NCBI GenBank assembly: GCA_045600105.1
Contig: JAZRXG010000005.1
Location: 25,939 to 89,938 of the forward strand
From: Eubacteriales bacterium
Lineage (GTDB): Bacteria > Bacillota > Clostridia > Oscillospirales > CAG-382
DNA: 64,000 nucleotides
Reading direction: 5' to 3'
The number at the start of each line of letters is the position of its first letter. Within the stretch, counting starts at the first letter, position 1. This document shows, piece after piece, positions 1-64,000 of this stretch. Under the pieces are notes generated by a model that saw nothing but the letters and a program-made list of their open reading frames with translations, ran no database searches and was not told the origin of the DNA. A program made the position numbers and the translations under genes.

Positions 1-538
1 GCAGAAAAGCGCCCGAAAAGCGTTCCGTTACGGTGAGGAACAGTATGAGGGACGACGACGAGGCGACGCCCGACGACACGCTGCCGCCGAGAGTGTAAAG
101 CGAGGCGGTCACGGGGATGAGCGACGACATATAAAGGCAGAGCCTTGTGACCGAGTCCGAGGCGTAGGCGAATACCTTGGTAAGAGACGAAAAAAGGCAG
201 GCGGCGACAGTCAGCACCGACACGTATTCGTAAAGGTTCGAAAGGACCTTGCTTTCGCTTGTCCACCTGAACGCCGAAAAGACCGAAAGCAGCACCGTGA
301 GCGACGTTATGAGGCAGTAGTATCCGAGTCCGTCGGATATGAACGCTTTGACCGAGTTCTTCAGCAGCGAAAACACCGCGCCCGGCAGGTTTTCCGCCTC
401 GTCCCTCGCGGAGGATATGAGTTTGTCCGCTCCCGTTTCGGCTTCGATCTGCTCCTCGAGCGATTCGTCGGACGAATAAGCCGCAAACAAAAAGAGCGGA
501 AAAAGCAGGAATATCGCTATGAACGCCGTTATTTTCAA
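1..538 (-). CDS. spoIIIAE: Stage III sporulation protein AE, N-terminal part (gene runs off the window start)
   Basis: Not in the ORF track because it is open at position 1. Hand translation of the minus strand from TTG 538-536 gives MKITAFIAIFLLFPLFLFAAYSSDESLEEQIEAETGADKL..., then hydrophobic multi-TM sequence with no stop down to position 1. The TTG overlaps the spoIIIAD stop (TTGA). Operon position is after spoIIIAD. Confidence 0.7.
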   Translation of the reverse strand, partial: MKITAFIAIFLLFPLFLFAAYSSDESLEEQIEAETGADKLISSARDEAENLPGAVFSLLKNSVKAFISDGLGYYCLITSLTVLLSVFSAFRWTSESKVLSNLYEYVSVLTVAACLFSSLTKVFAYASDSVTRLCLYMSSLIPVTASLYTLGGSVSSGVASSSSLILFLTVTERFSGAFL

Positions 539-915
539 AGCAGCCCCTTTGCAAAATCGATCAGCCTGCCGACGAGCGGCAGCGATATGAGTATTATTGC
601 CGTCTTCCCCGCGAGCTCTATCCGTCCGCCGACGGCGCTTTCGCCGAGGTCACGGCATATCTCGGACGCGAACTGACAGACGAGCGATATCCCGAGAGCT
701 TTCAGCGACAGGGCAAAATAGCTTTCCGCTCCGCTTTCACGCACGAGAGAGCGCAGATAATCGAAGGCGGGAACGGTATTCGCGGCGATATATCCGAGCA
801 TCACCACCGCGGACGACGCCGCGATGAGCGGTGAAAAGCGGTCGTTGGTCTGACGCATCACCACCGCGATGACCGCGGCGCATATACCGAAGCCGCAGAC
901 GGCAAAGACGTTCAC
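535..915 (-). CDS. spoIIIAD: Stage III sporulation protein AD
   Basis: C-terminal 126 codons of the 195-aa track ORF 535..1122. GTG at 915-913 overlaps the spoIIIAC stop (GTGA). Small polytopic membrane protein in the expected operon position. Confidence 0.7.
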   Translation of the reverse strand: MNVFAVCGFGICAAVIAVVMRQTNDRFSPLIAASSAVVMLGYIAANTVPAFDYLRSLVRESGAESYFALSLKALGISLVCQFASEICRDLGESAVGGRIELAGKTAIILISLPLVGRLIDFAKGLL

Positions 916-1106
916 AGCCCGAAAATGCCTCGTATCGACGAAAAGAGCTTGCCTATCTCCGACACGAGCAGCAGCATCACGATGACTATCCCCGCCACCG
1001 CCACGAAAGTCGCCTGCTCGTCGCGCCCCGTTTTCTGGAGTATCTGGCTTGCAAGAGCGACGGTCAGCCCCACACCGGCTATTTTCAATACCAACGATAT
1101 ATTCAT
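912..1106 (-). CDS. spoIIIAC: Stage III sporulation protein AC
   Basis: 64-aa two-TM protein MNISLVLKIAGVGLTVALASQILQKTGRDEQ..., the typical SpoIIIAC size and sequence, lying between spoIIIAB and spoIIIAD. Confidence 0.8.
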   Translation of the reverse strand: MNISLVLKIAGVGLTVALASQILQKTGRDEQATFVAVAGIVIVMLLLVSEIGKLFSSIRGIFGL

Positions 1107-1118
1107 GCTTTTTCCCCA

Positions 1119-1601
1119 TCAATACAGAATGATCGCCGCGGCAAGCGACGCGAGAGCGCCGAGGGCGCGGAACGATCTGACTTTTCCGGCAAGGCTTTTT
1201 TCCTCCTCGTTCTTTTTTCGCTCAAGGGACGACACGCAGAGCTCTATCCGTTCCGTCTGAGTCACGAGATCGGTCGTGCCGAGCCCGTCGCCGAGCGACA
1301 TAAGAGCCGACGTCACGTCCTCATCCGCGTCAAGCGTAAGAACGGCGTTTTTCCACGACTCCGAAATAAAAGTCCCCGACGAAAGACAGCCGAGAAAGCC
1401 GCATTTTTCAAGAACATCGTCGTGAAAAGACGCGAATATCCTGCGAAGCTCAGTCCGCGTGCAGCGTATTCCGTCGTTCATCGTCCGAAGCAGCGACAGC
1501 ACGCCGCAAAGCCTGTTGTATTTTTCGGTCTGCTTTTTTGCCGCTTCTCCTCCCGCCGCCCAGCCGACCGCGACGAGCAGAAAGCACGCCAAAAGCTTCA
1601 A
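1119..1601 (-). CDS. spoIIIAB: Stage III sporulation protein AB
   Basis: 160-aa protein with an N-terminal TM. Its start (TTG 1601-1599) overlaps the spoIIIAA stop (TTGA). Operon order AA-AB-AC. Confidence 0.65.
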   Translation of the reverse strand: MKLLACFLLVAVGWAAGGEAAKKQTEKYNRLCGVLSLLRTMNDGIRCTRTELRRIFASFHDDVLEKCGFLGCLSSGTFISESWKNAVLTLDADEDVTSALMSLGDGLGTTDLVTQTERIELCVSSLERKKNEEEKSLAGKVRSFRALGALASLAAAIILY

Positions 1602-2482
1602 GGTCTTATCACCTCGCTGCCGTAAACCCCGTTATGATAAACTCTGACGAACAATTCAAACACTCCTTTTGTGACGAGCGCGTTTACGTGCGGCCTTTTC
1701 ATTATCCCGTCGACGCTGCTTCCGTGGCACGACGCGACGAGCGTGACGCCGCTGTTCTGCGACGCGATGAGTCCTTCGGTCTCGTCGTCGCTTATTTCGT
1801 CGCAGACGATGACCTCGGGCGACATGGTGCGCGTCAGCAGGTCTATCGCCTGCTTTTTCGGACATTCGCGGACGACGTCGACGAGGCAGTCCTTCATTTC
1901 GGGCACGAAAAGCTCGCTCCTTTCGTCGGCGATCCCGACGCGGAGCGGCTTGTTTCCCGACGACAGAAGATAGGCGCACGACCGAAGATAGGTCGTCTTC
2001 CCCATTCCCGGAGGCGAAAAAACGAGCACTCCGCGAAGCCCCTCGTCACGCAGGAAGCGGCAGAGCTCCGACGCGATATCGGGGAAAAATCTGCTCACCC
2101 TGAGGCAGACCGACGTCACTTCCGAAAAAGTTTTTATCCCTTTTCCGTCAAAGACGGCGTTTCCGCAGACGCCCGCGCGGTATCCGTCCGGAAGCGGTAT
2201 GTAGCCGCGTCTTATCGTTTCCTCGTAGGCGTAGAACGATGAGGCGGTAAGGCGCGAAAGGCACTCCGCCATTTCGTTTTTGTCCGTCCTCACCCCGTTT
2301 GCGGCGCGGCACGGTCTGCCGTTTTCGTCAATGAAGACGTTGCTGCCGCCGCAGCTGAGCGACACGGGAAGACCGGTGCGCAGCCGTATTTCCGTTACCC
2401 TTTCCATCAGTTCAGGCGGGCAGGAAAGCAGCACGAGATTAAGACGGTACGGCAGATATTTATACAGTTTTTCGATTTTCAT
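1598..2482 (-). CDS. spoIIIAA: Stage III sporulation protein AA (secretion-type ATPase)
   Basis: 294 aa with Walker A SPPGMGKTTYLR and Walker B-like VIVCDEI. First gene of a spoIIIA-ordered operon. Confidence 0.85.
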   Translation of the reverse strand: MKIEKLYKYLPYRLNLVLLSCPPELMERVTEIRLRTGLPVSLSCGGSNVFIDENGRPCRAANGVRTDKNEMAECLSRLTASSFYAYEETIRRGYIPLPDGYRAGVCGNAVFDGKGIKTFSEVTSVCLRVSRFFPDIASELCRFLRDEGLRGVLVFSPPGMGKTTYLRSCAYLLSSGNKPLRVGIADERSELFVPEMKDCLVDVVRECPKKQAIDLLTRTMSPEVIVCDEISDDETEGLIASQNSGVTLVASCHGSSVDGIMKRPHVNALVTKGVFELFVRVYHNGVYGSEVIRP

Positions 2483-4022
2483 ATTTCAAAAAGACGAGGC
2501 ACAGCAGCGTATACGGCACGAGCAGCGTCACGGCGCAAGCCGCAAGCTCCGGCACTTTCCCCATCTCCGGCAGAAGCGAAGATACCTTTGACGCAAGAAA
2601 GCCCGAAATAAGCGCGAAAAGCGCGGAAAAAGCGAAATGCCCGACGAATCCGTGACGGATCGACGCCTTTTTTACCGTTCTGATATAGCACATGAAGAAC
2701 GAGAACGTGTTCGACACCACGAGCAGCCACAGATACCCGTTAGCCCCCGTGCGGGGAATGAGAAGAAGAATGATGATCATTCTCGTAACGCAGTTGTAAA
2801 CGGTCACCCGCATGGTGTACGCCTGCTCCCCGATGCCCTTGAGCATGCCGTCGCAGATCGTTTCGACGTACATGAACGGAGTGACGAGGGAAAGTATGCG
2901 TATCCCCGACGCCGCGTCGGTATTTCCGTAAAAGCACAGGCTGATCTTTTCGGGGAAAAAGTAAAACAGGCTTCCGGCGGCGACGCTGAACAGTATCGTC
3001 GTTTCAAGCGTTTTGCCTACCCTTGCGTCGCGTTCACGCTTGTCGGAAGACGCGTTCAGCCTCGACACCGTCGGGACGAGCACGCTGAGGGTCGCCGAAA
3101 GAAAGGCGAACGGGAAAAACAGCACGGGGATGACCATGCCGCGTATGAGCCCGAAATCCGAAAGCGACTTTCCGTATTCACCGCCGTAAAGCGTGAAGCA
3201 GTACGGGATAAGCACGTTTTCGACGGCGTGGAGGGCGCTGTTGAGCCAGCCGCCCGCCGCAACGGGGATAGCCACGCGTGCGACCCTGCCGATGCCGTAA
3301 TCGCGCTTTTCGCCTTTTTTGAAACGGTATCTTTTTGAAAACGCGAAGAAAAGAGCGACGTAGCAGCACGAGAATATCTCGCCCGCGGCAAGTCCCGCCG
3401 TGAGTCCGGCGCAGAGCCTTCCCGTGTCGGTCGTGCCGCCGAGGAACAGAGTGAACACGCCGACCGTGAGCCCTATTTTGCACAGGTCCTCAAAAAGCTG
3501 CGCAGACGACGGTATGACGTAACGTCCCTTTGCCATAAAATAGCCCTTGAAGCAGGACGAAAGCGCCATGAACGGCATTGAGAGCGAAAGGAGCCGCAGC
3601 GGCAGCAGCGTTCTGGCGTCGCCGAGGATAAGGCGAGAGAGAGGCGACGACAGAAAAAGCAGCATGGCGAGCGACGACGTGCCCATGAAAAGCGCGAGCC
3701 TGAACGACGAAGAAAGCGCCGAAAGCGCCGTTTTTCCGTCGTCGTTCTTTTCAAATTCCTCCGCGAGGACGCGTGACACGCTGAGCGTGAGCCCCGAATT
3801 TGCGAAAGAAGCAAAAAGCGAATAGACCGAGAGCACGAGCTGATACAGCCCCATTCCCTCGCTGCCCATGCGCGAAACGAGATAAAGGCGGAAAAGCATC
3901 CCGCTTCCCCGGCAAAGAAAAGAGAAAAGGCATATCACCGCGGACGACACAAGTATCTTTTTCCCGAAGTTCAATACGCCGCCTCCCGTTTTTTGCTGCT
4001 GCCTTACATTTTTATGTGCCAA
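2460..4022 (-). CDS. MOP-superfamily flippase (SpoVB/MurJ/polysaccharide biosynthesis protein family)
   Basis: 520-aa polytopic membrane protein with many TM segments and the general SpoVB/MurJ-like layout. Its 3' end overlaps the spoIIIAA start by 23 nt. Confidence 0.7.
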   Translation of the reverse strand: MAHKNVRQQQKTGGGVLNFGKKILVSSAVICLFSFLCRGSGMLFRLYLVSRMGSEGMGLYQLVLSVYSLFASFANSGLTLSVSRVLAEEFEKNDDGKTALSALSSSFRLALFMGTSSLAMLLFLSSPLSRLILGDARTLLPLRLLSLSMPFMALSSCFKGYFMAKGRYVIPSSAQLFEDLCKIGLTVGVFTLFLGGTTDTGRLCAGLTAGLAAGEIFSCCYVALFFAFSKRYRFKKGEKRDYGIGRVARVAIPVAAGGWLNSALHAVENVLIPYCFTLYGGEYGKSLSDFGLIRGMVIPVLFFPFAFLSATLSVLVPTVSRLNASSDKRERDARVGKTLETTILFSVAAGSLFYFFPEKISLCFYGNTDAASGIRILSLVTPFMYVETICDGMLKGIGEQAYTMRVTVYNCVTRMIIILLLIPRTGANGYLWLLVVSNTFSFFMCYIRTVKKASIRHGFVGHFAFSALFALISGFLASKVSSLLPEMGKVPELAACAVTLLVPYTLLCLVFLKYENRKTV

Positions 4023-4037
4023 TTCATAAAAAAAGAC

Positions 4038-4066
4038 TTGTTATTTTTTGTCGACGGTGATATACT
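4038..4066 (+). promoter_or_regulatory. Putative sigma-A promoter for tsaE-tsaB-rpiB
   Basis: TTGTTA (4038-4043), 17-nt spacer, TGATATACT extended -10 (TATACT 4061-4066), about 50 nt upstream of the tsaE ATG. Confidence 0.35.
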
Positions 4067-4117
4067 TAAACAGATGATGAAGTCATCATAATATTTATAT
4101 ACGGCGGATCAATCGAT

Positions 4118-4549
4118 ATGATAAAAAACTACGTTTCCGAATCCCCGGAGGATACCAAAAAAATAGCGTTCGACCTTGCGGACACCGCGCTTGAAAGAAA
4201 GTGCATCTGTCTGACGGGCACCCTCGGTGCCGGAAAGACGATGTTCACGTCGGGACTCGTCGACGCCCTCTGCCCCGAGTGCGCCTCCCTCGTACATTCG
4301 CCCACGTTCGCGATAGTCAACGAATATATCGGAAAAGCTCACAGCGTTTTCCACTTTGACCTCTACCGCATCAAGGACCCCGAGGACCTTTACTCGACGG
4401 GCTTTTACGATTACGAGGACAGAAACGGCGTCATCGTCGCCGAATGGAGCGATCTGTTCCGCGACTGCTTCCCCGACGACGCCATCCACGTGAATATCGT
4501 GCCCGACGGAGAAAGCAAAAGAATAATCACGATAGAATATAAGGACTGA
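4118..4549 (+). CDS. tsaE: tRNA t6A37 biosynthesis ATPase TsaE
   Basis: 143 aa, P-loop GTLGAGKTMFTSGL, followed by tsaB. Confidence 0.85.
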   Translation: MIKNYVSESPEDTKKIAFDLADTALERKCICLTGTLGAGKTMFTSGLVDALCPECASLVHSPTFAIVNEYIGKAHSVFHFDLYRIKDPEDLYSTGFYDYEDRNGVIVAEWSDLFRDCFPDDAIHVNIVPDGESKRIITIEYKD

Positions 4550-4554
4550 AAGTT

Positions 4555-5247
4555 ATGATAATACTCGGTATCGACACCACCGCCGTCACGGCGACGGCTG
4601 CAGTCTGCGAAGCCGAAGACGGCGTCATCACGAACCATTCGCTGTCTCTGCTCAAAAACGGACTCACACACTCCGAAAATCTGCTCCCCATAATAGATTC
4701 CGCGCTGAAGTCGATGGGCAAGACCCCCGACGACATTGACCTCGTGTCCGTCTCGGTCGGTCCCGGCTCGTTCACCGGCGTCAGGATAGGCGTCGCCACG
4801 GCAAAAGGCATCGCGTTTGCCGGAAACAAAAAGGTCTGCGGCGTTTCGACGCTCGAAGCCCTTGCCGAAAACTGCGCTTCCTTCGGCGGCATCGTCTGCC
4901 CCGTCATGGACGCGAGACGCCATCAGTTCTACAACGCGCTTTTCGAGAACGGAAAAAGACTCTGCGAGGACAGATGCGTTTCGTTTGAGGAGATATACGC
5001 CGACGCGATGAGTTACGGCAAGCCCGTGATGCTCTGCGGCGACGGCGCGAGACTCTTTTATTCGCTTTGCGAAAACAAGGAAGGTATCGTGATGCCTCCG
5101 CTCTGCGCCGAAGACCAGAACGGTCTTTCGGTCTGCGTGACCGCATACAAAAAATACCTTGCCGGAGAATACACGACACACGCCGAGCTGCGTCCGGTAT
5201 ATCTGAGACCGTCTCAGGCTGAAAGAGAAAGGAATGCAAAATCATGA
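4555..5247 (+). CDS. tsaB: tRNA t6A37 biosynthesis protein TsaB (YeaZ family)
   Basis: 230 aa, N-terminal MIILGIDTT motif of the ASKHA-fold YeaZ/TsaB family, adjacent to tsaE. Confidence 0.8.
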   Translation: MIILGIDTTAVTATAAVCEAEDGVITNHSLSLLKNGLTHSENLLPIIDSALKSMGKTPDDIDLVSVSVGPGSFTGVRIGVATAKGIAFAGNKKVCGVSTLEALAENCASFGGIVCPVMDARRHQFYNALFENGKRLCEDRCVSFEEIYADAMSYGKPVMLCGDGARLFYSLCENKEGIVMPPLCAEDQNGLSVCVTAYKKYLAGEYTTHAELRPVYLRPSQAERERNAKS

Positions 5248-5672
5248 AAATTTCAATTGGCTGCGATCACGGCGGGCTTGAACTCAAAAACGCCATTGCC
5301 GAACACCTCAGAAGCGAAGGTCACGAGGTGACCGATAACGGCACCTATACCAAGGACAGCTGTGACTACCCCGTTTTTGCCAAAAAGACCGCAAAAGCGG
5401 TTTCTTCCGGCGACGCCGACTTCGGCGTGCTCGTCTGCACCACCGGCATCGGTATGTCGATATGCGCCAACAAGGTGCGCGGCGCGCGTGCCGCCCTCAT
5501 CCACGAGACGAGAGGCGCCGAAATGTGCAGACGCCACAACAACGCCAACGTAATATGCTTCGGACAAGCCGTCACCGACGTTGACACCGCCTGCAAATGC
5601 GTTGATATATTCCTTTCCACCCCTTTCGAAGGCGGCAGACACGAACGCCGCGTTTCAATGTTCGAGGACTGA
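5244..5672 (+). CDS. rpiB: Ribose-5-phosphate isomerase B
   Basis: 142 aa, MKISIGCDHGGLELKN... and CTTGIGMSICANK motifs typical of RpiB/LacAB. Confidence 0.85.
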   Translation: MKISIGCDHGGLELKNAIAEHLRSEGHEVTDNGTYTKDSCDYPVFAKKTAKAVSSGDADFGVLVCTTGIGMSICANKVRGARAALIHETRGAEMCRRHNNANVICFGQAVTDVDTACKCVDIFLSTPFEGGRHERRVSMFED

Positions 5673-5681
5673 AAAGCACCG

Positions 5682-6905
5682 ATGAGATACGTTATTGTTA
5701 TAGGCGACGGAATGGCGGACTATCCCATACCGTCACTCGGGGGCAAAACGCCGATCGAAAAAGCGTCGACTCCCAATTTTGACTTTATCGCGCGCCGCGG
5801 CGTCATCGGAACGATGCAGACCGTCCCCGACGGAATGGTGCCCGAAAGCGACACCGCCAATCTCGCGATAATGGGCTACGACCCGAAGCGCTATTCGCGC
5901 GGACGCTCTCCGCTCGAGGCGGCAAGCATGGGTATCGAAATGCGGCCCGACCAGACCGCGATACGCGCCAACCTCGTTGCCCTTTCGGACGACGGAAAGC
6001 CGTACGACGAAAAAATCATGCTCGACCACTCCTCCTCCGAGATACCCACCGAGGAAGCGCGGGTGTTCATCGAATACTGCGACGAAAAGCTGTGCGGCAA
6101 GGGGCAGAAGCTCTACACCGGCGTCAGCTACCGCAACTGCCTCATCTACGACGACGCGCCCGAATTCACCGACTTCTCGCGTCCTCACGATATACTCGGC
6201 AGACAGATAACCGACTACCTTCCCCGCTCGGAAAGCAGCAAGCCCTTCCTCGACCTGATGAGAGCGTCGTTCGACATCCTCAACGACCATCCGCTCAATG
6301 TCGAAAGAGCGAAAAAAGGGCTGAAAAAGGCAAATTCCCTTTGGTTCTGGTCGCCCGGCAAAAAGCCCGACCTGCCTTCGTTCAAAGAAAAGACCGGTCT
6401 TGACGGCTCGGTCATCTGCGCCGTCGACCTCATAAAGGGCATCGGCAAATGCGCGGGACTCGACACGCCTTACGTCGAGGGCGCCACCGGCGGATGCGTC
6501 ACCGACTACACCGCCAAGGTCAACGCGGCGCTCGGCGAGCTTGAAAAAGGCAAGGAATTCGTCTATATCCACGTCGAAGCGCCCGACGAATGCGGTCACA
6601 AGGGCGACGTCGACGCCAAGATCGCGGCGATAGAGAACATCGACGAAAAGATCGTCGGCGTACTGCTCGAAAAGCTCCCGTCCTTCGGCGAGCCGTTCCG
6701 CATCGCCGTCCTCCCCGACCATCCGACGCCCATTTCGCTCCGCACCCACGCGAGCGACCCGATACCGTTCGCCGTCTATTCGTCCGAAAAAGACGTAGTC
6801 TCCGGCATCGACGGATACTCGGAAGCGAAGGCAAGGGAAAGCGGCATCCATATAAGCGACGGAAGCACCTTCATCGACAGATTCATTGACGGCGTTTTCG
6901 ATTGA
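5682..6905 (+). CDS. Cofactor-independent phosphoglycerate mutase, ApgM-type (metalloenzyme superfamily)
   Basis: 407 aa, N-terminal VIVIGDGMADYP metal-binding motif and C-terminal PDHPTP motif as in archaeal-type iPGM-like proteins. Confidence 0.7.
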   Translation: MRYVIVIGDGMADYPIPSLGGKTPIEKASTPNFDFIARRGVIGTMQTVPDGMVPESDTANLAIMGYDPKRYSRGRSPLEAASMGIEMRPDQTAIRANLVALSDDGKPYDEKIMLDHSSSEIPTEEARVFIEYCDEKLCGKGQKLYTGVSYRNCLIYDDAPEFTDFSRPHDILGRQITDYLPRSESSKPFLDLMRASFDILNDHPLNVERAKKGLKKANSLWFWSPGKKPDLPSFKEKTGLDGSVICAVDLIKGIGKCAGLDTPYVEGATGGCVTDYTAKVNAALGELEKGKEFVYIHVEAPDECGHKGDVDAKIAAIENIDEKIVGVLLEKLPSFGEPFRIAVLPDHPTPISLRTHASDPIPFAVYSSEKDVVSGIDGYSEAKARESGIHISDGSTFIDRFIDGVFD

Positions 6906-6992
6906 TCGTCAAAATGATTTGTATAAAATATACAATTTGCGCAGGTGTATTTTTAGCAACTGCACAAATATGATTTTATTGATTTTTTATAA

Positions 6993-7021
6993 TTGATATT
7001 TCGAATCGCGAGTGATATAAT
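6993..7021 (+). promoter_or_regulatory. Putative sigma-A promoter of the solute-binding protein gene
   Basis: TTGATA (6993-6998), 17-nt spacer, TGATATAAT extended -10 (TATAAT 7016-7021). It leaves a ~130-nt GC-rich leader before ATG 7157. Confidence 0.45.
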
Positions 7022-7156
7022 ACAGTTTGTATAGTTATCCAAATGCGGAAAACTCTGCGTGTGACACGTCATACGCGTTCCTCGGCGCGCGGCAGCTCAC
7101 GCCGTGCGCGGTTCCCCCGGGATTTCAAACGTGAGCGGAAAGGCATTGGTTCCACC

Positions 7157-9076
7157 ATGAAAAAGATCGTTGTACTCTTCCTCATCGTATGTCTGTGCAT
7201 ACCCGTTTTCGCGGGCTGCACCACGCTTCAGGGCGATGACGACAAGGGCGCGAACATTCAGATGTTCATCACCTCGTTCCCGCAGTCTCTCGACCCGGCA
7301 ACCCTTCAGCTTGACGCGACCACGTCGCTGATCCTCAGCCTCATCTATCAGCCTCTCACCGCCATCAACGAAGACGGCGAGGTCGTCGGAGCGCTTGCGA
7401 ACAAATGGTACTCCGAATATGATGACTGCGATGAGCTGTATAAAATGTATTTTGAACTGAACGAAACGTATTGGAGCGACAAGATCCTCGTTCAGGCTCA
7501 GCACGTTGCCGACGCCTGGACCCGTATCCTTTCTCCGGATTTCGAGTCTCCCTACGCTTCCATCCTCTTCCCGATCAGAAACGCCAAGGATTACAAAGCC
7601 GGCATCAAGACCGCGTCCGACCTCGGCGTATACGCCATGAGCGAAGACCTCCTCTGCGTTGAATTCGAATGCGAATACGACGCCGACCTCTTTGCCGAAG
7701 CAGTCTCCTGCATAGCGCTTGCCCCCGTTCGTTCCGACATCATCGACAAAGCGATGAAGGATAACCCCGTAGGCAGCAAGAACTACGACAGACTTCAGGA
7801 CTGGGACAAGAACGCCGCCATCATGGTCTGCAACGGTCCGTACAGAGTTCAGGGCTATGAAGAAGGAACCAAGCTCGTTCTCGAAAGAAACGCTTATTAC
7901 TACCGTGACGAAGAAGACGATTACCTTGACGAAAGCGTAATTCCCTACCGTCTCACCTGCATCTATCAGGAAACCACCATCCACAGCGATGAAAACGGCG
8001 ACGGCATCGACAACTACGAATTCGAATACAGAAAATGGAGGAACGACTGGTCTTCTTCCGAAGCCGCGAAAGGCGTCAACTACTTCCTCGGTGCTTTCTC
8101 CGCCGATACCTACGCAAAGGTCAAAGCCGACGGCACCAAGATGAACACCGCAGACCTTCTTTCCACCTATACTTATTTCTTCAACACCAAATCCGAAATA
8201 ACCGCCGACGCCAAAGTCAGAAACGCTCTTTCCGCCGCTCTTGACAGAAACCGCATCGTTGAGATAATGGGCACCGGCATGAAAGCCTCCGCCGGCTTCG
8301 TTCCCGAAGGCGTGTTCGGCAAAAAGGCAGGCTCGAGCTTCAGATCCGAAGGAACCGACATTTACAGCGCTTCCGGCAGCATCGACAGCGCGAAGCAGCT
8401 TCTGAAGGAAGCAGGCGTCACCTCCGGCACCATCAGACTTACTTACCTCATTCCCTGGTCCAAGCAGCTTTATTCTTCCGAGACCCTGCACAACACCAAG
8501 GCGAAAAAGGTAGTCACCTATAACCCCTACGAAGCGATAGCCAACTACGCAAAAGAAACGTGGGAATCCCTCGGATTCACCGTTGAGCTCACCGGCGTCA
8601 CCGCCGACGCTTTCCCCGCAGCGGTCTCCGCGGGCGAATGGGACGTCATCGGTCTCGACTACGCCATGAACTCTGTCGACGCTTTCGCGTTCCTCGCTCC
8701 TTTCGCTACCTGGTACAGCGGAAACATCGTATCCACCGAAGTTGACGCCGCCACCTTCACTCCGCACTACACCGGACTTGAAAGTGCCGAATACGACGCC
8801 CTCATCGATGAGATCGTGTACGACTCCAACAGAGCCACCAGATCCGCCAACCTCCACAAAGCAGAAGAGCTCTTCGCTTCCCTCTGCCCCGCGACCGCTC
8901 TCTTCCAGTACACCAGAAGCTACGTTGCTTCCGGCAAGCTTGACGGGATCAAGAACGAAAGCTGGTACGGCTACTACAACTTCAACGAACTTGAGCTTGA
9001 CGATTACATCAAGGTCAACGCCAAGGAAGGCGAAGAAAGCTTCGCAAGAACCGAAGATACCAACAACGCGAAGTAA
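7157..9076 (+). CDS. ABC transporter substrate-binding lipoprotein, family 5 (peptide/oligosaccharide type)
   Basis: Track ORF 7043..9076 trimmed to ATG 7157, which gives MKKIVVLFLIVCLCIPVFAGC (signal peptide plus lipobox FAGC). Overall SBP_bac_5-like sequence. No permease or ATPase genes are adjacent. Confidence 0.75.
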   Translation: MKKIVVLFLIVCLCIPVFAGCTTLQGDDDKGANIQMFITSFPQSLDPATLQLDATTSLILSLIYQPLTAINEDGEVVGALANKWYSEYDDCDELYKMYFELNETYWSDKILVQAQHVADAWTRILSPDFESPYASILFPIRNAKDYKAGIKTASDLGVYAMSEDLLCVEFECEYDADLFAEAVSCIALAPVRSDIIDKAMKDNPVGSKNYDRLQDWDKNAAIMVCNGPYRVQGYEEGTKLVLERNAYYYRDEEDDYLDESVIPYRLTCIYQETTIHSDENGDGIDNYEFEYRKWRNDWSSSEAAKGVNYFLGAFSADTYAKVKADGTKMNTADLLSTYTYFFNTKSEITADAKVRNALSAALDRNRIVEIMGTGMKASAGFVPEGVFGKKAGSSFRSEGTDIYSASGSIDSAKQLLKEAGVTSGTIRLTYLIPWSKQLYSSETLHNTKAKKVVTYNPYEAIANYAKETWESLGFTVELTGVTADAFPAAVSAGEWDVIGLDYAMNSVDAFAFLAPFATWYSGNIVSTEVDAATFTPHYTGLESAEYDALIDEIVYDSNRATRSANLHKAEELFASLCPATALFQYTRSYVASGKLDGIKNESWYGYYNFNELELDDYIKVNAKEGEESFARTEDTNNAK

Positions 9077-9104
9077 GGAAAGCTTTAAGCATTAAGCGAA
9101 TATG

Positions 9105-9138
9105 AAAGGGATTTCGCAGTTTGCGAAATCCCTTTTTT
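9105..9138 (+). terminator. Rho-independent terminator of the SBP gene
   Basis: 14-bp perfect stem AAAGGGATTTCGCA / TGCGAAATCCCTTT with a 3-nt loop, followed by a T-run. Confidence 0.8.
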
Positions 9139-9196
9139 ATGCCCGACAGATGCCCTTGCGAAGCACCGAGGACGCCTCTCCTGCACAACAAAAAAA

Positions 9197-9316
9197 CGGG
9201 ACGCCGAGGACGCCGTCCCCTACAAAAAGCAGCGCCGCCGTTAATAAAAAGGATTTCCGCACGACACCGTGCGGAAATCCTTTCCTATTACGCTTAATGC
9301 TTAAGGCTTAATGCTT
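9197..9316. repeat. Mosaic intergenic repeat, copy 1 (modules A+B+C); module B doubles as the groEL terminator
   Basis: A = CGGGACGCCGAGGACGCCGTCCCCTACAAA (9197-9226). B = 15-bp hairpin AAAGGATTTCCGCAC/GTGCGGAAATCCTTT (9248-9283). C = GCTTAATGCTTAAGGCTTAATGCTT heptamer run (9292-9316). An inverted C-like copy lies at 9081-9100. Confidence 0.75.
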
Positions 9317-9319
9317 TTC

Positions 9320-11279
<1,960 letters not shown>

Positions 11280-11285
11280 CTATAT

Positions 11286-11314
11286 ATAATATAGTTTTTT
11301 GAGTCAAAAGTCAA
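11286..11314 (-). promoter_or_regulatory. Putative sigma-A promoter of groES-groEL
   Basis: On the minus strand: TTGACT (11314-11309), 17-nt spacer, TATTAT (11291-11286). No CIRCE-like inverted repeat was seen nearby. Confidence 0.4.
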
Positions 11315-11380
11315 TAGATATAATATTATATTTTATGTTATATTATGTGCCCAAAGCGGTCAAAATGTCGATTCCCGCGA

Positions 11381-12505
11381 TCAAACGCGCTTTTTGTAGA
11401 ACTGATAGAAGATGCACTTTATCATTCCGTTATAAAGCGTTCTCTTCTTGTCGGCTTTTCTGCCGAAGTTGCGCTCGAAGTTTTCGTCGGACGAAATGAA
11501 ATAGAGCTGCCACGACGGCACGCTTTTTTCAAGCGCTTCGCCGATTGCTTTCTCAAGCAGCGCCACCTCGCTCTTTTCCATCATTCTTTCGCCGTAGGGC
11601 GGATTGCATACGATGGTCCCCCTTGCGTCGGGAACGGGTGACGAAAACCTGCGGGCATCGGCAATGCCGAAATCCACCCAATCGGAAACCCCTGCGCGGA
11701 GCGCGTTATTACGCGCGATCTCGATCGAATCGGGGTCAATATCCAAGCCGAAGATGCCCATCGGCGGCGTGATTATCTTTGCCTTCGCCTCGTCACGGGC
11801 GTCGAAAAAGGCGCGTTTGCTGATGATGCCGTAGTCCTCAGCTGCAAAAGCGCGGTTGATGCCGGGCGCGGTATTCGACGCGAGCAGCGCCGCCTCGATA
11901 GGGATGGTACCGGAGCCGCACATCGGGTCGACGGTGATGACGTTCTCCCTCGGTCTTGATAGGCTTACCATTGCCGCGGCAAGCGTTTCGCGTATCGGGG
12001 CAAGGTTCGCCTCGGGGCGGTATCCGCGCTTGTGCAGCCCTTCGCCCGTTGTGTCGAGCATCACGCACGCCTCGTCGTTCATGATGAAGAACACTATCTG
12101 CTTTTTGACGCCGCTTTCGGGAAGCCGCTCGAGACCGTATTTTTCGCCGAGCCTCTTGCAGACCGCTTTTTTGATTATCGACTGGCAGTCGGGGATCGAG
12201 AACAGCTTTGACTTGACGGAGTGTCCTTTCACGGGGAACGCGTCATTTTTGCCGATGAAGCTCTCCCAGCTTATCGCCTTCGTGCCCTCGAACAGGTCGG
12301 TGAACGTGAGCGCCCTGAAGGACGCCAGCTTTATCATCACCCTTTCGCTGTAGCGGAAGTTGACGTTGCATCTGGCTATCGCCTCGGCGGGCGCCTCAAA
12401 CTCGACTCTGCCGTCGGTCGTTTCTATTCTTTTGTAACCGAGCGAGTCGATGTCCTCGCCCACTAATTTTTCGAGCCCGAAAAGACAGGTGGTGATGAAT
12501 CTCAT
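11381..12505 (-). CDS. THUMP-domain class I SAM-dependent RNA methyltransferase (RlmL/YpsC-like)
   Basis: 374 aa with an N-terminal THUMP-like region, SAM-binding DPMCGSGT and catalytic NPPYG motifs. Confidence 0.8.
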   Translation of the reverse strand: MRFITTCLFGLEKLVGEDIDSLGYKRIETTDGRVEFEAPAEAIARCNVNFRYSERVMIKLASFRALTFTDLFEGTKAISWESFIGKNDAFPVKGHSVKSKLFSIPDCQSIIKKAVCKRLGEKYGLERLPESGVKKQIVFFIMNDEACVMLDTTGEGLHKRGYRPEANLAPIRETLAAAMVSLSRPRENVITVDPMCGSGTIPIEAALLASNTAPGINRAFAAEDYGIISKRAFFDARDEAKAKIITPPMGIFGLDIDPDSIEIARNNALRAGVSDWVDFGIADARRFSSPVPDARGTIVCNPPYGERMMEKSEVALLEKAIGEALEKSVPSWQLYFISSDENFERNFGRKADKKRTLYNGMIKCIFYQFYKKRV

Positions 12506-12549
12506 AAAAGCATCCTTTTAATTTTTTTACAAATCGTTTTACACTTGCC

Positions 12550-12581
12550 AAAAAAGGGACCCGCTCAGTCGAGCGGGTCCG
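12550..12581 (-). terminator. Rho-independent terminator of hpf
   Basis: Minus strand: GGACCCGCTC-GACT-GAGCGGGTCCC followed by TTTTTT (A-run 12550-12555 on the plus strand). Confidence 0.75.
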
Positions 12582-12597
12582 ATAATGATTCAAAAGC

Positions 12598-13122
12598 TTA
12601 TTCGGCAGGGACGATCACACCGTAGTCGTTGTCGTTTTTTCTTTTATAGACAAGGTTGATCGCACCGGTTTCGGCATTTTTGAAAAGGAAGAATTCGTGG
12701 GACAGCATATTCATCTGGAGTATCGCCTCGTCCACGGTCATGGAGTCGAGCGTGAATTGCTTGACCTTTGAAATCTTGAAATCAGGTTCTTCTTCGTAAA
12801 GTGTATCTTCGACGGCAGTTATTGCCGGGATCTGCTTGCGTTTTTCGAGACGCGTACGGTTCTTTCTTATCTGTCTTTCAAGGACGTCCATTGCCGTATC
12901 GAGAGCGCAGAACGAATCGCGGTCAGTCTCCTCGGCTCTGAAAATCGTACCCTTGCCGTAAACGGTTATCTCAACACGTTCGCCGACCTTTTCTTCGTAG
13001 AGTGAGACGATCGCCTCCGCATCCTTATAGAAGAATTTGTCAAGCTTTGCAAGCTTTTTCTCGAATCTTGACTTTACGTCGTCGGTAAGGTTGAACTTGC
13101 GTGCGTTGAACTTGATTTTCAT
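12598..13122 (-). CDS. hpf: Ribosome hibernation-promoting factor, long form
   Basis: Track ORF trimmed to MKIKFNARKFNLTDDVK... (AAGGAGG RBS before 13122). Size is ~174 aa, with the long-HPF C-terminal dimerisation region. Confidence 0.9.
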   Translation of the reverse strand: MKIKFNARKFNLTDDVKSRFEKKLAKLDKFFYKDAEAIVSLYEEKVGERVEITVYGKGTIFRAEETDRDSFCALDTAMDVLERQIRKNRTRLEKRKQIPAITAVEDTLYEEEPDFKISKVKQFTLDSMTVDEAILQMNMLSHEFFLFKNAETGAINLVYKRKNDNDYGVIVPAE

Positions 13123-13251
13123 TATCGGTTCCTCCTTATTGATATTCGGCAAAAGGAATATTTCCCTCTTGTCGTAGTAATTATATCACATAAAGAGTGC
13201 TTTGTCAATGTGGATTTTGTATATATTTACCAATTATTTAAATATTTTTGC

Positions 13252-13287
13252 AATAAAAACAAAAATCGGTGTTAGCCGCAACACCGT
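13252..13287 (-). terminator. Rho-independent terminator of the S1-domain gene
   Basis: Minus strand: CGGTGTT-loop-AACACCG followed by ATTTTTGTTTTT. Confidence 0.55.
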
Positions 13288-13304
13288 TGATTGTCGAAAA
13301 AAGT

Positions 13305-13739
13305 CTAATGCTTGGCTCTCTTGGTATTTTTTCCGCGTTTACCGTCGTAGCCTTTTTTGATGTCGCTCATCTTATCTTCCGAGATGCTCTTGAAACGTGA
13401 CATCATGGATTCAAAGTTGACGTCGCCGCTCTTTTTGTCGGCATAAAAATCCGCGGGCGGTACGTTGACCGCGTTCTGCACGGGTTTCGGCGTCACCTTG
13501 GGCGCAAGTCGTTTCAGGGACAGAGTATATCTGCCGCTTTCATCGATTGAAATTACAGCCGCTTCGATCTCCTGCCCCTCTTTCAGGAAATCGTGTATAT
13601 CTCTTACGAAATCGTTTGATATTTCGGAGATATGTATAAGACCGCTTTTTGTTGTTTTCGGGTTCTGTTCGTCATTGACCGCTACGAACGCTCCGAAAGT
13701 AGTTATTTTGGTAACTTTACCCTTGACGACTTTATCCAA
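13305..13739 (-). CDS. yabR: S1 RNA-binding domain protein (YabR-like)
   Basis: 144 aa. VKGKVTKITTFGAFVAV...GLIHISEI is a canonical S1 domain. Position after divIC matches the B. subtilis yab cluster. Confidence 0.75.
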   Translation of the reverse strand: MDKVVKGKVTKITTFGAFVAVNDEQNPKTTKSGLIHISEISNDFVRDIHDFLKEGQEIEAAVISIDESGRYTLSLKRLAPKVTPKPVQNAVNVPPADFYADKKSGDVNFESMMSRFKSISEDKMSDIKKGYDGKRGKNTKRAKH

Positions 13740-13758
13740 GTTTACGCTCCCTTGCTTT

Positions 13759-14040
13759 TCAGTTCGCCAAATCGTTGTAAAAGATGATGTCGCCCTCGTT
13801 ATAATATCCGAGCTGATCGCGCACTACCCTTTGAATGTATTCATCGGTAACGGGAGCGTCCAGACGGACGTTGGTTTCGTCGATCTCATCTTTGATCTTT
13901 TCGATTTGATTTATTACTTTTTCTTTATTTTTTCTGAGTTCGTTCAGCTCAAGCTGAACGCGGATGACAGCAAAAACCAGCAGGCAGAGAAGCCCGATTA
14001 TCGTCAGCTTGACTATGAAATTGGTGTTGGTCCTTTGCAT
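13759..14040 (-). CDS. divIC: Septum formation initiator (FtsB/DivIC family)
   Basis: 93 aa with an N-terminal TM, a coiled-coil segment and a DQLGYYNEGDIIF tail. Lies in the yabQ-divIC-yabR order. Confidence 0.75.
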   Translation of the reverse strand: MQRTNTNFIVKLTIIGLLCLLVFAVIRVQLELNELRKNKEKVINQIEKIKDEIDETNVRLDAPVTDEYIQRVVRDQLGYYNEGDIIFYNDLAN

Positions 14041-14525
14041 TGTCGGTTTTCGCTCCTTTCGGCTTTGTGACTTTTGTTTTTTGCTTTTTGCGTTTTTTCA
14101 AATCCGTTCGCCGCCGATGATATCATCCTGCGGCAGGCGGCGTATGAATAAATCCTTTTGCGGTATTTATCGATTTTTCGCAGCGTTTTCGTTCTGATGA
14201 CGCCGAAAGCGCGTGAAAAAAGCGACCTGATGAACGCGGATACGCGTCCGGTGACCCTGCCGAGCGTGAAAAAATACGCGGCAAAGCCGATGCCCGATGT
14301 GAGCAGCGCGTAAGCGCGTATCCTGCCGTGCGAGTAGTTAAAAAACAGCACGCACATAAGGCAGGAATAATAAACGCAGAACACGACGTCCGTTATGAAG
14401 AGGAACACCCTGCCTTTGAAAAACGCCCTTATCAGCCGGAACGCGTCATAGACCGCTCCGCTGAAAAGCCCCGCCGCAAGTGAACAGAAGAACAGAAGAT
14501 TATGAGAAACGTAATCGATCTCCAT
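14013..14525 (-). CDS. yabQ: Spore cortex biosynthesis protein YabQ
   Basis: 170-aa membrane protein, GAVYDAFRLIR motif, directly after yabP. Confidence 0.7.
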   Translation of the reverse strand: MEIDYVSHNLLFFCSLAAGLFSGAVYDAFRLIRAFFKGRVFLFITDVVFCVYYSCLMCVLFFNYSHGRIRAYALLTSGIGFAAYFFTLGRVTGRVSAFIRSLFSRAFGVIRTKTLRKIDKYRKRIYSYAACRRMISSAANGFEKTQKAKNKSHKAERSENRQCKGPTPIS

Positions 14526-14531
14526 AACGCG

Positions 14532-14798
14532 TCACTTGAGAAAACGTGAAAGCACGCCCTTTTTCTGTTTTTCTTCGACGTAGGCGATACAATCGATCCT
14601 GCCTTTTACGACCGCGTCGCCGGTTTCGAGCGCCAGGTGCGTGACACCGAGCCCGCTCCCCGACACGGTCAGCGTGCTTTCGCCGAGTGAAAAGATCACC
14701 AGCTTCTCGTCGAATCCGACGAGGTCGCGCACTCCGCTCACCGTCAGGTTTTCGCGGTCTTCAAGGTTCAGAACGTGTTTTTTTGCAATATCCGCCAT
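14532..14798 (-). CDS. yabP: Sporulation protein YabP
   Basis: 88 aa; LNLEDRENLTVSGVRDLVGFDEKLVIFSL...LTVSGSGL repeat-like pattern typical of YabP. Confidence 0.8.
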   Translation of the reverse strand: MADIAKKHVLNLEDRENLTVSGVRDLVGFDEKLVIFSLGESTLTVSGSGLGVTHLALETGDAVVKGRIDCIAYVEEKQKKGVLSRFLK

Positions 14799-14861
14799 AG
14801 CAATGCCGCCTTTTCATTTTTCTGTAAACAGAATATGAAAGCGGTATGCGTAATATTACTT

Positions 14862-15104
14862 TTATTCGACTACCTCGTACATTTCGGCGGCTTTTTCTTT
14901 GGACTGGGTTTCAAGTATCTGCTTTACGCGGAACGACGCGGTGCGCGTCCCGTAAGCAACGGTGATGATGTCGCCCTCCTTTACGTTATAAGAGGCCTTT
15001 GCGACTTTGCCGTTGACGGTGATATACTCGCTTTCGCATGAGGCAGCCGCCACGGTACGTCTTTTGATTATTCTTGATACTTTAAGAAATTTATCGAGTC
15101 GCAT
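14862..15104 (-). CDS. yabO: S4-domain RNA-binding protein (YabO/Hsp15-like)
   Basis: 80 aa, MRLDKFLKVSRIIKRRTVA S4 motif. Confidence 0.8.
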   Translation of the reverse strand: MRLDKFLKVSRIIKRRTVAAASCESEYITVNGKVAKASYNVKEGDIITVAYGTRTASFRVKQILETQSKEKAAEMYEVVE

Positions 15105-15166
15105 AAGACCTCTCCGTAAAAGAAACTGCGTTTTTCAAAACGCGGAATACACCGCGTGCTGCCGTT

Positions 15167-15442
15167 TTAGCCGTTGATGGCGTCCTTGAGGCCTTTGCCT
15201 GCGATGAAAACGGGAGCCTTGGAGGAAGGGATCTTGATCTCTTCGAGAGTCTTGGGATTTCTGCCGATTCTTTCGCTTCTTTCCTTTACCTTAAAGGAAC
15301 CGAAACCGGCGATCTGAACCTTTTCACCGTCAGCAAGATCTTTTTCGATAGCGGAGAATACTGCGTTGACGGCAGCTTCTGCGTCCTTCTTTTTGAGGTT
15401 GGCTTTTTCGGCTACGATTTCGATGAGATTTGTTTTGTTCAT
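15167..15442 (-). CDS. hup: DNA-binding protein HU
   Basis: 91 aa, full-length HU/IHF signature ([20 protein letters not shown]). Confidence 0.95.
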
Positions 15443-15475
15443 TTCAATGAACTCCTTTCAATTTGATTCCTGCAA

Positions 15476-15504
15476 ATTATATCACATCATAAAGTTTTTT
15501 GCAA
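15476..15504 (-). promoter_or_regulatory. Putative sigma-A promoter of hup
   Basis: Minus strand: TTGCAA (15504-15499), 17-nt spacer, TGATATAAT extended -10 (TATAAT 15481-15476), ~30 nt before the RBS AAAGGAG. Confidence 0.5.
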
Positions 15505-15578
15505 TGGTAAATTTGCATTTTTTTGCAAAAAAGTCTTTATTTTTCAATGATTTTCGGTTTTTCGCCTCGGTGACGCCG

Positions 15579-16298
15579 TCAATAATCGATATCTTCGATT
15601 TTTTTGTCATTTTCTTTTTCGCGAAGAACCGTTTCAAGCGAATTTATCTGCTTCGTCAGCTCTTCTTCGGCGTCGTTTTCGTTGCTTTGCATAAGCGACA
15701 CGACGTCAAGCAGCAGCTTTGAAGCCGTTTCTTTATCGTAAGACGCGGCAAGAGAAGCGGCGTTTTCGGCTATCCTCGACGCGACCTTCGATCCGTCGTA
15801 GGTCATACCCGCTTTTTTCGCCTTGTTTATCAGCTTTGACGCGCGCATCAGCGCCGGAAGGGACGGCGGTATGCCGTCGAGCGACGACTTGCGCTTGTCC
15901 TTTTTGGTGGCGGCCTTGACCGCTTCCCAGCTGAGCAGCGCCTTTTCGGGCGTGTCGGCGTCAACGTCGGCAAAGACGTGCGGATGGCGGACGACGAGCT
16001 TGCGCGACACTTCGTCCACGACATCGTCGATATCGAATCTTTCTTCTTCCTTAGCTATCTCGGAGTGAAGCATCACCTGCATCAGCAGGTCGCCGAGCTC
16101 TTCGCGCATGAGAGAGGTATCGTCGGTGTCTATCGCTTCGCAGACCTCGTAGGTCTCCTCGATGAGGTTCTTGCGTATCGACGTATGCGTCTGCGCTTTG
16201 TCCCACGGGCAGCCGTTTTCGCTTCTGAGCACCGTGATGATGCCCGTCAGATCGTCGAAGGTGTATTTTTCTTTTCCTATATAATCTTTAACGTCCAT
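15579..16298 (-). CDS. mazG: MazG-family nucleoside triphosphate pyrophosphohydrolase
   Basis: 239 aa with tandem MazG-type EEXXE motifs (LIEETYEVCEAI; EELGDLL). Occupies the yabN position but lacks the N-terminal methylase-like domain of B. subtilis YabN. Confidence 0.8.
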   Translation of the reverse strand: MDVKDYIGKEKYTFDDLTGIITVLRSENGCPWDKAQTHTSIRKNLIEETYEVCEAIDTDDTSLMREELGDLLMQVMLHSEIAKEEERFDIDDVVDEVSRKLVVRHPHVFADVDADTPEKALLSWEAVKAATKKDKRKSSLDGIPPSLPALMRASKLINKAKKAGMTYDGSKVASRIAENAASLAASYDKETASKLLLDVVSLMQSNENDAEEELTKQINSLETVLREKENDKKIEDIDY

Positions 16299-16299
16299 T

Positions 16300-17961
16300 T
16301 CAGTCCTCTTTTATGAATCCCTTGCGGACAAGGAACGCGCAGAGCGTTCTTCCCTTGGGGAGTATGCGTACTTCTTCCGCGGTTATGCCCTTGACCGCGA
16401 TCAGGCTGACCGCGTACACGACCACTCCGACGGCACCCGCCGCGCAGAGTATCACCAGCGCCGCCAGGCGCGATTCGCCGAGTACGGCATTGCCGAGCAG
16501 CACGACGAGATAGGCGGCTCCTCCGCAAAGCAGCGAACATATAAACGGCTTTGCGAATATCGAAAGAAGCGACGAGGTAAGATATTTATACTTTTTGAGA
16601 AAAAACAGGTTCATCGAGAGCGCCACGATATAGCAGAGCACCGAAGCGATCGGGGCACCGTAGATGCCGATGCTCTTTATCCTTACGAGCACTATCTCGG
16701 CAGCGGTCAGCACGACGACTCCGCAGAACACGGAAATGGTCGGCAGATATGATTTTTTGACCGCGGGAAGGATCGAGTTGGTGGTCGAAAGCACCGAGAT
16801 GAAGATTATTCCGATGGCAAGTATGCGCACTCCTCCGGTCGCGACGTCTATCGGCGTGCCGGTGGCTTCGGTCCACACCATATTCTTTCCCCAATCAGAC
16901 GTATAGAGCAGAACGAGCGCCTGACGCGCCACGGCGAACAGACCGAACGCGCAGGGCAGCCCGATTATCGCCGAAATGCGTATGGACGAATGTATGTAAT
17001 TCTTTGCTTTTTTCACATTCTTCGCGGCGAGCGACGCGGAAATGGCGGGAAGGATGGAGATCGCTATGGGGAACACGAGCGTCGACGGCAGCAGATCGGA
17101 AATGGAAAGCGACAGCGTCGAATAGGACGTGTAGAGCATTTTGGCGGTTTCTTCGGCAACTCCCGAGCTGATGAGCGCCTTTTTGATGACTATGGTATCA
17201 AGGAAGCTCGACAGATAAAGCAGCGACGACGTGAGGGTGACGGGGATGGCGACCTTGATTATGGTGCCGACTATCCAACCGTACTCGTTGGTCGGTGTTT
17301 CGATGCCCGTTCTTTCTTTCTTTTCAAAGAAATATTTCCAGACCGCCGTGAATATGAGCGCAAGCACCATGCCGATGGTTATGCCCGATACGGCGTAAGC
17401 CGCCTGAAGAGCGGGAGAAAGGTGATGGCTTACCGCGTAGGACGCGGCTGCCACGCCGATGATGAACTTGAACGCCACCTCGATGAGCTGACCGTAGGCG
17501 GTGGGCTGCATGATGTGATGTCCCTGAAAGTATCCGCGAAGCGCCCCGAGAAGGCACACGAGGAACAGCGACGGAGATATCATGCGCATCGCCGCGGCAG
17601 CGTCGGCGTGCTCGGAATATTTTGCTATCGCGTCGGCGCCGAAGAACATTATCGCCGTGCAGACAAGGCCTATTATACCGTATACGGCGATGCCCGCCTT
17701 GAAAATGCGGTCGACTTCGGTCTTTCTGCCTCTTTCATGCGAGGAAGCGACCATGCGCGATATCGCCACGGGAACGCCCGCGTTTGAGATCATATAAAGC
17801 ATGGCGTACACCGAATACGCCGCGGTGAACATTTCCATGTTTTCCTGCAGCATATTTGCCATCGGTATGCGGAACGCCACGCCGATTATCTTTACGATAA
17901 GATTGGAAACGGAGATTATCAGCGCTTCCGTAAGAAACGAACCGGTTTGTTTTTCCTTCAT
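16300..17961 (-). CDS. MOP-superfamily flippase (YabM/SpoVB-like)
   Basis: 553-aa polytopic membrane protein and paralogue of 2460..4022. Its position matches yabM of the B. subtilis yabM-yabN-yabO-yabP-yabQ-divIC-yabR cluster. Confidence 0.7.
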   Translation of the reverse strand: MKEKQTGSFLTEALIISVSNLIVKIIGVAFRIPMANMLQENMEMFTAAYSVYAMLYMISNAGVPVAISRMVASSHERGRKTEVDRIFKAGIAVYGIIGLVCTAIMFFGADAIAKYSEHADAAAAMRMISPSLFLVCLLGALRGYFQGHHIMQPTAYGQLIEVAFKFIIGVAAASYAVSHHLSPALQAAYAVSGITIGMVLALIFTAVWKYFFEKKERTGIETPTNEYGWIVGTIIKVAIPVTLTSSLLYLSSFLDTIVIKKALISSGVAEETAKMLYTSYSTLSLSISDLLPSTLVFPIAISILPAISASLAAKNVKKAKNYIHSSIRISAIIGLPCAFGLFAVARQALVLLYTSDWGKNMVWTEATGTPIDVATGGVRILAIGIIFISVLSTTNSILPAVKKSYLPTISVFCGVVVLTAAEIVLVRIKSIGIYGAPIASVLCYIVALSMNLFFLKKYKYLTSSLLSIFAKPFICSLLCGGAAYLVVLLGNAVLGESRLAALVILCAAGAVGVVVYAVSLIAVKGITAEEVRILPKGRTLCAFLVRKGFIKED

Positions 17962-18004
17962 TTTAAGTGTCCTGTTTTATGTGTCCTTAAGTATGATCGG
18001 GCTT

Positions 18005-18886
18005 TCAGCCTATGAATTCGCGGAGAAGCGATTTCTTGGGGATGACGCATTTCGCGACCGCGTCGGTCTGTTCGAGCAGTTCCTTTATCACGAGGAGCTC
18101 ATCGTAGTGCGGAGTCCCTTTTCTGACGGTATCGACCATCGCGAGTCCTTCTTTTCTGAAAGCGCCGAGCTCGTAGCCGAAATAGGTGTCGACCACCGAA
18201 TCGGCAAGCGAAACGTAGGGTCTGATATACAGTTCCTCGCCCCGCTTGACGTCGCTCCACATACCGAGAGTAAGCTCGGCGGACGCGCTGCGGAATTTCA
18301 TATCGCGAATGATGCGGCGGAGCATCTTGGGGTCATATCTGTCGTCCTCGCACTGCAGATAAATGCGGTGGGCGTTCGGCAGGTCTCCGACGACCTCGGG
18401 ATTGAGCGCGTGGAGCCCCTCGACCACTATGAAGGTGTCGTCGTCGGGAGCGAAAAAGTTGCCGTTCTCTACCCTTTTGCGCACTCCGAAATCGAAACGC
18501 GGAAAACGCACGGGCTTTCCTTCGGCGATATCGGCAAGCGTCTTGCGTATGAGCGGTATCTCAAGCGATTCCGGCGTTTCGAAATCAGGCTTTCCGTCAC
18601 GCATTATCACCTTGACGGACGAATCGTAATAGAAATCGTCGAGCGACACGGTCTCGGACTTTTTGCCGTGGCTTTCGAGGGCGGCGTCTATCCGAAGCGA
18701 CGTGGTGGTCTTGCCCGAGCTCGACGCTCCCGCGAGCAGGATGAACTTTTTGTTGTTCTTTATCGCGGCGTCGACCGCTTCGGCGACGGCGTCGTCGTAG
18801 GCTTTTTCACATTCGGCAATGTATTTTTTGATGTTTTTCAAGGCTTTTCTCCTGTCAAATAACGTATTCGGGCGGTTTTCCCGCAA
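18005..18886 (-). CDS. P-loop nucleoside kinase-like protein (uridine kinase/PRK family)
   Basis: 293 aa, Walker A GASSSGKTT, overall resemblance to Udk-like kinases. Confidence 0.5.
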   Translation of the reverse strand: MRENRPNTLFDRRKALKNIKKYIAECEKAYDDAVAEAVDAAIKNNKKFILLAGASSSGKTTTSLRIDAALESHGKKSETVSLDDFYYDSSVKVIMRDGKPDFETPESLEIPLIRKTLADIAEGKPVRFPRFDFGVRKRVENGNFFAPDDDTFIVVEGLHALNPEVVGDLPNAHRIYLQCEDDRYDPKMLRRIIRDMKFRSASAELTLGMWSDVKRGEELYIRPYVSLADSVVDTYFGYELGAFRKEGLAMVDTVRKGTPHYDELLVIKELLEQTDAVAKCVIPKKSLLREFIG

Positions 18887-20353
18887 TTATCTGAAAAACT
18901 CTTTGACCTGTTCTTCACCGACGCCGCCTTCGCGTTCGAGGTATTCGTACGGATATTTGGCAAAAGCGATGCGGCTTATGCGTTCTCCGTCGGGCGACAC
19001 GAGCTTGGTGATGGCGCCCGCTCCGCAGGCAAATACGGTGGACGATTCCTCCATCATCATCACGTTGTAAATGCTTTCGTGTCCGGGCTTCGAGAAGCCG
19101 GTGTTTTCGCCGTTGCCGACGGTACGCTTCTGACGGTAGAGATAATAGGGTCTGTATCCGTGTTCGCCGAGCGTCCTGCCCGCGTAGGACACACATTCCC
19201 TGCCGAGTCTGCCTTCGGCGTCGAAGGCGTTTTCCTCGTTCTTTATCTCGGAAGCGTTCTTTATCGAAAGCGTGTGGACGGTTATGTTCTCGAAACCGAT
19301 TCCGATGACGTCGGAAAGCGTCTTTGAGAACGTTTCCATCGTGTCCTTCGGAAGTCCGGCGATAAGGTCGGTGTTTACGGTGGCAAAGCCCGCCTTCATC
19401 GCGAGGTCGGCGGCGTCATAGAACTGTTCGACGGTGTGCTTTCTGCCGATGGCGTCAAGCACCTCCTGGCAGGTCGACTGCGGATTGACCGAGATGCGGT
19501 CTACCCCGCCCGCCTTTATTATATTCAGTTTTTCGCTCGTCAATGTATCCGGTCTGCCGCCCTCGAACGAAAATTCACGCACGTTCTGCATGGGGATATT
19601 GCGTTCTATCGCGCGGAATATCCTGCAGAGCTGTTCTTCGGTGAGGAACGACGGAGTGCCGCCGCCAATGTAAAGCGCGATCGGATCGAATCCGTTTTCC
19701 TTTATCATTTTTCCCGTCTTTTCGATGTCGCGGCAGAGACGGTCAACGTAGGCGGGGATCAGGTCGAACAGTTTTTTGTTCGAATACGACACGAACGAGC
19801 AATAATCGCACCTTGTCGGGCAGAACGGTATCGAAAAATAGACGCCGCAGTGCTCGGGACGAAGGGTCGAAAGCATATTTATCTCGCACCTCGCGGTGTC
19901 GATGGAAAGGTTCGTTTTTTCGGTGCTGACGTTATAGTCGTTCTCGAAAAGACGTCTGACGTTCGCCTCGTGGAATCCGCGCTCGAGATAGAATCTTGCC
20001 CTTTTTACGGGACGGAGTCCGGTAAGGTAGCCCCAGGGCGGAACAAAGCCGAAAAGGCTTTCGCCCGCTTCGAGCATCGCTTTGCCGGTGATGGCGGCGC
20101 AGATGCTTTCGTTGTCGGTGGGGATGGTGAAAACGACGTCTTTTTCGGCGCATTTGCCGTGAGCGGAACCGTAAGGCGCGTAAAGATGCGCTTCGGCGTA
20201 GTAGCCGTCTTCCCTCTTTTCAAGCAGGAAATCGGCTTTCAGAAGCGAGCTGTCGTTTTCGGGGAACTTTGCCTCGGGAAAATAGAGCAGGCAAAGCGAC
20301 TGAAAATGATAATTGTTGAGATACGGTGTTTTGTTGTCGACGATAACTTTCAT
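18887..20353 (-). CDS. Radical SAM coproporphyrinogen-dehydrogenase-like protein (HemZ/HemN family)
   Basis: 488 aa, CPTRCDYCSF (CX3CX2C) cluster motif, HemN-like C-terminal region. Confidence 0.7.
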   Translation of the reverse strand: MKVIVDNKTPYLNNYHFQSLCLLYFPEAKFPENDSSLLKADFLLEKREDGYYAEAHLYAPYGSAHGKCAEKDVVFTIPTDNESICAAITGKAMLEAGESLFGFVPPWGYLTGLRPVKRARFYLERGFHEANVRRLFENDYNVSTEKTNLSIDTARCEINMLSTLRPEHCGVYFSIPFCPTRCDYCSFVSYSNKKLFDLIPAYVDRLCRDIEKTGKMIKENGFDPIALYIGGGTPSFLTEEQLCRIFRAIERNIPMQNVREFSFEGGRPDTLTSEKLNIIKAGGVDRISVNPQSTCQEVLDAIGRKHTVEQFYDAADLAMKAGFATVNTDLIAGLPKDTMETFSKTLSDVIGIGFENITVHTLSIKNASEIKNEENAFDAEGRLGRECVSYAGRTLGEHGYRPYYLYRQKRTVGNGENTGFSKPGHESIYNVMMMEESSTVFACGAGAITKLVSPDGERISRIAFAKYPYEYLEREGGVGEEQVKEFFR

Positions 20354-20797
20354 TTATAACTCCGAGCTGTCTATCACAAGTGTTACGGGGCCGTCGTTCT
20401 GCGCGTCGATGTGCATATGAGCACCGAAGATGCCCGATTCGACGTGCATAAAGGCGGAAAGCTCTTTTTTGAAGAGCTCGAAATAGCCGTTTGCCCGCTC
20501 TCCCGGGCACGCCATCATAAAGTCGGGACGGTTGCTGTGGCGTACTCTGCCGTAAAGTGTGAAGTTCGATATGCAGAGCGCCGAGCCGCCGACGTCGCTC
20601 GTCGATTTGTTTATTTTTCCGTTTTCATCGCGGAATATGCGGAGTCTGCCGATCTTGGACGCCACTTTCTTAACGTCTTCCTCGGTGTCGTCCTGATGGA
20701 ATCCGACGTAAAGCAGAAGTCCGACGCCGCATTTGCCGGTTATTTCGCCGTCCACTCTGCAGACCGCGCTGTCAACGCGGCATACTACTACTCTCAT
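20354..20797 (-). CDS. dtd: D-aminoacyl-tRNA deacylase
   Basis: 147 aa, MRVVVCRV...GLLLYVGF...NFTLYG, typical Dtd; directly downstream of relA as in many Firmicutes. Confidence 0.85.
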   Translation of the reverse strand: MRVVVCRVDSAVCRVDGEITGKCGVGLLLYVGFHQDDTEEDVKKVASKIGRLRIFRDENGKINKSTSDVGGSALCISNFTLYGRVRHSNRPDFMMACPGERANGYFELFKKELSAFMHVESGIFGAHMHIDAQNDGPVTLVIDSSEL

Positions 20798-23007
20798 GAT
20801 TTACCTCTTGCCACATCGCGCACGCCCTCGATCTTTTTGAGGGAGCGGATGATATTTTTAAGATGATCTATATTGCTGCATTTCAGAACGAGACGGATTA
20901 TGACGTCGTCGCCGTTTTCCCTGATGGAAAGCGAGTTGAGCGCCACCTTGAGATCGCTGAGCGACACGGTGATGTCCGCGACGATGCGCTGCGAATAAGC
21001 GGCGTACACGTTGACGCTCGCCTCGAAATCGCCGAATTCGCGTTTGCCGACGTCTTCCGCCCATGAAGCGACCACCCATCTGTCCTTATCTTCGGGATGT
21101 TTGAGTCCCGACGCGACGTTTTCGCAGTCGTATTTATGTATCGAAACGCCGTAGCCCTTGGTGATGAAGCCGATTATGCTGTCGCCCGGTACCGGATTGC
21201 AGCATTTTGCGAACTTGACCTCGCACCCCGACACGCTGTCGATGATGACCGACTGTGATTTGTCAGCCGACGGATGGCGTTCCGCCTTGTGCGCGAGCTT
21301 TTCCGCCGCCTTCTGCGCCGCTTCCTCGGGGGATACGGGGTTGACGACGCGGTCGAACTCGTCCTTGAACTTGGCGGAAAGCTTGCCGATGGCGATCCCG
21401 CCGTAGCCGATGTTGTTGTAAAGGTCGTCGGAGTCGGTCATCTTCATCCTCTCGGCGATGTTCTTTACTATCTCTTCCTTCTGCGCTTCGGTAAATGTCC
21501 TGCCGTAGCGTCTGAGCTCGCGGTCGACTTCGTATTTGCCGAGAAGGATGTTCTCGGACCTCATTTCTTTTTTGAAATACTGTCTTATCTTGTTGCGCGC
21601 TTCGCCCGAACGCACCATCTTGAGCCAGTCGCGGCTTGGTCCCTTCGAGGCGGACGACGTGAGTATCTCGACGATCTGTCCGTTCTGAAGCACGTAATCG
21701 ATGGGCACGATGCTGCCGTTGACCTTGGCGCCTATCATCGAGTTGCCGACCGCCGAATGGATGGCGTAGGCGAAGTCGATGGGGTTGGAGCCCGCGGGCA
21801 GCGACACTACGTCGCCGTTGGGCGTGAAAACGAAGGTCTCGTCGTCGAAAAAGTCTATCTTGAGCGGACGGAAGAATTCATCGGCGTCTTCGGGGTCTTT
21901 TTCGGTCTCGAGCAGGGTGCGTATCCATTTGAGCTTCTGATCTATCAGTTCTTTCGCCTGTTCGCCGCTCTTGTATTTCCAATGCGCGGCAAGGCCGTAT
22001 TCCGCGACCTCGTGCATTTCCTCGGTCCTTATCTGCACCTCGAACGGTATGCCGTCGTGACCGATGACGGTGGTGTGCAGCGAGCGGTACATATTCGCCT
22101 TCGGCGTTGAGATATAATCCTTGAATCTGCCGGGCATCGAGTTGAATTTTTCGTGTATGACGCCGAGCGTCGTATAGCACTCGAGCTCCGTGCTGACGAT
22201 TATCCTGATCGCGTAAAAGTCGTATATCTCGTCGAACGTCTTGTTCTGATTGAACATTTTGCGGTAAATGCTGTATATCGACTTGATTCGCCCTTCGAGG
22301 CGGTAATTTATGCCGAGCTCGTAAAGGCTGTCGCCGATGGTACGCTCCGCCTTCTGTATAAAGCTGTCGTTTGCCGAAAGGCGCGCCTGTATCGAACGGC
22401 TGATCTCGTCAAAGCCTATCGGGTCGAGATAATGGAGCGACAGGGTCTCGAGCTCCTGCTTTATCTTCTGGATACCGAGTCTGTGCGCGAGCGGCGCGTA
22501 GACGTGCATCGTTTCAAGCGCGACGGTACGCTGCTTTTCCTCGGAACGGTAGTTGAGCGTGCGCATATTGTGGAGTCTGTCCGCGAGCTTGATGAATATG
22601 ACGCGCAGGTCCTTCGACATGGCAAGGAACATCTTGCGCAGGTTTTCGATCGATTCGTCCTGCTTGGTCTCGAATCTGATCTCTTTCAGCTTGGTGACGC
22701 CGTCGACGAGCTCCGCGACCTCTTTGCCGAACTCTTTTTTGAGTATCTGTATGCTTGCGAGGTCACCGCAGTCCTCGACGGTATCGTGAAGGAGCGCCGC
22801 GCAGACCGAGTCGGTATCGAGCTGCAGGTCGGCGACTATCCCCGCGACCGCGATGGGATGGATTATGTAAGGCTCGCCCGAGCGGCGTTTCTGGTCGGCG
22901 TGGCACTTGTCGGCAAAGTCAAAGGCTTTTTTTATCTTGGCCAGATTATAGACCGCGGGCTTTTCGGAAAGCTGTTTATATAACGGTTCAAAAAGCTCCT
23001 CTGACAT
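20794..23007 (-). CDS. relA: Bifunctional (p)ppGpp synthetase/hydrolase RelA/SpoT (Rel)
   Basis: Track ORF trimmed to MSEELFEPLY (AAAGGAG RBS before 23007). HD domain (RSGEPYIIHPIAVA), synthetase, TGS and ACT regions are recognisable. Confidence 0.93.
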   Translation of the reverse strand: MSEELFEPLYKQLSEKPAVYNLAKIKKAFDFADKCHADQKRRSGEPYIIHPIAVAGIVADLQLDTDSVCAALLHDTVEDCGDLASIQILKKEFGKEVAELVDGVTKLKEIRFETKQDESIENLRKMFLAMSKDLRVIFIKLADRLHNMRTLNYRSEEKQRTVALETMHVYAPLAHRLGIQKIKQELETLSLHYLDPIGFDEISRSIQARLSANDSFIQKAERTIGDSLYELGINYRLEGRIKSIYSIYRKMFNQNKTFDEIYDFYAIRIIVSTELECYTTLGVIHEKFNSMPGRFKDYISTPKANMYRSLHTTVIGHDGIPFEVQIRTEEMHEVAEYGLAAHWKYKSGEQAKELIDQKLKWIRTLLETEKDPEDADEFFRPLKIDFFDDETFVFTPNGDVVSLPAGSNPIDFAYAIHSAVGNSMIGAKVNGSIVPIDYVLQNGQIVEILTSSASKGPSRDWLKMVRSGEARNKIRQYFKKEMRSENILLGKYEVDRELRRYGRTFTEAQKEEIVKNIAERMKMTDSDDLYNNIGYGGIAIGKLSAKFKDEFDRVVNPVSPEEAAQKAAEKLAHKAERHPSADKSQSVIIDSVSGCEVKFAKCCNPVPGDSIIGFITKGYGVSIHKYDCENVASGLKHPEDKDRWVVASWAEDVGKREFGDFEASVNVYAAYSQRIVADITVSLSDLKVALNSLSIRENGDDVIIRLVLKCSNIDHLKNIIRSLKKIEGVRDVARGKS

Positions 23008-23019
23008 TTTTACTCCTTT

Positions 23020-23205
23020 CGATATGGCGGTCGCAAAACAATGTTTTACGACCGTGTTACTCGCGCTTATCGCGCTTCGCTTCACTTCGTTTCGCTCGTT
23101 TGGTCGGCGCGAGGACGGGCTGAAAGCCCGTCTTGAAGGTGTTTTTGATTCGGCAAAGCCGAACCAAAAACGGATTTTTATTTATAAACGGATTTTATTT
23201 ATATA
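23020..23205 (-). repeat. Unclassified ~170-nt structured element, copy 1 (candidate leader RNA or REP-like repeat)
   Basis: About 80% identical to 43238..43410 when reverse-complemented, with four conserved hairpins and compensatory changes. It ends at the relA RBS. Confidence 0.7.
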
Positions 23206-23252
23206 TTGGTAAAACGGGGTTGAAACGAATTTTCGGCTTTTTATATATGCTG

Positions 23253-25343
23253 TCATTGTACGCGTTTTCTGACGCGTTTGAGTATCTCGCTGTTTTCGAG
23301 GTCGACCTTTGACGAATGCGGGAACAGCTTGATCTCGAGCAGATCGACGCCTCTGACGTGTATCGTGTCGGCAAGTCCGAACTCGGTCATGACGTCAAGC
23401 ACGGTCTTGATGGCGCAAAGGTCTATCTTGCGCTCCTCGACGGTCTCGAGACGGTGCATGAGATAGCGCACCGAAATGCGTTTTCTTTCGTCGCCGAGCT
23501 CGCGTTTGAGCGTGCGGAAGATCTCGCGGAAGTCGTTGATGGTGGGAACGCATCTGAACGGGATCGGTGAATCCGACTCCCTGTCGCATATCGATTCATA
23601 GACCGAACGCGAAAATTCTATTTCGTTCTTCTCGCTTTCGCAGGGACGTACCGCCTTGATGAGCAGCTGCGGATAAGTCATACCGCGGTATTCGTTGACG
23701 CCGAGCGTGCAGGCGATGTCGCACACGTTGCCGCGGCAGAACGGGAATTCGCAATGGCTCATGCCGAAATAAACGGCGTTTATCTCGCGCTTTCCGTTCG
23801 GGGCTTTTACGCGGAGTCTGATATGCTTGTCGCCCGATATCGAGGCGATCTCGCTTATGTACGCGTTGCGTATGATGAACTGCGGAACGGCGTTGGTAAG
23901 TCCGAACGGTTCGAGCATGAGTATCTCGGTCGCGTTTTCGGTGGTTATTTCGTCAAACATCAATTCGCAGTCGATCTCGACGGGCGGCAGGGTGTTTTTG
24001 TGCTCGAGCTGTTCTTTTGAAAGCTTTTCGAACCTTTCAATAAAATCGGGCAGGTTTTTGCGTTCAATCGAGAGTCCCGCTGCGAGCTCGTGTCCGCCGT
24101 ATTCGACGAGCAGGTCCTTGCAGCTGCCGAGAAGCTCGGTGAGGCTGAGCCCCTTGACGGAGCGTCCGCTTCCCTTGCCGAGGTCGCCGTCAAACGAGAA
24201 AAGTATGGCGGGCAGCGCGTATTTCTCGGAAATTTTGCTTGCCACCACCCCGATGACGCCCTGATGCCAGTCGTCCGAGCAGAGGATATAGCTGTATCTG
24301 TCACCGCGGAAAGCGCCTATCTGCTTGGTCGCTTCCTCGAAAATGAGCTGCTCGGTATTCTGACGTTTTTTGTTTATCTCGCAGAGCTCACGCGCGAGGT
24401 AATCCGCCCTGGCGTAGTCGGTCTCGAGCAGAAGGTCGAGCGATTTGCGTGCCGACGCGATGCGTCCGGCGGCGTTGAGACGCGGCGCGAGAACGTAGCC
24501 GACGGTGGAAGTATAAACCTTTTTTCTGCCGTTTTCGTCGGTGACGCCCGTGTTGTCCATGAGTGCCTGAAGTCCCACACGGTCGGTGGTCTCGAGCTTT
24601 TTAAGTCCTATATCGACGATAAGTCTGTTTTCGTCGCATATCGGCATGACGTCAGCGACCGTGCCTATGGCAACGAGGTCGGCGTATTCCGAAATTATCT
24701 TATCAACGTCGCCTTCGAGGGCGCAGATGAGCTTGAACACCACGCCGACTCCGGCGAGCTGCTTGAACGGATAACCGCAGTCCGGACGGTGCGGGTTGAC
24801 GACCGCGCAGGCGTCGGGCAGCTCGTCGCGGCAGTTATGGTGGTCGGTTACGACGACGTCAACGCCTATCGTTTTGGCAAAAGCTATTTCGTCGATGGCG
24901 GTGATGCCCGTGTCGACGGTGATTATGAGGTCGGTGTCCTTCGCGATCTCTTCGATGGACGCCTTATTGAGGCCGTAGCCTTCGGAAAGACGCTCGGGTA
25001 TGAAGCATCTGCATTTTGCTCCGACAGACGTGAGATAGAGATAGAGCGCGGTCGTCGAAGTGACGCCGTCAACGTCGTAGTCACCGTAAATACATATAGT
25101 CTGACCTTTTTCGACGGCTTCTCTTATCCTCGCGCACGCCTTGTCCATATCCTTGAGCAAAAACGGGTCTCCGAACGTGATGTCCGCCTTGTCAAGGAAA
25201 CGTTTTGCGCTTTCCGGGGTATCGTATCCTCTCGAAACAAGTATTCTCGCGGTAAGCCTGCCGATGCCGAGTGACAGCGCAAGCTGTTCCTCTTTTGATT
25301 TGTCAACCTGGGAAACGACCCAGTTCTCTGCCGGCATACGCAC
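23253..25343 (-). CDS. recJ: Single-stranded-DNA-specific exonuclease RecJ
   Basis: 696 aa, DHH motifs (DYDVDGVTS; DHH), DHHA1 GGHELAAG. Confidence 0.92.
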   Translation of the reverse strand: MRMPAENWVVSQVDKSKEEQLALSLGIGRLTARILVSRGYDTPESAKRFLDKADITFGDPFLLKDMDKACARIREAVEKGQTICIYGDYDVDGVTSTTALYLYLTSVGAKCRCFIPERLSEGYGLNKASIEEIAKDTDLIITVDTGITAIDEIAFAKTIGVDVVVTDHHNCRDELPDACAVVNPHRPDCGYPFKQLAGVGVVFKLICALEGDVDKIISEYADLVAIGTVADVMPICDENRLIVDIGLKKLETTDRVGLQALMDNTGVTDENGRKKVYTSTVGYVLAPRLNAAGRIASARKSLDLLLETDYARADYLARELCEINKKRQNTEQLIFEEATKQIGAFRGDRYSYILCSDDWHQGVIGVVASKISEKYALPAILFSFDGDLGKGSGRSVKGLSLTELLGSCKDLLVEYGGHELAAGLSIERKNLPDFIERFEKLSKEQLEHKNTLPPVEIDCELMFDEITTENATEILMLEPFGLTNAVPQFIIRNAYISEIASISGDKHIRLRVKAPNGKREINAVYFGMSHCEFPFCRGNVCDIACTLGVNEYRGMTYPQLLIKAVRPCESEKNEIEFSRSVYESICDRESDSPIPFRCVPTINDFREIFRTLKRELGDERKRISVRYLMHRLETVEERKIDLCAIKTVLDVMTEFGLADTIHVRGVDLLEIKLFPHSSKVDLENSEILKRVRKRVQ

Positions 25344-25378
25344 ACCCCTTTCTGATAAATAATCATTAAATTTCTTTT

Positions 25379-26653
25379 TTAATATACGAATATCGCGACG
25401 CTGTAATCTCCGCTCGGGAACACGCCCGTGATCCCATCCGCAAATATCAGATCGAGCGGAACGGTGTAGTCGCAGTTTTTGGTAAATTCAAGGTCTTTCA
25501 GGTCCGCCACCGCTCTGAACGACGAAGACGTCAGCGTGTTCAGCGTATCCTTGGGGCCGCAGAGCCATATATTCATGTTCGCCGTCGTGACGGTTATCGT
25601 GAATCCTTCGGGCGCGTTGACGAACTCGCACACCTCGGAGGCGTTGATGGGAAAGCGGCGCTTGACGACGTCGTTGAATATTATCGTCGCCCTGACGGTG
25701 AGGTCGTCGTCAACGGCTTCCAGTCCCGCGGGCAGCGTTATCTTCTTTTCGATCGTCTCGGTGGTCAGCGTGTTTTCGGCGATGTTTATCTTGATCTCGT
25801 CAAGGCTGTCGACGTCTTCGACAGAGCCGCGCACCGTGATATATTCCTTCGACAGCGTTATGCTTGCCGATTCGGTGCTGAAGTATCCGCCAACGAAATA
25901 GACTTTTATGGGAATGTCGGCGGTCTTGTATACGGGGACCTCGACGTTGACCGACGTATCGACGAGGCGGATATAACTGTTATTGACTGGAGCGCCGCCC
26001 TCGTTGTAAAGCGAAACGGGGACGTTGAATTTTGCCGAATTGACGATCTTGCCGGGTTTGACCACGCCGTAAGCGTAGGAGATCTTCGATATCTCGGCTT
26101 CGGGTCCCTGCACCGTAACGGTCACGGGAGCAGTCGTGAAATCGCCTATCGAATATCCGTCGGACAGCGAATAATCGCTGATATCTATGCGCACGGGTAT
26201 CTCCGCCGTGACTGTTCTGTCGATGTAAACGACCGCGTTGTCAACGCTCAGCGACTTGACCGAAAGGTTGTTTTCGTCGGGAAGCACCACCTGTATCGGC
26301 AGCGTGTTCTTTCCCGGTTCGGTAACTTCGGAAACGTCGACGAAAGAAATTATATCGCTGTCACGCAGTTTGTTGACCACGCTCTGCGGACCGGAAACGA
26401 CCACCTTGACGGATATTCCCGTATCCGAAAGGATGGTGAGCCCCTGATTTTCGGAAAGAACGCTTTCGCCCTCTATCTTTACGCTCACGGTAAATTCTTT
26501 CTGATAGTTCGGCGAATCGTAGCCGAGGACGTAAAACCACAGAAGCAGTGCCGAAATAAACGCGAATATCAGAGCGAGAAAAGCGTGGCTCTTTTTCTCG
26601 GTCGTCTTTTTTTCGTAAATAAGTTCACTCATCAAAGCCACCGTTCCCCTCAT
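25379..26653 (-). CDS. cdaR: YbbR-domain protein CdaR (regulator of diadenylate cyclase)
   Basis: 424 aa with an N-terminal TM and repeated YbbR-like beta-rich domains, directly after cdaA. The alternative start ATG 26632 would remove the overlap with cdaA. Confidence 0.8.
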   Translation of the reverse strand: MRGTVALMSELIYEKKTTEKKSHAFLALIFAFISALLLWFYVLGYDSPNYQKEFTVSVKIEGESVLSENQGLTILSDTGISVKVVVSGPQSVVNKLRDSDIISFVDVSEVTEPGKNTLPIQVVLPDENNLSVKSLSVDNAVVYIDRTVTAEIPVRIDISDYSLSDGYSIGDFTTAPVTVTVQGPEAEISKISYAYGVVKPGKIVNSAKFNVPVSLYNEGGAPVNNSYIRLVDTSVNVEVPVYKTADIPIKVYFVGGYFSTESASITLSKEYITVRGSVEDVDSLDEIKINIAENTLTTETIEKKITLPAGLEAVDDDLTVRATIIFNDVVKRRFPINASEVCEFVNAPEGFTITVTTANMNIWLCGPKDTLNTLTSSSFRAVADLKDLEFTKNCDYTVPLDLIFADGITGVFPSGDYSVAIFVY

Positions 26654-27494
26654 CGTCGTCGTTTTCCTTGCCGAGGAAGCCGCCCTTGTTCTTCTTTTTG
26701 ACGTAAGGCTCGATCAGAAGCTCGTTCAGGTACCTTTCGAGTTCTTCACCGGTGAATCCGCGCTTGAGCTCGCCGTTTATCGCAACGCTGACCGTGCCGG
26801 TCTCCTCGCTGACGATGATGACGGTGGCGTCGCTGTTTTCGGAAATGCCGATGCCCGCTCTGTGACGGGTGCCGAGGTCCTTGATTATTTCGGGATTGGT
26901 CGAAAGCGGCAGGAAGCAGCCCGCGGCGTAAAGACGCATACCGCGCACCACCGCGGCGCCGTCATGCAGCGGCGCTTTGTTGAAGAATATGTTGCCGAGC
27001 AGGAATGACGTTATCTCGGCGTCCACTATCGTGCCCGTCTTTATGACGTCGCCGAGCTTGGTCGTGCCCTCGATGACTATGAGGGCGCCCGTTTTGCTTT
27101 CGGAAAGTCTTTCGACACCTGCCGAAAGCTCGCTTATCGCGATCCTGTATTTTGCCGCAGTCGACTGGTCGAGCTTGCTTCTGAAGCCCTTGAGCGGTTC
27201 GCCGCCCATTTTTTCGAGCATGCTGCGGAGCTCGGGCTGAAAAACGATGAGGATGGCGATAAGACCGACGTTCACCACGTTTTTAAGGATGAAATACGTC
27301 GCCCTCATGTTCGCGAGTTCGCTTATGAAAAGCACCACGAGCAGCACGATGACACCGATGGCGAGTTTTCCCGCTCTGCGTTCACGGACGAATCTGAACA
27401 GGAAATAAAACATCAGCGTCACGATGATTATATCGAAAATATCCGCGATCCCCACGGATCCGAGCTGATTCCAAATATACTTAAAATCTATCAT
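26625..27494 (-). CDS. cdaA: Diadenylate cyclase CdaA
   Basis: 289 aa with three N-terminal TM helices and a DAC domain (DGAAVV, RHRAGIG). Confidence 0.9.
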   Translation of the reverse strand: MIDFKYIWNQLGSVGIADIFDIIIVTLMFYFLFRFVRERRAGKLAIGVIVLLVVLFISELANMRATYFILKNVVNVGLIAILIVFQPELRSMLEKMGGEPLKGFRSKLDQSTAAKYRIAISELSAGVERLSESKTGALIVIEGTTKLGDVIKTGTIVDAEITSFLLGNIFFNKAPLHDGAAVVRGMRLYAAGCFLPLSTNPEIIKDLGTRHRAGIGISENSDATVIIVSEETGTVSVAINGELKRGFTGEELERYLNELLIEPYVKKKNKGGFLGKENDDDEGNGGFDE

Positions 27495-27546
27495 CCGAAA
27501 AAGTCTGCCTCCTCACGATCATTTCCGTCCCCGACGGAGACGCGTT

Positions 27547-28143
27547 TTATCTTTTGAAAAACGCTTTTATGAATTTGCTGACCGCTTTCCCGCGGTGGCT
27601 GACGCCGTTCTTTTCGTCCGGCGTCATTTCGGCAAAGGTCTTGCCGAACGACGGACAGAGAAACACGGGATCGTAGCCGAAATCGCCGTCTCCCCTCGGT
27701 CCTCTCGTTATATATCCGTCACATTTTTCCTCGACGGTAAAGCTTCTGCCGTCGGGATAGACGCAGCATATCGCGCACGCGAAATACGCGCTTCTTCTTT
27801 CGTCCTCGACGTCCTTCAGTTCTTCAAGCAGCACCGCTATCTTGATGTCGTAGCCGACGTCGCCCGCGTAGCGTGCCGAATAGACGCCGGGCCTTCCGCC
27901 GAGAGCGTCCACGCAAAGCCCCGAGTCGTCGGCGATGGTGACGCATCCCGTCTTTTCGCACACGGTCTTTGCCTTGATGAAGGCGTTTTCGGCAAAGGTT
28001 TTGCCGTTTTCTTCTATTTCGCCGTCGAATCCCGCTTCTCTCATCGAAACAAGGCGGTATTCGTCACCCGTAAAGGGCAAGAGCAGTTCGCGCATTTCGG
28101 CGACCTTATGTCTGTTCCCCGTCGCCATTACGATAGTCGTCAT
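27547..28143 (-). CDS. rdgB: dITP/XTP pyrophosphatase (RdgB/HAM1 family)
   Basis: 198 aa, ATGNRHKVAE and FGYDPVF motifs. Confidence 0.88.
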   Translation of the reverse strand: MTTIVMATGNRHKVAEMRELLLPFTGDEYRLVSMREAGFDGEIEENGKTFAENAFIKAKTVCEKTGCVTIADDSGLCVDALGGRPGVYSARYAGDVGYDIKIAVLLEELKDVEDERRSAYFACAICCVYPDGRSFTVEEKCDGYITRGPRGDGDFGYDPVFLCPSFGKTFAEMTPDEKNGVSHRGKAVSKFIKAFFKR

Positions 28144-28162
28144 AAAAATTCCCCTTCGGTCT

Positions 28163-29068
28163 TCAGTCCTCGAACATCGCGTTGACGAAGTCGCGTCCCG
28201 AGAACGGCTGCAGGTCTTCCTGTCCCTCGCCGACGCCGATCAGCTTGACGGGGATGGAGGACATCTGTCTTATGGCAAGCACGATGCCGCCCTTGGCTGT
28301 TCCGTCGAGCTTGGTGAGCACGATTCCCGTGACGTTGGTGACTTTGGTGAATTCAGCCGCCTGTGAAAGACCGTTCTGACCGGTGACCGCGTCAAGAACG
28401 AGGAGCGTTTCGCAGTTCGCCTCGGGAAATTCGCGGCTGATGACGCGTTTTATCTTGGCGAGTTCGTCGATAAGGTTCTTTTTGTTGTGGAGCCTGCCCG
28501 CGGTATCGACGATGAGCACGTCGGAGTTCTGCTTTTTGGCTGCGGCGCAGGCGTCGAACACGACTGCCGCGGGGTCCGCGCCCTCGGACTGGCTTATCAT
28601 GGGCACTCCGGCTCTGGTCGCCCAGATACCGAGCTGCTCGATGGCGGCGGCTCTGAACGTGTCCGCTCCGCAGAGCATGACTTTTTTGCCCTGTCTCTTG
28701 AGCATCAGCGCGATCTTGCCGATAGACGTCGTTTTGCCGACGCCGTTGACGCCGACGACGAGGATGACGGTCTTGCCTCCGACGTTCAGCGGAACGTCTT
28801 CGCCTATCATTTCGTAAAGTATCTCACGGAAGACCTCGCGCGCTTCGGCGGTCTTCTTTATCTTTCTTTCCTTCAGGCGTTCCTTGAGCGTTTCGGTTAT
28901 GGTCTCGGACGCTTCGACGCCCACGTCAGCGGAAATGAGCAGGTCGAACAGCTCCTCGAAAAAGTCGTCGTCCACGTTTTCGGAAGACGAAAACAGCGAG
29001 TTTATGGGTTTGATGAGTATGTCCTTGGTCTTTTTGAGACCGTTTTTGAGTTTTTCGAAAAATCCCAT
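28163..29068 (-). CDS. ftsY: Signal recognition particle receptor FtsY
   Basis: 301 aa, NG domain [14 protein letters not shown], upstream neighbour smc. Confidence 0.93.
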
Positions 29069-29091
29069 TATTTATATTACCTCTGCGTGAT

Positions 29092-32000
29092 TTATTGTTG
29101 TTTTTCGTCGTATTCCTTGAATTTCTCGCCGAGAGTGGCAAGGTCGAGACGCAGGAATTCCGACACGCCCTTTTCGCGCATCGTGATGCCGTAAAGGACG
29201 TTGGCACGTTCCATGGTGCCTCTGCGGTGGGTGATTATAAGGTACTGCGTGTTTTCGCAGTGTGCCTTGATGTAGTCCATCAGCTTCGCCTGGTTGACCT
29301 CGTCGAGCGCCGCCTCGATCTCGTCGAGCACGCAGAACGGTGCCGGGTTTATCTCCTGCAGCGCCAGATAAAGCGCTACCGCGGCAAACGACTGCTCGCC
29401 GCCGGAGAGGAGCGATATGGATTTGATGGATTTTCCGGGCGGGTGCAGAATGATGTCGATGCCGCTTTCAAGCGGATTTTCGGGGTCGGTGAGCTCTATT
29501 CTCGCGCTTCCGCCGCCGAAAAGCTCGATGAACACTCTGTTGAACGCGCTGTCGATGCGGACGAACGTGTCCATGAACACGGTCTCCATCGTGGTGCTGA
29601 GGCGCGATATCTCGTTGTCGAGCTTGCGGCGCGTTCTGTTGAGGTCGTCTATCTGCGTCCTGAGGAATTCGTGGCGCTCCTTCAGCTCGCGGTATTCGTC
29701 GACCGCCTTGACGTTGATGGTGCCCATCGCCCTTATCTTGCCCTTTACCGAGTTGAGGCGGGACGGCATCTTGTCGCGGTCTTCGGGCGGGAGCCTGAAT
29801 TCGTCAGCCGCCGAATACGAAAGCTCATATTCTTCCCAGAGCCTCGCGACCACGTTGTCGTACTCGTCCTGCGACGCCTGCTTGCCCGTTTCGAGCTTGG
29901 TATAGCTCTGGAAAGCCTGCTCGCGGCGGGTCTGCGCGGTCTTCAGACGGAATTTGCGGTCGGAGACCGTCTTTTCGCGCTCCTCGAGTTCTTCGTCGAT
30001 CCTCTTCTTTTCTTCGATTATATCGTTCTTCTGCTCTTCGAGAGACACGAGCTTTTCGCGGTTTTCCTTTACGGATTCCTCGCCGAGCCTGATCTCTTCT
30101 TCGTAGTTTTTGATCTCGGTCCTGATCTCTTCGAGCTTTTCGTCCTCTTCCTTAAGTCTATCCTTCAGCTCGTCGAGCCTGTCCTCGGCGGATTCGGCTT
30201 TTGCGTTGAGAGAGACGAGCTCCATGCCGAGCGACGCGAGCTGTTCGCGGATGACGTCGGCGTCCTTCGTGATGTTTTTCAGCCTCTCGTCCGCGTCGAA
30301 AACGTCTTTTTCCGCCTGCTCTTTCGCCGCCGTAACCGTCTTTTCTTCGTCGTCGAGTTCGTCGAGCCTCTTTTTCAGAGCCTCTTTTTCTTCCTCGGTG
30401 CGTCTGTTCGAAAGGAGCAGCGCGTTGTATTTGCTCTCTTCCTCGTTGAACGTCGCGAGAGCGAACGAAAGGTCTGCCCTTATGCCGTCCGCTTCCTCGG
30501 TCAGCTCCTCAAGGAGCTCGTTCTTTTCGGAAAGTTCGTTTTTGAAGGATTCTATCTTTCTTTCGGCGCTTCTCTTTTTGAGTTCCGCTTCCATCAGCGC
30601 GGTATTGAGCGCAGTGATCTCTTCGTCGAGCTTGTCGATATCGGCACTGCGGGTGAACAGCCCGACCTTTTTCTGCGGTGAACCGCCGGTATAAGAGCCG
30701 CCGGCGTTGATTATCTGACCGTCCTTGGTGACGATCTTGACGTTATATCCGCATTTTGCCGCCATTGCCGACGCTTTGTCGAGGTCTTCGGCGATGACCG
30801 TTCTGCCGAGCAGCTCGTCGGCGATGCCGCGGTATTTTTTGTCGCAGCTGACGAGGTCGGCGGCGATGCCCACGAATCCGTCGCACGAGGAAATGCGGGA
30901 CGCGTCGTAGCGTCTGCCCTTTACGGTGTCGAGCGGAAGCACGGTGATACGTCCGCCGCCCGTGGTCTTGAGGTAGCGGAGCGCCGCCTTGGCGTCCTTT
31001 TCGGTCTCGGAGACGATGAACTGCACCGAGCCGCCGAGCGACGTTTCGATGGCGACGACGTATTCGCCCTCGGTCGAAAGGAGGGACGCGACCGTGCCGT
31101 GAAGCTGTATCGCTCTGCCGTTGTCTTTTATTTTGCCCTCGGACGCGACGCGCATAACGGTCTTGACCGAATCGGAATAGCCCTCGAAGAGGCGTTCGAG
31201 CCTGAGCAGCGATTCGCGCTGCTGCTCCGCCGCAGCCGCTTTTATGTTGGCTTTCGATACTTCGGACGTGTATTTTTCGCGGTCGGCTTCGTTTTCGGCT
31301 ATCTTTTTGTTTATTTCGGCGATCTCCGCCTTAAGAGACGCGACTTTCTCGCTGCTTGACGCGTCTTTTTCGGCGTAGTTGTCTTTGGCGAGTCTCAGTT
31401 CGTCGAGTCTCGCCTTGCTCTGTTCAAGCTCTTCCGAAAATCCGCTTCTGTTCTTTTCGCCCGCGTTGATGAGCGCCCTGCACGACGCGGCTTCCTTGAC
31501 GATCTCGGTAAGTCTCGCCGCGGCGGATGCTATCTTTTCGTTGTCTTCGGCTTTTTTCGCCTCGGTCTCGCGTCCGGGGGCAAGTATGGCGTCGCGTTTT
31601 TCTTCGAGTGCCTTGCCGTCACGCTTGAGCTGTTCGGCGGAAGCGAGTATCTCGTCGAGCGAACGCACGCACGCTTTTTCCTGCTCGGATATCATGGTAC
31701 GGCGGGCTTCGGCGTAGGCTTCCTCTTTTTTGTTGCTTTCTATTTTTTCGGCGTAGTGCTTTGCGTCGTTTTCGAAAACAGAGTTGCTGCGCGTTATTTC
31801 GGCGATCTCCGACGCGATGACCGCGGCGTTTTCGTCAAGCTCCGACTTATGCTGCATCAGCGCGTAGCCTCTGACGTTGAATTCCTCTTCCTCTTTTTCA
31901 AGCGACGTGAGTTCGTCCGTCGCAAGCTCGAGCTCGAGCTTGGACGACGCGAGCACTCTTTCGGTGTTCGAAAGATTTTCGCGCAGCTCGTCGATTTTTT

Positions 32001-32754
32001 CGAGCCAGATGGTGATCTCGAGTTTTTTCTTCTCTTCGGCGAGGACCAGGTATTTTTCGGCGTTTTCAGCCTCTTTTTTGAGCGGTCCTATGCGGTTGTC
32101 GACCTCGGTGAAGATGTCGTTTATTCGTTCGAGGTTCGCGTCCGTGTCGCGCAGCTTGCGTTCCGCCTCGGTCTTTTTGTAGCGGAATTTGCTTATCCCC
32201 GACGCTTCCTCGAAAATGCTGCGTCTTTCGTCGGTCTTTGCCGAAAGCACCTCGGCGATCTTGCCCTGACCGATGACCGAGTAGCCCTCGCGTCCGATAC
32301 CGGTGTTGTAGAACAGCTCGTAAACGTCCTTCAGACGCACCTGCTTTTTGTTGATGTAGTATTCGCTTTCGCCCGAGCGGTAGTATTTGCGGGTTATGAC
32401 GAATTCTTCCTCGTCGGAAAGGCGCATTTTGGGAGCGACGTCATCGACGGTGTTTTCCTCGGCGATGATGCCGTTTTTTGTCATATATTCCTCGGAAGTA
32501 TCGAGATAGAGCGACACGCAGGCGTAGTTTGCGGGCTGACGCTTTGCCGTGCCGTTGAAAATGACGTCTTCCATCTTGGAGCCGCGAAGGCTTTTTGCCG
32601 ACATTTCGCCGAGCACCCATCTGATGGAGTCGCTGATATTGCTTTTTCCGCTTCCGTTGGGGCCTATGATGGCGGTCATGCCGCTTTCAAAGGTCATCTT
32701 CGTTTTTTCGGGGAAGGACTTGAAGCCCTGCATTTCAATGGCTTTGAGTTTCAA
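29092..32754 (-). CDS. smc: Chromosome segregation protein SMC
   Basis: 1220 aa, GPNGSGKSN Walker A, long coiled coils, hinge, LSGGE signature and C-terminal Walker B. Confidence 0.97.
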   Translation of the reverse strand: MKLKAIEMQGFKSFPEKTKMTFESGMTAIIGPNGSGKSNISDSIRWVLGEMSAKSLRGSKMEDVIFNGTAKRQPANYACVSLYLDTSEEYMTKNGIIAEENTVDDVAPKMRLSDEEEFVITRKYYRSGESEYYINKKQVRLKDVYELFYNTGIGREGYSVIGQGKIAEVLSAKTDERRSIFEEASGISKFRYKKTEAERKLRDTDANLERINDIFTEVDNRIGPLKKEAENAEKYLVLAEEKKKLEITIWLEKIDELRENLSNTERVLASSKLELELATDELTSLEKEEEEFNVRGYALMQHKSELDENAAVIASEIAEITRSNSVFENDAKHYAEKIESNKKEEAYAEARRTMISEQEKACVRSLDEILASAEQLKRDGKALEEKRDAILAPGRETEAKKAEDNEKIASAAARLTEIVKEAASCRALINAGEKNRSGFSEELEQSKARLDELRLAKDNYAEKDASSSEKVASLKAEIAEINKKIAENEADREKYTSEVSKANIKAAAAEQQRESLLRLERLFEGYSDSVKTVMRVASEGKIKDNGRAIQLHGTVASLLSTEGEYVVAIETSLGGSVQFIVSETEKDAKAALRYLKTTGGGRITVLPLDTVKGRRYDASRISSCDGFVGIAADLVSCDKKYRGIADELLGRTVIAEDLDKASAMAAKCGYNVKIVTKDGQIINAGGSYTGGSPQKKVGLFTRSADIDKLDEEITALNTALMEAELKKRSAERKIESFKNELSEKNELLEELTEEADGIRADLSFALATFNEEESKYNALLLSNRRTEEEKEALKKRLDELDDEEKTVTAAKEQAEKDVFDADERLKNITKDADVIREQLASLGMELVSLNAKAESAEDRLDELKDRLKEEDEKLEEIRTEIKNYEEEIRLGEESVKENREKLVSLEEQKNDIIEEKKRIDEELEEREKTVSDRKFRLKTAQTRREQAFQSYTKLETGKQASQDEYDNVVARLWEEYELSYSAADEFRLPPEDRDKMPSRLNSVKGKIRAMGTINVKAVDEYRELKERHEFLRTQIDDLNRTRRKLDNEISRLSTTMETVFMDTFVRIDSAFNRVFIELFGGGSARIELTDPENPLESGIDIILHPPGKSIKSISLLSGGEQSFAAVALYLALQEINPAPFCVLDEIEAALDEVNQAKLMDYIKAHCENTQYLIITHRRGTMERANVLYGITMREKGVSEFLRLDLATLGEKFKEYDEKQQ

Positions 32755-33749
32755 TTCTTTATCCTCACATCGTATTCTTTGAGTCCGTCGGTTTCAACGA
32801 ACCTGACCGTTTTGCCGAGAGACGAAAGCCTTTCGCGGTTTCTGCCGCCGTGCCCTATGCACTTGGAAAGGCTGCCTTTGGGAACGAGAAGCGTAAGCTC
32901 GCTTCCCTCTTGTTTTTCCGCGATATCGCGGATCATGGAATAGTATATCTCGCCTTCGGCAAGTTCTCCCATCGCCGGATGGTTGGCACCGAAAGGAGCG
33001 GCTGTCATATTTTCGGACGAGTAGAGCCCGATACGCAGTATCTTAACTCCGCTTTCGATGAACACCCTCGCGCAAGAGGCGCAGCGCGCCAGCGCGTCTT
33101 CGATGGAAAGCGGCGTATATCCGCCCGAAAGCGTCATATCGTAAAGCGGCGTATTCTCGAACACCACGGTCGGATAGATGCGCGTGGTATCGGCGCCGAA
33201 AGATACGATGTCCCGCGCGGTCTTCACCTCGTCGTCGGCAGTCGAGCCGGGAAGACCTACCATCATCTGCCCGCCGGTCTCGAAGCCGTATTCCTTGAGC
33301 AGTTTTATCGCTTTTTCGCTGTCTTCGACGGTGTGTCCGCGCCTGCAGACGTCGAGCACCTTCTGCGACGTTGACTGAACGCCGAGCTCGACCGACGTGA
33401 CGCCGTATTTTTTGAGTATATCACAAATATGACGGTCTATGTAGTCGGGACGTGTCGAGCAGCGTATGCCTTTTATTTTTCCGCCGAGATACCCCGACGC
33501 TTTTTCGAGAAGAGCCGTCATGCGTTCCTCGCCGATGCCCGTGAAGCTGCCGCCGAAAAACGCGATCTCCGCGTCGTTCCCGAGGGTGTCGAGCGACGAC
33601 TCGATTATGTTTTCCACACGTTTCAGTTCAGCCCCGAGCTCGGGTTCGGCTCTGTCGACGCCGGTTATCTTGGTCTGCGAGCAGAACACGCACTTCATCC
33701 TGCAGCCGAGGTGCGGTATGAAGATCGGGATGTTGCTATGCGTTTTCAT
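32751..33749 (-). CDS. Radical SAM protein (ELP3/MiaB-like core, function unknown)
   Basis: 332 aa, HLGCRMKCVFC (CX3CX2C). Sits between rnc and smc. Confidence 0.7.
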   Translation of the reverse strand: MKTHSNIPIFIPHLGCRMKCVFCSQTKITGVDRAEPELGAELKRVENIIESSLDTLGNDAEIAFFGGSFTGIGEERMTALLEKASGYLGGKIKGIRCSTRPDYIDRHICDILKKYGVTSVELGVQSTSQKVLDVCRRGHTVEDSEKAIKLLKEYGFETGGQMMVGLPGSTADDEVKTARDIVSFGADTTRIYPTVVFENTPLYDMTLSGGYTPLSIEDALARCASCARVFIESGVKILRIGLYSSENMTAAPFGANHPAMGELAEGEIYYSMIRDIAEKQEGSELTLLVPKGSLSKCIGHGGRNRERLSSLGKTVRFVETDGLKEYDVRIKN

Positions 33750-34458
33750 CGTCGGGGAAAAGCCTTAAGGCTTCCTTTGCCGCCATCTGCTCCGCGTCGG
33801 ACTTGCGTTTGCCCTTTCCCGTTCCGAGCACGTTCGAGTTGAGACGCGCTTCGACGGTGAACGTCCTGTCGTGAGGGGGTCCCTCTTCGGCGATAAGGAC
33901 GTATTCGAGCAGTTCCTCGGGCATTTCCTGCGTTATGCGCTGAAGACGCGATTTGTAGTCCTCGGTACCTTTTTTCATTGATTTCTTCACTTCGCCGACG
34001 ATGCGCGGGAGTATGAAATCCCTTGCCTTTTCGATGCCGCCGTCGAGATATATCGCGGCGATGACCGCCTCGAACGCGTCGGAAAGTATGGATTTGCGGC
34101 TTCTGCCGTTGGTTATCTCCTCGCCTTTGCCGAGCATGAGGTACGACCCGAGGTCGATGTCACGCGCGAGCGACGCAAGCGTGTTCTCGCACACCACGGC
34201 GGCTCGTATCTTCGTGAGGTCGCCCTCGTCGAACGACGAGTAGTTGCGGTATATATAGTCGCTCACGACGACGGAAAGCACCGAATCTCCGAGGAATTCG
34301 AGCCTTTCGTTCGAGGGGAGGATGCCGTCGAAGCCGCGTTTTTCATTGCAGTACGACGAATGCGTGAGCGCGTTTTCCAATAAAGTGACGTCGGTGAACG
34401 TATAGCCGATTATCTTTTCGAATTCGTGAAAACGTCCGACCGGATAAATTTCATTCAT
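33736..34458 (-). CDS. rnc: Ribonuclease III
   Basis: 240 aa, ERLEFLGDSVL signature plus a C-terminal dsRBD. Confidence 0.93.
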   Translation of the reverse strand: MNEIYPVGRFHEFEKIIGYTFTDVTLLENALTHSSYCNEKRGFDGILPSNERLEFLGDSVLSVVVSDYIYRNYSSFDEGDLTKIRAAVVCENTLASLARDIDLGSYLMLGKGEEITNGRSRKSILSDAFEAVIAAIYLDGGIEKARDFILPRIVGEVKKSMKKGTEDYKSRLQRITQEMPEELLEYVLIAEEGPPHDRTFTVEARLNSNVLGTGKGKRKSDAEQMAAKEALRLFPDDENA

Positions 34459-35476
34459 TGCGTATGTTTTCCGAGGCGGCGATATGCTCCGCCATTCCTT
34501 CCGCTATCTTTTCGTTGAGTCCCGACAGAACGTAGTCACGCGCCTGACGGATGGTCGCCTCGATGCTCTTCGGTTCGGCAGAGCCGTGCGACTTTATGAC
34601 CGGCTTCGCTATCCCGAGGAAGGGCGCTCCGCCGTATTGCTTGTGGTCGATGCGTCCCTTGAAGGACTTGAGGTCCTTTTTGATCATGAGGTACGCAAGC
34701 TTGTTCTTTATGTTTTTGCCGTAAATATCCTTGAGGCTGCCGAGGAAGAACTGTCCCATTCCTTCCATCAGCTTGAGCGTGACATTGCCGGTGAAGCCGT
34801 CGCACACGGCGACGTCGCAGAAACCGTTGGGCAGGTCGCGGCCTTCGCAGTTGCCCACGAAATTGAGTCCGCTCTGCTTGAGCAGCGCGTATGTCTCGCG
34901 GTAGAGCTCAGTCCCCTTGCATTCCTCGCTGCCGTTGTTTATCAGCGCGACGCGCGGATTTTTGACGCCGAGCAGCTCGCTGAAATAAAGCGAGCCCATT
35001 TCGGCGAATCTGAGGAGTATTTCGGGCGTGACGTCGGTGTTTGCGCCCGAGTCGACCACCATGAACGGGCTGCCGAAGTTGACGATGGCACCGAGCGACG
35101 CGCGGCGTACGCCCTTGTGACGCTTGACGTAAAGCGTCGCCGAGGTGAACAGCGCACCCGTGTTGCCCGAGCTTATGAAGGCGTCACCTCTGCCCTCGCG
35201 CAGCAGTTCGCAGCCGACCACCATGGACGAATCCTTTTTCTCTTTCTGCACGACTGACGGCTGGTCTTCCATCGTCACCACCGAAGACGTATGTACGACT
35301 TCGATGCCGATGCCTTCGGTGTCGAGTCCGGCAAGGATATCGCGCACCTGCTTTTCGTCGCCGGTGAACACGAGATCGGTCCCGTATTTTCCGGCACCGG
35401 ATACCGCGCCTTCGACCATGGAACGCGGCGCGTTGTCGCCGCCCATGGCGTCAACGATTATCTTTACTCTGTCCAT
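34451..35476 (-). CDS. plsX: Phosphate acyltransferase PlsX
   Basis: 341 aa, IVDAMGGDNAP N-terminus and overall PlsX similarity. Confidence 0.92.
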   Translation of the reverse strand: MDRVKIIVDAMGGDNAPRSMVEGAVSGAGKYGTDLVFTGDEKQVRDILAGLDTEGIGIEVVHTSSVVTMEDQPSVVQKEKKDSSMVVGCELLREGRGDAFISSGNTGALFTSATLYVKRHKGVRRASLGAIVNFGSPFMVVDSGANTDVTPEILLRFAEMGSLYFSELLGVKNPRVALINNGSEECKGTELYRETYALLKQSGLNFVGNCEGRDLPNGFCDVAVCDGFTGNVTLKLMEGMGQFFLGSLKDIYGKNIKNKLAYLMIKKDLKSFKGRIDHKQYGGAPFLGIAKPVIKSHGSAEPKSIEATIRQARDYVLSGLNEKIAEGMAEHIAASENIRNE

Positions 35477-37706
35477 TTACTTCACTCCATCCGCAGCTGA
35501 TGCAGCTCACGGTGTTCTTGTTCTTTTTCTTCACGAGCATTCCTCCGCAGGACGGGCATTTCTCGTCGAGAGGCACGTCCCAGGTGGCGAAATCGCATTT
35601 CGGATAATCCTCGCAGGAGTAGAAGACCTTCTTTTTCTGGCTTTGTTTGATGATTATGCTCTTTCCGCACTTGGGGCATTTGACGCCGGTATCGCGGACG
35701 TAGGACGCCGTGCTCTTGCATTCGGGATAGTTGCGGCAGGCGTAATACGGACCGTAAGCGCCCTTGCGGAGCAGCATATCGCTGCCGCAGTTCGGGCATT
35801 TCTGCGGACCGATGATCTCTTCCTCGGCTTTGGGAGGGGCAGGGACTTTTTCGGTCTTGCCGTCGGGCGCGAGCTTTTTGGTGTTGCGGCAGGCGGGGAA
35901 ATTGGGGCAGGCGGCGAATTTGCCGAATCTGCCTTCCTTGACTATCATCCTCGCGCCGCACTTGTCGCAGATTATATCCGTTTCGATCACGGGCTTTTTG
36001 TAGGTGACCTTGTCGATGTTCTTGTCGGCGTGTTCGAGCTGCTTTACGAAATCCTTGTAGAACGCGTCGATGACGCCGATGTAATCGGCATTGCCTTCCT
36101 CGATGCTGTCGAGGTCGCTTTCCATATTGGCGGTGAAGGTGTAGCTGATTATCTTGGGGAAATATTCCTTCATGAGCTTGGTGGTGACTTTGCCGAGCTC
36201 GGTGGGATCGAGATACTTGCCGTTTCTCTGTACGTATCCTCTCGAAATGATGGTGGTGATGGTGGACGCGTAGGTGGAGGGTCTGCCTATCCCCTTGTCT
36301 TCGAGCATCTTGACGAGCGAGCCTTCGGTGTATTTGACGGGAGGCTGGGTGAATTTCTGCTCGGAGTTTATCTTTATCTTCTTGAGAACGTCGCCTTTTT
36401 CCATCGGCGGAAGCTTGGCGTTGCCTGCCTCGTCGCCGTCGTCGATTTCACCGTAAACCGCCATGAAGCCGTTGAATCTCACGGTCCTGCCGGACGCCTT
36501 GAAGGTGTAGCCCTCGGCGCTGATGTCGGCGGAAACGGTGTCGAATTCGGCGGCTTTCATCTGGCTCGCTATGAAGCGTTCCCAGATGAGCTTGTAAAGA
36601 CGGTACTGGTCGTTGTTGATGTGCTTTCTCGCTTCCTCGGGAGTGAGGGTCGGGTCGGACGGGCGGATGGCTTCGTGCGCGTCCTGGATGCCGTGCTTTG
36701 CCTTGTATATATTGGGAGCGGACGGATAGAACGCGTCGCCGTATTTTTCGGTGATGAATTTCTTTGCCGCGTTCCTCGCTTCGTCGGAGATGCGGACGGA
36801 GTCGGTACGCATATAGCTGATGAGACCGTGGACGCCTCTTTCACCGAGGTTGATGCCCTCGTAAAGCTCCTGCGCCAGCATCATCGTTCTCTGCGACGAG
36901 AACGAAAGACGTCTGTTCGCTTCCTGCTGGAGGGTCGAAGTGGTGAACGGCGGCATGGGCTTGCGCACCTTGACGGATTTTTTGACCGATTCAACTGTAA
37001 ACGAGCCGTTTTCGACGGCGGAAAGCACCTTGTTCACCTCTTCCTCGTTGTGAAGATCGAGCTTTTCTTCGCCTTTGCCGTAGAAACGCGCCTGAAATTC
37101 CTCGTTTTCCTTATTCGCGAGAGTCGCCGACACGTTCCAGTATTCCTCGGGAACGAAGGCTTCTATCTCGGCATCCTTTTCGACGATGAGACGGGTGACG
37201 ACGGACTGCACTCTGCCGGCGGAAAGCCCGCTTTCGATCTTTTTCCAAAGGAACGGAGAGATCTTGTAGCCGACGAGTCTGTCGAGTATGCGGCGGGTCT
37301 GCTGTGAGTTGACGAGGTTCATGTCGATGTCGCGCGGATGCTTGAGTGCTTCCCTGAACGCGCTCTTGGTGATCTCGCTGCAGGAAATGCGCTTCGTCTT
37401 GGCGGGGTCGAGCCCGAGCGCCGTCTTGAGATGCCAGCTTATCGCCTCGCCTTCGCGGTCGGGGTCGGTCGCGAGAAGCACGAGATCGGCTTTTTTCGCT
37501 TCTTTTTTGAGCGAGTTGATGAGGGGCCCCTTGCCTCTGATGTTCATATACTGGGGCTCGTAGTTGTTGTCAACGTCGATGCCGAGCTTGCTCTTGGGCA
37601 GGTCGCGGACGTGGCCGACCGAGGCGACGACCTTGTATCCCTTGCCGACGAAGTTTTTTATTGCGGGCACCTTGTTGGGTGACTCTATGATGATAAGTGT
37701 GTTCAT
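35451..37706 (-). CDS. topA: DNA topoisomerase I
   Basis: 751 aa, TOPRIM LIIIESPNK, catalytic-Tyr region SYMRTDS, C-terminal array of CxxC...CxxC zinc ribbons. Confidence 0.96.
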   Translation of the reverse strand: MNTLIIIESPNKVPAIKNFVGKGYKVVASVGHVRDLPKSKLGIDVDNNYEPQYMNIRGKGPLINSLKKEAKKADLVLLATDPDREGEAISWHLKTALGLDPAKTKRISCSEITKSAFREALKHPRDIDMNLVNSQQTRRILDRLVGYKISPFLWKKIESGLSAGRVQSVVTRLIVEKDAEIEAFVPEEYWNVSATLANKENEEFQARFYGKGEEKLDLHNEEEVNKVLSAVENGSFTVESVKKSVKVRKPMPPFTTSTLQQEANRRLSFSSQRTMMLAQELYEGINLGERGVHGLISYMRTDSVRISDEARNAAKKFITEKYGDAFYPSAPNIYKAKHGIQDAHEAIRPSDPTLTPEEARKHINNDQYRLYKLIWERFIASQMKAAEFDTVSADISAEGYTFKASGRTVRFNGFMAVYGEIDDGDEAGNAKLPPMEKGDVLKKIKINSEQKFTQPPVKYTEGSLVKMLEDKGIGRPSTYASTITTIISRGYVQRNGKYLDPTELGKVTTKLMKEYFPKIISYTFTANMESDLDSIEEGNADYIGVIDAFYKDFVKQLEHADKNIDKVTYKKPVIETDIICDKCGARMIVKEGRFGKFAACPNFPACRNTKKLAPDGKTEKVPAPPKAEEEIIGPQKCPNCGSDMLLRKGAYGPYYACRNYPECKSTASYVRDTGVKCPKCGKSIIIKQSQKKKVFYSCEDYPKCDFATWDVPLDEKCPSCGGMLVKKKNKNTVSCISCGWSEVNGQSKDNR

Positions 37707-37729
37707 CCGATTTCTCCTGAATGATTTTT

Positions 37730-38959
37730 TTATTTAACGCGGTATCTTCCCTTTTCGTCCTGCGCGATGACTCCGCACAGTTCGAGTATCGTCGCCGTTG
37801 ACATTGCGTCACTGGCTTCGAGCCCGGTAAGCGCGATTATTTCGTCGATGTAAAGCGCGTTTTCGCCTATCGCGGTGACGACCTTGACCTCGTCCGGTTC
37901 AAGCTCGCCGATCTCCGGCGCAAACAGTCTGTTGTCTTCGCTTTTCCGTAATTTTGTTTTCTTTTCCGGTTTTTCGTCCTTCGGTTTTTCTTTCGGTTTT
38001 ACGTCTTTCGGCGGAATGACCTCCGCTTTTTCCGTTTTTTTATAAACGGCGGACGTGTCCTCGAGCGTCGTCTCGACCGCGTGTATCTTTGACGGGAAAA
38101 CGAGCTCGGCTTTTGACAGCACGTCGAGCGGACGGTACGCGAGGTTCACGCCCTTCCGGAGCAGCATATTCGTGCCCGAGGAGTTTTCGCTGCCGGCAAG
38201 TCCCGGAAGCGCGTAGACCTCTCTGCCCTGCATGACCGCGGTCTTTGCCGTTATCAGCGCGCCCGAAGTCGAGCCCGCCTCGGTCACGATGACGGAGGAC
38301 GAAAGTCCCGATATTATCCTGTTCCTCGACGGGAAGCAGGAGGCGTAGGTCGTGCAGGACGGGTAGTATTCGCTGACGACGAGCCCCGTACTGACGATCT
38401 TGTCGTAAAGATCGATATTTTCACGCGGGTACGGTCTGTCGATCGCCGTGCCGAGCACCGCAACGGTGTAGCCGCCGTTCGCGACACATTCCCGCTGCGC
38501 TTCGCCGTCGACGCCCGCCGCCATACCGCTGACGATGACGGCTCCCGATCTTGTCAGCGACGACGCGAACCATCTCGTGGTCTTTCTGCCGTAGTCGCTC
38601 ACGTTCCTCGTGCCGACTATCGCGGCAAGGTATTCGTTGTCCAGATTTTTCAGCTTTCCGCGGTAATAGAGCACTACCGGCGGCGAGGATATTATCCGCA
38701 GCTTTGACGGAAAGAATGCGTCGTGATATGTCAGTACGCCGACGTTCTTTGCCTTGCAGTCGGAATATATCGAAAGCGCTTTGTCGAGCGATTTGTCGGC
38801 AAGACGTTTTCTTTGCGAATCGGCAAGCTTCACGCCGTTGTAATCCTCTTCGTCGTAGACTTCTTTCGCCGAGGAAAAGCGCGCAAAGACGGTCGACGCC
38901 GCCCTGCTGTCGGTGCCGAGCGCAAGTGAAAGCCAGATATAATATACCTTTTCATCCAT
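37730..38959 (-). CDS. dprA: DNA-processing protein DprA (Smf)
   Basis: 409 aa with a Rossmann-like DprA core (SGMAAGVDGEA, VVTEAG..SGALITA) and a C-terminal winged-helix-like tail. Shows the classic dprA-topA pairing. Confidence 0.88.
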   Translation of the reverse strand: MDEKVYYIWLSLALGTDSRAASTVFARFSSAKEVYDEEDYNGVKLADSQRKRLADKSLDKALSIYSDCKAKNVGVLTYHDAFFPSKLRIISSPPVVLYYRGKLKNLDNEYLAAIVGTRNVSDYGRKTTRWFASSLTRSGAVIVSGMAAGVDGEAQRECVANGGYTVAVLGTAIDRPYPRENIDLYDKIVSTGLVVSEYYPSCTTYASCFPSRNRIISGLSSSVIVTEAGSTSGALITAKTAVMQGREVYALPGLAGSENSSGTNMLLRKGVNLAYRPLDVLSKAELVFPSKIHAVETTLEDTSAVYKKTEKAEVIPPKDVKPKEKPKDEKPEKKTKLRKSEDNRLFAPEIGELEPDEVKVVTAIGENALYIDEIIALTGLEASDAMSTATILELCGVIAQDEKGRYRVK

Positions 38960-39728
38960 TGCGGACCATCTCCCACATAACGACGGCAGACGCCGCCGCG
39001 ACGTTCAGGCTTTCGGTCTTCCCGCTCATGGGGATGAGGACGCGCTTGTCGCAGGCAGCCGCAAGACCGTCCGTGACGCCGTTCCCCTCGTTGCCGAAAA
39101 CGAAAGTGTCGTCTTTTTTTATATCGAACGAGCCGAGGAACACCGTTTCGCCGTAAAGGCTCGTGGCGAAGACCCGTTTGCCGTCTTCGCGGAGCGCGAG
39201 AACGTCAGACGTGAGGTCGTCGGTGACGCGGATATCAGACGCGAAGATCGCGCCCATGGAGGCGCGCACCGTTTTGGACGAATAAACGTCGGCGCAGTCG
39301 GAGCTGACGGTCACGCGGCCGACGCCGAGAGACGCCGCCGTGCGTATTATGCCGCCGAGGTTGCCCGTGTCGCGCACGGATTCGAGCATTATTCCGCCGC
39401 CTGCCGGAGGAACGCCCTTTTTTACGTTGGGAAGGAACGCCGAAACGCACAATATCCCCTGCGGCGACTGCTCCGCCGTCAGCTTGGCGTAGACCTCTTT
39501 GCTGACCTTGTACGTGACGTCGTCGTAGGGTGAGATGAGGGACGCGTATTTTTCCGCCGCGTCTTCGGTGACGAACAGCGAAACGGGAGTGTGCCCGAAT
39601 CTGACGTATTCCTCGAAAAGATGAACGCCTTCGAAAAAGAAAAGCTGTTTTTCTTCTCTTTCCGACCTGTCCTTCAGAAAAGAAACGGCTTTGATCTTTT
39701 CGTTCGATCTCGATCCGATATACTGCAC
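38952..39728 (-). CDS. TrmH/SpoU-family RNA 2'-O-methyltransferase
   Basis: 258 aa, SpoU motifs (GNLGGIIRTA; GNEGNGV; ESLNVAAASAV). Confidence 0.8.
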   Translation of the reverse strand: MQYIGSRSNEKIKAVSFLKDRSEREEKQLFFFEGVHLFEEYVRFGHTPVSLFVTEDAAEKYASLISPYDDVTYKVSKEVYAKLTAEQSPQGILCVSAFLPNVKKGVPPAGGGIMLESVRDTGNLGGIIRTAASLGVGRVTVSSDCADVYSSKTVRASMGAIFASDIRVTDDLTSDVLALREDGKRVFATSLYGETVFLGSFDIKKDDTFVFGNEGNGVTDGLAAACDKRVLIPMSGKTESLNVAAASAVVMWEMVRNG

Positions 39729-39798
39729 TTCCCCGCCTCCTCAAAATAAAAGCATACTATTATATACTATTATATAATAGTACGCTTTTTCGCACTTG

Positions 39799-40647
39799 TC
39801 AATATTTTTTGCCTAAAATAACTCTTTCAATTCCATTAAGATCCTTGACCGTGGCGGTGTTGTAGCCTTTTTCGCGCATTATGCGTGAAACGTCGCCCGC
39901 CTGATCGTAGCCGAGCTCGTAAAGAAGCACCCCGCTGTCCTTGAGTATGATGTCCGCAAGGTCGGTTATGCGTCTGTAATAGAGCAGCCCGTCCTCGCCT
40001 CCGTCGAGCGCCGTCCTCGGTTCGTACTGTATCTGCTGCTGCAAAAAATCGATATCGCTTTCGCGGATATACGGCGGGTTGCACACGATAACGTCAAATT
40101 TATCTTTTTTCTGTTCGAGAAGCGCGTAATAATCGTCCTCGTCGAGCGCGTCGAAGCGTTTGACGGTCACGTTTGAGAACTCCTCGAGGTTGTCCTCGGT
40201 ATACGGCAGCGCCTTGTAGGAAAGCTCGAGGGCGAACCCCGTGACATCCTTGCGGTTTGCCGCTATCGCCGCCGAAATACATCCGCTGCCCGAGCATATA
40301 TCGGCGAACGAGCCTCCCTGCGGGATGACGTGCAGCGCGGTCTCGGCAAGCGTTTCGGTGTCGCACCTCGGGATGAAAACGCCTTTGCCGACTTTTATCT
40401 TTCTGCCGAAAAACCAGCAGCTGCCCATTATGTACTGGACGGGCACACCGTAGCCGAGCTCGTTGACGGCGTTATCCATTTTGGGACGCAGTGCCTCGTC
40501 GAATTCCTCATCGCCCTTCAGAAGCAGTTCGGAACGGTCGACGTTCATGTAATGGCAGAGCAATATATCGCACAGCGGCTCCGCCTCGTCGCCGAAGAGC
40601 TCGCGGAGCGTGTTCTGCGTGCGGCGTCTGTATTCATTTATTTTCAT
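39799..40647 (-). CDS. prmC: Release factor glutamine N5-methyltransferase PrmC (HemK)
   Basis: Track ORF trimmed to MKINEYRRRTQ (the Lys-rich extension is read-through of the upstream gene's 3' end). SAM motif DICSGSG and NPPY. Confidence 0.85.
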   Translation of the reverse strand: MKINEYRRRTQNTLRELFGDEAEPLCDILLCHYMNVDRSELLLKGDEEFDEALRPKMDNAVNELGYGVPVQYIMGSCWFFGRKIKVGKGVFIPRCDTETLAETALHVIPQGGSFADICSGSGCISAAIAANRKDVTGFALELSYKALPYTEDNLEEFSNVTVKRFDALDEDDYYALLEQKKDKFDVIVCNPPYIRESDIDFLQQQIQYEPRTALDGGEDGLLYYRRITDLADIILKDSGVLLYELGYDQAGDVSRIMREKGYNTATVKDLNGIERVILGKKY

Positions 40648-41650
40648 TTGTTTCTTCTTTCTTTTCCGTGTCTTTTTCTTCTTTGGCGGGCTCGTAAGGT
40701 ATCTCAAAATCGGGGAATTCCTTGCGGAGAGCGCATTTGATGGAGATGATCGCCACTTCCATCATCGAGTCGTCGGGCTCCTTGGTGGTGATGCGCTGCA
40801 TCCAGAGTCCGGGAGCGGAGAAGATCTTTGTCACGATATTGTCGTGCTTGCCGGCGTACATGATGAACTCAAAGCCGATGCCCACGATGACGGGGAGAAC
40901 GAGCAGCTTGAGAGCGACGCGGAGCAGTGTGTTGGTGTGCGGGATTAGCGTGCCGACGAGTATGGATATGATGAGAATGACAAAAATGAACGAGGTACCG
41001 CATCTCGGGTGGAAGCGCTTCTGCTTCTTGACGTTTTCGACGGTGAGCTCCTCGCCCGCCTCGTAGCAGAAGATCGACTTATGCTCGGCACCGTGATACA
41101 TGAACACCCTTTTGATGTCCTTCATCAGCGACACGAGGTACATATAAAGCACGAAGATGGATATCTTTATCACGCCCTCGATGAGCGAGTACCAGTTGCC
41201 GACGGTGAACAGATATTTGTCGATGAGCTTGGTTATGAACGCCGGCAGCCATATAAACAGCAGCAGCGCGAGCCCCACGCCGAGGACGGCTCCGATGACC
41301 GACACGATGGCGATGAGCGACTTGCCGAAATGCTTTTCGAGCCATTTTTCAAATTTGGTAGGTTCTTCTTCCTCGTCGAGTCCCGACATTTCGGCGGACG
41401 CCGTGAGGGTCGACATCGACATTACGAGCGTTTCGATGAAATTGACGATGCCGCGAATGAACGGGATGCGGAAGAATTTGTATTTATCGCGGAGCGATTT
41501 GGGTTTTGAAGTCCTGACGACGACCTTTCCGTCGTTCATGCGGCGCACGGCGATGGCGATGTCGGTCTTTGACTTCATCATCACGCCTTCCATGACCGCC
41601 TGCCCGCCGACACATCCGAGCCGCGGGTTGCGTTCTTTGTTCTTACTCAT
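40634..41650 (-). CDS. DUF1385 membrane protein (YqhQ-like)
   Basis: 338 aa, MYHGAEHK motif and TM segments; commonly found next to prmC. Confidence 0.75.
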   Translation of the reverse strand: MSKNKERNPRLGCVGGQAVMEGVMMKSKTDIAIAVRRMNDGKVVVRTSKPKSLRDKYKFFRIPFIRGIVNFIETLVMSMSTLTASAEMSGLDEEEEPTKFEKWLEKHFGKSLIAIVSVIGAVLGVGLALLLFIWLPAFITKLIDKYLFTVGNWYSLIEGVIKISIFVLYMYLVSLMKDIKRVFMYHGAEHKSIFCYEAGEELTVENVKKQKRFHPRCGTSFIFVILIISILVGTLIPHTNTLLRVALKLLVLPVIVGIGFEFIMYAGKHDNIVTKIFSAPGLWMQRITTKEPDDSMMEVAIISIKCALRKEFPDFEIPYEPAKEEKDTEKKEETNENK

Positions 41651-41844
41651 TATTACTCCTTTTATGGTTTATGGTGTTTTTGCGCCGTGATATCCGCGGC
41701 GGAAACGATTTTTCAAAACAGCGTCTGAATTCACTTTGAATGTTTTTGCAAATACTATTGAATTTTCGATGATTACATATTATAATACATACGAACGGAA
41801 AAGTACAGAGGAAATTGTAAAATTTTTACGGCGGTGAAAAACGT

Positions 41845-42174
41845 ATGGAAGAAAACACGCTTTTTTCAAAAAACGATCAGTCGTTCATATGCGCGGGCTG
41901 CGGACGCGAGGTGCCGCCGCTCGGCTACTCGTCGCGCAATCACTGCCCGTACTGCCTCTGCTCGCTTCACGTTGACATCAATCCCGGCGACAGAGCCGGC
42001 GACTGCAAGGGGCTTATGGTCCCCGTCGGCGTCAGGATCGACGGCAAAAAAGGATACGTAATCACGCACAAATGCAAAAAATGCGGCTTCGTGCGGAACA
42101 ATAAATATCAGAAGGACGACGACACCGAGCTTCTCATCAAGCTTTCCAACCCCTATAACGTAACGGAGAAATAA
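41845..42174 (+). CDS. RNHCP-domain zinc-ribbon protein
   Basis: 109 aa, CAGCGREV...SRNHCPYCLCSLH...HKCKKCG. Confidence 0.75.
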   Translation: MEENTLFSKNDQSFICAGCGREVPPLGYSSRNHCPYCLCSLHVDINPGDRAGDCKGLMVPVGVRIDGKKGYVITHKCKKCGFVRNNKYQKDDDTELLIKLSNPYNVTEK

Positions 42175-42175
42175 C

Positions 42176-43210
42176 ATGGTGGAAGAAAAAACGTTGAAAA
42201 AAGATATATTGAATTATGTCAACTTCTCGCTTTGCGTGATGCTCTCGTTCGCCGGCAGTTATTTCACTCTGTCAAGGCTCGGCGAATGGCGGACGCTGTG
42301 CATCGTGATCGCTTTTGCCGTCGCGAACGCGTTCATAAAATCAAAATGGTATATCAAAGCCGCCTGTTTCGGCGTGTTCGGATATATTCTGCACTCGTTT
42401 TACGGCGAAGGCTTTGCCGAAAGTCTGACGTGCGCTCTGTTCTGCGCCGCTGTCATGCTCGTCTGCTGCGTCGCGGCGTTCCTTTGCAAAAAGAAAAAAG
42501 CGCTCGGCGTCATCATCGCGTTATGCTTGATTATGTCAACCGCCGTCGCTCACGTCGTTCTGTTCGGTTCGCCCGTTTCGGCATTTGAGGCAGACGAAAA
42601 ATTCGGCGCTTATCTTGCCTCCTCCTACGCCGAAGGAACGGTCGAAAGCACCGCCGTGCGCTTCGACAGAGCGTCGGGCTGCTTCGTCTGCGGCGTCAAC
42701 GCCGTGACCGAGCCGACCGAGGTCTTCACGCTGAGATACGAGAACGGAAGGATAGTCGACACGTTCGGACGTCATTTTGAGCTTTCGATGATGAAAAAAG
42801 GCAGGCTCGACGTGGTGAACGCTCTCCGCGCCGTTTATCCCGACGACGGATTTGCCGTCGAAAGCCACTCGATACAGGGCTTCCGCTTCATAAGGACCGA
42901 AAGCTCGGTCGGCGACGCTCCCACGGACGCAATGGTATTTGACGTTTATATTTCGGCGTACCTCACCGTCGACGATTTCATCGGTAAAGCCGTGTCGTAC
43001 ATGAGGACCCTGCTCGACGCCGGCGTAAACGTGAACAAGATAAACTTTTACGGCGGAAGAGCCGGTCTTTATTACCGCAGACTTACTCTTGACGGCGCGT
43101 ACCTTCCGTACGATACGACGGTGAACTTCGTTCCGCACTGCTTTGCGGACGCGCTTGCCGCGAGACTCGTGAAATACGGACTCCCCGGACTTGAAAAGCC
43201 GGAAAAATAA
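42176..43210 (+). CDS. Hypothetical membrane protein (N-terminal TM bundle plus soluble C-terminal domain)
   Basis: 344 aa. Start is 2 nt after the RNHCP stop. About 4-5 hydrophobic helices in the first 130 aa. No family recognised. Confidence 0.55.
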   Translation: MVEEKTLKKDILNYVNFSLCVMLSFAGSYFTLSRLGEWRTLCIVIAFAVANAFIKSKWYIKAACFGVFGYILHSFYGEGFAESLTCALFCAAVMLVCCVAAFLCKKKKALGVIIALCLIMSTAVAHVVLFGSPVSAFEADEKFGAYLASSYAEGTVESTAVRFDRASGCFVCGVNAVTEPTEVFTLRYENGRIVDTFGRHFELSMMKKGRLDVVNALRAVYPDDGFAVESHSIQGFRFIRTESSVGDAPTDAMVFDVYISAYLTVDDFIGKAVSYMRTLLDAGVNVNKINFYGGRAGLYYRRLTLDGAYLPYDTTVNFVPHCFADALAARLVKYGLPGLEKPEK

Positions 43211-43237
43211 ACAAAAATAAAAAAACAGTGATTGTAA

Positions 43238-43410
43238 AAATTCGGTTTTCGCGGGATTCGTTTTTGGGGCGGCTTTGCTGCCGCAAAAACACCTTTAAGA
43301 CGAGCGGAACGCTCGTCCTCGCACCGATCAAACGAGTGAAACGCAATGAAACGAGTGCGATAAGTGCGAGTGCCCAATTGTAAAACCGCGTTTTGCAATC
43401 GCAGAAAAAA
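43238..43410 (+). repeat. Unclassified ~170-nt structured element, copy 2
   Basis: Reverse-complement homologue of 23020..23205. It has the same orientation and spacing relative to the downstream start codon (ATG 43426). Confidence 0.7.
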
Positions 43411-43425
43411 GGAGTGTTTTATACT

Positions 43426-44469
43426 ATGGCAAAACTCAGAATCGGCGTCGTAGGCGCCGGAAACATCTCGCAGAACGCTCATCTGCCCGCTTACAAATCC
43501 GTCTGCAACGCGGAAGTCGTCGCGATCGCCGACATCAACATCGACCGCGCGAAGGAAGCCGCCGAAAAGTTCGGCATTCCCGCTTACTACGGCTCAGTTG
43601 AGGAACTGCTTGAAAAAGCGGACGTTGACGCGATCGACGTATGCACATGGAACTGCGGCCACGCGCCCGTAGCCATCGCCGCCGCCAACGCCGGAAAGCA
43701 CGTCATCTGCGAAAAGCCCATGACCGTATCCGTTGAAAAAGCGCTCGAGATCAAAGAAGCCGTCGACAAGGCAGGCGTAAGATTCATGCTCGCCGTCCCC
43801 GGCAGATTCGGCAACGAAAACATCTATCTCCATGATATGCTTGAAAAAGGCGAGCTCGGAGAAGTCTATTTTGCCAAGACCGCGTACGTAAGACGCCGCG
43901 GCACTCCCTCCGGCTGGTTCACCGACCTCAAGACCGCGGGCGGCGGCCCCGTTATCGACATCGGCATCCACGGCATCGACGCCGCGTGGTATCTGATGGG
44001 CTGCCCGAAGCCCGTCCGCGTTTCCGCCGCGACCTACGGCTACATCGGCGATTATCAGACCAAGGGCGTTGACCGCTGGAAAGGCACGCCGTCGCCCGAC
44101 AATCAGTTCGACACCGAAGATTCCGGCAACGGCATCATCCATTTCGAAAACGGCGCGTCTCTCATTTTTGAAGCAAGCTGGGCGATCAACGGACCGTCCA
44201 ATTCCTCCACCCAGATATTCGGCAGTAAAGCAGGAGCGAGCCTTTCTCCGCTCGTCATTTACGGCGAGAGAGACGGCTATCTTTCCGACGATACCATAAC
44301 GATGGGTCAGCCCGCCAACAAGTTCGCGCGTGAGCTCACTCATTTCGCCGACTGCATACTCAACGACAAGCCCTTCAAATATCCCATTGAGCAGGCGATC
44401 CAGATGCAGAAGATGCTCAACGCCATCTACGAATCCGCAGCCACCCACAAGGAAATCGTCATCGACTGA
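43426..44469 (+). CDS. Gfo/Idh/MocA-family NAD(P)-dependent oxidoreductase
   Basis: Track ORF trimmed to MAKLRIGVVGAGNIS (AAAGGAG RBS). N-terminal Rossmann fold, EKP motif. Confidence 0.85.
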   Translation: MAKLRIGVVGAGNISQNAHLPAYKSVCNAEVVAIADINIDRAKEAAEKFGIPAYYGSVEELLEKADVDAIDVCTWNCGHAPVAIAAANAGKHVICEKPMTVSVEKALEIKEAVDKAGVRFMLAVPGRFGNENIYLHDMLEKGELGEVYFAKTAYVRRRGTPSGWFTDLKTAGGGPVIDIGIHGIDAAWYLMGCPKPVRVSAATYGYIGDYQTKGVDRWKGTPSPDNQFDTEDSGNGIIHFENGASLIFEASWAINGPSNSSTQIFGSKAGASLSPLVIYGERDGYLSDDTITMGQPANKFARELTHFADCILNDKPFKYPIEQAIQMQKMLNAIYESAATHKEIVID

Positions 44470-44489
44470 CGCGAAAGGAAGAAAACACC

Positions 44490-45362
44490 ATGATGAAAAC
44501 ATGTATCTCAACCTATTCCTTCTGGCCGATGTACGCGAAATGCGGCTGGACGCTGTTTGACGCCATCGACAAGACAGCGGAGCTCGGCGCGGACGCCGTT
44601 GAGTTCGTGCTTGACGACAATCCTCCCGACGGTCTCACGCTCGGCGAATACGCCATCAAGCTCGCGACCTACGCTCATTCCAAAGGACTCGCCACCCCGA
44701 TCTACACGACGGGCGCGAATTTCTGCACTCCCGACGTTAAAGCCGAGATAGAAAGGGTCAAAAAGCACGTTGACGCCGCTGCCGCCGCGGGCATACATCT
44801 CATGCGCCACGACATCACCCACGGTTTTTACCCCGGATACGACGGAGTACGCACGTTTGAAGCCATTCTCCCGGGTCTTGCCGACGCGATAAGAGAAGTT
44901 GCCGAATACGCGCAGAGCAAGGGCGTTACGACCTGCTCAGAAAACCACGGCAGACTCGTTCAGGACAGCGACAGGATGCTTGCCATCTTTACCGCCGTCA
45001 ACCATCCCAACTACAGATACCTCTGCGACATCGGCAACTTCGGCGGTGTCGACGAGGACTGCGCGGTCGCGGTTTCCAAGCTGCTCCCGTTCGTCGTGCA
45101 CGTTCACGCAAAGGACTGCTTCTGGAAATCCGGTATGCTCAGAAATCCCGGCAGAGGCTGGGGCAAAACGAGAGCCGGCAACTACCGCCGCGCCACCATC
45201 TACGGTCAGGGCGACGTGCCGACCTATCAGTGCCTCTCCATCATCGCCGCTTCGGGCTATGAAGGATACGTCTCTCTCGAATTCGAGGGCATCGAAGAAA
45301 CGATACTCGGCATCAGCGCGGGACTCGAGAACCTGAAGAGAGATATTGCGGACATAGGGTAA
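44490..45362 (+). CDS. Sugar phosphate isomerase/epimerase (xylose-isomerase-like TIM barrel)
   Basis: 290 aa with AP-endonuclease-2/TIM-barrel family features (ENH, H.KD, EFE metal ligand pattern). Confidence 0.75.
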   Translation: MMKTCISTYSFWPMYAKCGWTLFDAIDKTAELGADAVEFVLDDNPPDGLTLGEYAIKLATYAHSKGLATPIYTTGANFCTPDVKAEIERVKKHVDAAAAAGIHLMRHDITHGFYPGYDGVRTFEAILPGLADAIREVAEYAQSKGVTTCSENHGRLVQDSDRMLAIFTAVNHPNYRYLCDIGNFGGVDEDCAVAVSKLLPFVVHVHAKDCFWKSGMLRNPGRGWGKTRAGNYRRATIYGQGDVPTYQCLSIIAASGYEGYVSLEFEGIEETILGISAGLENLKRDIADIG

Positions 45363-45396
45363 GTAAGAAGTAATAGCGAAGAGTGAATAAGTAAGG

Positions 45397-45452
45397 AAAG
45401 GATTTCCGACCGAAAAAGTCGGAAATCCTTTCATATTTTGCTTAATGCTTTT
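45397..45452. repeat. Mosaic intergenic repeat, copy 2 (modules B+C); bidirectional terminator between convergent genes
   Basis: 14-bp hairpin AAAGGATTTCCGAC / GTCGGAAATCCTTT (45397-45431), then GCTTAATGCTTTTT, which overlaps the stop codon at 45442-45444. Confidence 0.75.
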
Positions 45453-47235
45453 TATCGTACAGCAGGTTCACGGCAAGTCCGCCGATGACGGTACGGTTGC
45501 GGAAGCCCACGCAGCCGCCGGTCACGGTTTCGTACCAGTCGGTGAACGGGAGTCTGTCGGGCGTTTCGGTGATCATTTTCACTATCGCGGCGTAGGTCTC
45601 GCGGCAGTAGTCTTCATCCCCCATGACGGTCGTCCACGCAAGCCAGTCGGTCTTGGTGTAGTCTTTTCTGCTGTCGAGCGGAGTGCCGTAGGCGTTGCGT
45701 TTTGCTCTGTAAACGGCGGTCTCGGCTTCGTACACGCTTTCGTCAAACAGACCGAGAGAATATATCTTGTCCCATATAATATTATATTTAAGGCTCCAGC
45801 CCACTCCGTCGAAGGTGAGGGCGCTGCCCGCTTCGCCTTTGGTGTCGTTTACCCAGTTTTTCGCCATTTTCTTTGCGATACCCGTATATTTTTCGTCGCC
45901 GTAAAGCTTGCCGAAGCAGGCGAGCGCGACTATCGCTTTGAGAGAGAGGTTGCAGTTTTTGCCGAGGTGGCCCGCGAAGTCGTCGGTGCAGAGCTGATTT
46001 GCGGGGCAATAGCCGTTTTCGGCAAGGTAAGCCGCCCATTTTTCGAGCAGATCGCGGTTCTCTTCGGCAAACGCCGTGTCGCCGTCCTCAAAAGCCGCGG
46101 CAGCCGCGCATATTATGGCGTTGCCGCATTCCTCAACGGGCATCTGGGATTCGTGTTTATACGTTCCGTCCGCGTTGAGACCGTAGACCTGTCTGTCAAG
46201 CAGCGGGAACTGTCCGCAGTCGTGGGGAGCGTAGTCAAAATCCCACATCGGAGTACGGGCAAAAGCGAAGAGCGGGCGCAGCATTCCGCGCACGAGCTCG
46301 GGCTCGTAGGTGAGATAGAGCGGAATTGACGGATATGTGACATCGAGCGTGGCGCCGCAGCCGTTGCTGAAGCATTCCTTTGAAATGAAATAGGGCTTTC
46401 CGTCGCACAGCGCGAGCTTGTGAGCGCCGACCGACTGACGGCAGGCAAGCGTCGCGGCTTTTACGTAGTCGTCACCGTGAACGGACGCGGCACGGGTGAA
46501 CTCAAGGTCGAACTGAAACGCTTTTGCGGCGTAGGACGCGAATTTCGCGTCGGCGTCGGCAAGCATCCCGTCGAACGAGGCGTATTTCGTCTTATAGTAA
46601 TCGTCGCACGGAACGCCGAGGAAGGTGATGGCTTTTATATCGTCGTAACCGAGCGTGAAGTGATCTTCTTTTTTGTTCGAGAACGCGCCGATAAAGCCCT
46701 TGCCGCAGAACGAACCGTCGTGAAGCACGTGGAGATAACCCCATTTCGCGGTGACTCCGTCGCCCGACTCGGAAAGCACGTTCTGTTCGGCTGCCCCGAC
46801 GAAAGCGTCTCTGCCGTTTTTGCGCGAATACGTTTCGCCGTCCGAAACGAGAGACGAAGAAAGAAGTATCTCGACTTTTACGTCCTTTTCGCTTTCCGCT
46901 TTATACGAAATATACGACACGGGCATGGTGACGGTGGCAAGATCGTCGAAAAAGTAAGGCGTGAAGAACGAAACGGTGAGTTTCAGTCCGGCGTTTTCGA
47001 AGGTGTATTCGGTAACGTGCGGAGTGATGACGCAGTCGGTCTGCGGGATCGGCTCTATCGCGTTGTTTCCGCCCAGAAAACGGTATCTTTTATTGCCGAC
47101 GGTGACGAAGCCGTCAAGGCCCGCACCCTTCCCCGCCCAATGACGCGCGGGCGTCGTGAGCGTGTCTTCAAAAGACCAGACGCTGAAAAAGGGATCGCAC
47201 GTGATAAGCGGATAAGCCGCCGCTCTCGTTCTCAT
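45442..47235 (-). CDS. DUF4965/DUF1793 glutaminase-A-like protein (probable glycoside-hydrolase-like)
   Basis: 597 aa. The N-terminal PLITCDPFFSVW motif and (alpha/alpha)6-like C-terminal half are typical of the GtaA-like family. Confidence 0.65.
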   Translation of the reverse strand: MRTRAAAYPLITCDPFFSVWSFEDTLTTPARHWAGKGAGLDGFVTVGNKRYRFLGGNNAIEPIPQTDCVITPHVTEYTFENAGLKLTVSFFTPYFFDDLATVTMPVSYISYKAESEKDVKVEILLSSSLVSDGETYSRKNGRDAFVGAAEQNVLSESGDGVTAKWGYLHVLHDGSFCGKGFIGAFSNKKEDHFTLGYDDIKAITFLGVPCDDYYKTKYASFDGMLADADAKFASYAAKAFQFDLEFTRAASVHGDDYVKAATLACRQSVGAHKLALCDGKPYFISKECFSNGCGATLDVTYPSIPLYLTYEPELVRGMLRPLFAFARTPMWDFDYAPHDCGQFPLLDRQVYGLNADGTYKHESQMPVEECGNAIICAAAAAFEDGDTAFAEENRDLLEKWAAYLAENGYCPANQLCTDDFAGHLGKNCNLSLKAIVALACFGKLYGDEKYTGIAKKMAKNWVNDTKGEAGSALTFDGVGWSLKYNIIWDKIYSLGLFDESVYEAETAVYRAKRNAYGTPLDSRKDYTKTDWLAWTTVMGDEDYCRETYAAIVKMITETPDRLPFTDWYETVTGGCVGFRNRTVIGGLAVNLLYDKKH

Positions 47236-47388
47236 GTTTCATACCTTCCTTTGCTTTTATTTGCTTTGATTCTATCACGGACGGCGGTATTTGTCAACGA
47301 AAATAACGTCGGATATCGTCAAAATCCTTGCGAAACGGAAAATGATGTGATATAATAATATAATAAAATCTGAAAGGAAAGCGCGTTT

Positions 47389-50082
47389 ATGAAATCACGT
47401 ATCGCACTTCTTACGGTGATCCTCATGATGGCAAACCTGCTTTTTGCTTTTCCCTCGTCAGCCGACGGGGTCAACGCCGCTCCGACCGTCATTCCCGCGG
47501 TAAGGGAATGGAAAGGCGGTGTCGGACACTTCACGCTTGAAAAAGGGATGAAGGTCGTCCTTGCCGAAAACGGCGTGATTTCCGACGCTCAGAAAAACAT
47601 AATCAAAGAATATTTTGCCGATATATGCGGCTTTGACGTCGATATCACCGTCGGCAAAGCGTCGGCGGGCGATATTTCCCTGTCGCTCACCGAGAACGAA
47701 AAGATCGGCGGCGAAGGCTACACAGCCGTCATCGGCGACACAGCCGTCATCGAAGCCAACACGTCAAAGGGACTCCTTTACGGTGTCATCACGATGCTTC
47801 AGTCGCAGTACGCCGACGGGTTCGTACCCGTGGGCGAGATCGTCGACTACCCGGCTTATCCCGTGAGATCGGGCATGATCGATGTGGCACGCGCCTATTT
47901 CCCGCTTGACTACGTTGAGGAAATAACCAAATATTTCGCGTGGTTCAAGCTGAACGAGATACATCTCCACATCAACGACGTCGCGTCGGGAGGAGTGGGA
48001 TATTTCAGGCTTGAAAGCGACGTACCGGGGCTCACCGCCGAGGAGCATTACTCCAAGGACGATTACCGCGCGTATCAGAAACGTGTGCTGGAGTACGGCG
48101 TTGAGGTCATCACCGAGATCGACACCCCCGCTCATTCCACTGCGTTCGCCAAAGCCGTCCCGGAGCTTATGTACGACGGAAGACATCTCGACATTTCCAA
48201 GCCCGAAACGATCGAGTTCGTCTGCAGGCTGTTTGACGAATACATCACGGGCGACGACCCCGTTTTCGTATCGAAAAAGGTGCATTTCGGCACCGATGAA
48301 TACCCCGAAGGCCACAATGAGGAAATGCGTGCCTACACCGACGCACTGATAAAGCACATCAATTCGCGCTCTTACACTCCGCGGTTCTGGGGCTCGTTCG
48401 GAAACGACGGCTTCAACGGCAAAACGCCGGTTTCGTCCGACGCCGAGTGCAACTTCTGGGCGGTCTCGCTTTCGGATTACAACACGCTTTTCAAAATGGG
48501 CTACGACGTCATCAACACCTGCGGCCCCGTGCTCTACTGTGTGCCGGGCGGCAACTACGGATTTGCCGACTACTACGACCTCAGGACCCTGTACAGATCG
48601 TGGTTCGTCAACTATATGGGCTACGATTCCTCCACCTCGGTCAGATATGACGACCCGCAGCTCAAGGGCGCGTCGTTCGCGCTCTGGAACGACCTTTTCG
48701 GAAGCGGCGACGGCTTTTCGGTATTCGACATTTTCGACAGGATAAAATATCAGGTCTGCCTCATTTCCGAAAAAACGTGGTGCGGCGAACAGACACGCAA
48801 GATAAGTGCCGACGACTTCGTAGGACGTTTTGACGTCCTTTCGGTAAAGGCGGGCGGAACGGATCCGGCAAGGAACGCCGTCTTCCCCATTGACGAGAGC
48901 AATATTTCGTCTTACAAATCGGTCGGATTCCCCTATACGTTTTCCGCCGACATCACCTACAACGGCGGGAACGCCGACATACTCGACGGCAAGGACGGCA
49001 AGGTCTATATCAACGCCGCCGGCAGGCTCTGCCTGAAACGCGAAAAATACGTCTTCACCTTCGACCACGTTTTCAAAAAAGGAACCGACTGCAACATCAG
49101 ACTCGAAGCGACCAAGACGCGCACCCTGCTCGTCGTGGACAACAAGTGGTTCTATGACACGACGCAGACGACGAAATACAGCTCGTCCTTTGTGCTTCCG
49201 CTCGAGAAAACAGGCAGCGAGGGCTGCGAAGTGAGGAACATCAGAATAACCGCAAGCGATTTCGTCCCCGGCGACCATATGATGGGCGGCAACGTCGCGC
49301 TCGGCAAAAAAGTGACCGTCAGCGGGCTTGAAGTCGACTACGGCCTCAACGAGCCGCTCGCGGTGGACGGAAACATGAGCACCCGCCTTTCGTTCGCAAG
49401 GGACAAGGACGAGCAGTGGATGATAGTTGACCTCGGCAGCGTCATCGACATCGGAAAAATAACCATCCACTTCTTCGAGCGCACGCCGGCATACGAAGTA
49501 TACGTTTCGGAAGACGGCGAAAATTACACCAAGATATACGAAGCGTCGGGGCTTCCCGAAGGCGTAAGAGGCGAACACGACGACATCGTTTTCGAGCCCG
49601 TCAAGGCAAGATACGTCAAATACGTACAGCTCAAACGCTGGTTCTGCAAGGACTACAATACCTATTACAGCGGCGGGATTTCGGAGTTTGAAGTATATTC
49701 GGCGACACTTCGCCGCGACGACCTCATTGCGGAAGCCGAAAGCATTGACGACGAAAACGTCAAAAAAGCGCTCCGCGCGATAAGCACCTATGAAAAGAAA
49801 GATAAAGTCTACCGCGAACACCTCGACGCTCTCTATGAAGAGCTCGAAAACGCGATAGAGCTTTACAAAAATCCGCCTGCCGAGGAAAGTCTCCCCGAAG
49901 TCAGCGAGGAAGCGGACACCGACGTTTCCGCCGGAAGCGCGGCAGTATCGGAGGACGCCGACGAATCGAAGACGTCGGACGGCAGCGGAAAAGGCATGGC
50001 GATAGGCTCTGCCGCCGCGGGAGCCGCATTCATCGGAGCGGCAGCCGCGATAATTGCAAAAAAGAAAAAAGAAAAGAAATAA
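47389..50082 (+). CDS. GH20 beta-N-acetylhexosaminidase with F5/8 type C (discoidin) domain and C-terminal membrane anchor
   Basis: 897 aa with a signal peptide, a GH20 catalytic region (HLHINDV...; GTDEY), a discoidin-like region (~aa 640-770), an acidic linker and a hydrophobic helix plus KKKKEKK tail. Confidence 0.8.
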   Translation: MKSRIALLTVILMMANLLFAFPSSADGVNAAPTVIPAVREWKGGVGHFTLEKGMKVVLAENGVISDAQKNIIKEYFADICGFDVDITVGKASAGDISLSLTENEKIGGEGYTAVIGDTAVIEANTSKGLLYGVITMLQSQYADGFVPVGEIVDYPAYPVRSGMIDVARAYFPLDYVEEITKYFAWFKLNEIHLHINDVASGGVGYFRLESDVPGLTAEEHYSKDDYRAYQKRVLEYGVEVITEIDTPAHSTAFAKAVPELMYDGRHLDISKPETIEFVCRLFDEYITGDDPVFVSKKVHFGTDEYPEGHNEEMRAYTDALIKHINSRSYTPRFWGSFGNDGFNGKTPVSSDAECNFWAVSLSDYNTLFKMGYDVINTCGPVLYCVPGGNYGFADYYDLRTLYRSWFVNYMGYDSSTSVRYDDPQLKGASFALWNDLFGSGDGFSVFDIFDRIKYQVCLISEKTWCGEQTRKISADDFVGRFDVLSVKAGGTDPARNAVFPIDESNISSYKSVGFPYTFSADITYNGGNADILDGKDGKVYINAAGRLCLKREKYVFTFDHVFKKGTDCNIRLEATKTRTLLVVDNKWFYDTTQTTKYSSSFVLPLEKTGSEGCEVRNIRITASDFVPGDHMMGGNVALGKKVTVSGLEVDYGLNEPLAVDGNMSTRLSFARDKDEQWMIVDLGSVIDIGKITIHFFERTPAYEVYVSEDGENYTKIYEASGLPEGVRGEHDDIVFEPVKARYVKYVQLKRWFCKDYNTYYSGGISEFEVYSATLRRDDLIAEAESIDDENVKKALRAISTYEKKDKVYREHLDALYEELENAIELYKNPPAEESLPEVSEEADTDVSAGSAAVSEDADESKTSDGSGKGMAIGSAAAGAAFIGAAAAIIAKKKKEKK

Positions 50083-50103
50083 TTATATTTTGGAGCAGAA
50101 CTA

Positions 50104-52263
50104 ATGGATATCATTGCAAGACTCACAAGTGAACTCGGAATCAGACAATCGCAGACCGAAGCCGCCGTCAAGCTGCTTGACGAAGGCAACACCGTGCCTT
50201 TCATAGCGCGTTACCGCAAGGAAGTCACGGGGTCGCTCGACGACGAGGTGCTGCGCAACCTCAGCGAAAGGCTCGCTTATCTGCGTTCTCTCGACGAACA
50301 GCGCGAAAAGGTACGCGCGTCCATCGAACAGCTCGGCGTTATGACCGACGAGATAAACGCCGCCCTCGACAACGCGGAAACGCTCACCGAGATCGACGAC
50401 ATCTACCGTCCCTACCGTCCCAAGAGAAAGACGCGCGCGTCCGTGGCAAAGGAAAAGGGACTGCAGCCGCTTGCCGACCTTATTTATGAGCAGGACCCCA
50501 AAACGACGGGCATACTTGAGATCGCATCGTCGTATATCAACGAAGAAAAAGGCGTCGCCACCGCCGAAGAAGCGCTTCAGGGCGCTCTCGACATAATCGC
50601 CGAAACCATCAGCGACAACGCCGAAGGCAGAAAACGCATACGCTACGTCTGCTCGCAGAACGGCTTCCTCCACTGCGTGGGCGACAAGGAAGACCTCGGC
50701 GTTTATGAAATGTACGCCGACAGACGCGAACCCATAAGCAAAGCGCCCGGTCACCGCGTGCTTGCTATGAACAGAGGCGAAAAAGAAGAATTCCTCAAGA
50801 TAAATATCGAATTTGACAAGGCGAAGGCGATGAAGATACTGTCGTCAATCCACGTCAAGGGCAGCTCCGAAGCGAGCGATTACGTCACTCAGGCAGCCGA
50901 AGACGCTTACGACCGCCTCATCTTCCCTTCCATCGAACGCGAGATACGCAGCGAGCTCACCGACAAGGCGTCCACCGACGCCATAAAGGTGTTTGCCGAA
51001 AACACCCGTCATCTGCTGATGCAGCCGCCCGTCCGCAGCTGCGTCACCATCGGTCTCGACCCCGGCTACCGTACCGGCTGCAAGGTCGCGGTCGTTGACG
51101 GAACGGGCAAGGTGCTCGACACGGGCGTCATCTACCCCGTACCTCCCCACAACAAGATAGCCGAAGCGAAGTCGATAGTCAGCAGATTCATCCGCAAATA
51201 CGGTGCCACAGTCATTGCCATCGGCAACGGCACCGCGTCGCACGAAACCGAGACTTTCGCCGCTGACCTCATCAAGGAGATAGGCGGAGGCGTTTCGTAC
51301 ATGGTCGTCAGTGAGGCAGGCGCGTCGGTCTACTCGGCGTCCAAGCTCGCGCAGACCGAATTCCCCGACTACGACGTCACCCTGCGCTCGGCGGTGTCCA
51401 TCGCGAGACGTCTGCAGGACCCGCTTTCCGAGCTCGTGAAGATAGACCCCAAAGCCATCGGCGTCGGACAGTATCAGCACGATATGCCCGAAAAGCAGCT
51501 CGGCGAAGCGCTTGACGGCGTCGTCGAGGCCTGCGTCAACTCGGTCGGTGCCGACATAAACACCGCGTCCGCTCCCCTGCTCTGCAGGATAGCCGGCATC
51601 AACAGCACCATCGCCAAGAATATAGTCGCCTACCGCGAAGAGAACGGCAAGTTCATTTCGCGCGCCGCCCTCAAAAAAGTCCCCAAGCTCGGACCCAAAG
51701 CGTTCGAGCAGTGCGCGGGCTTCCTGCGTGTGCCCGACGGCAGAAACGTTCTTGACCGCACCGCCGTCCACCCCGAAAGCTACGAAGCCGCCGAAGCGAT
51801 ACTTTCGCACTACGGCTACACCGACAAGGACGTGGCGCAGGGCAAGGTCACGGGGCTCAGCGAAAAAGTGGCGTCCGACGGAAGCGCGGCAATAGCCAAG
51901 GAGCTCGGCATCGGCGAGCCTACCCTCATCGACATCGTAAAAGAGCTCGAGCGTCCCGGACGCGACCCGCGTGACGAGCTGCCGCCTCCCATGCTCAGAA
52001 GCGACGTAATGGGGATAGAAGACCTCAAGACGGGAATGGAAATGAAAGGCACGGTCAGAAATGTCATCGACTTCGGCGCTTTCATCGACATCGGCGTCCA
52101 TCAGGACGGCCTCGTCCACGTCACGCAGATAAGCGACAGATTCATAAAGCATCCGTCCGAAGTGCTCAAGGTGGGCGACATCGTCACCGTATGGGTCCTC
52201 GGCGTCGACACCAAAAAGGGACGCATATCCCTTACGATGAAGAAGCCCAAGGATCAGATATAA
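50104..52263 (+). CDS. tex: Tex-like transcription accessory protein (YqgF plus S1 domains)
   Basis: 719 aa, N-terminal IARYRKE motif, YqgF/RuvC-like and HhH regions, C-terminal S1 domain (GTVRNVIDFGAFIDIG). Confidence 0.92.
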   Translation: MDIIARLTSELGIRQSQTEAAVKLLDEGNTVPFIARYRKEVTGSLDDEVLRNLSERLAYLRSLDEQREKVRASIEQLGVMTDEINAALDNAETLTEIDDIYRPYRPKRKTRASVAKEKGLQPLADLIYEQDPKTTGILEIASSYINEEKGVATAEEALQGALDIIAETISDNAEGRKRIRYVCSQNGFLHCVGDKEDLGVYEMYADRREPISKAPGHRVLAMNRGEKEEFLKINIEFDKAKAMKILSSIHVKGSSEASDYVTQAAEDAYDRLIFPSIEREIRSELTDKASTDAIKVFAENTRHLLMQPPVRSCVTIGLDPGYRTGCKVAVVDGTGKVLDTGVIYPVPPHNKIAEAKSIVSRFIRKYGATVIAIGNGTASHETETFAADLIKEIGGGVSYMVVSEAGASVYSASKLAQTEFPDYDVTLRSAVSIARRLQDPLSELVKIDPKAIGVGQYQHDMPEKQLGEALDGVVEACVNSVGADINTASAPLLCRIAGINSTIAKNIVAYREENGKFISRAALKKVPKLGPKAFEQCAGFLRVPDGRNVLDRTAVHPESYEAAEAILSHYGYTDKDVAQGKVTGLSEKVASDGSAAIAKELGIGEPTLIDIVKELERPGRDPRDELPPPMLRSDVMGIEDLKTGMEMKGTVRNVIDFGAFIDIGVHQDGLVHVTQISDRFIKHPSEVLKVGDIVTVWVLGVDTKKGRISLTMKKPKDQI

Positions 52264-52271
52264 AAAAAGCG

Positions 52272-52300
52272 CCTTCAGAACCGTGACACGGTTTTGAAGG
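52272..52300 (+). terminator. Hairpin downstream of tex (possible terminator, no clear U-tract)
   Basis: CCTTCAGAACCGTG-A-CACGGTTTTGAAGG long inverted repeat 9 nt after the tex stop. Confidence 0.35.
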
Positions 52301-52350
52301 TGATATCCCCGCTTCGCAAAGTTTATACGAAATTTACGGAGGAAAAGCTC

Positions 52351-52911
52351 ATGCCAATCAACGATATAACCGCGCCTTACGAATACGTTGTGCCGCAGGC
52401 CAACGAAGGAAAATACAAAAAACGCCGCATACTCCTGATAATCGCCTACATCCTCTTCCTGCCCGTCGTTTTCACGCTCATGATACTGCTGCCGTTCGGC
52501 AAGCTGATGATACCGCTCATGTGCCTCGGTCCCATCGCGCTCTGGATGATCGTCTTCTTCACGTGGAGATACGTCAGCATCGAATACGAATACTCGGTCG
52601 TTTCGGGCAGGGTGACGTTCGCGGTGGTATACGGCGGCAGAACGAGAAAAGAAAAGCTCACCTTTGCCCTCAAGGAATGCTCCGTGATCGCCCCTCTTGA
52701 CGAGGACGGCAAAAAGCGCCTTGATTCTTTCGCTCCCGACACCGTTTACAGCGCTCTTCCCAGAGAAGACGACGAGGACGCCTATTTCGCGTCCTTCACG
52801 AACGAGGACGGCAAGCGCGCAGCCTTCAAGTTCGAAGCGACCAACAAAATGATCTCCCTCTGCAAGCTCCACAACCTTGCCGCGACTACCGCGAAAAAAG
52901 TGAGATATTGA
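52351..52911 (+). CDS. Hypothetical membrane protein
   Basis: Track ORF trimmed to MPINDITAPYEY (GGAGG RBS). It has two adjacent TM helices, then a soluble region. No family recognised with confidence. Confidence 0.55.
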   Translation: MPINDITAPYEYVVPQANEGKYKKRRILLIIAYILFLPVVFTLMILLPFGKLMIPLMCLGPIALWMIVFFTWRYVSIEYEYSVVSGRVTFAVVYGGRTRKEKLTFALKECSVIAPLDEDGKKRLDSFAPDTVYSALPREDDEDAYFASFTNEDGKRAAFKFEATNKMISLCKLHNLAATTAKKVRY

Positions 52912-52944
52912 TATCCGTCGCAAAACGGCGTGTGAGGTGAATTT

Positions 52945-53304
52945 ATGGCGTTGAACAGAGTTTGCCCGAAGACCGAATTATGTATTGTCGGCGGAGGCAT
53001 TGCCGGGATAAGCGCCGCGATCACCGCTTCGCGCCTCGGGACCAAAGTCGTTCCGGTGCACGAACGTCCCGTATTCGGCGGAAACGCGTCGGGCAATATA
53101 CGTATGTTGATATGCGGAACGCAGCAATACGCCTATAAAGAAACGGGGCTGAACGAAGAGATAAATCCGTCAAATTTTTATTTCAACCCCACCAAGAACT
53201 ATTCTTTGTGGAACGCTCTTCTTTACGACAAAGTCGTATCCGAGCCGAATATCACGCCTCTGCTGAACTGCACCTGCTTCGACGCCGAAACGACGGGACA
53301 TTAA
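52945..53304 (+). pseudogene. FAD-dependent oxidoreductase, N-terminal fragment only (truncated)
   Basis: 119 aa starting with the dinucleotide-binding motif CIVGGGIAGISAA..ERPVFGGNAS. Relatives of this family are several-fold longer. The ORF stops where repeat copy 3 and the AT-rich cassette begin. Confidence 0.65.
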
Positions 53305-53333
53305 CTCTTCACTATTACTTTTTCACTGTTTCT

Positions 53334-53402
53334 CGGGACGTCGAGGACGCCGTCCACTGCAAAGCAAAAAAGGATTTCCGCATTTTTTCGCGGAAATCCT
53401 TT
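53334..53402. repeat. Mosaic intergenic repeat, copy 3 (modules A+B), left flank of the AT-rich cassette
   Basis: CGGGACGTCGAGGACGCCGTCCACTGCAAA (53334-53363) plus hairpin AAAGGATTTCCGC/GCGGAAATCCTTT (53369-53402). Same orientation as copy 4. Confidence 0.8.
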
Positions 53403-53426
53403 TTGCGTATTTAGATATAAAATATA

Positions 53427-53702
53427 TTATATGTTTTTCTTCAATTCATCAAGTTCGTCTTTGATTTTTTCAATGAATTCTTTTTTCTTTTTGGAATTCA
53501 AAAAATCATATTCGCTTCGTCCAACAAGGTAATCGATTGATACGTTGAAAAAATCAGCAAGACGTATTAATGCTTCGCCATCCGGTGATGTTTTTTCGGT
53601 TTCGTAATTAGATATAGTGCGTTGATCAATTCCGGTTGCATCCGCTAAATCTTTTTGTCGCATATCACGATCTTCTCTAAGGTCTTTGATTCTATTTTTC
53701 AT
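53427..53702 (-). CDS. XRE-family helix-turn-helix transcriptional regulator
   Basis: 91 aa. RIKDLREDRDMRQKDLADATGIDQRTISNYETEKTSP is a canonical HTH_3 motif. Confidence 0.88.
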   Translation of the reverse strand: MKNRIKDLREDRDMRQKDLADATGIDQRTISNYETEKTSPDGEALIRLADFFNVSIDYLVGRSEYDFLNSKKKKEFIEKIKDELDELKKNI

Positions 53703-53760
53703 TTTTTCTCCAATATCATAGCTTTTTTCTTTTAATATACTATTTTTTTAGTAAAAACTA

Positions 53761-53789
53761 TTGACATTCCAATATTTAACATATATACT
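53761..53789 (+). promoter_or_regulatory. Putative sigma-A promoter of the small-protein genes
   Basis: TTGACA (53761-53766), 17-nt spacer, TATACT (53784-53789), in the divergent region between the XRE gene and the lipoprotein gene. Confidence 0.5.
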
Positions 53790-53936
53790 ATATTCATACC
53801 AAGATTTTAGTATCCGGATGTAAGTATTCAATTAAAATAGCAGAAATTATATTGGTTGCTTGTTGCTATGGTATTAATTACAAAATAATTTGCTAGTATC
53901 GCATGTTATACTGTTATATTTTAAGGATGATTTATT

Positions 53937-54305
53937 ATGAAAAAACTTTTATTTGTTTATTTGCTATTTTTCACTTTTTGTTTGACAAGTTGCAGCCTAT
54001 TAGATGATATAAATCCTAAAGATGATGCTTATTGTTCTTCTGGAAACGTATCATTAAAATTCAATTTCGTCTCAAAATATTACTTCTTAGAATCCACAAT
54101 TACAAACACCGGAAGCGATGACGCAGATTATGTGACAGTTTATTGGTATTATGTAGATAATTACCAGAATAAAAAGTATGAACGGCAAACTTATATTGGG
54201 ACAATACCTGCCGGGAGCTCGGTTATTTTTTCATCAAGTCATTTTTTCGATCATTATGGTTGCGGGATAATAGATTACGGTATAAGCGAAATAAGGTGGG
54301 ATTAA
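53937..54305 (+). CDS. Small lipoprotein, unknown function
   Basis: 122 aa, signal peptide with lipobox L-T-S-C (residues 16-19), AAGGA RBS, beta-rich mature part. Confidence 0.65.
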   Translation: MKKLLFVYLLFFTFCLTSCSLLDDINPKDDAYCSSGNVSLKFNFVSKYYFLESTITNTGSDDADYVTVYWYYVDNYQNKKYERQTYIGTIPAGSSVIFSSSHFFDHYGCGIIDYGISEIRWD

Positions 54306-54306
54306 A

Positions 54307-54597
54307 ATGCTTTTGTTTATTATTGTCATTCTGATTAGTTTTGCAGGATGGAAAATATTATATAAAATTATTGCTGGTTCTGCAAAGCAAGCCAAAAATT
54401 ATAAAAATAATTATAAAGAAGATGTGAGAACACATGCGTTAATTAACACCATAAACAAAACGCAAGGTAATAATGCTCACGTTGATCAAGATTTAATTAA
54501 CCAACAACAAAACGACAAAAATGGATACTATTTTTGGCTGTTTATTACTATTGCTATTATTATATTTTTCGTGATTATATTCGTTACTTCCAAATAA
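54307..54597 (+). CDS. Small two-TM membrane protein, unknown function
   Basis: 96 aa. ATG lies 1 nt after the preceding stop. N- and C-terminal hydrophobic helices flank a Q/N/K-rich loop. Confidence 0.55.
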   Translation: MLLFIIVILISFAGWKILYKIIAGSAKQAKNYKNNYKEDVRTHALINTINKTQGNNAHVDQDLINQQQNDKNGYYFWLFITIAIIIFFVIIFVTSK

Positions 54598-54786
54598 TTT
54601 CTTTTGTAAATCATAAATCGACAATAGAAAGTCAAATGTCGAAATGCAAAACCGAACCAAAAACCCACACATCAGTATAGCACATCCAATTTCATAATTT
54701 CCAATCACAATCAAAACGTCGGGAACGCCTCCACTACAATATAATAATCCCAAATTACAAATCACTGAAAGCGAGAGATTCATAAA

Positions 54787-55059
54787 TTGAAAGCAAAAAG
54801 AAATGAAATAATTGTTTATATTATTGTATTGATTATTTCGGCACTTATTATATATTTTTTGGCAGAAACGCTTTTCCGTAACCATTTCGGTCTTCTAAGT
54901 GAAAAAGAACGTTTGGCAGCTTTGAACGAATACAATGAATCTCATTATATAGAAATGCACATTTATAAGTGCGGAAATTGCGGAACCGACTTTATCTGCG
55001 TTGACACTGAAACGCCTGCTTTTCAATGCTGCCCTGAGTGCGGAGCACTGTGGAAATAA
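54787..55059 (+). CDS. Small membrane-anchored zinc-ribbon protein, unknown function
   Basis: 90 aa (TTG start per the ORF track), N-terminal TM IIVYIIVLIISALIIYFL, C-terminal CGNC...CPEC zinc ribbon. Confidence 0.5.
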   Translation: MKAKRNEIIVYIIVLIISALIIYFLAETLFRNHFGLLSEKERLAALNEYNESHYIEMHIYKCGNCGTDFICVDTETPAFQCCPECGALWK

Positions 55060-55110
55060 CATTTGACACTAAACGATATTCTTAAAAAATCAATCACTCC
55101 TGACTGAAAT

Positions 55111-55200
55111 CGGGACGTCGAGGACGCCGTCCCCTACAAAGTCAAAAAGGATTTCCGTATCCGCGGAAATCCTTTCTTATTCGCTTAAGGCTTTTATGCT
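55111..55200. repeat. Mosaic intergenic repeat, copy 4 (modules A+B+C), right flank of the AT-rich cassette
   Basis: CGGGACGTCGAGGACGCCGTCCCCTACAAA (55111-55140), hairpin AAAGGATTTCCG/CGGAAATCCTTT (55146-55175), then CTTATTCGCTTAAGGCTTTTATGCT abutting the stop at 55202. Confidence 0.8.
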
Positions 55201-55201
55201 T

Positions 55202-56905
55202 TTACGCGATTTTTTCGTTCTCTTCTTTTTCAAGAACCGTATAGGCTATCTTGCCCACGAGGGTCTTGGGAAGCTCGGTCCTGAACTCGATATCGTAAGG
55301 CATTGCGTACTTTGCGATATGCTTTGAGCAGTACGCGAGGATGTCTTTTTTGAGCTCTTCGGACGGCGTATAGCCTTCCTTGAGGACGACGAAGACCTTT
55401 ATCTTCTGCATCTTGTACGGGTCCTTGACGCCGATGGCGCAGGACATCTGCACGGCTTCGTGTGCGTCGACGATGTTTTCGACCTGCGACGGATAGACGT
55501 TGTAGCCGCTGGTGATTATCATGCGTTTGATACGCTGCTTGAAATAGATGAAGCCTTCCTCATCCATATATCCGAGGTCGCCCGTGTGCAGCCACACCCT
55601 GCCGTCTGCGTGGACGCGGAGCGTATTGGCGTTTTCCTCGGGCTTATTGAGGTAGCCGAGCATGACGGAGGGGCCGGAAAGGCATATTTCGCCGTCGGTG
55701 CCGTAGTCGACCTCCTCGGTCGTTCCGGGGATGCAGATGGTGTAATAGGTGTCGGGATACGGGAAGCCGATGGAGCCTTCGCGGTACATATGGTACGGCG
55801 TGAGGCAGGACGCGGTCACACATTCGGTGGTGCCGTAGCCCTCGCGGATATGCACGGGAGAGCCGTGGTCGTCGAGGAATTTGTCGAACTTCTTTTTGAG
55901 CTCGATCGAAAGCGAGTCGCCGCCGGAGAACACGCCGCGCAAGAAATCGAGCCTGACTCCGTCAAGCGAATCGTCACGCGTGAGCGCCTCGAACAGAGTT
56001 GGGACGCCGGCGATGAAGTTGGGCTTTTTGGTCTTGATGAGCTTTGCGTAGTCCTTGACGTTGAAACGCGGAACGAGTATGGATTTGCCGCCGCTCATCA
56101 GCATTGTATGTACGCAGACGCCGAGTCCGAAGCCGTGGAACACGGGCATTGCCGCGAGCATCGAAAGTCCGGGGACTTTATAGCTCGACATTGCCTCGGT
56201 CTGAAGTCCGAGCGCGTTGAAATTGAGATTGGAAAGCTGGATGGCTTTGGTGGTGCCGGTCGTGCCGCCCGAGAAAAGGATGACGGCAGCCTCGTTTTTG
56301 TCCATCGAATACGCGTAGCCGTCTTTAACGGACGAAGCGCCTTTGACGAACGTCTTCCAGAGCATTACGTTTTCGCTTTCGTTGACCCTGGGGTTCTTTC
56401 TGCCGGCGGTAAGAGAAAAGCCTATCTTCTTGAGAGGGGCAAGCTCATCGCCCGCGGACGTAATGACGAGCTTTTTAAGGCTGACCTGCGGAAGCACCTC
56501 GGCGAACTTGGGGTAGAACTGGTCGAGGGTGACGGCGTATTTGCTGTCAACTTCCTTGAGGTAAAAGACTATTTCGCCCACCGCGGAAAGCGGATGGATC
56601 ATGCTTGCCACCGCGCCGATGCGGTTGAGGGCGTAAAGCATATAGATGACCTGAGGCACGTTGGGAAGGCAGAGGGTGACTCTGTCGCCGCGTCTGACGC
56701 CGAGAGCGTAAAACGCTTTTGCGGTCTCCTCGATCTTTTCTTTAAGAAGTGAATACTTTATGTTTCTGCCCATATACGAAAGCGCGACGTTCGACGGATA
56801 TTTTTCCGCCATTTCATAGACTCTTTCGCACATGGTGCATTCGGGATAATCAAGTTCAAACGGTATATCGCCGTAATTCTTGAGCCACGGGGTTCTGAGC
56901 GGCAT
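55202..56905 (-). CDS. AMP-dependent synthetase/ligase (acyl-CoA synthetase-like)
   Basis: 567 aa, AMP-binding motif FSGGTTGTTKA, TGD and GYG.TE motifs. Confidence 0.85.
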   Translation of the reverse strand: MPLRTPWLKNYGDIPFELDYPECTMCERVYEMAEKYPSNVALSYMGRNIKYSLLKEKIEETAKAFYALGVRRGDRVTLCLPNVPQVIYMLYALNRIGAVASMIHPLSAVGEIVFYLKEVDSKYAVTLDQFYPKFAEVLPQVSLKKLVITSAGDELAPLKKIGFSLTAGRKNPRVNESENVMLWKTFVKGASSVKDGYAYSMDKNEAAVILFSGGTTGTTKAIQLSNLNFNALGLQTEAMSSYKVPGLSMLAAMPVFHGFGLGVCVHTMLMSGGKSILVPRFNVKDYAKLIKTKKPNFIAGVPTLFEALTRDDSLDGVRLDFLRGVFSGGDSLSIELKKKFDKFLDDHGSPVHIREGYGTTECVTASCLTPYHMYREGSIGFPYPDTYYTICIPGTTEEVDYGTDGEICLSGPSVMLGYLNKPEENANTLRVHADGRVWLHTGDLGYMDEEGFIYFKQRIKRMIITSGYNVYPSQVENIVDAHEAVQMSCAIGVKDPYKMQKIKVFVVLKEGYTPSEELKKDILAYCSKHIAKYAMPYDIEFRTELPKTLVGKIAYTVLEKEENEKIA

Positions 56906-56932
56906 TAAGCTGACCTCTTTTCAATGGTATAT

Positions 56933-57862
56933 TCAATGACGGATAGTAAGATCTATCTCAGGTATGAAGGACGCGGGTTTGTCAAGATCCTCGGGATGCT
57001 CGAAGAAATAACGGAGCACCTTGAGACTGCGCGCGAAATAAACGCCGTCGGCGATACGTTCGTCGATGGTGAGCCCGAGCTCGAGCGAGTCGCGCATTTC
57101 GTAAGTGCCGTCGTCGTTATAGAACGGGCGTAACTTTTTGGTGTTGATGACGGCAAAGAACGAATTGGTTCCCCAGTTGCCCAGATGATGGTAGTCGGCG
57201 TGCATATTTATCGAGCCGAGGTTGGTAACGAAAGCGGTGGTGTAATAAGGATCGGCGTCGCAGGCGGACTTGGGCATCTTGCCGTGACGGTCGAGCCAGT
57301 GCATGACCTTGGCGACTATCTTGAGGATGGGGCCTGGTATCTTGGCAAGCGTACCGATCTTATCCATGGCGTCGGAGCCCGAATCTTCTGTGGCTCTTGC
57401 CTTGGTGGCGACCTGCTTCACCTTGGCGTTCAACTGATCGACCGGCGACACGTCGCTTTCGGTATCGTACGTCATCCTCACGAGGACTTCCTTGGAAGCA
57501 TCCACGAACTTCTTCTTGAGAGTAAAGGATAACGTGATGTCGTATCTTTCATAAAGCTTGTAGTTCGCGTAAAAACGGTTGAGCCACGGACGCATCTGGA
57601 TGGTCTTTGCGATAGCGGCACAGGTGAAATGGAAAAGAGTATATTTGAACTCGGGGTTGCCCTCGTTCTTTTTTGCAAGGAATTCGTCAACTTTGGTTAT
57701 GTCGAGGATCTCGTTGAGGACCGCTTCGTTATCGGCGCGGTTAACGATCATATACGACATGAATACGTGCATGGGGTCTGCGTCACGGACAAGAAAAGCG
57801 TCTTTTCTGTCGCCGAAGCGGCGTTTGCGTTTGGGTTTTTCGGAAGACATAGTACCACACAT
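56933..57862 (-). CDS. 2-oxoacid dehydrogenase acyltransferase catalytic-domain-like (CAT-fold) protein
   Basis: 309 aa with a C-terminal LTIDERIADG motif aligned to the DHRxxDG signature of the E2/CAT fold (His replaced by Glu). Upstream partner of the AMP-ligase gene. ATG 57850 is an alternative start. Confidence 0.55.
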   Translation of the reverse strand: MCGTMSSEKPKRKRRFGDRKDAFLVRDADPMHVFMSYMIVNRADNEAVLNEILDITKVDEFLAKKNEGNPEFKYTLFHFTCAAIAKTIQMRPWLNRFYANYKLYERYDITLSFTLKKKFVDASKEVLVRMTYDTESDVSPVDQLNAKVKQVATKARATEDSGSDAMDKIGTLAKIPGPILKIVAKVMHWLDRHGKMPKSACDADPYYTTAFVTNLGSINMHADYHHLGNWGTNSFFAVINTKKLRPFYNDDGTYEMRDSLELGLTIDERIADGVYFARSLKVLRYFFEHPEDLDKPASFIPEIDLTIRH

Positions 57863-57966
57863 CCAATTCTTAAGAAATTCTTAACACCATTGAATGATAC
57901 CATAATACGACTGAAATGTCAACCTTTTTTTCGCTTTTTCCGTTTTTTCAACACCCGTTAACAAAA

Positions 57967-58018
57967 CTCAGGCGTTCTTGTCGCGGCTCTTGAAAACAAG
58001 AGAAAACATCACGGCGAA
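57967..58018. repeat. 52-bp direct repeat, copy A (duplicate of the spoVAE 3' end)
   Basis: CTCAGGCGTTCTTGTCGCGGCTCTTGAAAACAAGAGAAAACATCACGGCGAA matches 59497-59548 at 50 of 52 positions. Confidence 0.9.
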
Positions 58019-58171
58019 AACATTCGGATTCTTTGCAGCGTCACAAACGAAAGCCCATACCGCTTTAATGACATATATGCGTCGAAAAAGCCGTATAGAC
58101 TTTGCGTTTTTATTGTATGACTCTACTGGACAATTTTTCTTATTTCAAAATATTGTCCAATAGACAAGTGA

Positions 58172-59353
58172 TTACAAAGATTCCATTTTCAAAAAATCGC
58201 ATAGCTTTATATGTTGGACTGTGCTGGTGGAATAATCAAGTTCATCATTGCTGATGAGTATTTTTCGGCAGGAATTATCCATATTATTCAGTGCTTTGAA
58301 TTCACGGTTATACGCCTTTTCCTCCGCAACGGACAAAGCCACCTGTATATAATACTGTTTATTTTCTTTTATGGCAACGAAGTCGATTTCTTCTTTTCCG
58401 TTGAAATAAACCTGTAAGGAATACCCCATATATACAAGCTCATTATAGACTATATTTTCAAGATTATGAGAAAGGTCAAACCTGCCGTTCGTGCAGCGTA
58501 TTGAATTCAGGCAAACGTCTTCGTCGTACGTCTTCTGATAATAGTTCAATTCACGCTTTGCTTTGCCGGAATAAAGCCGTACCGTTTCAATCGCAAACGC
58601 CTCTTCCAAATAGCCGAGATACTTTGTGACAGTCGTTACAGAGCAAGGAAATCCATTTGATTTCAGGTAATCGTTGATAGATCTTGCGGAAAATACTCTT
58701 GCGTTGGAAATGAGAACATAATTTGCGATTTTACGGAACGTATCCGTTTTTCGGATGCCATATCGATTGATGATATCATTGATGATAATCGTTTCGTTCA
58801 AATCGTTCAAATATATTTTTTGTGCTTCCGTACCGTCAAATTCAAGTCGTTTCGGAAATCCGCCCCAAACGAGATAATCGGTAACCGACACATATTTGCC
58901 GAGTTCTTCGGCGTATTCACAAAGCTCTTTATACACAAAAGGACGAACGCGAAAAGCAACATATCTTCCCGAAAGTTCTTTTGTGAATTCCTTTGATAAA
59001 AGTTTTGAATTAGAACCGCTGATAAAAACAGAGCAGTCATGAAGTCGTATGGTACGGCAGGCAACCGCCCAATCTTTAACACGTTGAACTTCATCGAGGA
59101 ACACATAACATTTCCCGCTTTTTCTGTGCTCATCGACATAATTTATCAGTGAAACCGCGTCAGGCAGCGTCATCAAAACGGAAGCGTCTTCAAAATCAAG
59201 ATCAATAATGTTATTCGTTTTCGCTTTTATCTCAGACAAAATTTCGTCAAGAATCACTGATTTTCCGCAGCGTCGTATTCCCGTAATAATTTTGATCAAA
59301 TCGCTATCGTAAAAATCACGAACAGGGGCAATATAATGCTCTCTGTAAATCAT
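58172..59353 (-). CDS. AAA-family ATPase with DUF4143-type C-terminal domain (COG1373-like)
   Basis: 393 aa, Walker A GIRRCGKS, Walker B VFLDEVQ, C-terminal nuclease-fold-like region typical of AAA_14/DUF4143 proteins. Confidence 0.75.
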   Translation of the reverse strand: MIYREHYIAPVRDFYDSDLIKIITGIRRCGKSVILDEILSEIKAKTNNIIDLDFEDASVLMTLPDAVSLINYVDEHRKSGKCYVFLDEVQRVKDWAVACRTIRLHDCSVFISGSNSKLLSKEFTKELSGRYVAFRVRPFVYKELCEYAEELGKYVSVTDYLVWGGFPKRLEFDGTEAQKIYLNDLNETIIINDIINRYGIRKTDTFRKIANYVLISNARVFSARSINDYLKSNGFPCSVTTVTKYLGYLEEAFAIETVRLYSGKAKRELNYYQKTYDEDVCLNSIRCTNGRFDLSHNLENIVYNELVYMGYSLQVYFNGKEEIDFVAIKENKQYYIQVALSVAEEKAYNREFKALNNMDNSCRKILISNDELDYSTSTVQHIKLCDFLKMESL

Positions 59354-59375
59354 AAAAGTATTTCACCTCGAAAGC

Positions 59376-59404
59376 AGTATATCACAAGCAAAGCAAAAAG
59401 TCAA
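59376..59404 (-). promoter_or_regulatory. Putative sigma-A promoter of the ATPase gene
   Basis: Minus strand: TTGACT (59404-59399), 17-nt spacer, TGATATACT (TATACT 59381-59376), then RBS GAGGTG. Confidence 0.5.
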
Positions 59405-59496
59405 CAAAATCATTCATTACTAATGGACAATATTGCAAATATTAAAAAATCGTCCAATATGCAATATGCTTTTCTGCGGCAGAAAAATGACTGATG

Positions 59497-59548
59497 CTCA
59501 AGCGTTCTTGTCGCGGCTCTTGAAAACAAGAGAAAATATCACGGCGAA
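59497..59548. repeat. 52-bp direct repeat, copy B (authentic 3' end of spoVAE)
   Basis: Covers the stop codon (59498-59500) and the last 16 codons of spoVAE. Confidence 0.9.
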
Positions 59549-59857
59549 CGAGACCGCCGCCGTTATCCCCGCGGAAGTTGCCGAAAGCCCTCCGGTGAGT
59601 ACGCCGAAAAGTCCGTTTTCGTCAACGGCGTCCTTCACCCCGTTCGCGAGCAGATAGCCGAATCCGGTGAGCGGCACCGTCGCGCCCGAAGACGCGAAAG
59701 AGACGAGTTTTCCGTAAACGCCGACTCCCGTCAGAACGACTCCGGCGCAGACGTAGGCAACAAGTATCCTTGCCGGCGTGAGTTTGGTCTTGTCGACGAG
59801 GATCTGGGCTGCGACGCAGAAAGCGCCGCCGACGAGAAAAGCACGCAGATATTCCAT
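59498..59857 (-). CDS. spoVAE: Stage V sporulation protein AE
   Basis: 119 aa from ATG 59857 (GGAG RBS; overlaps the spoVAD stop as TAATG). MEYLRAFLVGGAFCVAAQILVD...GATVPLTGFG is typical of SpoVAE/SpoVAC-fold membrane proteins. Confidence 0.85.
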   Translation of the reverse strand: MEYLRAFLVGGAFCVAAQILVDKTKLTPARILVAYVCAGVVLTGVGVYGKLVSFASSGATVPLTGFGYLLANGVKDAVDENGLFGVLTGGLSATSAGITAAVSFAVIFSLVFKSRDKNA

Positions 59858-60279
59858 TATACACACTCCAGTTCGATAAGATGCGCCGTCGCGGGGATGG
59901 GCAGCTTCTGCAGCACCGTACGCGGCGAAAGCAAAGCACCCGTGCCGACGAGCAGCATCCTTTTTATTTCTTTTTTCACTATCTTCGGCAGAAAATACGC
60001 CGCGGTCACCGCCGCCGAGCAGCCGCAGCCCGAGCCGCCCGAGTGGACGTCCTGTTTTTTCGCGTCGTAAATGAGCACGCCGCAGTCGGTGAGGACCGCC
60101 GTTCTGTCAAAACCGCTCCTGTCAAGCAGCTCGCGTGCTATCTCAAGCCCCTCTTCCCCGAGGTCGCCCGTGGCGATGACGTCGTACGCCGACGGCACTT
60201 CACCCGTGTCGGCAAAAAAACGCAGTATGGTGTCAACAGCGGCAGGGGAAAATGTCAAGGGTAGACGATAAAAATTCAC
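59857..60279 (-). pseudogene. spoVAD: Stage V sporulation protein AD, C-terminal ~135 codons only (gene split by an inserted element)
   Basis: PAAVDTI...YDVIATGDLG...SGGSGCGCSA...GTGALLSP matches the last ~40% of SpoVAD (~338 aa in B. subtilis). The first few codons of the track ORF (MNFYRLP) are junction read-through. Homology and GC content break at ~60262. Confidence 0.8.
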
Positions 60280-60399
60280 AAATTGTTAAAATTCCTTTAT
60301 TTATGCGGGTTTCCGGACTTTTTATATGGGTGCCGCTATGGGTGGGTTACTGTTAAGTTTAAACCATAAGACGAAAATCGGGGCATTTTTGCTTCCAAA

Positions 60400-60436
60400 A
60401 GCAAAAAATCGGAGGCATCACACCTCTGATTTTTTG
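60400..60436 (-). terminator. Bidirectional Rho-independent terminator after the kinase gene
   Basis: ATCGGAGG-7 nt-CCTCTGAT (60408-60430) is flanked by A-run/T-run on both sides. An additional hairpin TTTTTGCTT/AAGCAAAAA lies at 60386-60407. Confidence 0.6.
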
Positions 60437-60465
60437 TATTTCCGCAGTATTTTACCCGTCGGAAA

Positions 60466-61290
60466 TCACAACGAAAACAATTTTTGCCTTTCCAAAATGC
60501 ACTCTTCTACCCGATCAAGTATCAAATCTCTGTCCCTTTTGGGGTAATAATCGAGAAGCGGTTTCACTCTGTCCGCGATTTCCACCCGGTCATATTTCCT
60601 GATTTTCAGTATCGGGCCTGTCAATCCTCTCGCCGTATTCATCTGTCTTGTAAAAGACGTTCCCATCGGTCTTGCGATCGATTTTTTTATGAGCGCCTTC
60701 GGCGCTATGTCAAAGGGCAAAAAGCTCACACCCGAAAGAAGTCCCGCTCCGTTGTCGAAAATGGGGCAATAGGAATATCCACCGTCTTTTTCTATAACGG
60801 CTATGTTGTTCAGGTGTCTGTCGTCATTCAAAAAAAGCGAGTCCACTTCAAAAATCAAGGTGAGATACTTCGGAAAATCCGTAAGTCCCGTGATTTCCGC
60901 CGTAGTGTTTGCCAAATACTCAACTCTTTTTTTGTCGCTTGTAAATTTCATCAGTTTTTCTTTCAAAGGACAGCCCAGATAAAGAGTCAGCAATCTGTTG
61001 AGCGTAACGATGGATTCTCCGTCTTTCAGAAAATTTCCGCTGACGCAGCCCGTTCTGTCTCTGCCGTGAACACGAAAACGCGTCATGCCGTACCGAACAA
61101 ACGTGAACGGCGTATCCGTTTCGATATTGCTGTCTTCCAAAAATTCGGAAATGACCGTTTCGGCAAGGCTTTCGTAACCGAATTGATCGAGCTTGTACCA
61201 GCAGTCGGTTTCTTTGTCGTACCATTTTTCCTGATTTCCTTTTGACGAGGTTTCGGCTATTTTTTCATCGGAAACAAGTTTTATCTCCAT
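60466..61290 (-). CDS. HipA-family Ser/Thr kinase-like protein, core domain only
   Basis: 274 aa from ATG 61290 (GGGAGG RBS; TGATG overlap with the upstream gene). Motifs are KGNQEKW (ATP loop-like), NDDRHLNNIAV (catalytic loop-like) and IFDNGAG (Mg-binding-like). Confidence 0.7.
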   Translation of the reverse strand: MEIKLVSDEKIAETSSKGNQEKWYDKETDCWYKLDQFGYESLAETVISEFLEDSNIETDTPFTFVRYGMTRFRVHGRDRTGCVSGNFLKDGESIVTLNRLLTLYLGCPLKEKLMKFTSDKKRVEYLANTTAEITGLTDFPKYLTLIFEVDSLFLNDDRHLNNIAVIEKDGGYSYCPIFDNGAGLLSGVSFLPFDIAPKALIKKSIARPMGTSFTRQMNTARGLTGPILKIRKYDRVEIADRVKPLLDYYPKRDRDLILDRVEECILERQKLFSL

Positions 61291-61823
61291 CAAAGTACCT
61301 CCCATTCAAGATGAATGCCGTCTTCAGCCATAACGCCCTTCGTTTTTTTGATAATTTCGATCGGCTCATATGAATCTATTCCAAGCGCATCCAGATAATC
61401 TCTGATACCCGCACGACTTTCCGGAACGCAGCGTTCTGCAAGAAAACTTTCATAATCCGAAAAATCGGGTTTTTCGTTATTTCCGAAAGGCGTTTTCACC
61501 ATATTTTCCGTATGATCTTCGTGTTTCACCGTTTTGTCGGTATAGTCGGCACAAACGGACGAACAAAAATTACCACCGTCAAAAATGTTGAGCCTGACGA
61601 GCTTGTGACCGAGCTGCTTTTTGTTTTCGATAAATTCGCTTAAGTTTTCCCGCGGTTTGACCGTAATGCTTTTTCCGTCAAAGGATAAATCTATATCATT
61701 ATTCACAAGTTCCAATTCATTCACCCATTTTGACGGTATTGTTATTTTGTAAGTTTTTGAATTTTTTCCGGCATTACCGCCGGCTTTCCCGACGATCAGT
61801 TTTGTATTTCTCGTTTCCATCAT
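61290..61823 (-). CDS. Kinase partner protein: AbrB/MazE-like N-terminal DNA-binding domain fused to a HipA-N-terminal-like region
   Basis: 177 aa. The N-terminal KTYKITIPSKWVNELEL...SITVKP is swapped-hairpin-like. The C-terminal FLAERCVPESRAGIRDYLDALGID...GVMAEDGIHL resembles, from memory, the LLPEG..R...LGI...D..GA signature of the HipA N-terminal region. Confidence 0.5.
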   Translation of the reverse strand: MMETRNTKLIVGKAGGNAGKNSKTYKITIPSKWVNELELVNNDIDLSFDGKSITVKPRENLSEFIENKKQLGHKLVRLNIFDGGNFCSSVCADYTDKTVKHEDHTENMVKTPFGNNEKPDFSDYESFLAERCVPESRAGIRDYLDALGIDSYEPIEIIKKTKGVMAEDGIHLEWEVL

Positions 61824-61838
61824 ATCATCACCGATAAT

Positions 61839-61867
61839 ACTATATCATATTCGTAACGAATAGTCAA
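61839..61867 (-). promoter_or_regulatory. Putative sigma-A promoter with an embedded palindromic operator for the partner/kinase operon
   Basis: Minus strand: TTGACT (61867-61862), 17-nt spacer, TGATATAGT (TATAGT 61844-61839). The spacer contains the perfect 13-nt palindrome ATTCGTAACGAAT (61849-61861). Confidence 0.55.
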
Positions 61868-61893
61868 GGCTTTTCAATACGCACGCAAAGATA

Positions 61894-61925
61894 CGGCTGA
61901 TCTGACGCCGTGCTCGGATCAGCCG
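61894..61925 (-). terminator. Hairpin downstream of the recombinase gene (weak terminator)
   Basis: 9-bp stem CGGCTGATC/GATCAGCCG with a 14-nt loop and a poor U-tract. Confidence 0.35.
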
Positions 61926-61933
61926 CAATTTCT

Positions 61934-63631
61934 TTACGCCGTTCTGGCGATTTCTTTGTTCAGTTCGATATACTCGATGACTTGCTTATACGCATCCTTG
62001 AACTTTAAGTCGATTTCGATTTTGTTGCCTTCGAAGACACGTATCTCCTGCACCAGTTCCACGAGCATGGCTCGAGTCAGGGTATCAAAATTGCCGTACT
62101 TTTTGAAATGAGTTATGAACTCGTTTTCCGCGCTGATCCCTTTTTCGATCTCGGCGGCGTTCTTTTCGAGGTTGGCGATCATCGCGTCAAGAGATGCGAT
62201 CTTCTCGCTCATATTCGCTTTGATGAGCATATATTCTTCCTGCGAAATAACGCCGGCTTTCCAGTCGGGGTACAGATCCACCATATTCCGCACCAGCCTA
62301 TCACGTTCCGCCTGCTGTGTTTTCAAAAGCTTCTGAACGTGGTTCGATTCTTTTTTGCGTACGGGACTGTCGTTGATCTTTTGCAGGACTTCATCCAGCG
62401 ACACCACCGTCCGGACTACGGTCTGCAGGTACACAAGCACCGCTTGTTCCAGCTTGTCGATGCGGATGGAATGATTCGTGCAGGCACCGTTATGCATTTT
62501 TCGCGCAGTCGTGCAACGGTAATACCCGTAAACGCCGTAGGCGTGATTATTGAATTTCCGATTCATTGCACGGTGACACGAGCCGCATTTGATCAGTCCC
62601 GCAAACAGATACACGTTCTTATTGTTCGGCGCTTTGCGGATGTTCCGGTTGAAAAGCGACTGCACCTTATCGAAGGTGTCACGGTCGATGATCGGCTCGT
62701 GCGTTCCTTCGACGCGGTACCATTCATCTTTCGGAACGGCTTTCGCACGCTGATCTTTGTAACTGATATTGCGGTTTTTCCCCTGCACCATCGTGCCGGT
62801 GTACATTTCGTTCGTGAGGATACGCCGCACCGACGTGTCGGGCCACAAGCCGTCATCGGCGGCTCCGACAGGGTGCTTGTAGTTCAGTCCTTTCAGTTTC
62901 TTATACATCGACGGATTCGGGATGCCCATTTCGTTCAGATCTTTGGCAATGCCGACAATGCTCTCGCCGCCGATATATTTTTCAAAAATCAATTTTACCG
63001 TAGGCGCCGCATCCTCGTCGATGATCAGTTTATGATGATCTTCGGGATCTTTCATATAGCCGTACGTCGGGAACGAGCCGATGAATTTTCCCTGCTGGCG
63101 GTTGACGTTAAGCGTACCGCGCACGTTCACCGACGTGGTCGCCGCCACGCTTTCGTTGATGACGTTGGTGACGCCGAGCGTGATGCACTGCGTTGCCGCG
63201 CTCATATTATTTGAAAAGGTATCATAACCGTTGTTCAGTGCGATGAAGCGCACGCCCAGACGTGCAAATTCATTCGTTATCAGCTCGCCGCCCTGCGAAT
63301 AGTTACGTCCGAAACGGGAAAGGTCTTTGACGATCACGCAGTTGACACGTCCGGCGTTGATATCCTCCATCATTCTCGTGAAATCCGGTCGGTCGAAATT
63401 CGTTCCCGACCAACCGTCATCCACGTAGAAATCGTAGAAGGTGATATCGGGGTGCAGTTTGAGATATTCCTTGAGGATCTCACGCTGTGAAACGACGGAG
63501 TTGCTTTCTCCCGCCATCTCGTCTTCACGGGAAAGACGAATATAAAGAGCAGCCGTCCAAGTCCGCAAACTTTGAGAAGGCTGCCCCAAATAGTCAGAAT
63601 ATTTTACATTTGACATTATGCTTGCCTCCAT
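61934..63631 (-). CDS. Large serine recombinase (resolvase N-terminal domain, recombinase domain, zinc ribbon, coiled coil)
   Basis: 565 aa. Has a catalytic-Ser region AALYIRLSREDE, VKDLSRFGRN, the zinc ribbon CGSCHRAM...YYRCTT...GACTNH, and a long C-terminal coiled coil. The start may be ATG 63616. Confidence 0.9.
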   Translation of the reverse strand: MEASIMSNVKYSDYLGQPSQSLRTWTAALYIRLSREDEMAGESNSVVSQREILKEYLKLHPDITFYDFYVDDGWSGTNFDRPDFTRMMEDINAGRVNCVIVKDLSRFGRNYSQGGELITNEFARLGVRFIALNNGYDTFSNNMSAATQCITLGVTNVINESVAATTSVNVRGTLNVNRQQGKFIGSFPTYGYMKDPEDHHKLIIDEDAAPTVKLIFEKYIGGESIVGIAKDLNEMGIPNPSMYKKLKGLNYKHPVGAADDGLWPDTSVRRILTNEMYTGTMVQGKNRNISYKDQRAKAVPKDEWYRVEGTHEPIIDRDTFDKVQSLFNRNIRKAPNNKNVYLFAGLIKCGSCHRAMNRKFNNHAYGVYGYYRCTTARKMHNGACTNHSIRIDKLEQAVLVYLQTVVRTVVSLDEVLQKINDSPVRKKESNHVQKLLKTQQAERDRLVRNMVDLYPDWKAGVISQEEYMLIKANMSEKIASLDAMIANLEKNAAEIEKGISAENEFITHFKKYGNFDTLTRAMLVELVQEIRVFEGNKIEIDLKFKDAYKQVIEYIELNKEIARTA

Positions 63632-63679
63632 AATTTATTTTTTACAGAGGCGATATGCGATCAACACTTTACGGTTCGT

Positions 63680-63708
63680 ATTATACCATATCGCCTCCGT
63701 TTTTGCAA
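63680..63708 (-). promoter_or_regulatory. Putative sigma-A promoter of the recombinase gene
   Basis: Minus strand: TTGCAA (63708-63703), 17-nt spacer, TGGTATAAT (TATAAT 63685-63680). It is overlapped by the 11-bp inverted repeat GAGGCGATATG/CATATCGCCTC (63647-63657 and 63687-63697). Confidence 0.5.
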
Positions 63709-63738
63709 TAAATTTCTCAAAAATATGCGATGGCAATT

Positions 63739-63990
63739 TTATCCCGTCTGAAAAACGGCGGCAATGGCATCCGTTACCGTCTTTCCGTCTCCGTATTTTA
63801 CCCTGACGGTAATATCGCCCACCTTGAAAAGATACGGGTCTCCTACCTGTCCCATAAAATCTTTGACACGCTCGACAACAGACTTGCTTGTGTCAACATT
63901 TATATTCCGCAAATCAACAAGGGAAGCGGTGTCGTGCGATGAAAAATCTGCCGCTTTGCCGATTGCGTTGGGCATAAGTGGGGCGTTCAA
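63739..63990 (-). CDS. Hypothetical small protein of the integrated element
   Basis: 83-aa ORF directly upstream of, and co-oriented with, the recombinase gene. No family assigned from sequence alone. Confidence 0.4.
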   Translation of the reverse strand: MNAPLMPNAIGKAADFSSHDTASLVDLRNINVDTSKSVVERVKDFMGQVGDPYLFKVGDITVRVKYGDGKTVTDAIAAVFQTG

Positions 63991-64000
63991 ATGTGCGATT

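Follow-up and report, generated by a model that had tools for sequence, protein, structure and literature searches.

The window analysed here is a 64-kb stretch of DNA from a Eubacteriales bacterium, and it holds two related segments, each placed between same-strand genes and each stopping 12-20 nt short of the SD of the downstream gene. Copy 1, on the minus strand, measures ~228 nt as a whole element (23025..23252) and fills nearly all of the spacer between recJ (Pfam DHH, DHHA1 and RecJ_OB) and relA (relA/spoT by Pfam). It begins directly after the recJ stop codon (23253-23255, minus strand); the relA SD, GAAAGGAG (23013-23020, minus strand), lies 5 nt beyond its end, and the relA ATG is at 23007. 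Copy 2, on the plus strand, is ~180 nt long (43226..43405), with a gene that is YfjL_N-like by Pfam (stop at 43210) on one side and, on the other, the SD (43409-43414, plus strand) and ATG (43426) of a gene that Pfam assigns to the Gfo/Idh/MocA oxidoreductases.

By blastn, copy 1 (23027-23172, minus strand) and copy 2 (43259-43402, plus strand) are 76.7% identical over 146 nt (E 4e-25). An nhmmer profile built from the pair found exactly two copies in the 64-kb window, and a covariance model run with filters off found no third there. An earlier note on this DNA had described two look-alikes of ~170 nt, ~80% identical, lying in the same orientation just before a downstream RBS and 3' of a same-strand gene; sequences, coordinates and placement are as it described. 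The extents it gave (23020-23205 and 43238-43410) fall short of the full unit. The element ends in inverted repeats, and the real units are therefore longer than those coordinates, at ~23025-23252 and 43226-43405, with the host SD just outside each; they reach further 5' than first given, to a terminal repeat ~30-80 nt upstream of hairpin A. The ends of copy 1 were placed by homology to two copies from other genomes (L008 and L023, below) that are bounded by target duplications.

Rfam 15, searched over the whole window, gave no match at gathering thresholds, in keeping with the initial impression that the segments resemble no RNA family; matches at E<=10 around both loci were noise, the best being rli22 at 22.7 bits against a threshold of 80. 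A terminator scan found no intrinsic-terminator-like site at either locus, and a promoter scan found nothing beyond weak promoter-like sites, all of them within the upstream genes. Across copies no frame stays open consistently, and the indels between them are not multiples of 3. The sole RNA run, metatranscriptome X22, is too sparse and leaves the element without coverage.

Gene order upstream of the Gfo/Idh/MocA gene (window 42176-43425) differs from that in related loci (L028-L030 and L033-L035). The YfjL_N-like gene directly precedes the oxidoreductase gene in the window, whereas in the relatives one to three other genes lie in between, including, in L028 and L029, one for a protein of 2092-2403 aa. 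The place of copy 2 is therefore a junction left by a rearrangement or a deletion.

Four hairpins with compensatory changes

Each copy carries four hairpins, A to D. Hairpin A (23141..23171 on the minus strand in copy 1; 43260..43290 on the plus strand in copy 2, from folding and covariation) has, in copy 1, a 14-bp stem closed by a TTT loop, with four pairs of this helix changed on both sides among the copies; stem position 8 is a G-U pair in copy 1 and is weak or mismatched in most copies. Stem B, the second helix, is GACGGGC/GCCCGTC in copy 1 (23114..23132, minus strand) and, by covariation, GACGAGC/GCTCGTC in copy 2 (43299..43317, plus strand). Stem C (23060..23113, minus strand; 43318..43370, plus strand) has a 7-bp closing helix, CTCGCGC/GCGCGAG in copy 1 (23060-23066 with 23107-23113) and CTCGCAC/GTGCGAG in copy 2 (43318-43324 with 43364-43370), around a purine-rich interior of variable length that is shorter in L008 and L023. 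This closing helix, the third in our count, is 100% paired across copies, with one pair changed from G-C to A-U.

Hairpin D differs in kind, as it is made of the element's own end: a second, inner copy of the terminal repeat, in direct orientation, pairs with the right terminal repeat, and the left arm holds a weaker mirror arrangement. In copy 1 (23025..23053, minus strand) the hairpin spans 23029-23053, and its 3' arm plus 4 nt constitutes the right terminal repeat; in copy 2 (43375..43405, plus strand) the hairpin spans 43375-43401, comprising the inner direct copy and the right terminal repeat at 43390-43405. Both sides have changed in 7 of the 12 pairs of this fourth helix. The folding energies are -69.4 kcal/mol for copy 1 (z -6.7 against shuffles) and -63.7 kcal/mol for copy 2 (z -3.8). 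All of the stems that had been picked out by eye, A, B, C and a small 3' hairpin, are thus present in both copies where they had been placed.

For covariation we aligned seven copies, the two of the window and five from other genomes. RNAalifold recovered hairpins A, B, C (closing helix) and D, with compensatory changes at 15 pairs. On a fixed four-helix structure, 95% of 280 cells are paired and both sides have changed in 14 of 40 pairs; the covariation score is 0.302, against 0.137 +/- 0.020 for shuffles, none of 500 of which scored as high, and sliding the partners by 1-3 columns lowered pairing to 36-43%. The earlier proposal that selection acts on structure is borne out by these counts. 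Mobile repeats such as bcr1 also keep their hairpins by compensation, however, so covariation alone is no sign of a regulatory RNA.

Four inner stem C pairs offered by RNAalifold (78:105, 79:104, 82:100 and 83:99) had poor support and were omitted from the model. In three of the copies (L021:1500-1520, L022:2135-2155 and L023:5600-5620) the two middle pairs of stem B are tandem G-A/A-G rather than Watson-Crick pairs, which may mark a subfamily or serve as a motif for specific recognition. G-T pairs outnumber A-C by 9 to 3 on the aligned strand, a weak hint of a strand-specific single-stranded or RNA role.

Empty sites, dispersed copies and target duplications

Related genomes lack the element at both positions. 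Three proteins of the window, looked up directly, had no record of their own, and homology searches led to the orthologues. In the window recJ and relA are separated by 245 nt, versus 29 (L024), 39 (L025 and L026), 4 (L036) and 17 nt (L037) in five relatives whose RelA is 76-83% identical, and all five share with the window the gene order smc-ftsY-ham1-cdaA-ybbR-recJ-relA-dtd-radical SAM. Upstream of Gfo/Idh/MocA orthologues (75-77% identical) the spacer measures 13 or 25 nt, or else 272 nt of unrelated sequence, and the element is absent at the eight loci examined; neither nhmmer nor the covariance model found it in ~190 kb of relatives' DNA. Closer to the window, contigs of sister strains in the gut-metagenome runs X2 and X3, with flanks ~90-95% identical to it, join 43222/3 to 43422 through 45 unrelated letters and lack copy 2, which is present in the strain nearest to the window, that of X1 (with 2 differences over 430 nt). 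The short spacers of the relatives and the empty site of X2 and X3 therefore mark a lineage-specific, still polymorphic insertion, not a conserved 5' UTR.

At recJ-relA the element itself varies between strains. A conspecific contig reached via RelA (L027; RelA protein 100% identical, relA DNA 95.8%) carries at the same site (L027:1600-1893) a tandem duplication of C and D, giving the order A-B-C-D-C'-D', as does an X2 contig matching window 23058-23119; the hairpin D sequence of L027 is different (CCAAATGAAAAACGCAGTTTTTCATTTG). The left arm of copy 1 (23172-23236, minus strand) is AT-rich and strain-variable; in it lie an inner copy of the terminal repeat in inverted orientation, GTTTTACCAAT, and, in the window, a 15-nt stretch, ATAAATAAAATCCGTTT, that occurs twice; in strains from runs X2 and X4 the 67 nt at 23179-23245 are swapped for 24 other letters (ATTTATAATACGGATTTTTCCTTG). 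These sequences indicate that the element is modular and evolves via gain and loss of modules.

Further copies are dispersed among other genomes. An exact-pattern scan of 185,579 species genomes, one per species, returned 20 stretches, about the chance expectation, with one true relative, L008, from a Clostridia MAG; a second pattern, run on 241 M metagenome records, yielded three, L021, L022 and L023. With 1 + 3 true matches from these scans, genome-wide copy number rests on contig depth, not on counted loci. In four gut metagenomes the contig depth of the core relative to its flanks is 3-5x at copy 1 and up to ~10x at copy 2, and many contigs match the core and then diverge into unrelated, varied flanks, so these communities hold many more copies. 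No copy was found in viral contigs, phages or plasmids.

The insertions face either way. In L008 the element is antisense to both neighbours, an arginase-family speB and a saccharopine-dehydrogenase-family gene (Arginase and Sacchrp_dh); in L021 it is antisense to ssb and rpsR (SSB and S18), within an rpsF-ssb-rpsR operon; in L022 it is antisense to two amine-oxidase genes; and in L023 it lies within an IS30-family transposase gene. Counting independent insertions, three are sense (copy 1 with L027, copy 2 and L023) and three antisense (L008, L021 and L022). Random orientation to genes is what the earlier note had named as speaking against a leader.

Terminal inverted repeats of ~16 bp, with the consensus (C/T)AGGCGATTGTAAAAC, bound the element, most legibly in two of the foreign copies. 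The 173-bp element of L023 has ends, CAGGCGATTGTAAAAC and TAGTCGATTGTAAAAC, that match at 14 of 16 positions, and it is flanked on each side by a perfect 13-bp direct repeat, ACATCCGTTTTCT. The 180-bp element of L008, at the speB stop codon, has ends that likewise match each other at 14/16, and on both sides of it stands a perfect 13-bp repeat of another sequence, TAATGTTTCAATA. The repeats are not the same in the two genomes, which identifies them as target duplications rather than a recombination core; their length is 11-13 bp, depending on how the L008 junction is read. Removing the L023 element together with one repeat reopens the IS30 frame into its C-terminal motif (...FTHPFSSWEKGTNE...LPRKILGYHTPEELF), and the product scores 124.5 bits to the NCBIfam IS30 model (NF033563).

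The ends of the window copies are more worn. The left terminal repeat of copy 2, CAGTGATTGTAAAAA (43226..43240, plus strand), matches the reverse complement of its right end (CTGCGATTGCAAAAC) at 11/15, and that of copy 1, CAGCATATATAAAAAG (23237..23252, minus strand), is degenerate, at 10/16 to CAGGCGATTGTAAAAG. We found no convincing target duplication at copy 1, copy 2, L021 or L022, which leaves readable duplications at two of the six independent insertions; the flanks of copy 2 share only an A-run, and those of L022 only a weak ATCAGA match.

Two of the host sites have features of their own. At L008:1687-1700 the insertion changes the end of the predicted speB product from ...ALLKH to ...ALLKHYRQL and moves the RBS of the next gene 193 nt away. 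The IS30-family gene invaded in L023 (L023:5525-6238, minus strand) is itself a deletion derivative, in which the N-terminal HTH part is followed by the C-terminal motif and most of the catalytic core is missing.

Nature of the repeat

We conclude that both segments are very probably copies of a non-autonomous, non-coding, MITE-like repeat of ~175-230 bp, found in uncultured gut Clostridia/Eubacteriales. Prokaryotic MITEs are shorter than 500 bp, carry TIRs of 4-30 bp and direct repeats that fade with time, and give rise to transcripts with stable stem-loops (PMC10969869). The repeat described here is likewise short (units of 173-228 bp) and non-coding, with TIRs, target duplications that differ between insertions, dispersed copies, and sites both filled and empty. 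It is a new family of structured, modular MITE, and the two copies in the window landed before relA and the dehydrogenase gene by chance.

The repeat behaves most closely like Bacillus bcr1 and pneumococcal BOX/RUP. The bcr1 repeats (Group A bcr repeats of the Bacillus cereus group) are interspersed repeats of a Firmicute, ~155 bp long, whose distribution varies between close strains; they have direct repeats at their flanks and a multi-stem structure kept by compensatory changes, so that such changes are known from within a mobile repeat (PMC3184786). We saw no sequence relationship between the two families, and they differ further in that bcr1 has 5-bp direct repeats as opposed to 11-13 bp here, in the clear ~16-bp TIRs and four hairpins that belong to the present element, and in that transcription has been demonstrated for bcr1, whereas the present element is known from DNA sequence. 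BOX of Streptococcus pneumoniae is also intergenic and structured, with a variable number of internal modules, comparable to the doubling of C-D in L027 and X2; its sequence is unrelated, and it forms MITE-like arrays without a TIR or target-duplication signature (PMC3184786). Correia/NEMIS, RUP, ERIC and MITEAba12 are again small, non-coding and multi-copy, with TIRs and target duplications; they lie mostly in intergenic regions, often immediately before a gene, and stable stem-loops form in their transcripts (PMC10969869). Classical MITEs, in contrast, duplicate TA or 2-10 bp (PMC11602168) and fold as one long TIR-TIR hairpin, where the present element has a 13-bp duplication and four independent covarying hairpins.

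We suggest the following course of events. The element consists of a ~16-bp TIR, a variable AT-rich left arm, hairpins A, B and C, and the terminal palindrome D. We infer that a DDE-type transposase encoded elsewhere would bind the terminal repeats and excise or copy the element in trans; integration would take place at staggered cuts 11-13 bp apart, with a preference for AT-rich spacers by stop codons and ribosome-binding sites, and would leave a target duplication of 11-13 bp, which fades as the insertion ages. The two copies in the window would then be old insertions whose duplications have eroded past reading, copy 1 older than the split of strains ~95% identical in DNA and copy 2 still polymorphic. 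The hairpins would have been kept, in the reading that we prefer, because only hairpin-forming copies propagate or are tolerated; they may act as protein-binding or single-strand DNA structures in transposition, as stable stem-loops in read-through RNA, or as both. For the two downstream genes, relA and the dehydrogenase gene, the element probably amounts to no more than a long, structured insertion into an operon spacer, without a terminator, and would affect mRNA stability or translation incidentally, if at all. Copy 1 has no terminator, so co-transcription of recJ and relA probably continues.

Several observations sit less easily with a MITE. The host-genome fragments searched contain no autonomous element or transposase with these repeats: in the window and 37 loci no transposase or IS is bounded by them, the motif occurs only inside the elements, and no cognate IS was identified. 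A readable target duplication accompanies only two insertions of six, the left terminal repeat of copy 1 is degenerate, and the 13-bp duplication exceeds the 2-10 bp usual for MITEs (PMC11602168). Strong covariation of internal hairpins is left unexplained by simple double-stranded cut-and-paste, and the 9 to 3 excess of G-T over A-C on the aligned strand hints at a strand-specific single-stranded or RNA role. The exact-pattern scans also gave just 1 + 3 true matches, the copy number coming from depth.

The four covarying internal hairpins and the doubled terminal palindromes leave a small share of the probability to a new kind of structured mobile cassette, either one with a folded single-stranded intermediate and an undescribed transposase that duplicates 13 bp, or a portable RNA module kept in operon spacers such as that of recJ-relA. 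In another reading, which we hold to be quite unlikely, the conserved four-hairpin core of a mobile element would itself function as an RNA module, such as a cassette for mRNA stabilisation or processing or a small RNA, which transposition has spread and the host has retained for this function. Covariation of internal hairpins is unexpected in passenger DNA, the G-U excess falls on one strand, copy 1 has been retained through the whole divergence of the ~95% identical strains, and bcr1, BOX, ERIC and Correia provide precedents (PMC3184786, PMC10969869). A module working as RNA is hard to reconcile, however, with three sense and three antisense copies relative to transcription, as the complement strand would lose the G-U pairs; the only RNA run, lacking coverage of the element, offers no evidence of transcription, and copy 2 is dispensable in the sister strains.

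Both window copies are sense and end just before an RBS, and their stems covary, which had suggested in the earlier note a leader or riboswitch-like element. It is nevertheless very improbable that relA and the Gfo/Idh/MocA gene are controlled in cis by a leader RNA or riboswitch whose multi-stem fold would sense a signal and whose CACCUU after hairpin A would sequester the SD. The element is missing at the same position in the five relA and eight Gfo/Idh/MocA orthologous loci and, for copy 2, in sister strains, and elsewhere it runs opposite to its neighbours in three genomes and, in one more, interrupts a transposase gene; there is neither a terminator nor an Rfam match. We found none of the three marks of a riboswitch, namely a conserved position, a fixed sense orientation and a conserved expression platform. 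Of the alternative that the same note had offered, a structured mobile repeat that carries a 5' UTR, the mobile repeat stands and the 5' UTR does not, because the RBS is that of the host gene and the element therefore carries none.

The candidate anti-SD pairing was rejected as well: of the two MFE folds, that of copy 2 joins CCUUU to the AAAGG of the SD and that of copy 1 does not, CACCUU is not conserved in L021-L023, and such pairing is meaningless in antisense copies.

Scarcely probable, finally, is an element of the REP/RAYT or IS200/IS605 (PATE) type that would move as single-stranded DNA, its subterminal hairpins being recognised by a Y1 (HUH) transposase. The imperfect palindromes that lie at the two ends or close to them, the conserved weak position in hairpin A and the strand-asymmetric hairpin content recall such elements, but Y1-transposase elements make no target duplication and have no TIRs, whereas two insertions here have different perfect 13-bp duplications and TIRs matching at 14/16, and the unit of 173-228 bp is far above the 20-40 nt of a REP and is missing the GTAG/CGTC tag (PMC3733652).

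The MITE reading leads to the question of which transposase moves the repeat, and the repeat is reasonably suited to such a search in view of its unusually long 13-bp duplication and the selection on its internal hairpins. The element starts with CAGG, which we take to be reminiscent of the ends of ISAs1, a candidate likeness. IS4 itself makes target duplications of 11-13 bp. The IS4 family may be considered as the source of the mobilising transposase, as a lead only; neither an IS4-like transposase nor a matching terminal repeat was found in the sequence searched, and members of this family make target duplications of ~10 bp, one helical turn (PMC2266710).

Covariation screens for riboswitches in metagenomic intergenic regions will flag repeats of this kind, and the present pair is a worked example of a covariation-rich false positive, in which checks of empty sites, orientation and target duplications tell a mobile structured repeat from a leader. 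For relA, the insertion has placed a very stable structured spacer of ~230 nt right before a stringent-response gene, which could alter relA expression, in one species only. The family is also a marker of strain variation in uncultured gut Clostridia, by presence or absence at the Gfo/Idh/MocA gene and by module duplication at recJ-relA.

Inside the Gfo/Idh/MocA gene, a stretch of 37 nt (window 43688-43724) also shows raised contig depth, 5-10x, with many different flanks; it is probably a motif common to many paralogous or orthologous dehydrogenase genes and no repeat element.

Follow-up and report, generated by a model that had tools for sequence, protein, structure and literature searches.

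We propose that a 1.7-kb islet in the chromosome of a gut Clostridia host is an accessory cassette in which three genes for small envelope proteins form an operon under the control of a Cro/CI-type XRE repressor, and, as a description of architecture and regulation based on sequence comparisons, we regard this reading as reasonably probable. The islet occupies positions 53406-55109 of a 64,000-nucleotide stretch of DNA (hereafter, the window). A previous sequence-only reading of this DNA had described a divergent XRE gene, a promoter, a lipoprotein, a 2-TM protein following it with a 1-nt junction, a 189-nt gap, and a zinc-ribbon ORF, all of which were recovered at the positions given below.

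53333..53405, unstranded: left boundary repeat (copy A), with a GGGACG..CGTCC hairpin and an A-tract/stem/T-tract hairpin
53427..53702, minus strand: XRE/Cro-CI-type repressor of 91 aa, with an HTH_3 domain and a Lys/Glu-rich C-terminal tail of ~25 residues
53734..53739, minus strand: putative -10 element of the XRE gene, reading TATATT on this strand and sharing 2 nt with operator O2
53738..53753, unstranded: predicted operator O2, TACTATTTTTTTAGTA, a 16-bp palindrome that ends 7 nt upstream of the cargo -35 element
53761..53789, plus strand: cargo promoter from the promoter scan, TTGACA (53761-66), a 17-nt spacer, and TATACT (53784-89)
53797..53812, unstranded: predicted operator O1, TACCAAGATTTTAGTA, a 16-bp palindrome that begins 7 nt after the cargo -10 element
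53937..54305, plus strand: lipoprotein of 122 aa, with a signal peptide, the lipobox LTSC, and a predicted seven-strand beta-sandwich ectodomain
54307..54597, plus strand: Lys-rich 2-TM hairpin protein of 96 aa with a Q/N-rich loop, its ATG 1 nt after the lipoprotein stop codon (GAT TAA A ATG)
54493-54885, minus strand: antisense ORF of 130 aa that covers the 189-nt gap and is longer than any sense ORF
54598..54786, unstranded: A+C-rich spacer of 189 nt, with no terminator-like site, a fold z of 0.17, and no Rfam match
54787..55059, plus strand: zinc-ribbon ORF of 90 aa, with a TTG start, an N-terminal TM helix, a further helix, and CGNC-x19-CPEC
55110..55180, oriented like copy A: right-hand boundary repeat (copy B), with a fold of -30.1 kcal/mol and z = -4.38

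The XRE protein matched the Pfam HTH_3 family at residues 5-59 with 65.6 bits (gathering cut-off 23). Its best NCBIfam match was the RstR family (NF041951; 70.7 bits, under the curated cut-off of 80), its closest solved structure was the Xre-family regulator of ICEBs1 (7t8i, E 1.9e-9), and it was the only one of the four proteins with PADLOC matches, to generic HTH models. The protein is without a sensor or cleavage domain. Homologs numbered 779 at E <= 1e-5, the best of them being 70-84% identical and 87-91 aa in length.

The TTAGTA-type words that had been noticed near the promoter proved to belong to two 16-bp palindromes of the form TACYAA-N4-TTRGTA. These sites are 59 nt apart and bracket a cargo promoter that fits the consensus at 11 of 12 positions, with O1 covering the expected transcription start of the cargo. 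As expected of Xre/Cro-CI HTH_3 repressors, the dyad-symmetric predicted operators overlap both the XRE gene's own putative promoter and the divergent one. The position of the putative XRE -10 element matches that of the extended -10 elements (TGnTATATT or TGnTAAAAT) at homologous loci. The operator motif was present within 200 nt upstream of the XRE gene in 33 of 40 XRE-homolog loci, usually as a pair of sites near -45 and -105, and was ~236 times denser in these 200 nt than elsewhere in the same loci. In particular, most homologous loci have an O2 equivalent at -42 to -51 relative to the XRE start, O1 corresponds to the site at -101 to -111, and TTGACA-17-TATAAT occupies the place of the cargo promoter. 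When the intergenic regions of the homologs were aligned, the -35 element, the -10 element, and both operators were common to them; the cargo differed. These comparisons indicate that the repressor-operator-promoter unit is shared, with its geometry unchanged, by dozens of species.

We propose that the switch operates as follows. An XRE dimer most likely binds both palindromes, of which O2 would lie just upstream of the -35 element of the sigma-A promoter and over the XRE gene's own -10 element, and O1 over the cargo transcription start. With the operators occupied, the cargo operon would be shut and XRE synthesis limited; with the operators vacated, the strong cargo promoter would fire. The layout resembles those of the lambda/434 OR, ICEBs1 ImmR, and CTX-phi RstR switches, in which a small HTH_3 protein likewise faces palindromic operators over a divergent promoter pair, and it suggests autoregulation, as in these switches; ImmR and RstR are also the nearest to the window XRE in the structure and NCBIfam searches, respectively. 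In contrast to the Cro/CI switches, however, the cassette has no gene for a partner Cro, an antirepressor, or an ImmA-like protease, its repressor would gate envelope proteins rather than a lytic or transfer program, and it lies between core genes rather than in a phage or an integrative conjugative element.

Sister cassettes from gut and rumen Clostridia share the XRE subfamily (53-84% identity) and carry the same twin operators and consensus promoter; they form low-GC islets between core genes, some with direct host-terminator repeats at both ends. Across the XRE-homolog loci, the divergent cargo was variable and consisted mostly of envelope proteins, including BspA-LRR lipoproteins. The cargo of the sister cassettes comprised ~14 lipoproteins (several with LRR_5 or Flg_new), ~8 zinc-ribbon membrane proteins, and secreted and TM proteins, and the switch of this XRE subfamily also gates LRR lipoproteins of 170-650 aa and other non-toxin cargo. 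The cassette here differs from these sisters in having a three-gene operon, very small proteins, and a long 5' leader; at ~140 nt, this leader is much longer than those of the sisters, so a second promoter is possible. To our knowledge, there is no publication on accessory envelope cassettes behind an XRE switch in gut and rumen Clostridia, and no description of an XRE-gated arrangement of small envelope proteins was found in the literature.

The N-terminus of the lipoprotein (KK-hydrophobic-LTSC) has a signal peptide ending in the lipobox pattern [LVI][ASTVI][GAS]C, and L16 and C19 were invariant in an alignment of nine family members; by its lipobox, the protein is a predicted Lgt/Lsp substrate. 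Its homologs formed eight small clusters among 1.84 billion representatives (best E 5e-30), and by alignment it is a real member of a conserved family. No match was obtained in a word-index homolog search, in pattern-based locus searches of GTDB species genomes, JGI metagenomes, and, with the lipoprotein profile, IMG/VR, or by tblastn against 50,697 INPHARED phage records and 72,556 PLSDB plasmids. A 1696-aa CUB-repeat protein retrieved by phmmer was not accepted as a relative, its similarity being probably compositional.

AlphaFold2 modeled the lipoprotein as a seven-strand beta-sandwich (mean pLDDT 87). Comparison of its family with FxLYD proteins by hhalign gave a probability of 91.3% (E 9.5e-7) over an aligned span that includes the hydrophobic anchor. 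The window protein itself scored 13 bits against FxLYD (NF038353, cut-off 23) and had no match to CARDB (PF07705), for which its homologs gave only sub-threshold matches (best 21.4 vs 22.7). Foldseek searches with the model retrieved generic beta-sandwiches at TM-scores of 0.4-0.5, and the fold matches in BFVD were weak and uncharacterized. We describe the ectodomain as distantly FxLYD/CARDB-like. Like the FxLYD, CARDB, and DUF4352-type beta-sandwiches of Firmicutes, it is predicted to be a single small sandwich anchored at the outer face; unlike FxLYD and CARDB, it belongs to a tiny family that has distinct conserved motifs and a 2-TM partner of its own, and it falls under every curated cut-off. 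We know of no established function for FxLYD or CARDB, so membership would not explain the role of the lipoprotein.

The 2-TM protein is probably translationally coupled to the lipoprotein, and its loop is predicted from the positive-inside rule to face the cytoplasm. Homologs of 98 and 101 aa (41-43% identity; tblastn E 7e-20 and 5e-16) follow lipoprotein homologs with an identical 1-nt junction in loci L111/L112 and L114-L117, so that, at the sequence level, the pair recurs in two other AT-rich lineages. Such pairs are found elsewhere without any XRE; at L125, a lipoprotein homolog is part of an operon that diverges from a different XRE. Otherwise, the lipoprotein/2-TM family was found only in contigs of 23-34% GC and never behind the XRE subfamily of the window. 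The three genes had been presented in the sequence-only reading as a set of no recognized family. Conservation extends to the lipoprotein/2-TM pair and, behind its different XRE, to the lipoprotein homolog, but no other instance of the trio or of the zinc-ribbon ORF was found; the conserved pair is rare and has no family name, and the zinc-ribbon ORF is an orphan.

The lipoprotein homologs lie in variable regions near diversity-generating retroelements (L118, L125) and DUF4143 ATPases (L114, L125), and also near a UvrD-like helicase (L122/L123) and DUF3800 (L125). The lipoprotein was considered as a target of the neighboring retroelements, and this was rejected; the template/variable repeat pairs sit in other genes. 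At L118, small zinc-ribbon membrane proteins adjoin the lipoprotein homolog, and FxLYD domains are found both as lipoproteins and as zinc-ribbon-TM fusions; taken together, these occurrences suggest a link among the three types of cargo protein.

The spacer upstream of the third ORF contains no terminator, and the zinc-ribbon ORF is therefore probably co-transcribed with the lipoprotein and 2-TM genes. This ORF shows GC1 > GC2 = GC3, the pattern expected of a coding frame, and its single-sequence AlphaFold2 model (pLDDT 74) has a TM helix at residues 2-34 and beta hairpins at residues 56-73. It scored 16.7 and 15.3 bits against Pfam zinc-ribbon families (Zn_Ribbon_TF, Zn_ribbon_8, and related; cut-offs 29 and 34.4), and its ribosome-binding site is weak. 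No homologs were found in the word-index search or in further searches. Of 1000 mononucleotide shuffles of the islet, 55 (5.5%) produced one ORF of at least 90 aa, so the length of this ORF alone is not significant; we regard it as a probable gene. The antisense ORF across the gap had weaker codon-position signals than the sense ORFs and no Pfam match. Remnants of partner genes (a GWQ-type 2-TM protein, a SHOCT protein, LytTR, and zinc-ribbon proteins) were found in neither the leader nor the spacer. In a public collection of 15 billion proteins, the XRE was present and all three cargo sequences were absent, and the cargo genes appear to be uncalled in public annotation.

When the cargo promoter fires, the operon would yield a lipid-anchored FxLYD/CARDB-like beta-sandwich displayed on the outer face of the membrane, a 2-TM hairpin protein translated in coupling with it and bearing a conserved loop on the cytoplasmic side, and, after an untranslated spacer, a TM-anchored zinc-ribbon protein.

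The islet has a GC content of 30.5%, compared with 56% and 53% in its flanks and 52% in the genome. It is single-copy, and neither the XRE, nor the operators, nor the cargo recurs elsewhere in the genome. Its neighbors are a Tex gene, a DUF gene, a truncated FAD-oxidoreductase gene, and an AMP-ligase gene; these are core genes with no prophage, and neither an integrase nor a phage gene flanks the cassette. Examination of the ORFs and ends revealed no transposase, integrase, recombinase, attC, or terminal inverted repeats, and the cassette is not an autonomous mobile element of the IS, transposon, integron cassette, or ICE/IME kind. Blastn of the cassette DNA against INPHARED phages and PLSDB plasmids gave no match, and Rfam gave none above noise across the islet. 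The XRE subfamily occurred in none of 11 same-genus genomes and in 6 of 120 other genomes of the family. Gene order downstream of the AMP-ligase gene differs in the same-genus genomes, and the empty site could thus not be reconstructed in relatives. On these compositional and comparative grounds, the islet is foreign in composition and was probably acquired horizontally, with no recombinase of its own. The earlier suggestion of repressor-controlled tiny envelope proteins on an acquired cassette is borne out by the conservation of the switch in homologs, the low GC content of the islet, and the patchy occurrence of the XRE subfamily.

The function of the cargo can be approached by analogy, and a role in envelope protection or exclusion is our favored, though tentative, reading. 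In this case, the ectodomain might bind an incoming agent (a phage, a bacteriocin, or a conjugative apparatus) or mask its receptor, and the 2-TM protein might act as a membrane cofactor. Ltp (phage TP-J34), Llp (T5), Cor, TraT/TrbK, and YddJ (ICEBs1) are, like the window protein, small lipoproteins (~120-140 aa) from accessory DNA, at a surface site from which an incoming particle or apparatus could be blocked. However, no sequence or fold match was found between the window lipoprotein and these proteins, and, unlike them, it lies outside a phage or conjugative element and would be repressed by an adjacent regulator. Conditional surface display or adhesion is also possible, with a lower likelihood; this reading is suggested by the BspA-type cargo of the sister cassettes.

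The sequence-only reading had likened the trio to prophage-type superinfection-exclusion or abortive-infection modules or to small toxin/immunity modules. None of our comparisons lent support to these likenesses, which stay at the level of analogy: the cargo had no PADLOC, phage-genome, or plasmid match, and the flanks are core genes. It appears improbable that the cassette is a remnant of a lysogeny module whose cargo acts in superinfection exclusion or as an anti-phage 'moron' by keeping phages, in the manner of Ltp, Sie2009, and Llp, from adsorbing or injecting their DNA. Small lipoprotein and membrane proteins behind a CI-like repressor, in a low-GC islet at an accessory hot spot, are consistent with such an origin, as are the company of retroelements, DUF4143 ATPases, the UvrD-like helicase, and DUF3800 around the lipoprotein homologs, the matches of the XRE to PHROG repressor families, and the matches of the zinc-ribbon ORF in PHROGs, which were weak, the best being to a PHROG of unknown function (E 8e-4). 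However, neither the lipoprotein nor the 2-TM protein matched PHROGs, none of the three cargo proteins matched PADLOC, and the BFVD fold matches offered no characterized protein. In addition, the lipoprotein was absent from the phage, plasmid, and IMG/VR collections searched, and the sister cassettes, like this one, sit between core genes with no integrase or phage gene at the flanks here. Moreover, an exclusion gene of a lysogeny module is normally expressed alongside the repressor, not repressed by it.

We consider it doubtful that the cargo is an orphan immunity module against a bacteriocin or a contact-dependent toxin, kept off until needed, with the lipoprotein in the place of LanI and the small membrane protein in that of LanH. 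Lantibiotic immunity pairs combine a lipoprotein with a small TM protein, and the layout here is analogous. At L114, genes for a LytTR response regulator and an AgrC-type kinase immediately follow the homologous operon, and two-component systems of this type often control bacteriocin loci. However, this neighborhood is limited to one lineage, no bacteriocin, ABC transporter, or toxin gene was found nearby in the window or in most homolog contexts, and LanI structures were absent from the top 50 Foldseek PDB matches.

Equally doubtful is the view that the cargo is an inert passenger, that is, a decaying low-GC fragment beside an XRE switch, in which the lipoprotein/2-TM pair alone (or nothing) would be functional and the zinc-ribbon ORF a chance frame. 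The uncalled cargo genes, the absence of relatives of the zinc-ribbon ORF with its TTG start and weak ribosome-binding site, the long leader and spacer, an antisense ORF that exceeds every sense ORF, and the truncation of the neighboring FAD-oxidoreductase gene point toward decay. Against this, the four frames are intact, and at least four ORFs of at least 90 aa were obtained in none of the 1000 shuffles. The lipobox and fold-defining residues, the 1-nt coupling junction, both operators, and the consensus promoter are likewise intact, and the zinc-ribbon ORF retains two CxxC pairs and a confidently modeled TM helix.

XRE proteins act as antitoxins in many type II systems, and a near-consensus promoter with a dedicated repressor, a tiny 2-TM product, and weak NCBIfam matches of the XRE to the HipB, MqsA, and PezA families would suit a toxin-antitoxin-like or abortive module in which the XRE holds off a membrane-damaging 2-TM toxin, but this is very unlikely: the arrangement here is divergent, whereas XRE antitoxins are co-transcribed with the toxin, no toxin domain was found in the cargo (Pfam, PADLOC, NCBIfam), the same switch gates the larger LRR lipoproteins and other non-toxin cargo, and the 2-TM protein, which does not end in the charged C-terminal tail that holins typically have, is conserved elsewhere with the lipoprotein in the absence of any XRE.

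A repressor-gated operon of small envelope proteins remains our preferred description. Its control logic is ordinary; nevertheless, for uncultured gut Clostridia it provides an operator-promoter-repressor unit, validated by comparison, that could be reused as a genetic switch. In addition, the rare lipoprotein/2-TM pair, which public gene calling appears to have missed here, is a genuine, conserved two-gene unit of accessory regions in low-GC Firmicutes.

The boundaries of the cassette are formed by the two copies of a direct repeat, which match over 51 nt at 90% and over a further 14 of 14 nt. The hairpins of copy A (RNA fold -34.0 kcal/mol, z = -5.65) can end transcription of the truncated FAD-oxidoreductase gene as well as that of the XRE gene; copy B, as judged by RNA fold and repeat match, is a bidirectional terminator, serving the AMP-ligase gene that converges on the cargo operon as well as the operon itself. 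The repeat belongs to a dispersed family of host terminators with 31-50 sites in the genome, and its interpretation as att sites was dropped on account of this copy number. The cassette is the only spot in the genome where two copies in the same orientation surround low-GC DNA. Similar repeats occur on both sides of the XRE cassettes at L034 and L038 (53 nt at 98% and 58 nt at 100%, respectively). These cassettes might represent an undescribed class of portable, non-autonomous XRE switches that land at host terminators with direct duplications of 53-75 nt and carry interchangeable envelope genes, silenced by the twin operators and consensus promoter; the cargo here would be a zinc-ribbon-TM-FxLYD surface protein split into a lipoprotein ectodomain, a 2-TM partner, and a TM zinc ribbon, and would form a novel type of barrier at the envelope, inducible against phage, bacteriocins, or conjugation; in this full form, we consider the proposal unlikely. 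The recurring pattern itself is of small XRE-gated islets between duplicated host terminators and, if general, would represent an unrecognized, recombinase-free route by which envelope genes move among gut anaerobes.

Judged by how it is built and regulated, the islet at window 53406-55109 is probably an acquired XRE-switch cassette that would hold a strong promoter shut over a small envelope-protein operon. The operon would encode a surface-exposed lipoprotein ectodomain, a membrane-hairpin partner (the 2-TM protein) and a TM zinc-ribbon protein. The switch is a textbook one, the cargo families are unnamed, and the boundaries are unusual.

Features of the islet and its borders, with the third window copy of the dispersed repeat
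9198-9218, dispersed repeat copy
52945-53304, plus strand, FAD-dependent oxidoreductase gene
53333-53405, left boundary repeat (dispersed repeat copy)
53427-53702, minus strand, XRE gene, 91 aa (ORF map)
53738-53753, operator palindrome O2
53797-53812, operator palindrome O1
53937-54305, plus strand, lipoprotein gene, 122 aa, N-terminus MKKLLFVYLLFFTFCLTSC
54307-54597, plus strand, 2-TM gene, 96 aa, ATG 1 nt past the lipoprotein TAA
54493-54885, minus strand, antisense ORF, 130 aa, hydrophobic peptide
189-nt gap between the 2-TM gene and the zinc-ribbon ORF
54787-55059, plus strand, zinc-ribbon ORF, 90 aa, TTG start, one TM helix, CGNC...CPEC
55110-55180, right boundary repeat (dispersed repeat copy)

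The four genes proposed in the sequence-only reading were recovered at the same positions by the ORF map and the sequence. In 300-nt windows, the islet showed a GC content of 24-34% compared with 48-65% around it, with sharp compositional edges; over 53406-55109 the value was 30.5%, against flanks of 56% and 53% and a genome of 52%, and the islet occurs once in this 2.1-Mb genome. Four or more ORFs of at least 90 aa arose in none of 1000 shuffles of the islet; one such ORF arose in 5.5%, and thus the zinc-ribbon ORF cannot be supported by length alone. The exact lipoprotein, 2-TM and zinc-ribbon sequences were absent from a collection of 15 billion proteins that does contain this genome's own XRE, encoded next to them; the AT-rich cargo genes were probably missed by a gene finder trained on a genome of 52% GC.

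The regulator matches HTH_3 at 65.6 bits and is otherwise plain: outside the HTH it has only a short charged C-terminal tail, and it has no sensor domain. It is closest to RstR-type repressors, but under their cut-off, and its closest solved structure is ICEBs1 ImmR. Among 779 homologues (E <= 1e-5), the best were 70-84% identical, 87-91 aa long, and from gut and rumen Clostridia assemblies. Alignment of the regions upstream of 15 homologue genes revealed a fixed layout on the cargo strand, consisting of an operator, 7 nt, TTGACA, 17 nt, TATAAT/TATACT, 7 nt and a second operator. Each operator follows the 16-bp palindrome TACYAA-N4-TTRGTA, and the first one continues, through its distal half on the XRE strand, into an extended -10 of the form TGnTAAAAT/TATATT. 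When 40 loci were scanned for the motif, 33 had one or more operators within 200 nt upstream of XRE, usually two (at about -45 and -105 from XRE), at a density 236 times that of the remaining locus sequence. O2 and O1 account for the repeated TTAGTA words reported earlier near the promoter, and the same scan detected no further convincing site in this genome. These results support reading the XRE as a local repressor that would control its own gene and shut a very strong divergent promoter. The cargo start lies about 125 nt from O1 in the window, whereas in the sister loci, where cargo starts are not firmly assigned, the two are separated by an estimated few tens of nt only; the cargo leader matched nothing in Rfam and did not fold unusually.

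The divergent gene behind this switch varied by locus. In one reading of the locus annotations, rather than a formal tally, the sister cargo comprised about 14 lipoproteins (BspA-type LRR_5 and Flg_new repeats occur in several), about eight small zinc-ribbon proteins (TM2 or DUF6591 domains in some), secreted proteins of very large size, one fn3-domain protein, RCC1-repeat proteins, bare TM proteins and, in the minority, apparent core genes. The sister cassettes lie between core genes and are lower in GC than their surroundings.

The islet is bracketed by direct repeats of about 70 nt, each consisting of a GC hairpin and an A-tract/stem/T-tract hairpin (fold z = -5.7 on the left and -4.4 on the right), which act as bidirectional terminators for the genes converging on them. 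They belong to a dispersed intergenic repeat, a GGGACGTCGAGGACGCCGTCC hairpin followed by a AAAGGATTTCCG..CGGAAATCCTTT terminator. Its 31-50 sites are spread over many contigs of the genome, and it also occurs in some relatives, which ruled out private att sites. Two same-orientation copies around low-GC DNA were found at the islet only in the whole genome. The FAD-dependent oxidoreductase gene ends after 119 codons at the left repeat, retaining only its N-terminal Rossmann part, and tblastn found no second copy of this 119-residue part in this genome. Gene order past the AMP-ligase gene differs in same-genus genomes, so no empty site could be derived. In two other species, repeats that contain or adjoin a host terminator hairpin, like those of the window, exactly bracket a unit of lipoprotein cargo, switch and XRE; these are perfect 58-nt direct repeats at the sister locus L038 (3668-3725 and 5361-5418) and 53-nt repeats, 98% identical, at the sister locus L034 (4019-4071 and 5324-5376). 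The three bracketed units hint at cassettes that insert at terminators, generate a long duplication and carry no recombinase. The XRE subfamily was absent from all 11 same-genus genomes, and only 6 of 120 further genomes in the family encode a member (49-56% identical); the terminator 3' of an 84%-identical XRE gene on a metagenome contig (L024) is very similar to the dispersed repeat of this genome. Taken together, the low-GC sister cassettes, the terminator repeats at L034 and L038, the patchy XRE subfamily and the L024 terminator support horizontal acquisition of a non-autonomous cassette.

The lipoprotein had no above-threshold match in Pfam, PHROGs, PADLOC or NCBIfam. An exhaustive phmmer search of 1.84 billion representatives returned nine matches, of which eight were lipobox proteins of 107-130 aa, 32-48% identical to the window lipoprotein and sharing the core Y..S.KWN..YYYLE.TI.N.G..DA..V.VYYYY.D...KY....YIG.I.AG.S..F.S; the ninth, a CUB-repeat protein, was rejected as a probably compositional match. 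Its AlphaFold2 model (pLDDT 87) has a signal peptide followed by a seven-strand beta-sandwich, for which Foldseek found only generic sandwiches in the PDB (ApaG, DUF1425 and the Fn3-like domain of GH3 enzymes; E >= 1.8e-3) and weak, uncharacterised matches among viral models. CARDB scores of the homologues fell slightly under the cut-off, and a profile-profile comparison matched the family to FxLYD-domain proteins from Clostridia genomes (91% probability, E 9.5e-7); we therefore regard the lipoprotein as a putative divergent FxLYD/CARDB-like ectodomain, a class for which we know of no established function. All contigs with homologues had 23-34% GC, like the islet, and no relatives were found in phage, plasmid or IMG/VR records.

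At L111/L112 and L114-L117, loci with lipoprotein homologues, the lipoprotein gene is followed, with the identical 1-nt stop-start junction, by a gene for a 98- or 101-aa protein that is 41-43% identical to the window 2-TM protein (tblastn E 7e-20 and 5e-16). The zinc-ribbon ORF had no detectable homologues, only sub-threshold scores to zinc-ribbon models and, as its top PHROGs match, a family of unknown function (E 8e-4). Its codon positions are coding-like (GC1 0.42 > GC2 0.33 = GC3 0.32), its 3' end lies at the terminator repeat, and a single-sequence model placed the Cys pairs on two hairpins, after a confident TM helix and a second helix. Since no terminator was found in the 189-nt spacer, the simplest reading is co-transcription with the upstream cargo genes. 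On its plus strand, the spacer is strongly enriched in A and C. It is covered by the antisense ORF, which also reaches into the 2-TM gene (3' end) and the zinc-ribbon ORF (5' end); this antisense ORF is the longest in the islet, with weaker coding signals, no family match and no apparent ribosome-binding site. In Clostridia genomes, FxLYD-domain proteins are anchored in two ways, by an N-terminal zinc ribbon with a TM helix at L134 and L142 and by a lipoprotein signal at L139, which links zinc-ribbon membrane anchors with small lipoprotein ectodomains. The combination in the cassette is plausible because zinc-ribbon membrane proteins recur, both as XRE-switch cargo and beside a lipoprotein homologue, and because fusions of FxLYD domains to zinc-ribbon-TM anchors exist; the order in the window ORF (TM first, ribbon last) is reversed compared with these anchors.

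The structural part of the sequence-only reading, a repressor-controlled trio of tiny envelope proteins, gained support, and its functional analogies gained none. By analogy, we tentatively favour envelope protection or exclusion as the function of the cassette. Conditional surface display is the next, somewhat less likely candidate. Bacteriocin or toxin immunity, a further analogy, seems improbable, and the same low likelihood is given to an inert passenger; a toxin-like module is very improbable.

The surroundings of the lipoprotein family have an accessory flavour, with a UvrD-like helicase, DUF3800, a LytTR/AgrC-type pair and DUF4143 ATPases among the neighbours. A second recurrent operon partner, of 156-191 aa (L114:2102-2611, L121:2-472 and L113:5126-5701) and of an unnamed family, has an N-terminal 'FGWQ/E' domain, two TM helices and a charged C-terminal helix, and matched only weakly to DUF2207_C and a PADLOC '4TM effector' model. 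At L122-L124, the gene downstream of the lipoprotein gene encodes a 65-aa single-TM protein; at L118, three small zinc-ribbon membrane proteins lie upstream of it, along with a DUF2085 protein. At L125, the homologue lies in an operon between a SHOCT protein and a further tiny lipoprotein; the XRE opposite this operon is a different one (31% identical) and has a palindrome of its own. AAA_14/DUF4143 ATPase genes occur near family members (L114:1-1290 and L125:3496-4683), and one lies at about 58127-59467 in the window, about 3 kb from the cassette; this proximity may be coincidence, because such ATPases are common in accessory regions. Two diversity-generating retroelements adjoin family genes on unrelated AT-rich contigs (L118:193-280 / 914-1001 and L125:9272-9331 / 9461-9520), both with a reverse transcriptase, and with bAvd in L118; their template and variable repeats differ at adenines, and the variable regions lie in other genes, which excluded the lipoprotein as their target. 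The 3' ends of tRNA genes are typical integration hot spots, and at L133:1-300 one lipoprotein homologue, P0126, lies about 230 nt downstream of an apparent tRNA gene 3' end (GGTTCGATTCC...CCA-less end).

Follow-up and report, generated by a model that had tools for sequence, protein, structure and literature searches.

The DNA analysed here (the window, 64,000 nucleotides in total) carries on its reverse strand spoVAE, a low-GC segment with one ATPase gene, and an acyltransferase-like gene. The features that frame this segment are:

56933..57922 (−), acyltransferase-like gene, downstream; undamaged by the insertion
57967..58018 (−), repeat copy A: orphan duplicate of the spoVAE end, adjoining the native spoVAE–acyltransferase intergenic region
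58019..59496 (−), inserted fragment of 1478 bp, low GC; missing in four closely related contigs (L113–L116) and in five same-genus species
59497..59548 (−), repeat copy B: the last 16 spoVAE codons, TGA and 1 nt; contiguous with the SpoVAE open reading frame
59498..59857 (−), spoVAE, the target, intact (PF03862, E 3.4e-34)
59857..60279 (−), spoVAD 3' fragment, followed from 60280 by the end of a resident large serine recombinase (LSR) element

The true start of SpoVAE is the ATG at 59857, which gives a protein of 119 aa. The acyltransferase-like gene has its own promoter (TTGACA-17-TATCAT, 57922..57894). In a repeat search, 57967–58018 and 59497–59548 were recovered as direct repeats of 52 nt, 96% identical (50/52) and 1530 bp apart. 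The initial annotation had claimed the same repeats, with copy B as the real end of spoVAE and copy A as an orphan, and both assignments were borne out. Copy A differs from copy B by ATA>ATG (Ile>Met) and by one synonymous change. These differences lie at positions 12 and 48 of the repeat, the only ones at which the copies differ, and the non-synonymous one is in the orphan copy. Since the left junction is 1 nt past the spoVAE stop codon, no gene end needed regeneration. The duplicated 52-mer contains a hairpin, CTCTTG-TTTT-CAAGAG.

The segment between the repeats had been judged lower in GC by eye, and the measured values agreed, with 0.36–0.41 in the insert versus 0.55–0.62 in the flanks. 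No mobility gene was found in the insert by open reading frame and Pfam profile searches, nor did the insert match any transposase family or Rfam RNA. Terminal inverted repeats were absent from the very ends of the insert, the inverted-repeat arms lying 35 and 104 bp inside. The genome contained a single copy of the cassette and no further copy of the cassette or of the 52-mer.

Empty sites and allele comparison

A search for spoVAE followed directly by the acyltransferase region, as proposed with the initial annotation, was successful. Contigs L113–L116 encode an identical SpoVAE and share 94.4–95.6% nucleotide identity with the window. In all four, the acyltransferase gene comes next after spoVAE, a single 52-bp copy is present and the insert is missing; the DNA 3' of this single copy is the DNA found 3' of copy A. 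Cassette-free adjacency of spoVAE and the acyltransferase gene was also observed in five same-genus species. Given the lone copy and missing insert in these four contigs, which are of about the same species, the segment is a genuine insertion, present in some strains and absent from others, in line with the one-gene cassette proposed for the end of spoVAE. No other filled allele at spoVAE was present in the collections searched.

Two doubts had been attached to this reading, namely that the duplication was an assembly artefact or that the arrangement was universally conserved, and neither holds. A collapsed or looped assembly repeat was ruled out because the copies differ at two positions; in addition, the 52-mer occurs nowhere but at this locus, on a long contig. 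Universal conservation was ruled out by the existing empty sites.

Both repeat copies have T at position 21 and G at position 30, at which the empty alleles have C and A. Because both copies hold the synonymous alleles of their own lineage, the resident target was duplicated and a gene end was not imported. Polarisation of the copy differences with genus outgroups, at synonymous and polymorphic sites, was only partly informative. The 2/52 differences would also fit a Campbell-type recombination in which a very close strain supplied one copy.

The LSR element next to spoVAD, 0.8 kb from the cassette, had been described as a second, independent insertion. In presence and absence the two are independent, since L115 has the serine-recombinase element without the cassette and L113 and L114 have neither. 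In origin the description does not fully hold, since the nearest relatives of the cassette are terminal cargo of homologous spoVAD-targeting elements and its 3' spacer matches that setting.

The ATPase gene and its conserved unit

The sole credible open reading frame of the insert encodes an ATPase of 393 aa, and its gene, its Pfam domains and its promoter were located where the initial annotation had placed a single ATPase gene with a TTGACT-17-TATACT promoter. Together with two palindromes, P1 and P', it forms a conserved unit that is bordered within the insert by two spacers, a and b:

58019..58122 (−), 3' spacer b, 104 bp, with a long hairpin
58123..59461 (−), conserved unit, 1339 bp: palindrome P1, promoter, ATPase gene and palindrome P'
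58124..58163 (−), palindrome P', just past the stop codon; resembles P1
58172..59353 (−), ATPase gene, 393 aa
59376..59404 (−), ATPase promoter, TTGACT-17-TATACT, TG-extended
59420..59459 (−), palindrome P1, TTGGACGAT..ATTGTCCA, operator-like, upstream of the −35 hexamer
59462..59496 (−), 5' spacer a, 35 bp that separate the unit from the duplication; foreign to the target site

With Pfam gathering scores as the cut-off, the protein matched AAA_14 at residues 19–145 (1.4e-27; 96.7 bits versus a cut-off of 27) and, in its C-terminal part, DUF4143 at residues 193–338 (8.3e-10; 39.1 versus 28.1 bits). It matched the PADLOC PDC-S01 model (PDLC04787) with an E value of 2.6e-112, residues 1–390 covering positions 10–408 of the 412 in the profile. 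The protein belongs to the PDC-S01 family (AAA_14 plus DUF4143; COG1373) and consists of an AAA+ part (AAA_14), a winged helix and an REase-like part (DUF4143). DUF4143 is listed as a PD-(D/E)XK family (PMC3424549). PDC-S01, an ATPase fused to a PD-(D/E)XK domain, is reported to be the fourth commonest defence candidate, with an anti-phage activity described as unvalidated (PMC12988326). The PDC-S01 match favours the earlier suggestion of a stand-alone cargo with a candidate defence function, and we infer that the protein is a nucleic-acid-targeting accessory or candidate defence ATPase.

Among 27 sequences, that of the window protein included, G25, R27, R28, G30, K31 and S32 of the Walker A motif (G25-x-R-R-x-G-K31-S) and D87-E88 of Walker B were invariant. 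Invariant residues in the C-terminal part were E299, E322, D324, Q337 and K364. The third REase motif reads Q337-x-A339, without the canonical ExK lysine, and K364 is invariant elsewhere in the protein. The AlphaFold model had a pLDDT of 77, and its best fold matches were archaeal AAA+/wHTH ATPases, Orc1/Cdc6, STAND NTPases and FokI. No exact copy of the ATPase was on record elsewhere, the best match being 92% identical, and a pattern scan of IMG/VR for phage carriage returned no relatives. A sub-threshold TniB-like match was seen on a paralogue in another genome and not on the window gene.

The boundaries of the unit were located by comparing four independent contexts (the window, the ends of LSR elements, L124 and L035). 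Pairwise DNA homology stops about 107 bp before the ATG (−104 to −109) in all four contexts. On the 3' side its limit is +51/+52, counted from the last codon, in three contexts, and in L035 it is close to the stop codon or at +62. Units with 99.4% identity in the wider clade lie amid unrelated flanks (L058 and L066), and many homologues are found on contigs of 1.26–2 kb. The PDC-S01 papers that we found mention neither discrete ends of the unit nor palindromic operators nor target duplications at its flanks.

P1 is followed by a degenerate half-site, AATGAATGATTTT, that abuts the −35 hexamer. This half-site varies by subgroup, being GGACAAT in that of the window and GAAAGAT or GAAAACT in most of the family. 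In about 65 family loci the paired-palindrome architecture overlaps the −35 and −10 hexamers, and the ATPase is probably a repressor of its own promoter that binds at these palindromes. P' folds into a hairpin with a 13-bp stem (−18.3 kcal/mol, z −4.6), with no T-run in the window copy. In L124, a perfect 57-bp repeat of P1 plus half-site flanks the gene on both sides. A solo remnant was observed in the closest relative genome (G011), and the neighbour of this remnant showed no similarity to Hip homologues.

Relatives at element ends and flanking duplications

The nearest relatives of the unit, 91–92% identical, occupy the last gene position of LSR elements, just ahead of the spoVAD 3' fragment; elements with the unit as terminal cargo were found in L117, L123, L125, L033 and L034. 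The L117 element is homologous to the resident element of the window on both sides of the unit, which in L117 sits between a Hip pair and the element end. The resident element lacks the ATPase unit. It also has no footprint of a lost unit, its segment from the Hip pair to the element end (60349–60478) being non-homologous to the corresponding segment of L117, and the source may therefore be the element of another strain. Spacer b, which forms a long hairpin (−33.7 kcal/mol, z −4.8), is homologous to the DNA 3' of the unit inside spoVAD-targeting LSR elements. The similarity to L123 and L125 is modest, with a local score of 30 against a shuffle maximum of 24–26. Spacer a had no significant match to the other contexts against shuffle controls, and its donor sequence was not found. 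Since its nearest relatives are terminal cargo and spacer b fits this position, the insert looks like a pasted fragment of an element end.

The LSR itself was considered as the maker of the duplication and ruled out, both by its known chemistry and by L115, in which the element is present without the cassette. Large serine recombinases cross over at 2 bp and produce no long duplication.

Flanking duplications were not restricted to the window. Around cassette relatives they measured 18, 80, 178 and 306 bp, compared with 52 bp in the window, and lay in unrelated targets. The 18-bp duplication (L079) is the 3' end of a tRNA-Leu, the 306-bp repeat (L075) has synonymous and non-synonymous differences in a ratio of 4 to 4, and one duplication spans a gene 5' end with its promoter. 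Divergence between repeat copies in the other family cases was 2–7%. Five independent events each involve one gene, in inserts of 1.31–1.50 kb. Repeats scoring at least 40 bits between the two flanks of one locus were detected at 7/64 loci versus 5/4032 cross-locus controls, an enrichment of about 90-fold, with target-type repeats in only about 8% of family loci. For the L124 context, a look-up for a separate empty-site contig returned the same contig only.

A four-gene islet with unrelated cargo lies 4 kb away in the window, and its flanking repeats align over 51 nt. The corresponding site in L113 has a single repeat copy. The target of the islet is a terminator.

Origin of the insertion

We interpret the locus, with a probability of roughly two in three, as a strain-variable insertion that shows a long duplication of its target, in which a fragment of an element end entered without a dedicated recombinase or transposase. 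The 1478-bp fragment entered 1 nt past the spoVAE stop codon, with 52 bp of resident target duplicated on both sides. It consists of the 1339-bp one-gene module together with 35 bp and 104 bp that would have been brought from an earlier context. The likeliest source is the cargo at the end of a spoVAD-targeting LSR element. Entry may have been an illegitimate event of break-and-repair or replication type, which would yield a long and variable duplication. Opposite-strand nicks 52 nt apart, with joining of the fragment and filling of the gaps, are one candidate route, and two template switches are another. Later, the 52-bp repeats would permit RecA-type excision and re-integration within the species.

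The closest precedent is provided by restriction-modification (RM) gene units, for which insertion with long target duplication was described by Nobusato et al. 2000, as cited in Furuta, Abe & Kobayashi 2010 (PMC2853133). The RM target duplications are about 46–420 bp long, occur without mobility genes and often lie over gene 3' ends, and the mechanism of the insertion is unexplained (PMC2853133). Furuta et al. 2010 defined such insertions by an empty site that aligns with both copies, a duplication of >30 bp and an insert of <20 kb without a mobility gene. The window insertion has an empty site with flanks 94–96% identical, a duplication of 52 bp and a 1478-bp insert without a mobility gene; one AAA_14/DUF4143 gene takes the place of RM genes as its cargo. 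Shared traits are the small low-GC insert without a mobility gene, the direct repeat of variable length >30 bp that aligns to a single copy at a conspecific empty site, the overlap of the repeat with a gene 3' end and the near identity of its copies (for example 44/46 in H. influenzae). The window differs in that its only cargo is an AAA+/wHTH/REase ATPase (PDC-S01) equipped with operator palindromes, its host belongs to the spore-forming gut Clostridia (Acutalibacteraceae-like) and its fragment can be followed back to an integrative element, at the end that holds the cargo.

The locus joins two open matters, the RM-type insertion with long target duplication (since 2000) and the spread and action of PDC-S01. 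It is a well-defined case with filled and empty alleles near species level, an exact 52-bp duplication and a discrete 1339-bp module, and it has a traceable donor context 0.8 kb off, where a recombinase element that splits a sporulation gene has its cargo end. Owing to these defined alleles, exact duplication, discrete module and traceable donor, the insertion process is testable.

The discrete unit ends, with palindromes that vary by protein subgroup, would also suit a one-gene selfish element in which the PDC-S01 protein binds its own end palindromes, nicks the target with a wide stagger and drives duplicative insertion. Near-identical units in unrelated contexts and the excess of flanking repeats over controls point the same way, as do the L124 repeat and the solo remnant in the closest relative genome. 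The distance of 0.8 kb to the usual seat of the unit's relatives resembles local hopping, and by analogy with RM units, for which DNA breakage made by the cargo was proposed behind the insertion mode (PMC2853133), the ATPase could supply the breaks. We nevertheless regard such an element as unlikely here. The duplicated target in the window adjoins spacers a and b and not the palindromic ends, the flanking target repeat is absent at most family loci, and the unrelated four-gene islet, which lacks a gene of this kind, left an identical type of footprint. The missing catalytic ExK lysine and the single copy in the genome also argue against it. If true, the selfish reading would explain why PDC-S01 is among the commonest prokaryotic accessory genes and would solve a 25-year-old puzzle first posed by RM genes. 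The locus also raises the question of whether counts of the PDC-S01 'defence system' partly measure a selfish cassette.

The initial annotation had viewed the repeats as the att-like footprint of an integrative element, possibly with a recombinase acting in trans. In this reading, a tyrosine or serine recombinase, now lost or encoded elsewhere, brought a circular element into an att core of the spoVAE end; the insert would be a cis-mobilisable or decayed element reduced to its edge cargo gene, with the 52-bp repeats as attL and attR. A direct repeat holding a gene 3' end is the classic layout of such elements, and the 18-bp repeat at the tRNA-Leu 3' end (L079) is a classic integrase signature. 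The unit is a typical edge cargo of integrative LSR elements, and the genome has four tyrosine recombinase genes. These four genes are on other contigs, and no recombinase or integrase was found in or beside the cassette or after the spoVAE ends of relatives. An att core of fixed length or sequence common to related elements was likewise lacking; between events the repeats range from 18 to 306 bp, one repeat covers a gene 5' end and promoter, and the unrelated islet 4 kb away bears the same footprint. Both copies are the lineage's own alleles, and random decay would not predict that five events each keep exactly one gene. Long duplications are, moreover, not made by large serine recombinases. 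The att interpretation was therefore not upheld, and we consider an integrative element of this kind decidedly improbable. Spread by a Campbell-type event, in which a circle with the insert and one 52-bp copy from another strain entered by a single homologous crossover and the duplication was inherited, is very improbable: the repeats of 52–306 bp are long enough for RecA and the 3.8% difference between the window copies is near the between-strain divergence of 4.4–5.6% (2–7% in the other cases), but both copies share the window-lineage alleles at two polymorphic sites, no further filled allele was found in the collections, and such spread would leave the origin of the first duplication unexplained.

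The preferred reading, an element-end fragment inserted with a long target duplication, was compared with further known systems. Like CIMEs and other recombinase-less attL/attR islets, the window has direct repeats of a gene 3' end around cargo without a recombinase. It differs from them in the variable repeat length of its family, in the lack of a cognate integrase or parental element at the site and in the duplication of the resident lineage's own sequence with a junction past the stop codon. With Tn4451/skin-type LSR elements the window is linked through the unit's nearest relatives, which sit there as the att-proximal last cargo gene; in contrast to these elements, the window unit lies outside the element, past the spoVAD 3' fragment and spoVAE, and has a duplication that serine recombination does not yield. 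IS1630 shares variable and unusually long target duplications and hairpins in its targets. However, it has a transposase and terminal inverted repeats at its very ends, whereas the window insert has no transposase and its palindromes lie 35 and 104 bp inside. Unlike insertion sequences and DNA transposons, in which the duplication is short and fixed, that of the window measures 52 bp. Homologues were plentiful on Acinetobacter plasmids (173 records). A Xer/pdif-type module was considered and rejected, as no pdif-like XerD arm was present in the one Acinetobacter plasmid region inspected. The palindromes are unlike dif, with arms of about 14 bp and spacers of about 11–17 bp.

Strain variation at the spoVAE end

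A repeat search of 55–64 kb returned a single outstanding direct repeat of 52 nt, 50/52 identical, matching in coordinates and identity the duplication described in the initial annotation. The features are:

57967–58018: copy A, orphan copy of the spoVAE end
58172–59353, minus strand: 393-aa ATPase gene
59497–59548: copy B, the functional spoVAE end (16 codons, TGA and 1 nt)

SpoVAE matched PF03862 in a profile search (E 3.4e-34). The GC content of the 1478 bp between the copies was 36–41%, against 55–62% on either side, which bears out the earlier estimate by eye. The ATPase gene was the sole credible ORF in this insert and, as annotated, had its own promoter (TTGACT-17-TATACT). An Rfam search of the insert region gave zero family matches. 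Further copies had been proposed as a check; the cassette was present once in its genome.

Empty sites, also suggested in the initial annotation, were found by look-up of the exact 119-aa SpoVAE protein, which yielded four contigs from other samples (L113–L116) with 94.4–95.6% DNA identity to the window. In all four, spoVAE was followed by 118 bp and an acyltransferase-like gene, with the 52-mer once and the 1478 bp absent. The junctions were exact: the native ...GGTCTCG / 52-mer / TTTTGTTAAC... became ...GGTCTCG / copy B / insert / copy A / TTTTGTTAAC... in the window. spoVAE and the acyltransferase-like gene were also adjacent, without the cassette, in five other species of the same genus. 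The 1478-bp segment is a genuine insertion with strain-to-strain variation. Its presumed independence from the second insertion in the operon, a large-serine-recombinase (LSR) element splitting spoVAD, was likewise upheld: L115 had a split spoVAD with the recombinase-element end yet lacked the cassette, and spoVAD was intact (338 aa) in L113 and L114; therefore, the two insertions segregate independently.

At positions 21 and 30, both window copies of the 52-mer had T and G, and the four empty alleles C and A. The copies differed from each other only at positions 12 and 48; at position 12, the orphan copy read ATG, against ATA in copy B and in the empty alleles. A gene end brought in on an element is unlikely to show the synonymous alleles of this lineage, which argues against an imported origin. 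The left junction lay 1 nt past the spoVAE stop codon, so regeneration of the gene end was unneeded. On both grounds, the earlier proposal of an integrative element regenerating the gene end is not supported; judging from the alleles, it was the resident target that was duplicated. In both window copies (59513–59528 and 57983–57998), the T and G at positions 21 and 30 convert CTCTCG-TTTT-CAAAAG, as in the empty alleles, to CTCTTG-TTTT-CAAGAG, a perfect 6-bp palindrome.

The ATPase module and its probable donor context

Among 80 related loci and further contigs, close relatives of the window's cassette occupied four independent contexts. In every pairwise comparison of these contexts, DNA homology had its 5' limit some 107 bp upstream of the ATG (−104 to −109). 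Its 3' limit was +51/+52 past the last codon when the window, L124 (a unit between rpmH and lspA) and the LSR-element group were compared, and was less sharp in L035. These limits define a 1339-bp unit (58123–59461), which begins and ends at the outer edges of a pair of similar palindromes:

58124–58163: palindrome P' at one unit edge (hairpin −18.3 kcal/mol, z −4.6)
59420–59459: palindrome P1 at the other unit edge

Upstream of the gene, the wider clade had one palindrome followed by a second with arms over the −35 and −10 hexamers (ACTGAAAGATTTTGTTGACA...AAAATCTTTCAGTATAAT); the half-site differed in the window's subgroup (GGACAAT). This paired arrangement has the layout of an autorepressor operator, so we infer that the winged-helix part of the ATPase binds the palindromes. 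Two loci, L058 and L066, were 99.4% identical over 1317 bp (−125 to +12) with unrelated flanks, and many homologues were on contigs of only 1.26–2 kb. In L124, a perfect 57-bp direct repeat of P1 plus half-site bracketed the gene (approx. 3894–3950 and 5189–5245), stopping just short of the −35 hexamer. The closest relative genome contained a solo P1, half-site and −35 start without an ATPase gene (L031, contig C30, 3517–3578), its neighbours being a GDSL lipase gene and a 274-aa ORF that lacks annotation. The ATPase units act as discrete modules.

The 393-aa protein contained AAA_14 (1.4e-27) and DUF4143 (8.3e-10) domains in a profile search and matched the PADLOC family PDC-S01 end to end (E 2.6e-112). 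PDC-S01, an ATPase fused to a PD-(D/E)XK domain, is described as the fourth commonest defence candidate across prokaryotes and is experimentally unvalidated (PMC12988326); DUF4143 is counted among PD-(D/E)XK families (PMC3424549). Across 27 aligned relatives, Walker A (G25..K31-S32), Walker B (D87-E88) and the C-terminal residues E299, E322, D324, Q337 and K364 were invariant, and the usual ExK lysine was absent from the C-terminal motif. The best fold matches of the AlphaFold model (pLDDT 77) were archaeal AAA+/winged-helix ATPases (2fna, 2qen), DNA-bound Orc1/Cdc6 and STAND NTPases, with FokI among the weaker ones. Distant homologues (about 30% identity) occurred on 173 Acinetobacter and 9 Moraxella plasmids of a plasmid collection; in pE47_002, a HigBA pair and IS elements flanked the gene, and a search of that region for a pdif-like site was negative. 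Elsewhere in the window's genome (L002, contig C43, 1495–1550), a GNAT acetyltransferase-like gene is driven by 46 bp with 83% identity to the promoter and ribosome-binding region of the ATPase gene, which may reflect chance or a shared promoter module.

In 91–92% identical relatives (L033, L034, L117–L119, L123 and L125), the unit was the last cargo gene of an LSR element, directly before the spoVAD 3' fragment and with the same split point as in the window. The L117 element was homologous to the window's resident element (Hip pair 78%, element end plus spoVAD 84% identical) and had the unit between the Hip pair and the element end, where the window has 130 unrelated bases. The insert exceeds the unit, consisting of 35 bp (spacer a), the 1339-bp unit and 104 bp (spacer b). 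Spacer b contained a hairpin:

58035–58120: hairpin of spacer b (−33.7 kcal/mol, z −4.8)

Spacer b aligned at a similar offset with the hairpin and next bases that follow the unit in L123, L125 and L033, a modest match (score 30 vs a shuffle maximum of 24–26); a search for a source of spacer a found none. In these three contigs, a short direct repeat (TTCTCTGTT) enclosed the homologous hairpin. L117 and L034 lack this hairpin, which looks like a small MITE-like insertion. The insert was probably cut or copied from the end of a spoVAD-splitting LSR element, which could be the neighbouring one 0.8 kb away or that of another strain. L125 also had a small island (1751–5182) just before the spoVAD 3' fragment, at the end of its spoVAD-targeting element, in which a 399-aa PDC-S01 paralogue and then a nucleotidyltransferase/HEPN pair precede the 393-aa unit.

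Flanking duplications and mechanism of insertion

Single-gene inserts of 1.31–1.50 kb in relatives were also flanked by duplications, of varied size:

L079, 3797–3814 and 5231–5248: perfect 18 bp, 3' end of tRNA-Leu(taa), tRNA end regenerated
L096: 80 bp
L035: 178 bp, 3' end of a gene
L075: 306 bp, 5' end of a gene plus promoter

The sole recombinase near the L079 insert was Xer-like (292 aa), its gene 1 kb distant. Flanking repeats scoring 40 bits or more within one locus occurred at 7/64 loci vs 5/4032 cross-locus controls; four of the seven were target duplications and three the element's own palindromes. The window contained a second islet, about 1.7 kb of AT-rich DNA with small genes unrelated to the ATPase cassette, between repeats aligned over 51 nt (53333–53383 and 55110–55160). 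L113 had a single copy of this repeat (8160–8225), with terminator-like hairpins.

A dedicated integrase, or a transposase working on defined ends, fits poorly with four observations: duplications vary in length, the targets are unrelated, the ends of the fragment do not coincide with those of the unit, and a second insertion has other cargo. We favour a break-and-repair or template-switch event, in which a fragment would be inserted by joining between nicks 52 nt apart, with the gaps then filled in; the repeats would afterwards allow RecA-type loss and re-gain within the species. Mobilisation by the ATPase-nuclease itself would account for the discrete palindromic ends, the enrichment of flanking repeats and the apparent local hopping, but is unlikely, as the duplication adjoins spacers a and b, not the palindromes, and the nearby islet has the same footprint without such a gene. 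Slightly less probable still is an integrase in trans or a decayed integrative element: the layout fits, but neither the lineage alleles in both copies and the junction after the stop codon nor the variable lengths, unrelated targets and differing islet cargo do. The initial annotation was right about the duplication and a single-gene insertion after spoVAE; its att-like origin is not supported, with duplications of 18–306 bp at unrelated targets. Purely Campbell-type import would explain spread but not the origin of the duplication, and is very improbable.

The closest published description is the 'insertion with long target duplication' of restriction–modification (RM) genes, with repeats of roughly 46–420 bp that often overlap gene 3' ends, low-GC inserts and no mobility genes; for its mechanism, the authors suggested that the cargo breaks DNA, followed by amplification and release via the repeats (PMC2853133). 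The insert described here shares the low GC, the lack of a mobility gene and the gene-3'-end repeat. Unlike the RM precedent, its cargo is a PDC-S01 module, defined here with discrete ends, predicted operator palindromes and a probable donor context; the locus is a clean new case of such insertion, with cargo of another class.

In L030 (contig C75, 1845–3767), from the closest relative species, a RelB-like antitoxin gene and another, distinct PDC-S01 ATPase (484 aa) in opposite orientation come after the spoVAE 3' end; no spoVAE-end duplication was detected there. Members of the PDC-S01 family seem to have landed at the spoVAE 3' end repeatedly.

Follow-up and report, generated by a model that had tools for sequence, protein, structure and literature searches.

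In the 64,000-nucleotide stretch of Eubacteriales DNA analyzed here (the window), the sporulation gene spoVAD is present only in part, and a gene for a large serine recombinase (LSR) lies beyond the point where it breaks off. The locus raises the question of what interrupts spoVAD and whether the gene could be restored. The initial annotation proposed an integrated LSR element, by analogy with skin and SPbeta, and this interruption was borne out by relatives sharing the junction, in which the 5' half of spoVAD lies at the far end of the element.

The spoVAD remnant and its host flank

As the initial annotation had read it, the open reading frame (ORF) at 59857..60279 of the minus strand covers no more than the C-terminal ~40% of the SpoVAD protein: a profile search aligned it with positions 201-329 of the 329 of Pfam SpoVAD PF07451 (E 1.2e-47), and it also aligned with residues 205-331 of the B. 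subtilis SpoVAD structure (PDB 3LMA). The first 11 residues of this 140-aa ORF (MNFYRLPLTFS) are translated from the end of the element. The host-derived 3' part of spoVAD spans 59857..60246 (-), from a proline codon, CCT, to the stop, its 129 amino acids corresponding to about residues 207-335 of the full-length protein. Its stop overlaps the ATG of spoVAE in the sequence TAATG, again in agreement with the first reading. The spoVAE gene itself (59498..59857, -; SpoVAEB type) covers positions 1-117 of the 117 of PF03862 (E 3.4e-34) and is full-length beside the insertion in other hosts as well; in the genome of the window, the element separates it from the spoVA operon promoter. The host sporulation genes of the window are intact, namely, spoIIIAA/AB/AC, yabQ, spoVB-like genes and spoVAE. 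An intact second spoVAC-AD-AE operon had been named as an argument against an interruption, but tblastn found neither a SpoVAD N-half nor spoVAC elsewhere in the 64-kb window, and a second SpoVAD match was absent both from the window and from the +/-10 kb flanking each of the related loci.

Organization of the element inside the window

Of the integrated element, the window contains the right-hand 3.75 kb (60246..64000, -); the element runs beyond the window edge, leaving the left junction outside. The drop in GC content noted initially was confirmed (from 0.58 to about 0.42-0.46 past 60300), but the boundary, first placed at ~60262, is the CC dinucleotide at 60246-60245. Directly behind it lies the right-end (P) half-site ATCGTCTACCCTTGACATTTTCC (60247..60269, -), which is conserved across about 60 right ends from related loci and contains, at 60258-60253, a TTGACA that is the putative -35 box of a promoter on the excised circle. 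A second, internal LSR-type site, TTATGGTTTAAACTTAACAGTAACCCACCCATAGCGGCACCCATAT (60324..60369, -), combines a P-type half-site with the reverse complement of the spoVAD N-side half-site ATATGGGTGCCGCTATGGG. Of 60 right ends, 27 have a site of this type, located 72 nt upstream of the true end, and all 27 are ends in which cargo separates the LSR from the right end.

The terminator and the 565-aa LSR reported past the junction were both found, together with a two-gene cargo; the latter had been described as a HipA-like pair and is better matched by PDC-M03A/B of PADLOC. The intrinsic terminator (60412..60426, -; stem GAGGTGTGATGCCTC, then a T run) follows the cargo pair and is predicted to stop element transcription from reading into the truncated spoVAD and spoVAE. 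Cargo gene 1 (60466..61305, -; 279 aa), which carries an NDDRHLNN motif, is a candidate phage-defence gene of type PDC-M03A (PADLOC PDLC04340, E 3.2e-11) and had no Pfam, NCBIfam or PDB match. Cargo gene 2 (61290..61823, -; 177 aa) matched PDC-M03B weakly (PADLOC E 6e-4), has a weakly AbrB/MazE-like N terminus (Pfam MazE_antitoxin, E 0.008, under the cutoff) and is preceded by its own promoter-like site at 61867-61839.

The LSR gene (61934..63631, -) encodes a TnpX/TndX-like protein with the domain order PF00239 Resolvase (E 2e-19), PF07508 Recombinase (E 3e-28) and PF13408 Zn_ribbon_recom (E 5e-16). Its match to DUF4368 (PF14287) scored 24.9 bits, just short of the cutoff of 25, and that of the LSR of a relative, L003, was likewise faint; the window protein also matched the PHROG 95 integrase (E 4e-116). 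The candidate catalytic serine is S34 in AALYIRLS(34)REDE, a motif invariant between the window and L003. A sigma-A-like promoter site lies ahead of the gene at 63708-63680. Directly upstream is a gene for a small DUF6870 protein (63739..63990, -; PF21757, E 7e-18), the start of which may fall past the window edge. It had tblastn matches in 77 of 84 sequences (83 loci and the window), and it is possibly an accessory or directionality factor. Its predicted structure model was poor, and a fold search gave no match.

Junctions and in silico excision

Both junctions are visible in three relatives, L015, L033 and L061, and attL, attR, attB and attP were reconstructed in all of them as sites of <50 bp that show imperfect dyad symmetry around a crossover of 2 bp. 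The short core predicted to be common to both junctions is the dinucleotide CC (60245..60246, -, in the window), the sole sequence shared by attL and attR, as illustrated by L033, in which attL reads GGCA CC TGTAG and attR reads TTACC CC CGCTG. In the spoVAD-inserted relatives, the left end has the form ..ATGGCNCC|YG...RTGTTAWAMT..ACCAYA, and the N-half ORF terminates in ..APVDVKIEP*.

Joining the two halves in silico, as the initial annotation had suggested, gave intact SpoVAD ORFs of 338-346 aa in the three relatives. One rejoined protein covers positions 3-327 of the 329 of Pfam SpoVAD (E 4e-140) and aligns without gaps, at 87% identity, with a natural, uninterrupted SpoVAD of 336 aa; the reconstructed attB matches the corresponding DNA of this natural gene at 52 of 62 positions. 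The junction in the window is real and not an assembly artefact, because its DNA is found again at 61 genome loci and its left counterpart in 42 contigs from metagenomes.

We propose that the LSR recognizes a ~45-bp imperfect palindrome in spoVAD, which encodes the highly conserved motif N-M-G-A-A-M-A-P-A-A, and that strands would be exchanged at the CC of the proline codon. Integration truncates SpoVAD after about residue 206 and deprives the C-half of both start codon and ribosome-binding site; presumably, no DPA-import machinery can be made as long as the germ line carries the element. The reverse reaction, as reconstructed in the three relatives, would be base-pair precise and restore spoVAD.

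End-to-end joining of the elements in silico also created a promoter with a TG extension, TTGACA-17-TAAAAT in L015 and L033 and TTGACA-17-TAAACT in L061. It exists in the excised circle only and reads into the left-end genes (TnpV or DUF6870-LSR). According to Lyras and Rood in 2000, the circular form of Tn4451 reportedly creates a promoter across its joint; by analogy, the joint promoter may raise expression of the recombinase or accessory genes in the excised circle only.

That the window copy is a dead relic, with its 5' half and left end deleted or rearranged and a decaying pseudogene beside a stranded recombinase, is very improbable: its left junction lies outside the window and decayed or duplicated ends exist in the relatives L069, L073 and L075, but its right end, core, LSR ORF, DUF6870 ORF, spoVAD remnant and spoVAE are all intact, the last 150 nt and the DUF6870-LSR module are 93% and 86% identical, respectively, to those of its closest relative, L004, and spoVAD is precisely restored in the three two-ended relatives. 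As neither its own left junction nor the spoVAD 5' half is visible in the window, the integrity of the window copy is suggested by these relatives.

Class, spread and function of the spoVAD elements

LSRs of the same clade (60-91% identity) sit at the same spoVAD junction in 61 of 80 Oscillospirales species genomes, all 61 insertions being co-oriented with the gene, and 42 metagenome contigs show the attL pattern. The family has thus inserted at the very same two bases of spoVAD in dozens of gut Clostridia; isolates that carry it include Oscillibacter valericigenes An890 (L052) and Lawsonibacter sp. LCP25S3_F5 (L051). Among these elements, 142 pairs of LSRs at least 98% identical adjoin SpoVAD C-halves that are just 48-66% identical; the LSRs of the window and L004, which has >10 kb of element upstream of the LSR, are 91% identical, while their SpoVAD halves share 44%. 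Near-identical recombinases beside diverged host genes indicate that the element spreads horizontally among Oscillospirales. The excised circle, sought as its attP joint, was not found in 241 M metagenome records, although attL was found 42 times; what speaks for activity in nature is thus the pattern of horizontal transfer.

L033 encodes TnpV (PF14198), NikA/MobC and a MobA/VirD2 relaxase, and TnpV lies behind attL in 10 metagenome loci; the 3.75 kb of element inside the window shows neither TnpV nor a mobilization module. L086 encodes ParB, DUF3801, VirD4/TraG and a SpaA adhesin, and, judged by gene content, some members such as this one are full conjugative elements. The cargo varies between members and includes defence, restriction-modification, arsenic, transporter and quorum-sensing genes. 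A temperate prophage was rejected, since complete elements of 9-14 kb lack phage genes; the LSR has no close phage relatives, identity reaching 41% in the best phage match and 37% in the best one from IMG/VR. Vertical inheritance of a domesticated prophage remnant was rejected as well, given the horizontal spread, the mobilization or conjugation genes and the variable cargo. On their genes, the spoVAD elements are Tn4451-like mobilizable or conjugative elements and not prophages, and we estimate at about 60% the probability that the window ends inside such an integrative element of the Tn4451/TnpX class.

The spoVAD elements resemble Tn4451/Tn4453 (TnpX) in their LSR with resolvase, recombinase and zinc-ribbon regions and a borderline DUF4368 match just under the cutoff, their 2-bp crossover, ends that are imperfect inverted repeats, a consensus promoter at the circle joint (in silico for the spoVAD family), and, in relatives of the window element, TnpV and Mob/relaxase genes, both groups being mobilizable and not viral. 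The core of Tn4451 is GA. Unlike Tn4451, the spoVAD family carries a conserved DUF6870 gene ahead of the LSR gene, cargo for defence, restriction-modification, arsenic or transport instead of catP, some fully conjugative members and, in many members, an additional att-like site inside the element. Target specificity is low in Tn4451 (PMC5704250), whereas the spoVAD family strictly uses one coding motif with the CC core. The spoVAD element works like Tn4451, yet we do not file it in the Tn4451 family, because the 61 loci share an identical position. Like the serine-recombinase IMEs and ICEs of Firmicutes (streptococcal, rumA), it has a single LSR and short direct repeats and disrupts a conserved gene (PMC5704250), but spoVAD is a core sporulation gene and not a dispensable housekeeping gene.

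The analogy with skin and SPbeta was not supported: in place of such an intervening element, we found one of the Tn4451/TnpX type that spreads horizontally and varies in its cargo. Like skin (sigK), SPbeta (spsM), vfbin (spoVFB), vrin (spoVR), the gerE element and yin (yabG), it is an LSR element in a sporulation ORF, with the recombinase near one edge and an excision that would precisely rebuild the gene. However, those elements are prophages or remnants, whereas the spoVAD elements are of the IME/ICE type with recent horizontal transfer. The described intervening elements all lie in mother-cell genes (PMC4191935, PMC10747680), as the initial annotation had stated, so that the cell in which excision takes place is a terminal one and the spore genome keeps the element (PMC4191935). 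In contrast, spoVAC-AD-AE belongs to the sigma-G regulon and is expressed in the forespore, as also stated there, and this applies to C. difficile too (PMC3789822).

The initial annotation had posed two alternatives, impaired sporulation or excision in the germ line, and this would be a logical choice. Because the adjoining sporulation genes are intact and the lineages look sporulating, a permanently broken spoVAD should be costly, which leaves room for regulated excision. A developmental switch could operate if sigma-G-dependent spoVA transcription through attL into the co-oriented element (TnpV or DUF6870-LSR) triggered excision in the forespore or predivisional cell, restoring spoVAD-spoVAE, with a nonreplicating circle kept in the spore and reintegrating at germination via the sigma-A joint promoter. 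We consider this rather unlikely. It would fit forespore expression of spoVA in Bacilli and Clostridia, the intact sporulation genes of the hosts, the restriction of the joint promoter to the circle, and the DUF6870-LSR module 150-250 nt behind attL in L054, L060, L061 and L103. In L061 and L015, no plus-strand terminator separates attL from the first gene of the element; transcripts from the spoVA promoter could therefore read through, which would speak for a developmental trigger. The yin element, whose excision depends on the growth phase (PMC10747680), is a precedent, and reversible insertion could switch a developmental gene without loss of the element, as in the active lysogeny of Listeria phi10403S in comK, although the spoVAD element is not a phage and regulated, reversible excision is here a reading only. 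The co-orientation of the 61 insertions is not independent evidence, because it is dictated by the asymmetric CC core and inherited. Moreover, unlike for skin-type elements, no sporulation-type promoter was recognizable upstream of the (very diverse) recombinase modules and no recombination directionality factor (RDF) was identified, the LSR of the window occupies the far end and has a sigma-A-like promoter of its own, the metagenome search found zero attP joints, and horizontally mobile parasites with mobilization or conjugation genes do not need a host-beneficial switch.

It is unlikely that the insertion is neutral, the hosts having a second intact spoVAC-AD-AE set or being independent of DPA-loaded spores, with spoVAD as a safe harbour and restoration unneeded. 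Spores of spoVA mutants of C. perfringens and C. difficile are still stable, though less heat resistant, which would accord with neutrality. The genes disrupted by serine-recombinase IMEs are typically dispensable (PMC5704250), Oscillibacter valericigenes, one of the carrier species, is listed as not forming spores (preprint 10.1101/2022.02.25.481979), and spoVAC/AD/AEb copies have been reported on gut mobile elements (PMC6907783). Against this stand the lack of a second SpoVAD in the searched window and flanks and the intact adjoining sporulation genes.

For the Tn4451/TnpX-class element that we favor, excision is probably low level or unregulated, as for TnpX, which works without an RDF; serine-recombinase IMEs are known to integrate within genes (PMC5704250). 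As a described target, spoVAD was not known to the initial annotation, and no paper in the literature library searched here connects it with such an insertion. The case matters because spoVAD functions in the future spore, whereas known intervening elements hit mother-cell genes. In the simplest explanation, spoVAD would be an invariant coding sequence used as a broad-host-range landing site, and lower spore quality may be a tolerated cost of the insertion.

The split spoVAD gene and its junctions

The 140-aa open reading frame at 59857..60279 (minus strand) matched Pfam SpoVAD only at positions 201-329 of 329 (E 1.2e-47) and also aligned to the solved SpoVAD structure from B. subtilis (3LMA, residues 205-331), while its stop codon overlaps the ATG (TAATG) of an intact spoVAE (PF03862 positions 1-117 of 117). 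By tblastn with SpoVAD N-terminal probes, no SpoVAD 5' half was found anywhere in the 64-kb window. Upstream of the fragment (spoVAD'), GC content falls from 0.58 to about 0.42-0.46, and a terminator (60426-60412) is followed, likewise on the minus strand, by two cargo genes, a 565-aa large serine recombinase (LSR; Resolvase, Recombinase, Zn_ribbon_recom and a borderline DUF4368) and, abutting the window edge, a DUF6870 gene. The initial annotation, which described spoVAD as split by an LSR element on the basis of the fragment, the TAATG overlap, the GC drop, the terminator and the position of the LSR, was therefore correct. It had set the boundary at ~60262; the host/element border lies instead at the crossover CC, 60246-60245, the first two bases of a Pro codon, and the element end encodes residues 1-11 of the 140-aa frame.

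When proteins were searched with the fragment, many SpoVAD C-terminal pieces of ~133 aa came up from diverse Clostridia; these start with MTFSPAA.. or follow ..FYG(V/L)(P/L)LT(F/S)SPAA.., the normal sequence being ..NMGAAMAPAA... This list of short fragments was rejected as a true picture because of the length bias of that search: a full-length query retrieved intact spoVAD in thousands of relatives, and when 1.8 billion representatives were scanned free of that bias, the 150 best SpoVAD-C clusters included about 12 with the element-type junction, intact SpoVAD being the norm. One of the pieces, P0058, was traced to a metagenome contig, L003, on which DUF6870 is followed by an LSR and then spoVAD'; the LSR is 64% identical to that of the window, with no gaps, and the two junctions hardly differ in DNA sequence. 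On this contig the DUF6870-LSR module is immediately preceded by a pemK RNA motif (Rfam RF02913, 59.7 bits; 7648-7747), and similar-looking sequence precedes the module at a further locus (L048), where Rfam made no call.

Querying one genome per species with the alignment of the two LSRs gave 80 loci, all of them from Oscillospirales (Acutalibacteraceae, Oscillospiraceae, Ca. Avispirillum, Lawsonibacter and Oscillibacter), with LSRs 60-91% identical; the best match among GTDB representatives was 91% identical to the window LSR. A SpoVAD C-half lay downstream of the LSR on the same strand at 53 of the 80 loci, an N-half upstream at 5 and both halves at 3, leaving 19 with neither, and in 13 of these 19 the contig ends within about 3 kb of the downstream end of the LSR. 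With hyphens as separators at the crossover, the right junction (attR) reads ..TTTATGGTKT(A/T)C(C/T)CTTGACATTT(A/T)CC-CC-TGCNGC.. and the left junction (attL) ..AATATGGGNGCNGCNATGGCNCC-YG..RTGTTAWAMT..ACCAYA..; an intact copy of the window element would be predicted to have a left end of the form ..AAYATGGGNGCNGCNATGGCNCC-YG...RTGTTAWAMT..ACCAYA. At L033, a locus with both ends, CC is the sole sequence common to the two junctions, and it is, going by the aligned junctions, the 2-bp crossover, as expected of a serine integrase.

Some SpoVAD proteins were rearranged in other ways. Among representatives such as P0170, P0258 and several chimeric matches, some frames have internal deletions that join the N terminus straight to the post-att region, and others carry unrelated N termini fused at different positions, so that spoVAD may be subject to further rearrangements or have further insertion sites.

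In silico excision and the joined ends

Both element ends were present in three loci, L015 (13.6 kb), L033 (11.8 kb) and L061 (9.1 kb), and joining them at CC gave open reading frames of 339, 346 and 338 codons, respectively. The joined L015 product covers Pfam SpoVAD positions 3-327 of 329 (E 4e-140) and aligns without a gap, at 87% identity, to P0270, a natural uninterrupted SpoVAD of 336 aa. The P0270 locus (gpr-spoVAC-spoVAD) has the empty site (attB) AACAATATGGGCGCCGCTATGGCA CC TGCCGCGTGTGATACCAT, which agrees with the reconstructed attB in 52 positions out of 62, the differences being mostly at synonymous third-codon positions. Two expectations of the initial annotation were thus borne out, in three relatives for the rejoining of the halves to an intact ~335-aa frame around a short shared core, and in P0270 and the thousands of intact genes for an uninterrupted spoVAD. 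Precise excision would therefore be predicted to restore spoVAD in relatives.

In the integrated state, the N-half frame meets a stop within a few codons of element sequence (..APVDVKIEP, then stop), and a terminator ends the last operon of the element. The C-half has neither an in-frame ATG nor a Shine-Dalgarno sequence, the only candidate start being a TTG inside the att half-site, and no -10 box follows the TTGACA of attR; its expression alone was for these reasons judged unlikely. With the N-half truncated, the C-half lacking an ATG and ribosome-binding site, and the terminator in front, spoVAD' and, in the window, spoVAE should be silent as long as the element is integrated.

The element ends are imperfect inverted repeats (ATGGT..TTGACAT and ATGTTAA..ACCAT). 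Once joined, they place TTGACA 17 nt from TAAAAT (L015, L033) or TAAACT (L061), with TG in front, so that the joint is by its sequence a near-consensus sigma-A promoter, present only in the excised circle and directed into the left-end genes, TnpV or DUF6870-LSR. A promoter of this kind has been described in Tn4451/Tn4453 (Lyras & Rood 2000). TnpX of Tn4451 carries out excision as well as integration with no directionality factor, and integration within genes is typical of serine-recombinase integrative and mobilizable elements (IMEs; PMC5704250). A role of DUF6870 as directionality factor found no support in database, homologue or fold searches: the protein matched nothing in plasmid, PHROG, PADLOC or NCBIfam collections, only 4 homologues were retrieved, and its AlphaFold model was poor (pLDDT 64), with nothing in Foldseek at E below 4.

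Further att-like sequences were seen near the ends. An internal site at 60324-60369 combines a P-type half-site with the N-side ('NMGAAMG') half-site of spoVAD in reverse complement; such a second site, 72 nt inside the true right end, occurred at 27 of 60 right ends and was confined to elements whose LSR is separated from the end by cargo. Such a site could be a scar left by accretion, or it could serve in alternative recombination or in LSR regulation. Extra right ends occurred at three loci, L073 (~12634), L075 (~10795) and L069 (~7382); the first two are joined to left-end-like sequence, forming attP-like joints, and at the third the attR region is duplicated in decayed form. These extra ends suggest tandem insertion or accretion at the spoVAD site. 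In the largest LSR cluster, sub-terminal inverted repeats ATTTTACTGGGG / CCCAGTAAAAT (L015, about 825-845 and 14305-14325) are set back from the left end by about 85 nt and from the right end by about 35 nt; they may be binding sites for an accessory protein.

Cargo, spread and type of element

Against PADLOC, the cargo pair of the window matched the defence candidates PDC-M03A (E 3e-11) and, with a weak score, PDC-M03B (E 6e-4). Its earlier designation as HipA-like was abandoned, since neither Pfam, NCBIfam nor PDB confirmed HipA for the 279-aa protein, which matched PDC-M03A instead. The gene content of relatives is diverse. L033 carries TnpV, an S51 peptidase, NikA/MobC and a MobA/VirD2 relaxase with DUF6870-LSR, followed by an AAA_14/DUF4143 ATPase, a RecQ-like helicase and a DprA-like protein; L061 has DUF6870-LSR at its left end and then unannotated frames of 746, 218, 295 and 821 aa, the last of which looks by eye like an ABC-type ATPase. 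Type I restriction-modification genes and an ArsP permease next to an ArsR-like frame (assigned by eye only) are present in L004, whose LSR is 91% identical to that of the window, and an agr-like module in L003. In the metagenome contig OGOJ01002621.1 (L086), attL at ~1149 is followed by ParB, DUF6017, DUF3801, a VirD4/TraG coupling protein, and a 1038-aa SpaA/thioester surface adhesin, with no LSR in the first 10 kb. This is a conjugative element at the same spoVAD site, indicating that ICEs as well as small mobilizable elements use it. A prophage was rejected, as phage and IMG/VR matches to the LSR were at best 37-41% identical and the complete elements are devoid of phage genes.

Two other segments of the window stood out. 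Directly downstream of spoVAE lies a second small insertion (57967-59548; no integrase within its 1.5 kb). On either side of it the 3' end of spoVAE is present as one copy of a 52-bp direct repeat (57967-58018 and 59497-59548; 96% identical). It carries an AAA_14/DUF4143 ATPase gene (58172-59353, minus strand; GC 0.37-0.40) that matches the single-gene PADLOC defence candidate PDC-S01 (E 3e-112) and belongs to the same family as the gene right behind the LSR in L033. A sharply bounded low-GC island at about 53400-55150 (GC 0.26-0.35 versus about 0.55-0.60 on either side), whose small frames include an XRE-type HTH protein (53427-53702, minus strand) and a putative lipoprotein, is probably a further horizontally acquired segment.

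LSR and SpoVAD' identities were correlated overall (Mantel p 0.0005). Despite this correlation, near-identical LSRs adjoin very divergent hosts: 142 LSR pairs at least 98% identical lie next to SpoVAD C-halves only 48-66% identical, and the LSRs of the window and L004, 91% identical, neighbour SpoVAD halves 44% identical. Vertical co-divergence, as in skin-like domestication, was rejected on these grounds, and by the same comparisons the element family is horizontally mobile.

The element resembles Tn4451/TnpX in LSR type, 2-bp core and joint promoter and, in relatives of the window element, in TnpV and Mob genes. The Tn4451 family has, however, low target specificity, which the spoVAD element does not share, and we thus do not file it there. 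With skin-type elements it shares the position in a sporulation gene and precise restorability, but it differs from them in the compartment of the target gene and in vertical inheritance. Full-text literature searches returned no paper linking spoVAD to recombinase insertion, the closest mentions being of gut genomic islands that carry SpoVAD genes (PMC6907783).

A forespore gene as probable landing site

In both Bacillus and C. difficile, spoVAC-AD-AE is under sigma-G control (PMC3789822), and the described intervening elements (sigK, spsM, spoVFB, spoVR, gerE, yabG) all reside in mother-cell genes (PMC4191935, PMC10747680). The suggestion that the spoVAD insertion follows a logic different from that of skin-type elements is therefore valid. 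With a probability of about 0.6, we favour a plain site-specific mobile element that uses a conserved coding motif as its landing pad.

A sporulation-coupled reversible switch in the germ line seems to us unlikely. Sigma-G read-through from the spoVA promoter would excise the element in the forespore and bring back DPA import, the circle would be carried inside the dormant spore, and at germination it would re-enter spoVAD, driven by the sigma-A promoter across the joint. The co-orientation of all insertions with spoVAD and the lack of a terminator between attL and the first element gene (L061, L015) would permit such a developmental trigger, but the orientation is dictated by the CC core, and no sporulation promoter was recognisable, sigma-G/sigma-F motif searches upstream of spoVAC (one usable region) and of recombinase modules giving no convincing match. 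The elements, moreover, have mob or conjugation genes and spread horizontally, and no circle joint was detected: the attP pattern yielded two chance promoter matches in IMG/VR and zero in a metagenome collection in which the attL control had 42 matches.

That the insertion is neutral, through a second copy or because sporulation is dispensable, is an unlikely reading. The window holds intact spoIIIAA, spoIIIAB, a spoIIIAC/AD-family gene, yabQ and two SpoVB-like flippase genes (535-2482, 14013-14525, 2460-4022 and 16300-17961), and spoVAE beside the junction is intact at other loci, so that carriers look like sporulators and the window host looks sporulation-competent apart from its split spoVAD. 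Very improbable is a dead relic, a reading that concerns the window copy.

The element breaks the rule that intervening elements of sporulation genes sit only in mother-cell genes. Gating of a forespore gene without loss of the element is directly testable in two cultured carriers, Lawsonibacter sp. LCP25S3_F5 and Oscillibacter valericigenes An890, and a germ-line switch, if true, would be the first intervening element to operate in the inherited cell line. The recombinase-attB pair with its CC core, whose natural host range extends to SpoVAD halves down to about 40% identical, is a candidate genome-engineering tool for gut Clostridia. Split 'SpoVAD' fragments in MAG annotations, and sporulation defects that seem to follow from such annotations, may have their origin in the element. 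Dipicolinic acid enters spores through a machine of which SpoVAD is one part, and spores are the transfer route between hosts for many strict gut anaerobes. A widespread element family that moves horizontally, turns spoVAD off on arrival and leaves it precisely restorable on departure could thus modulate spore quality and transmission in many Oscillospirales species.
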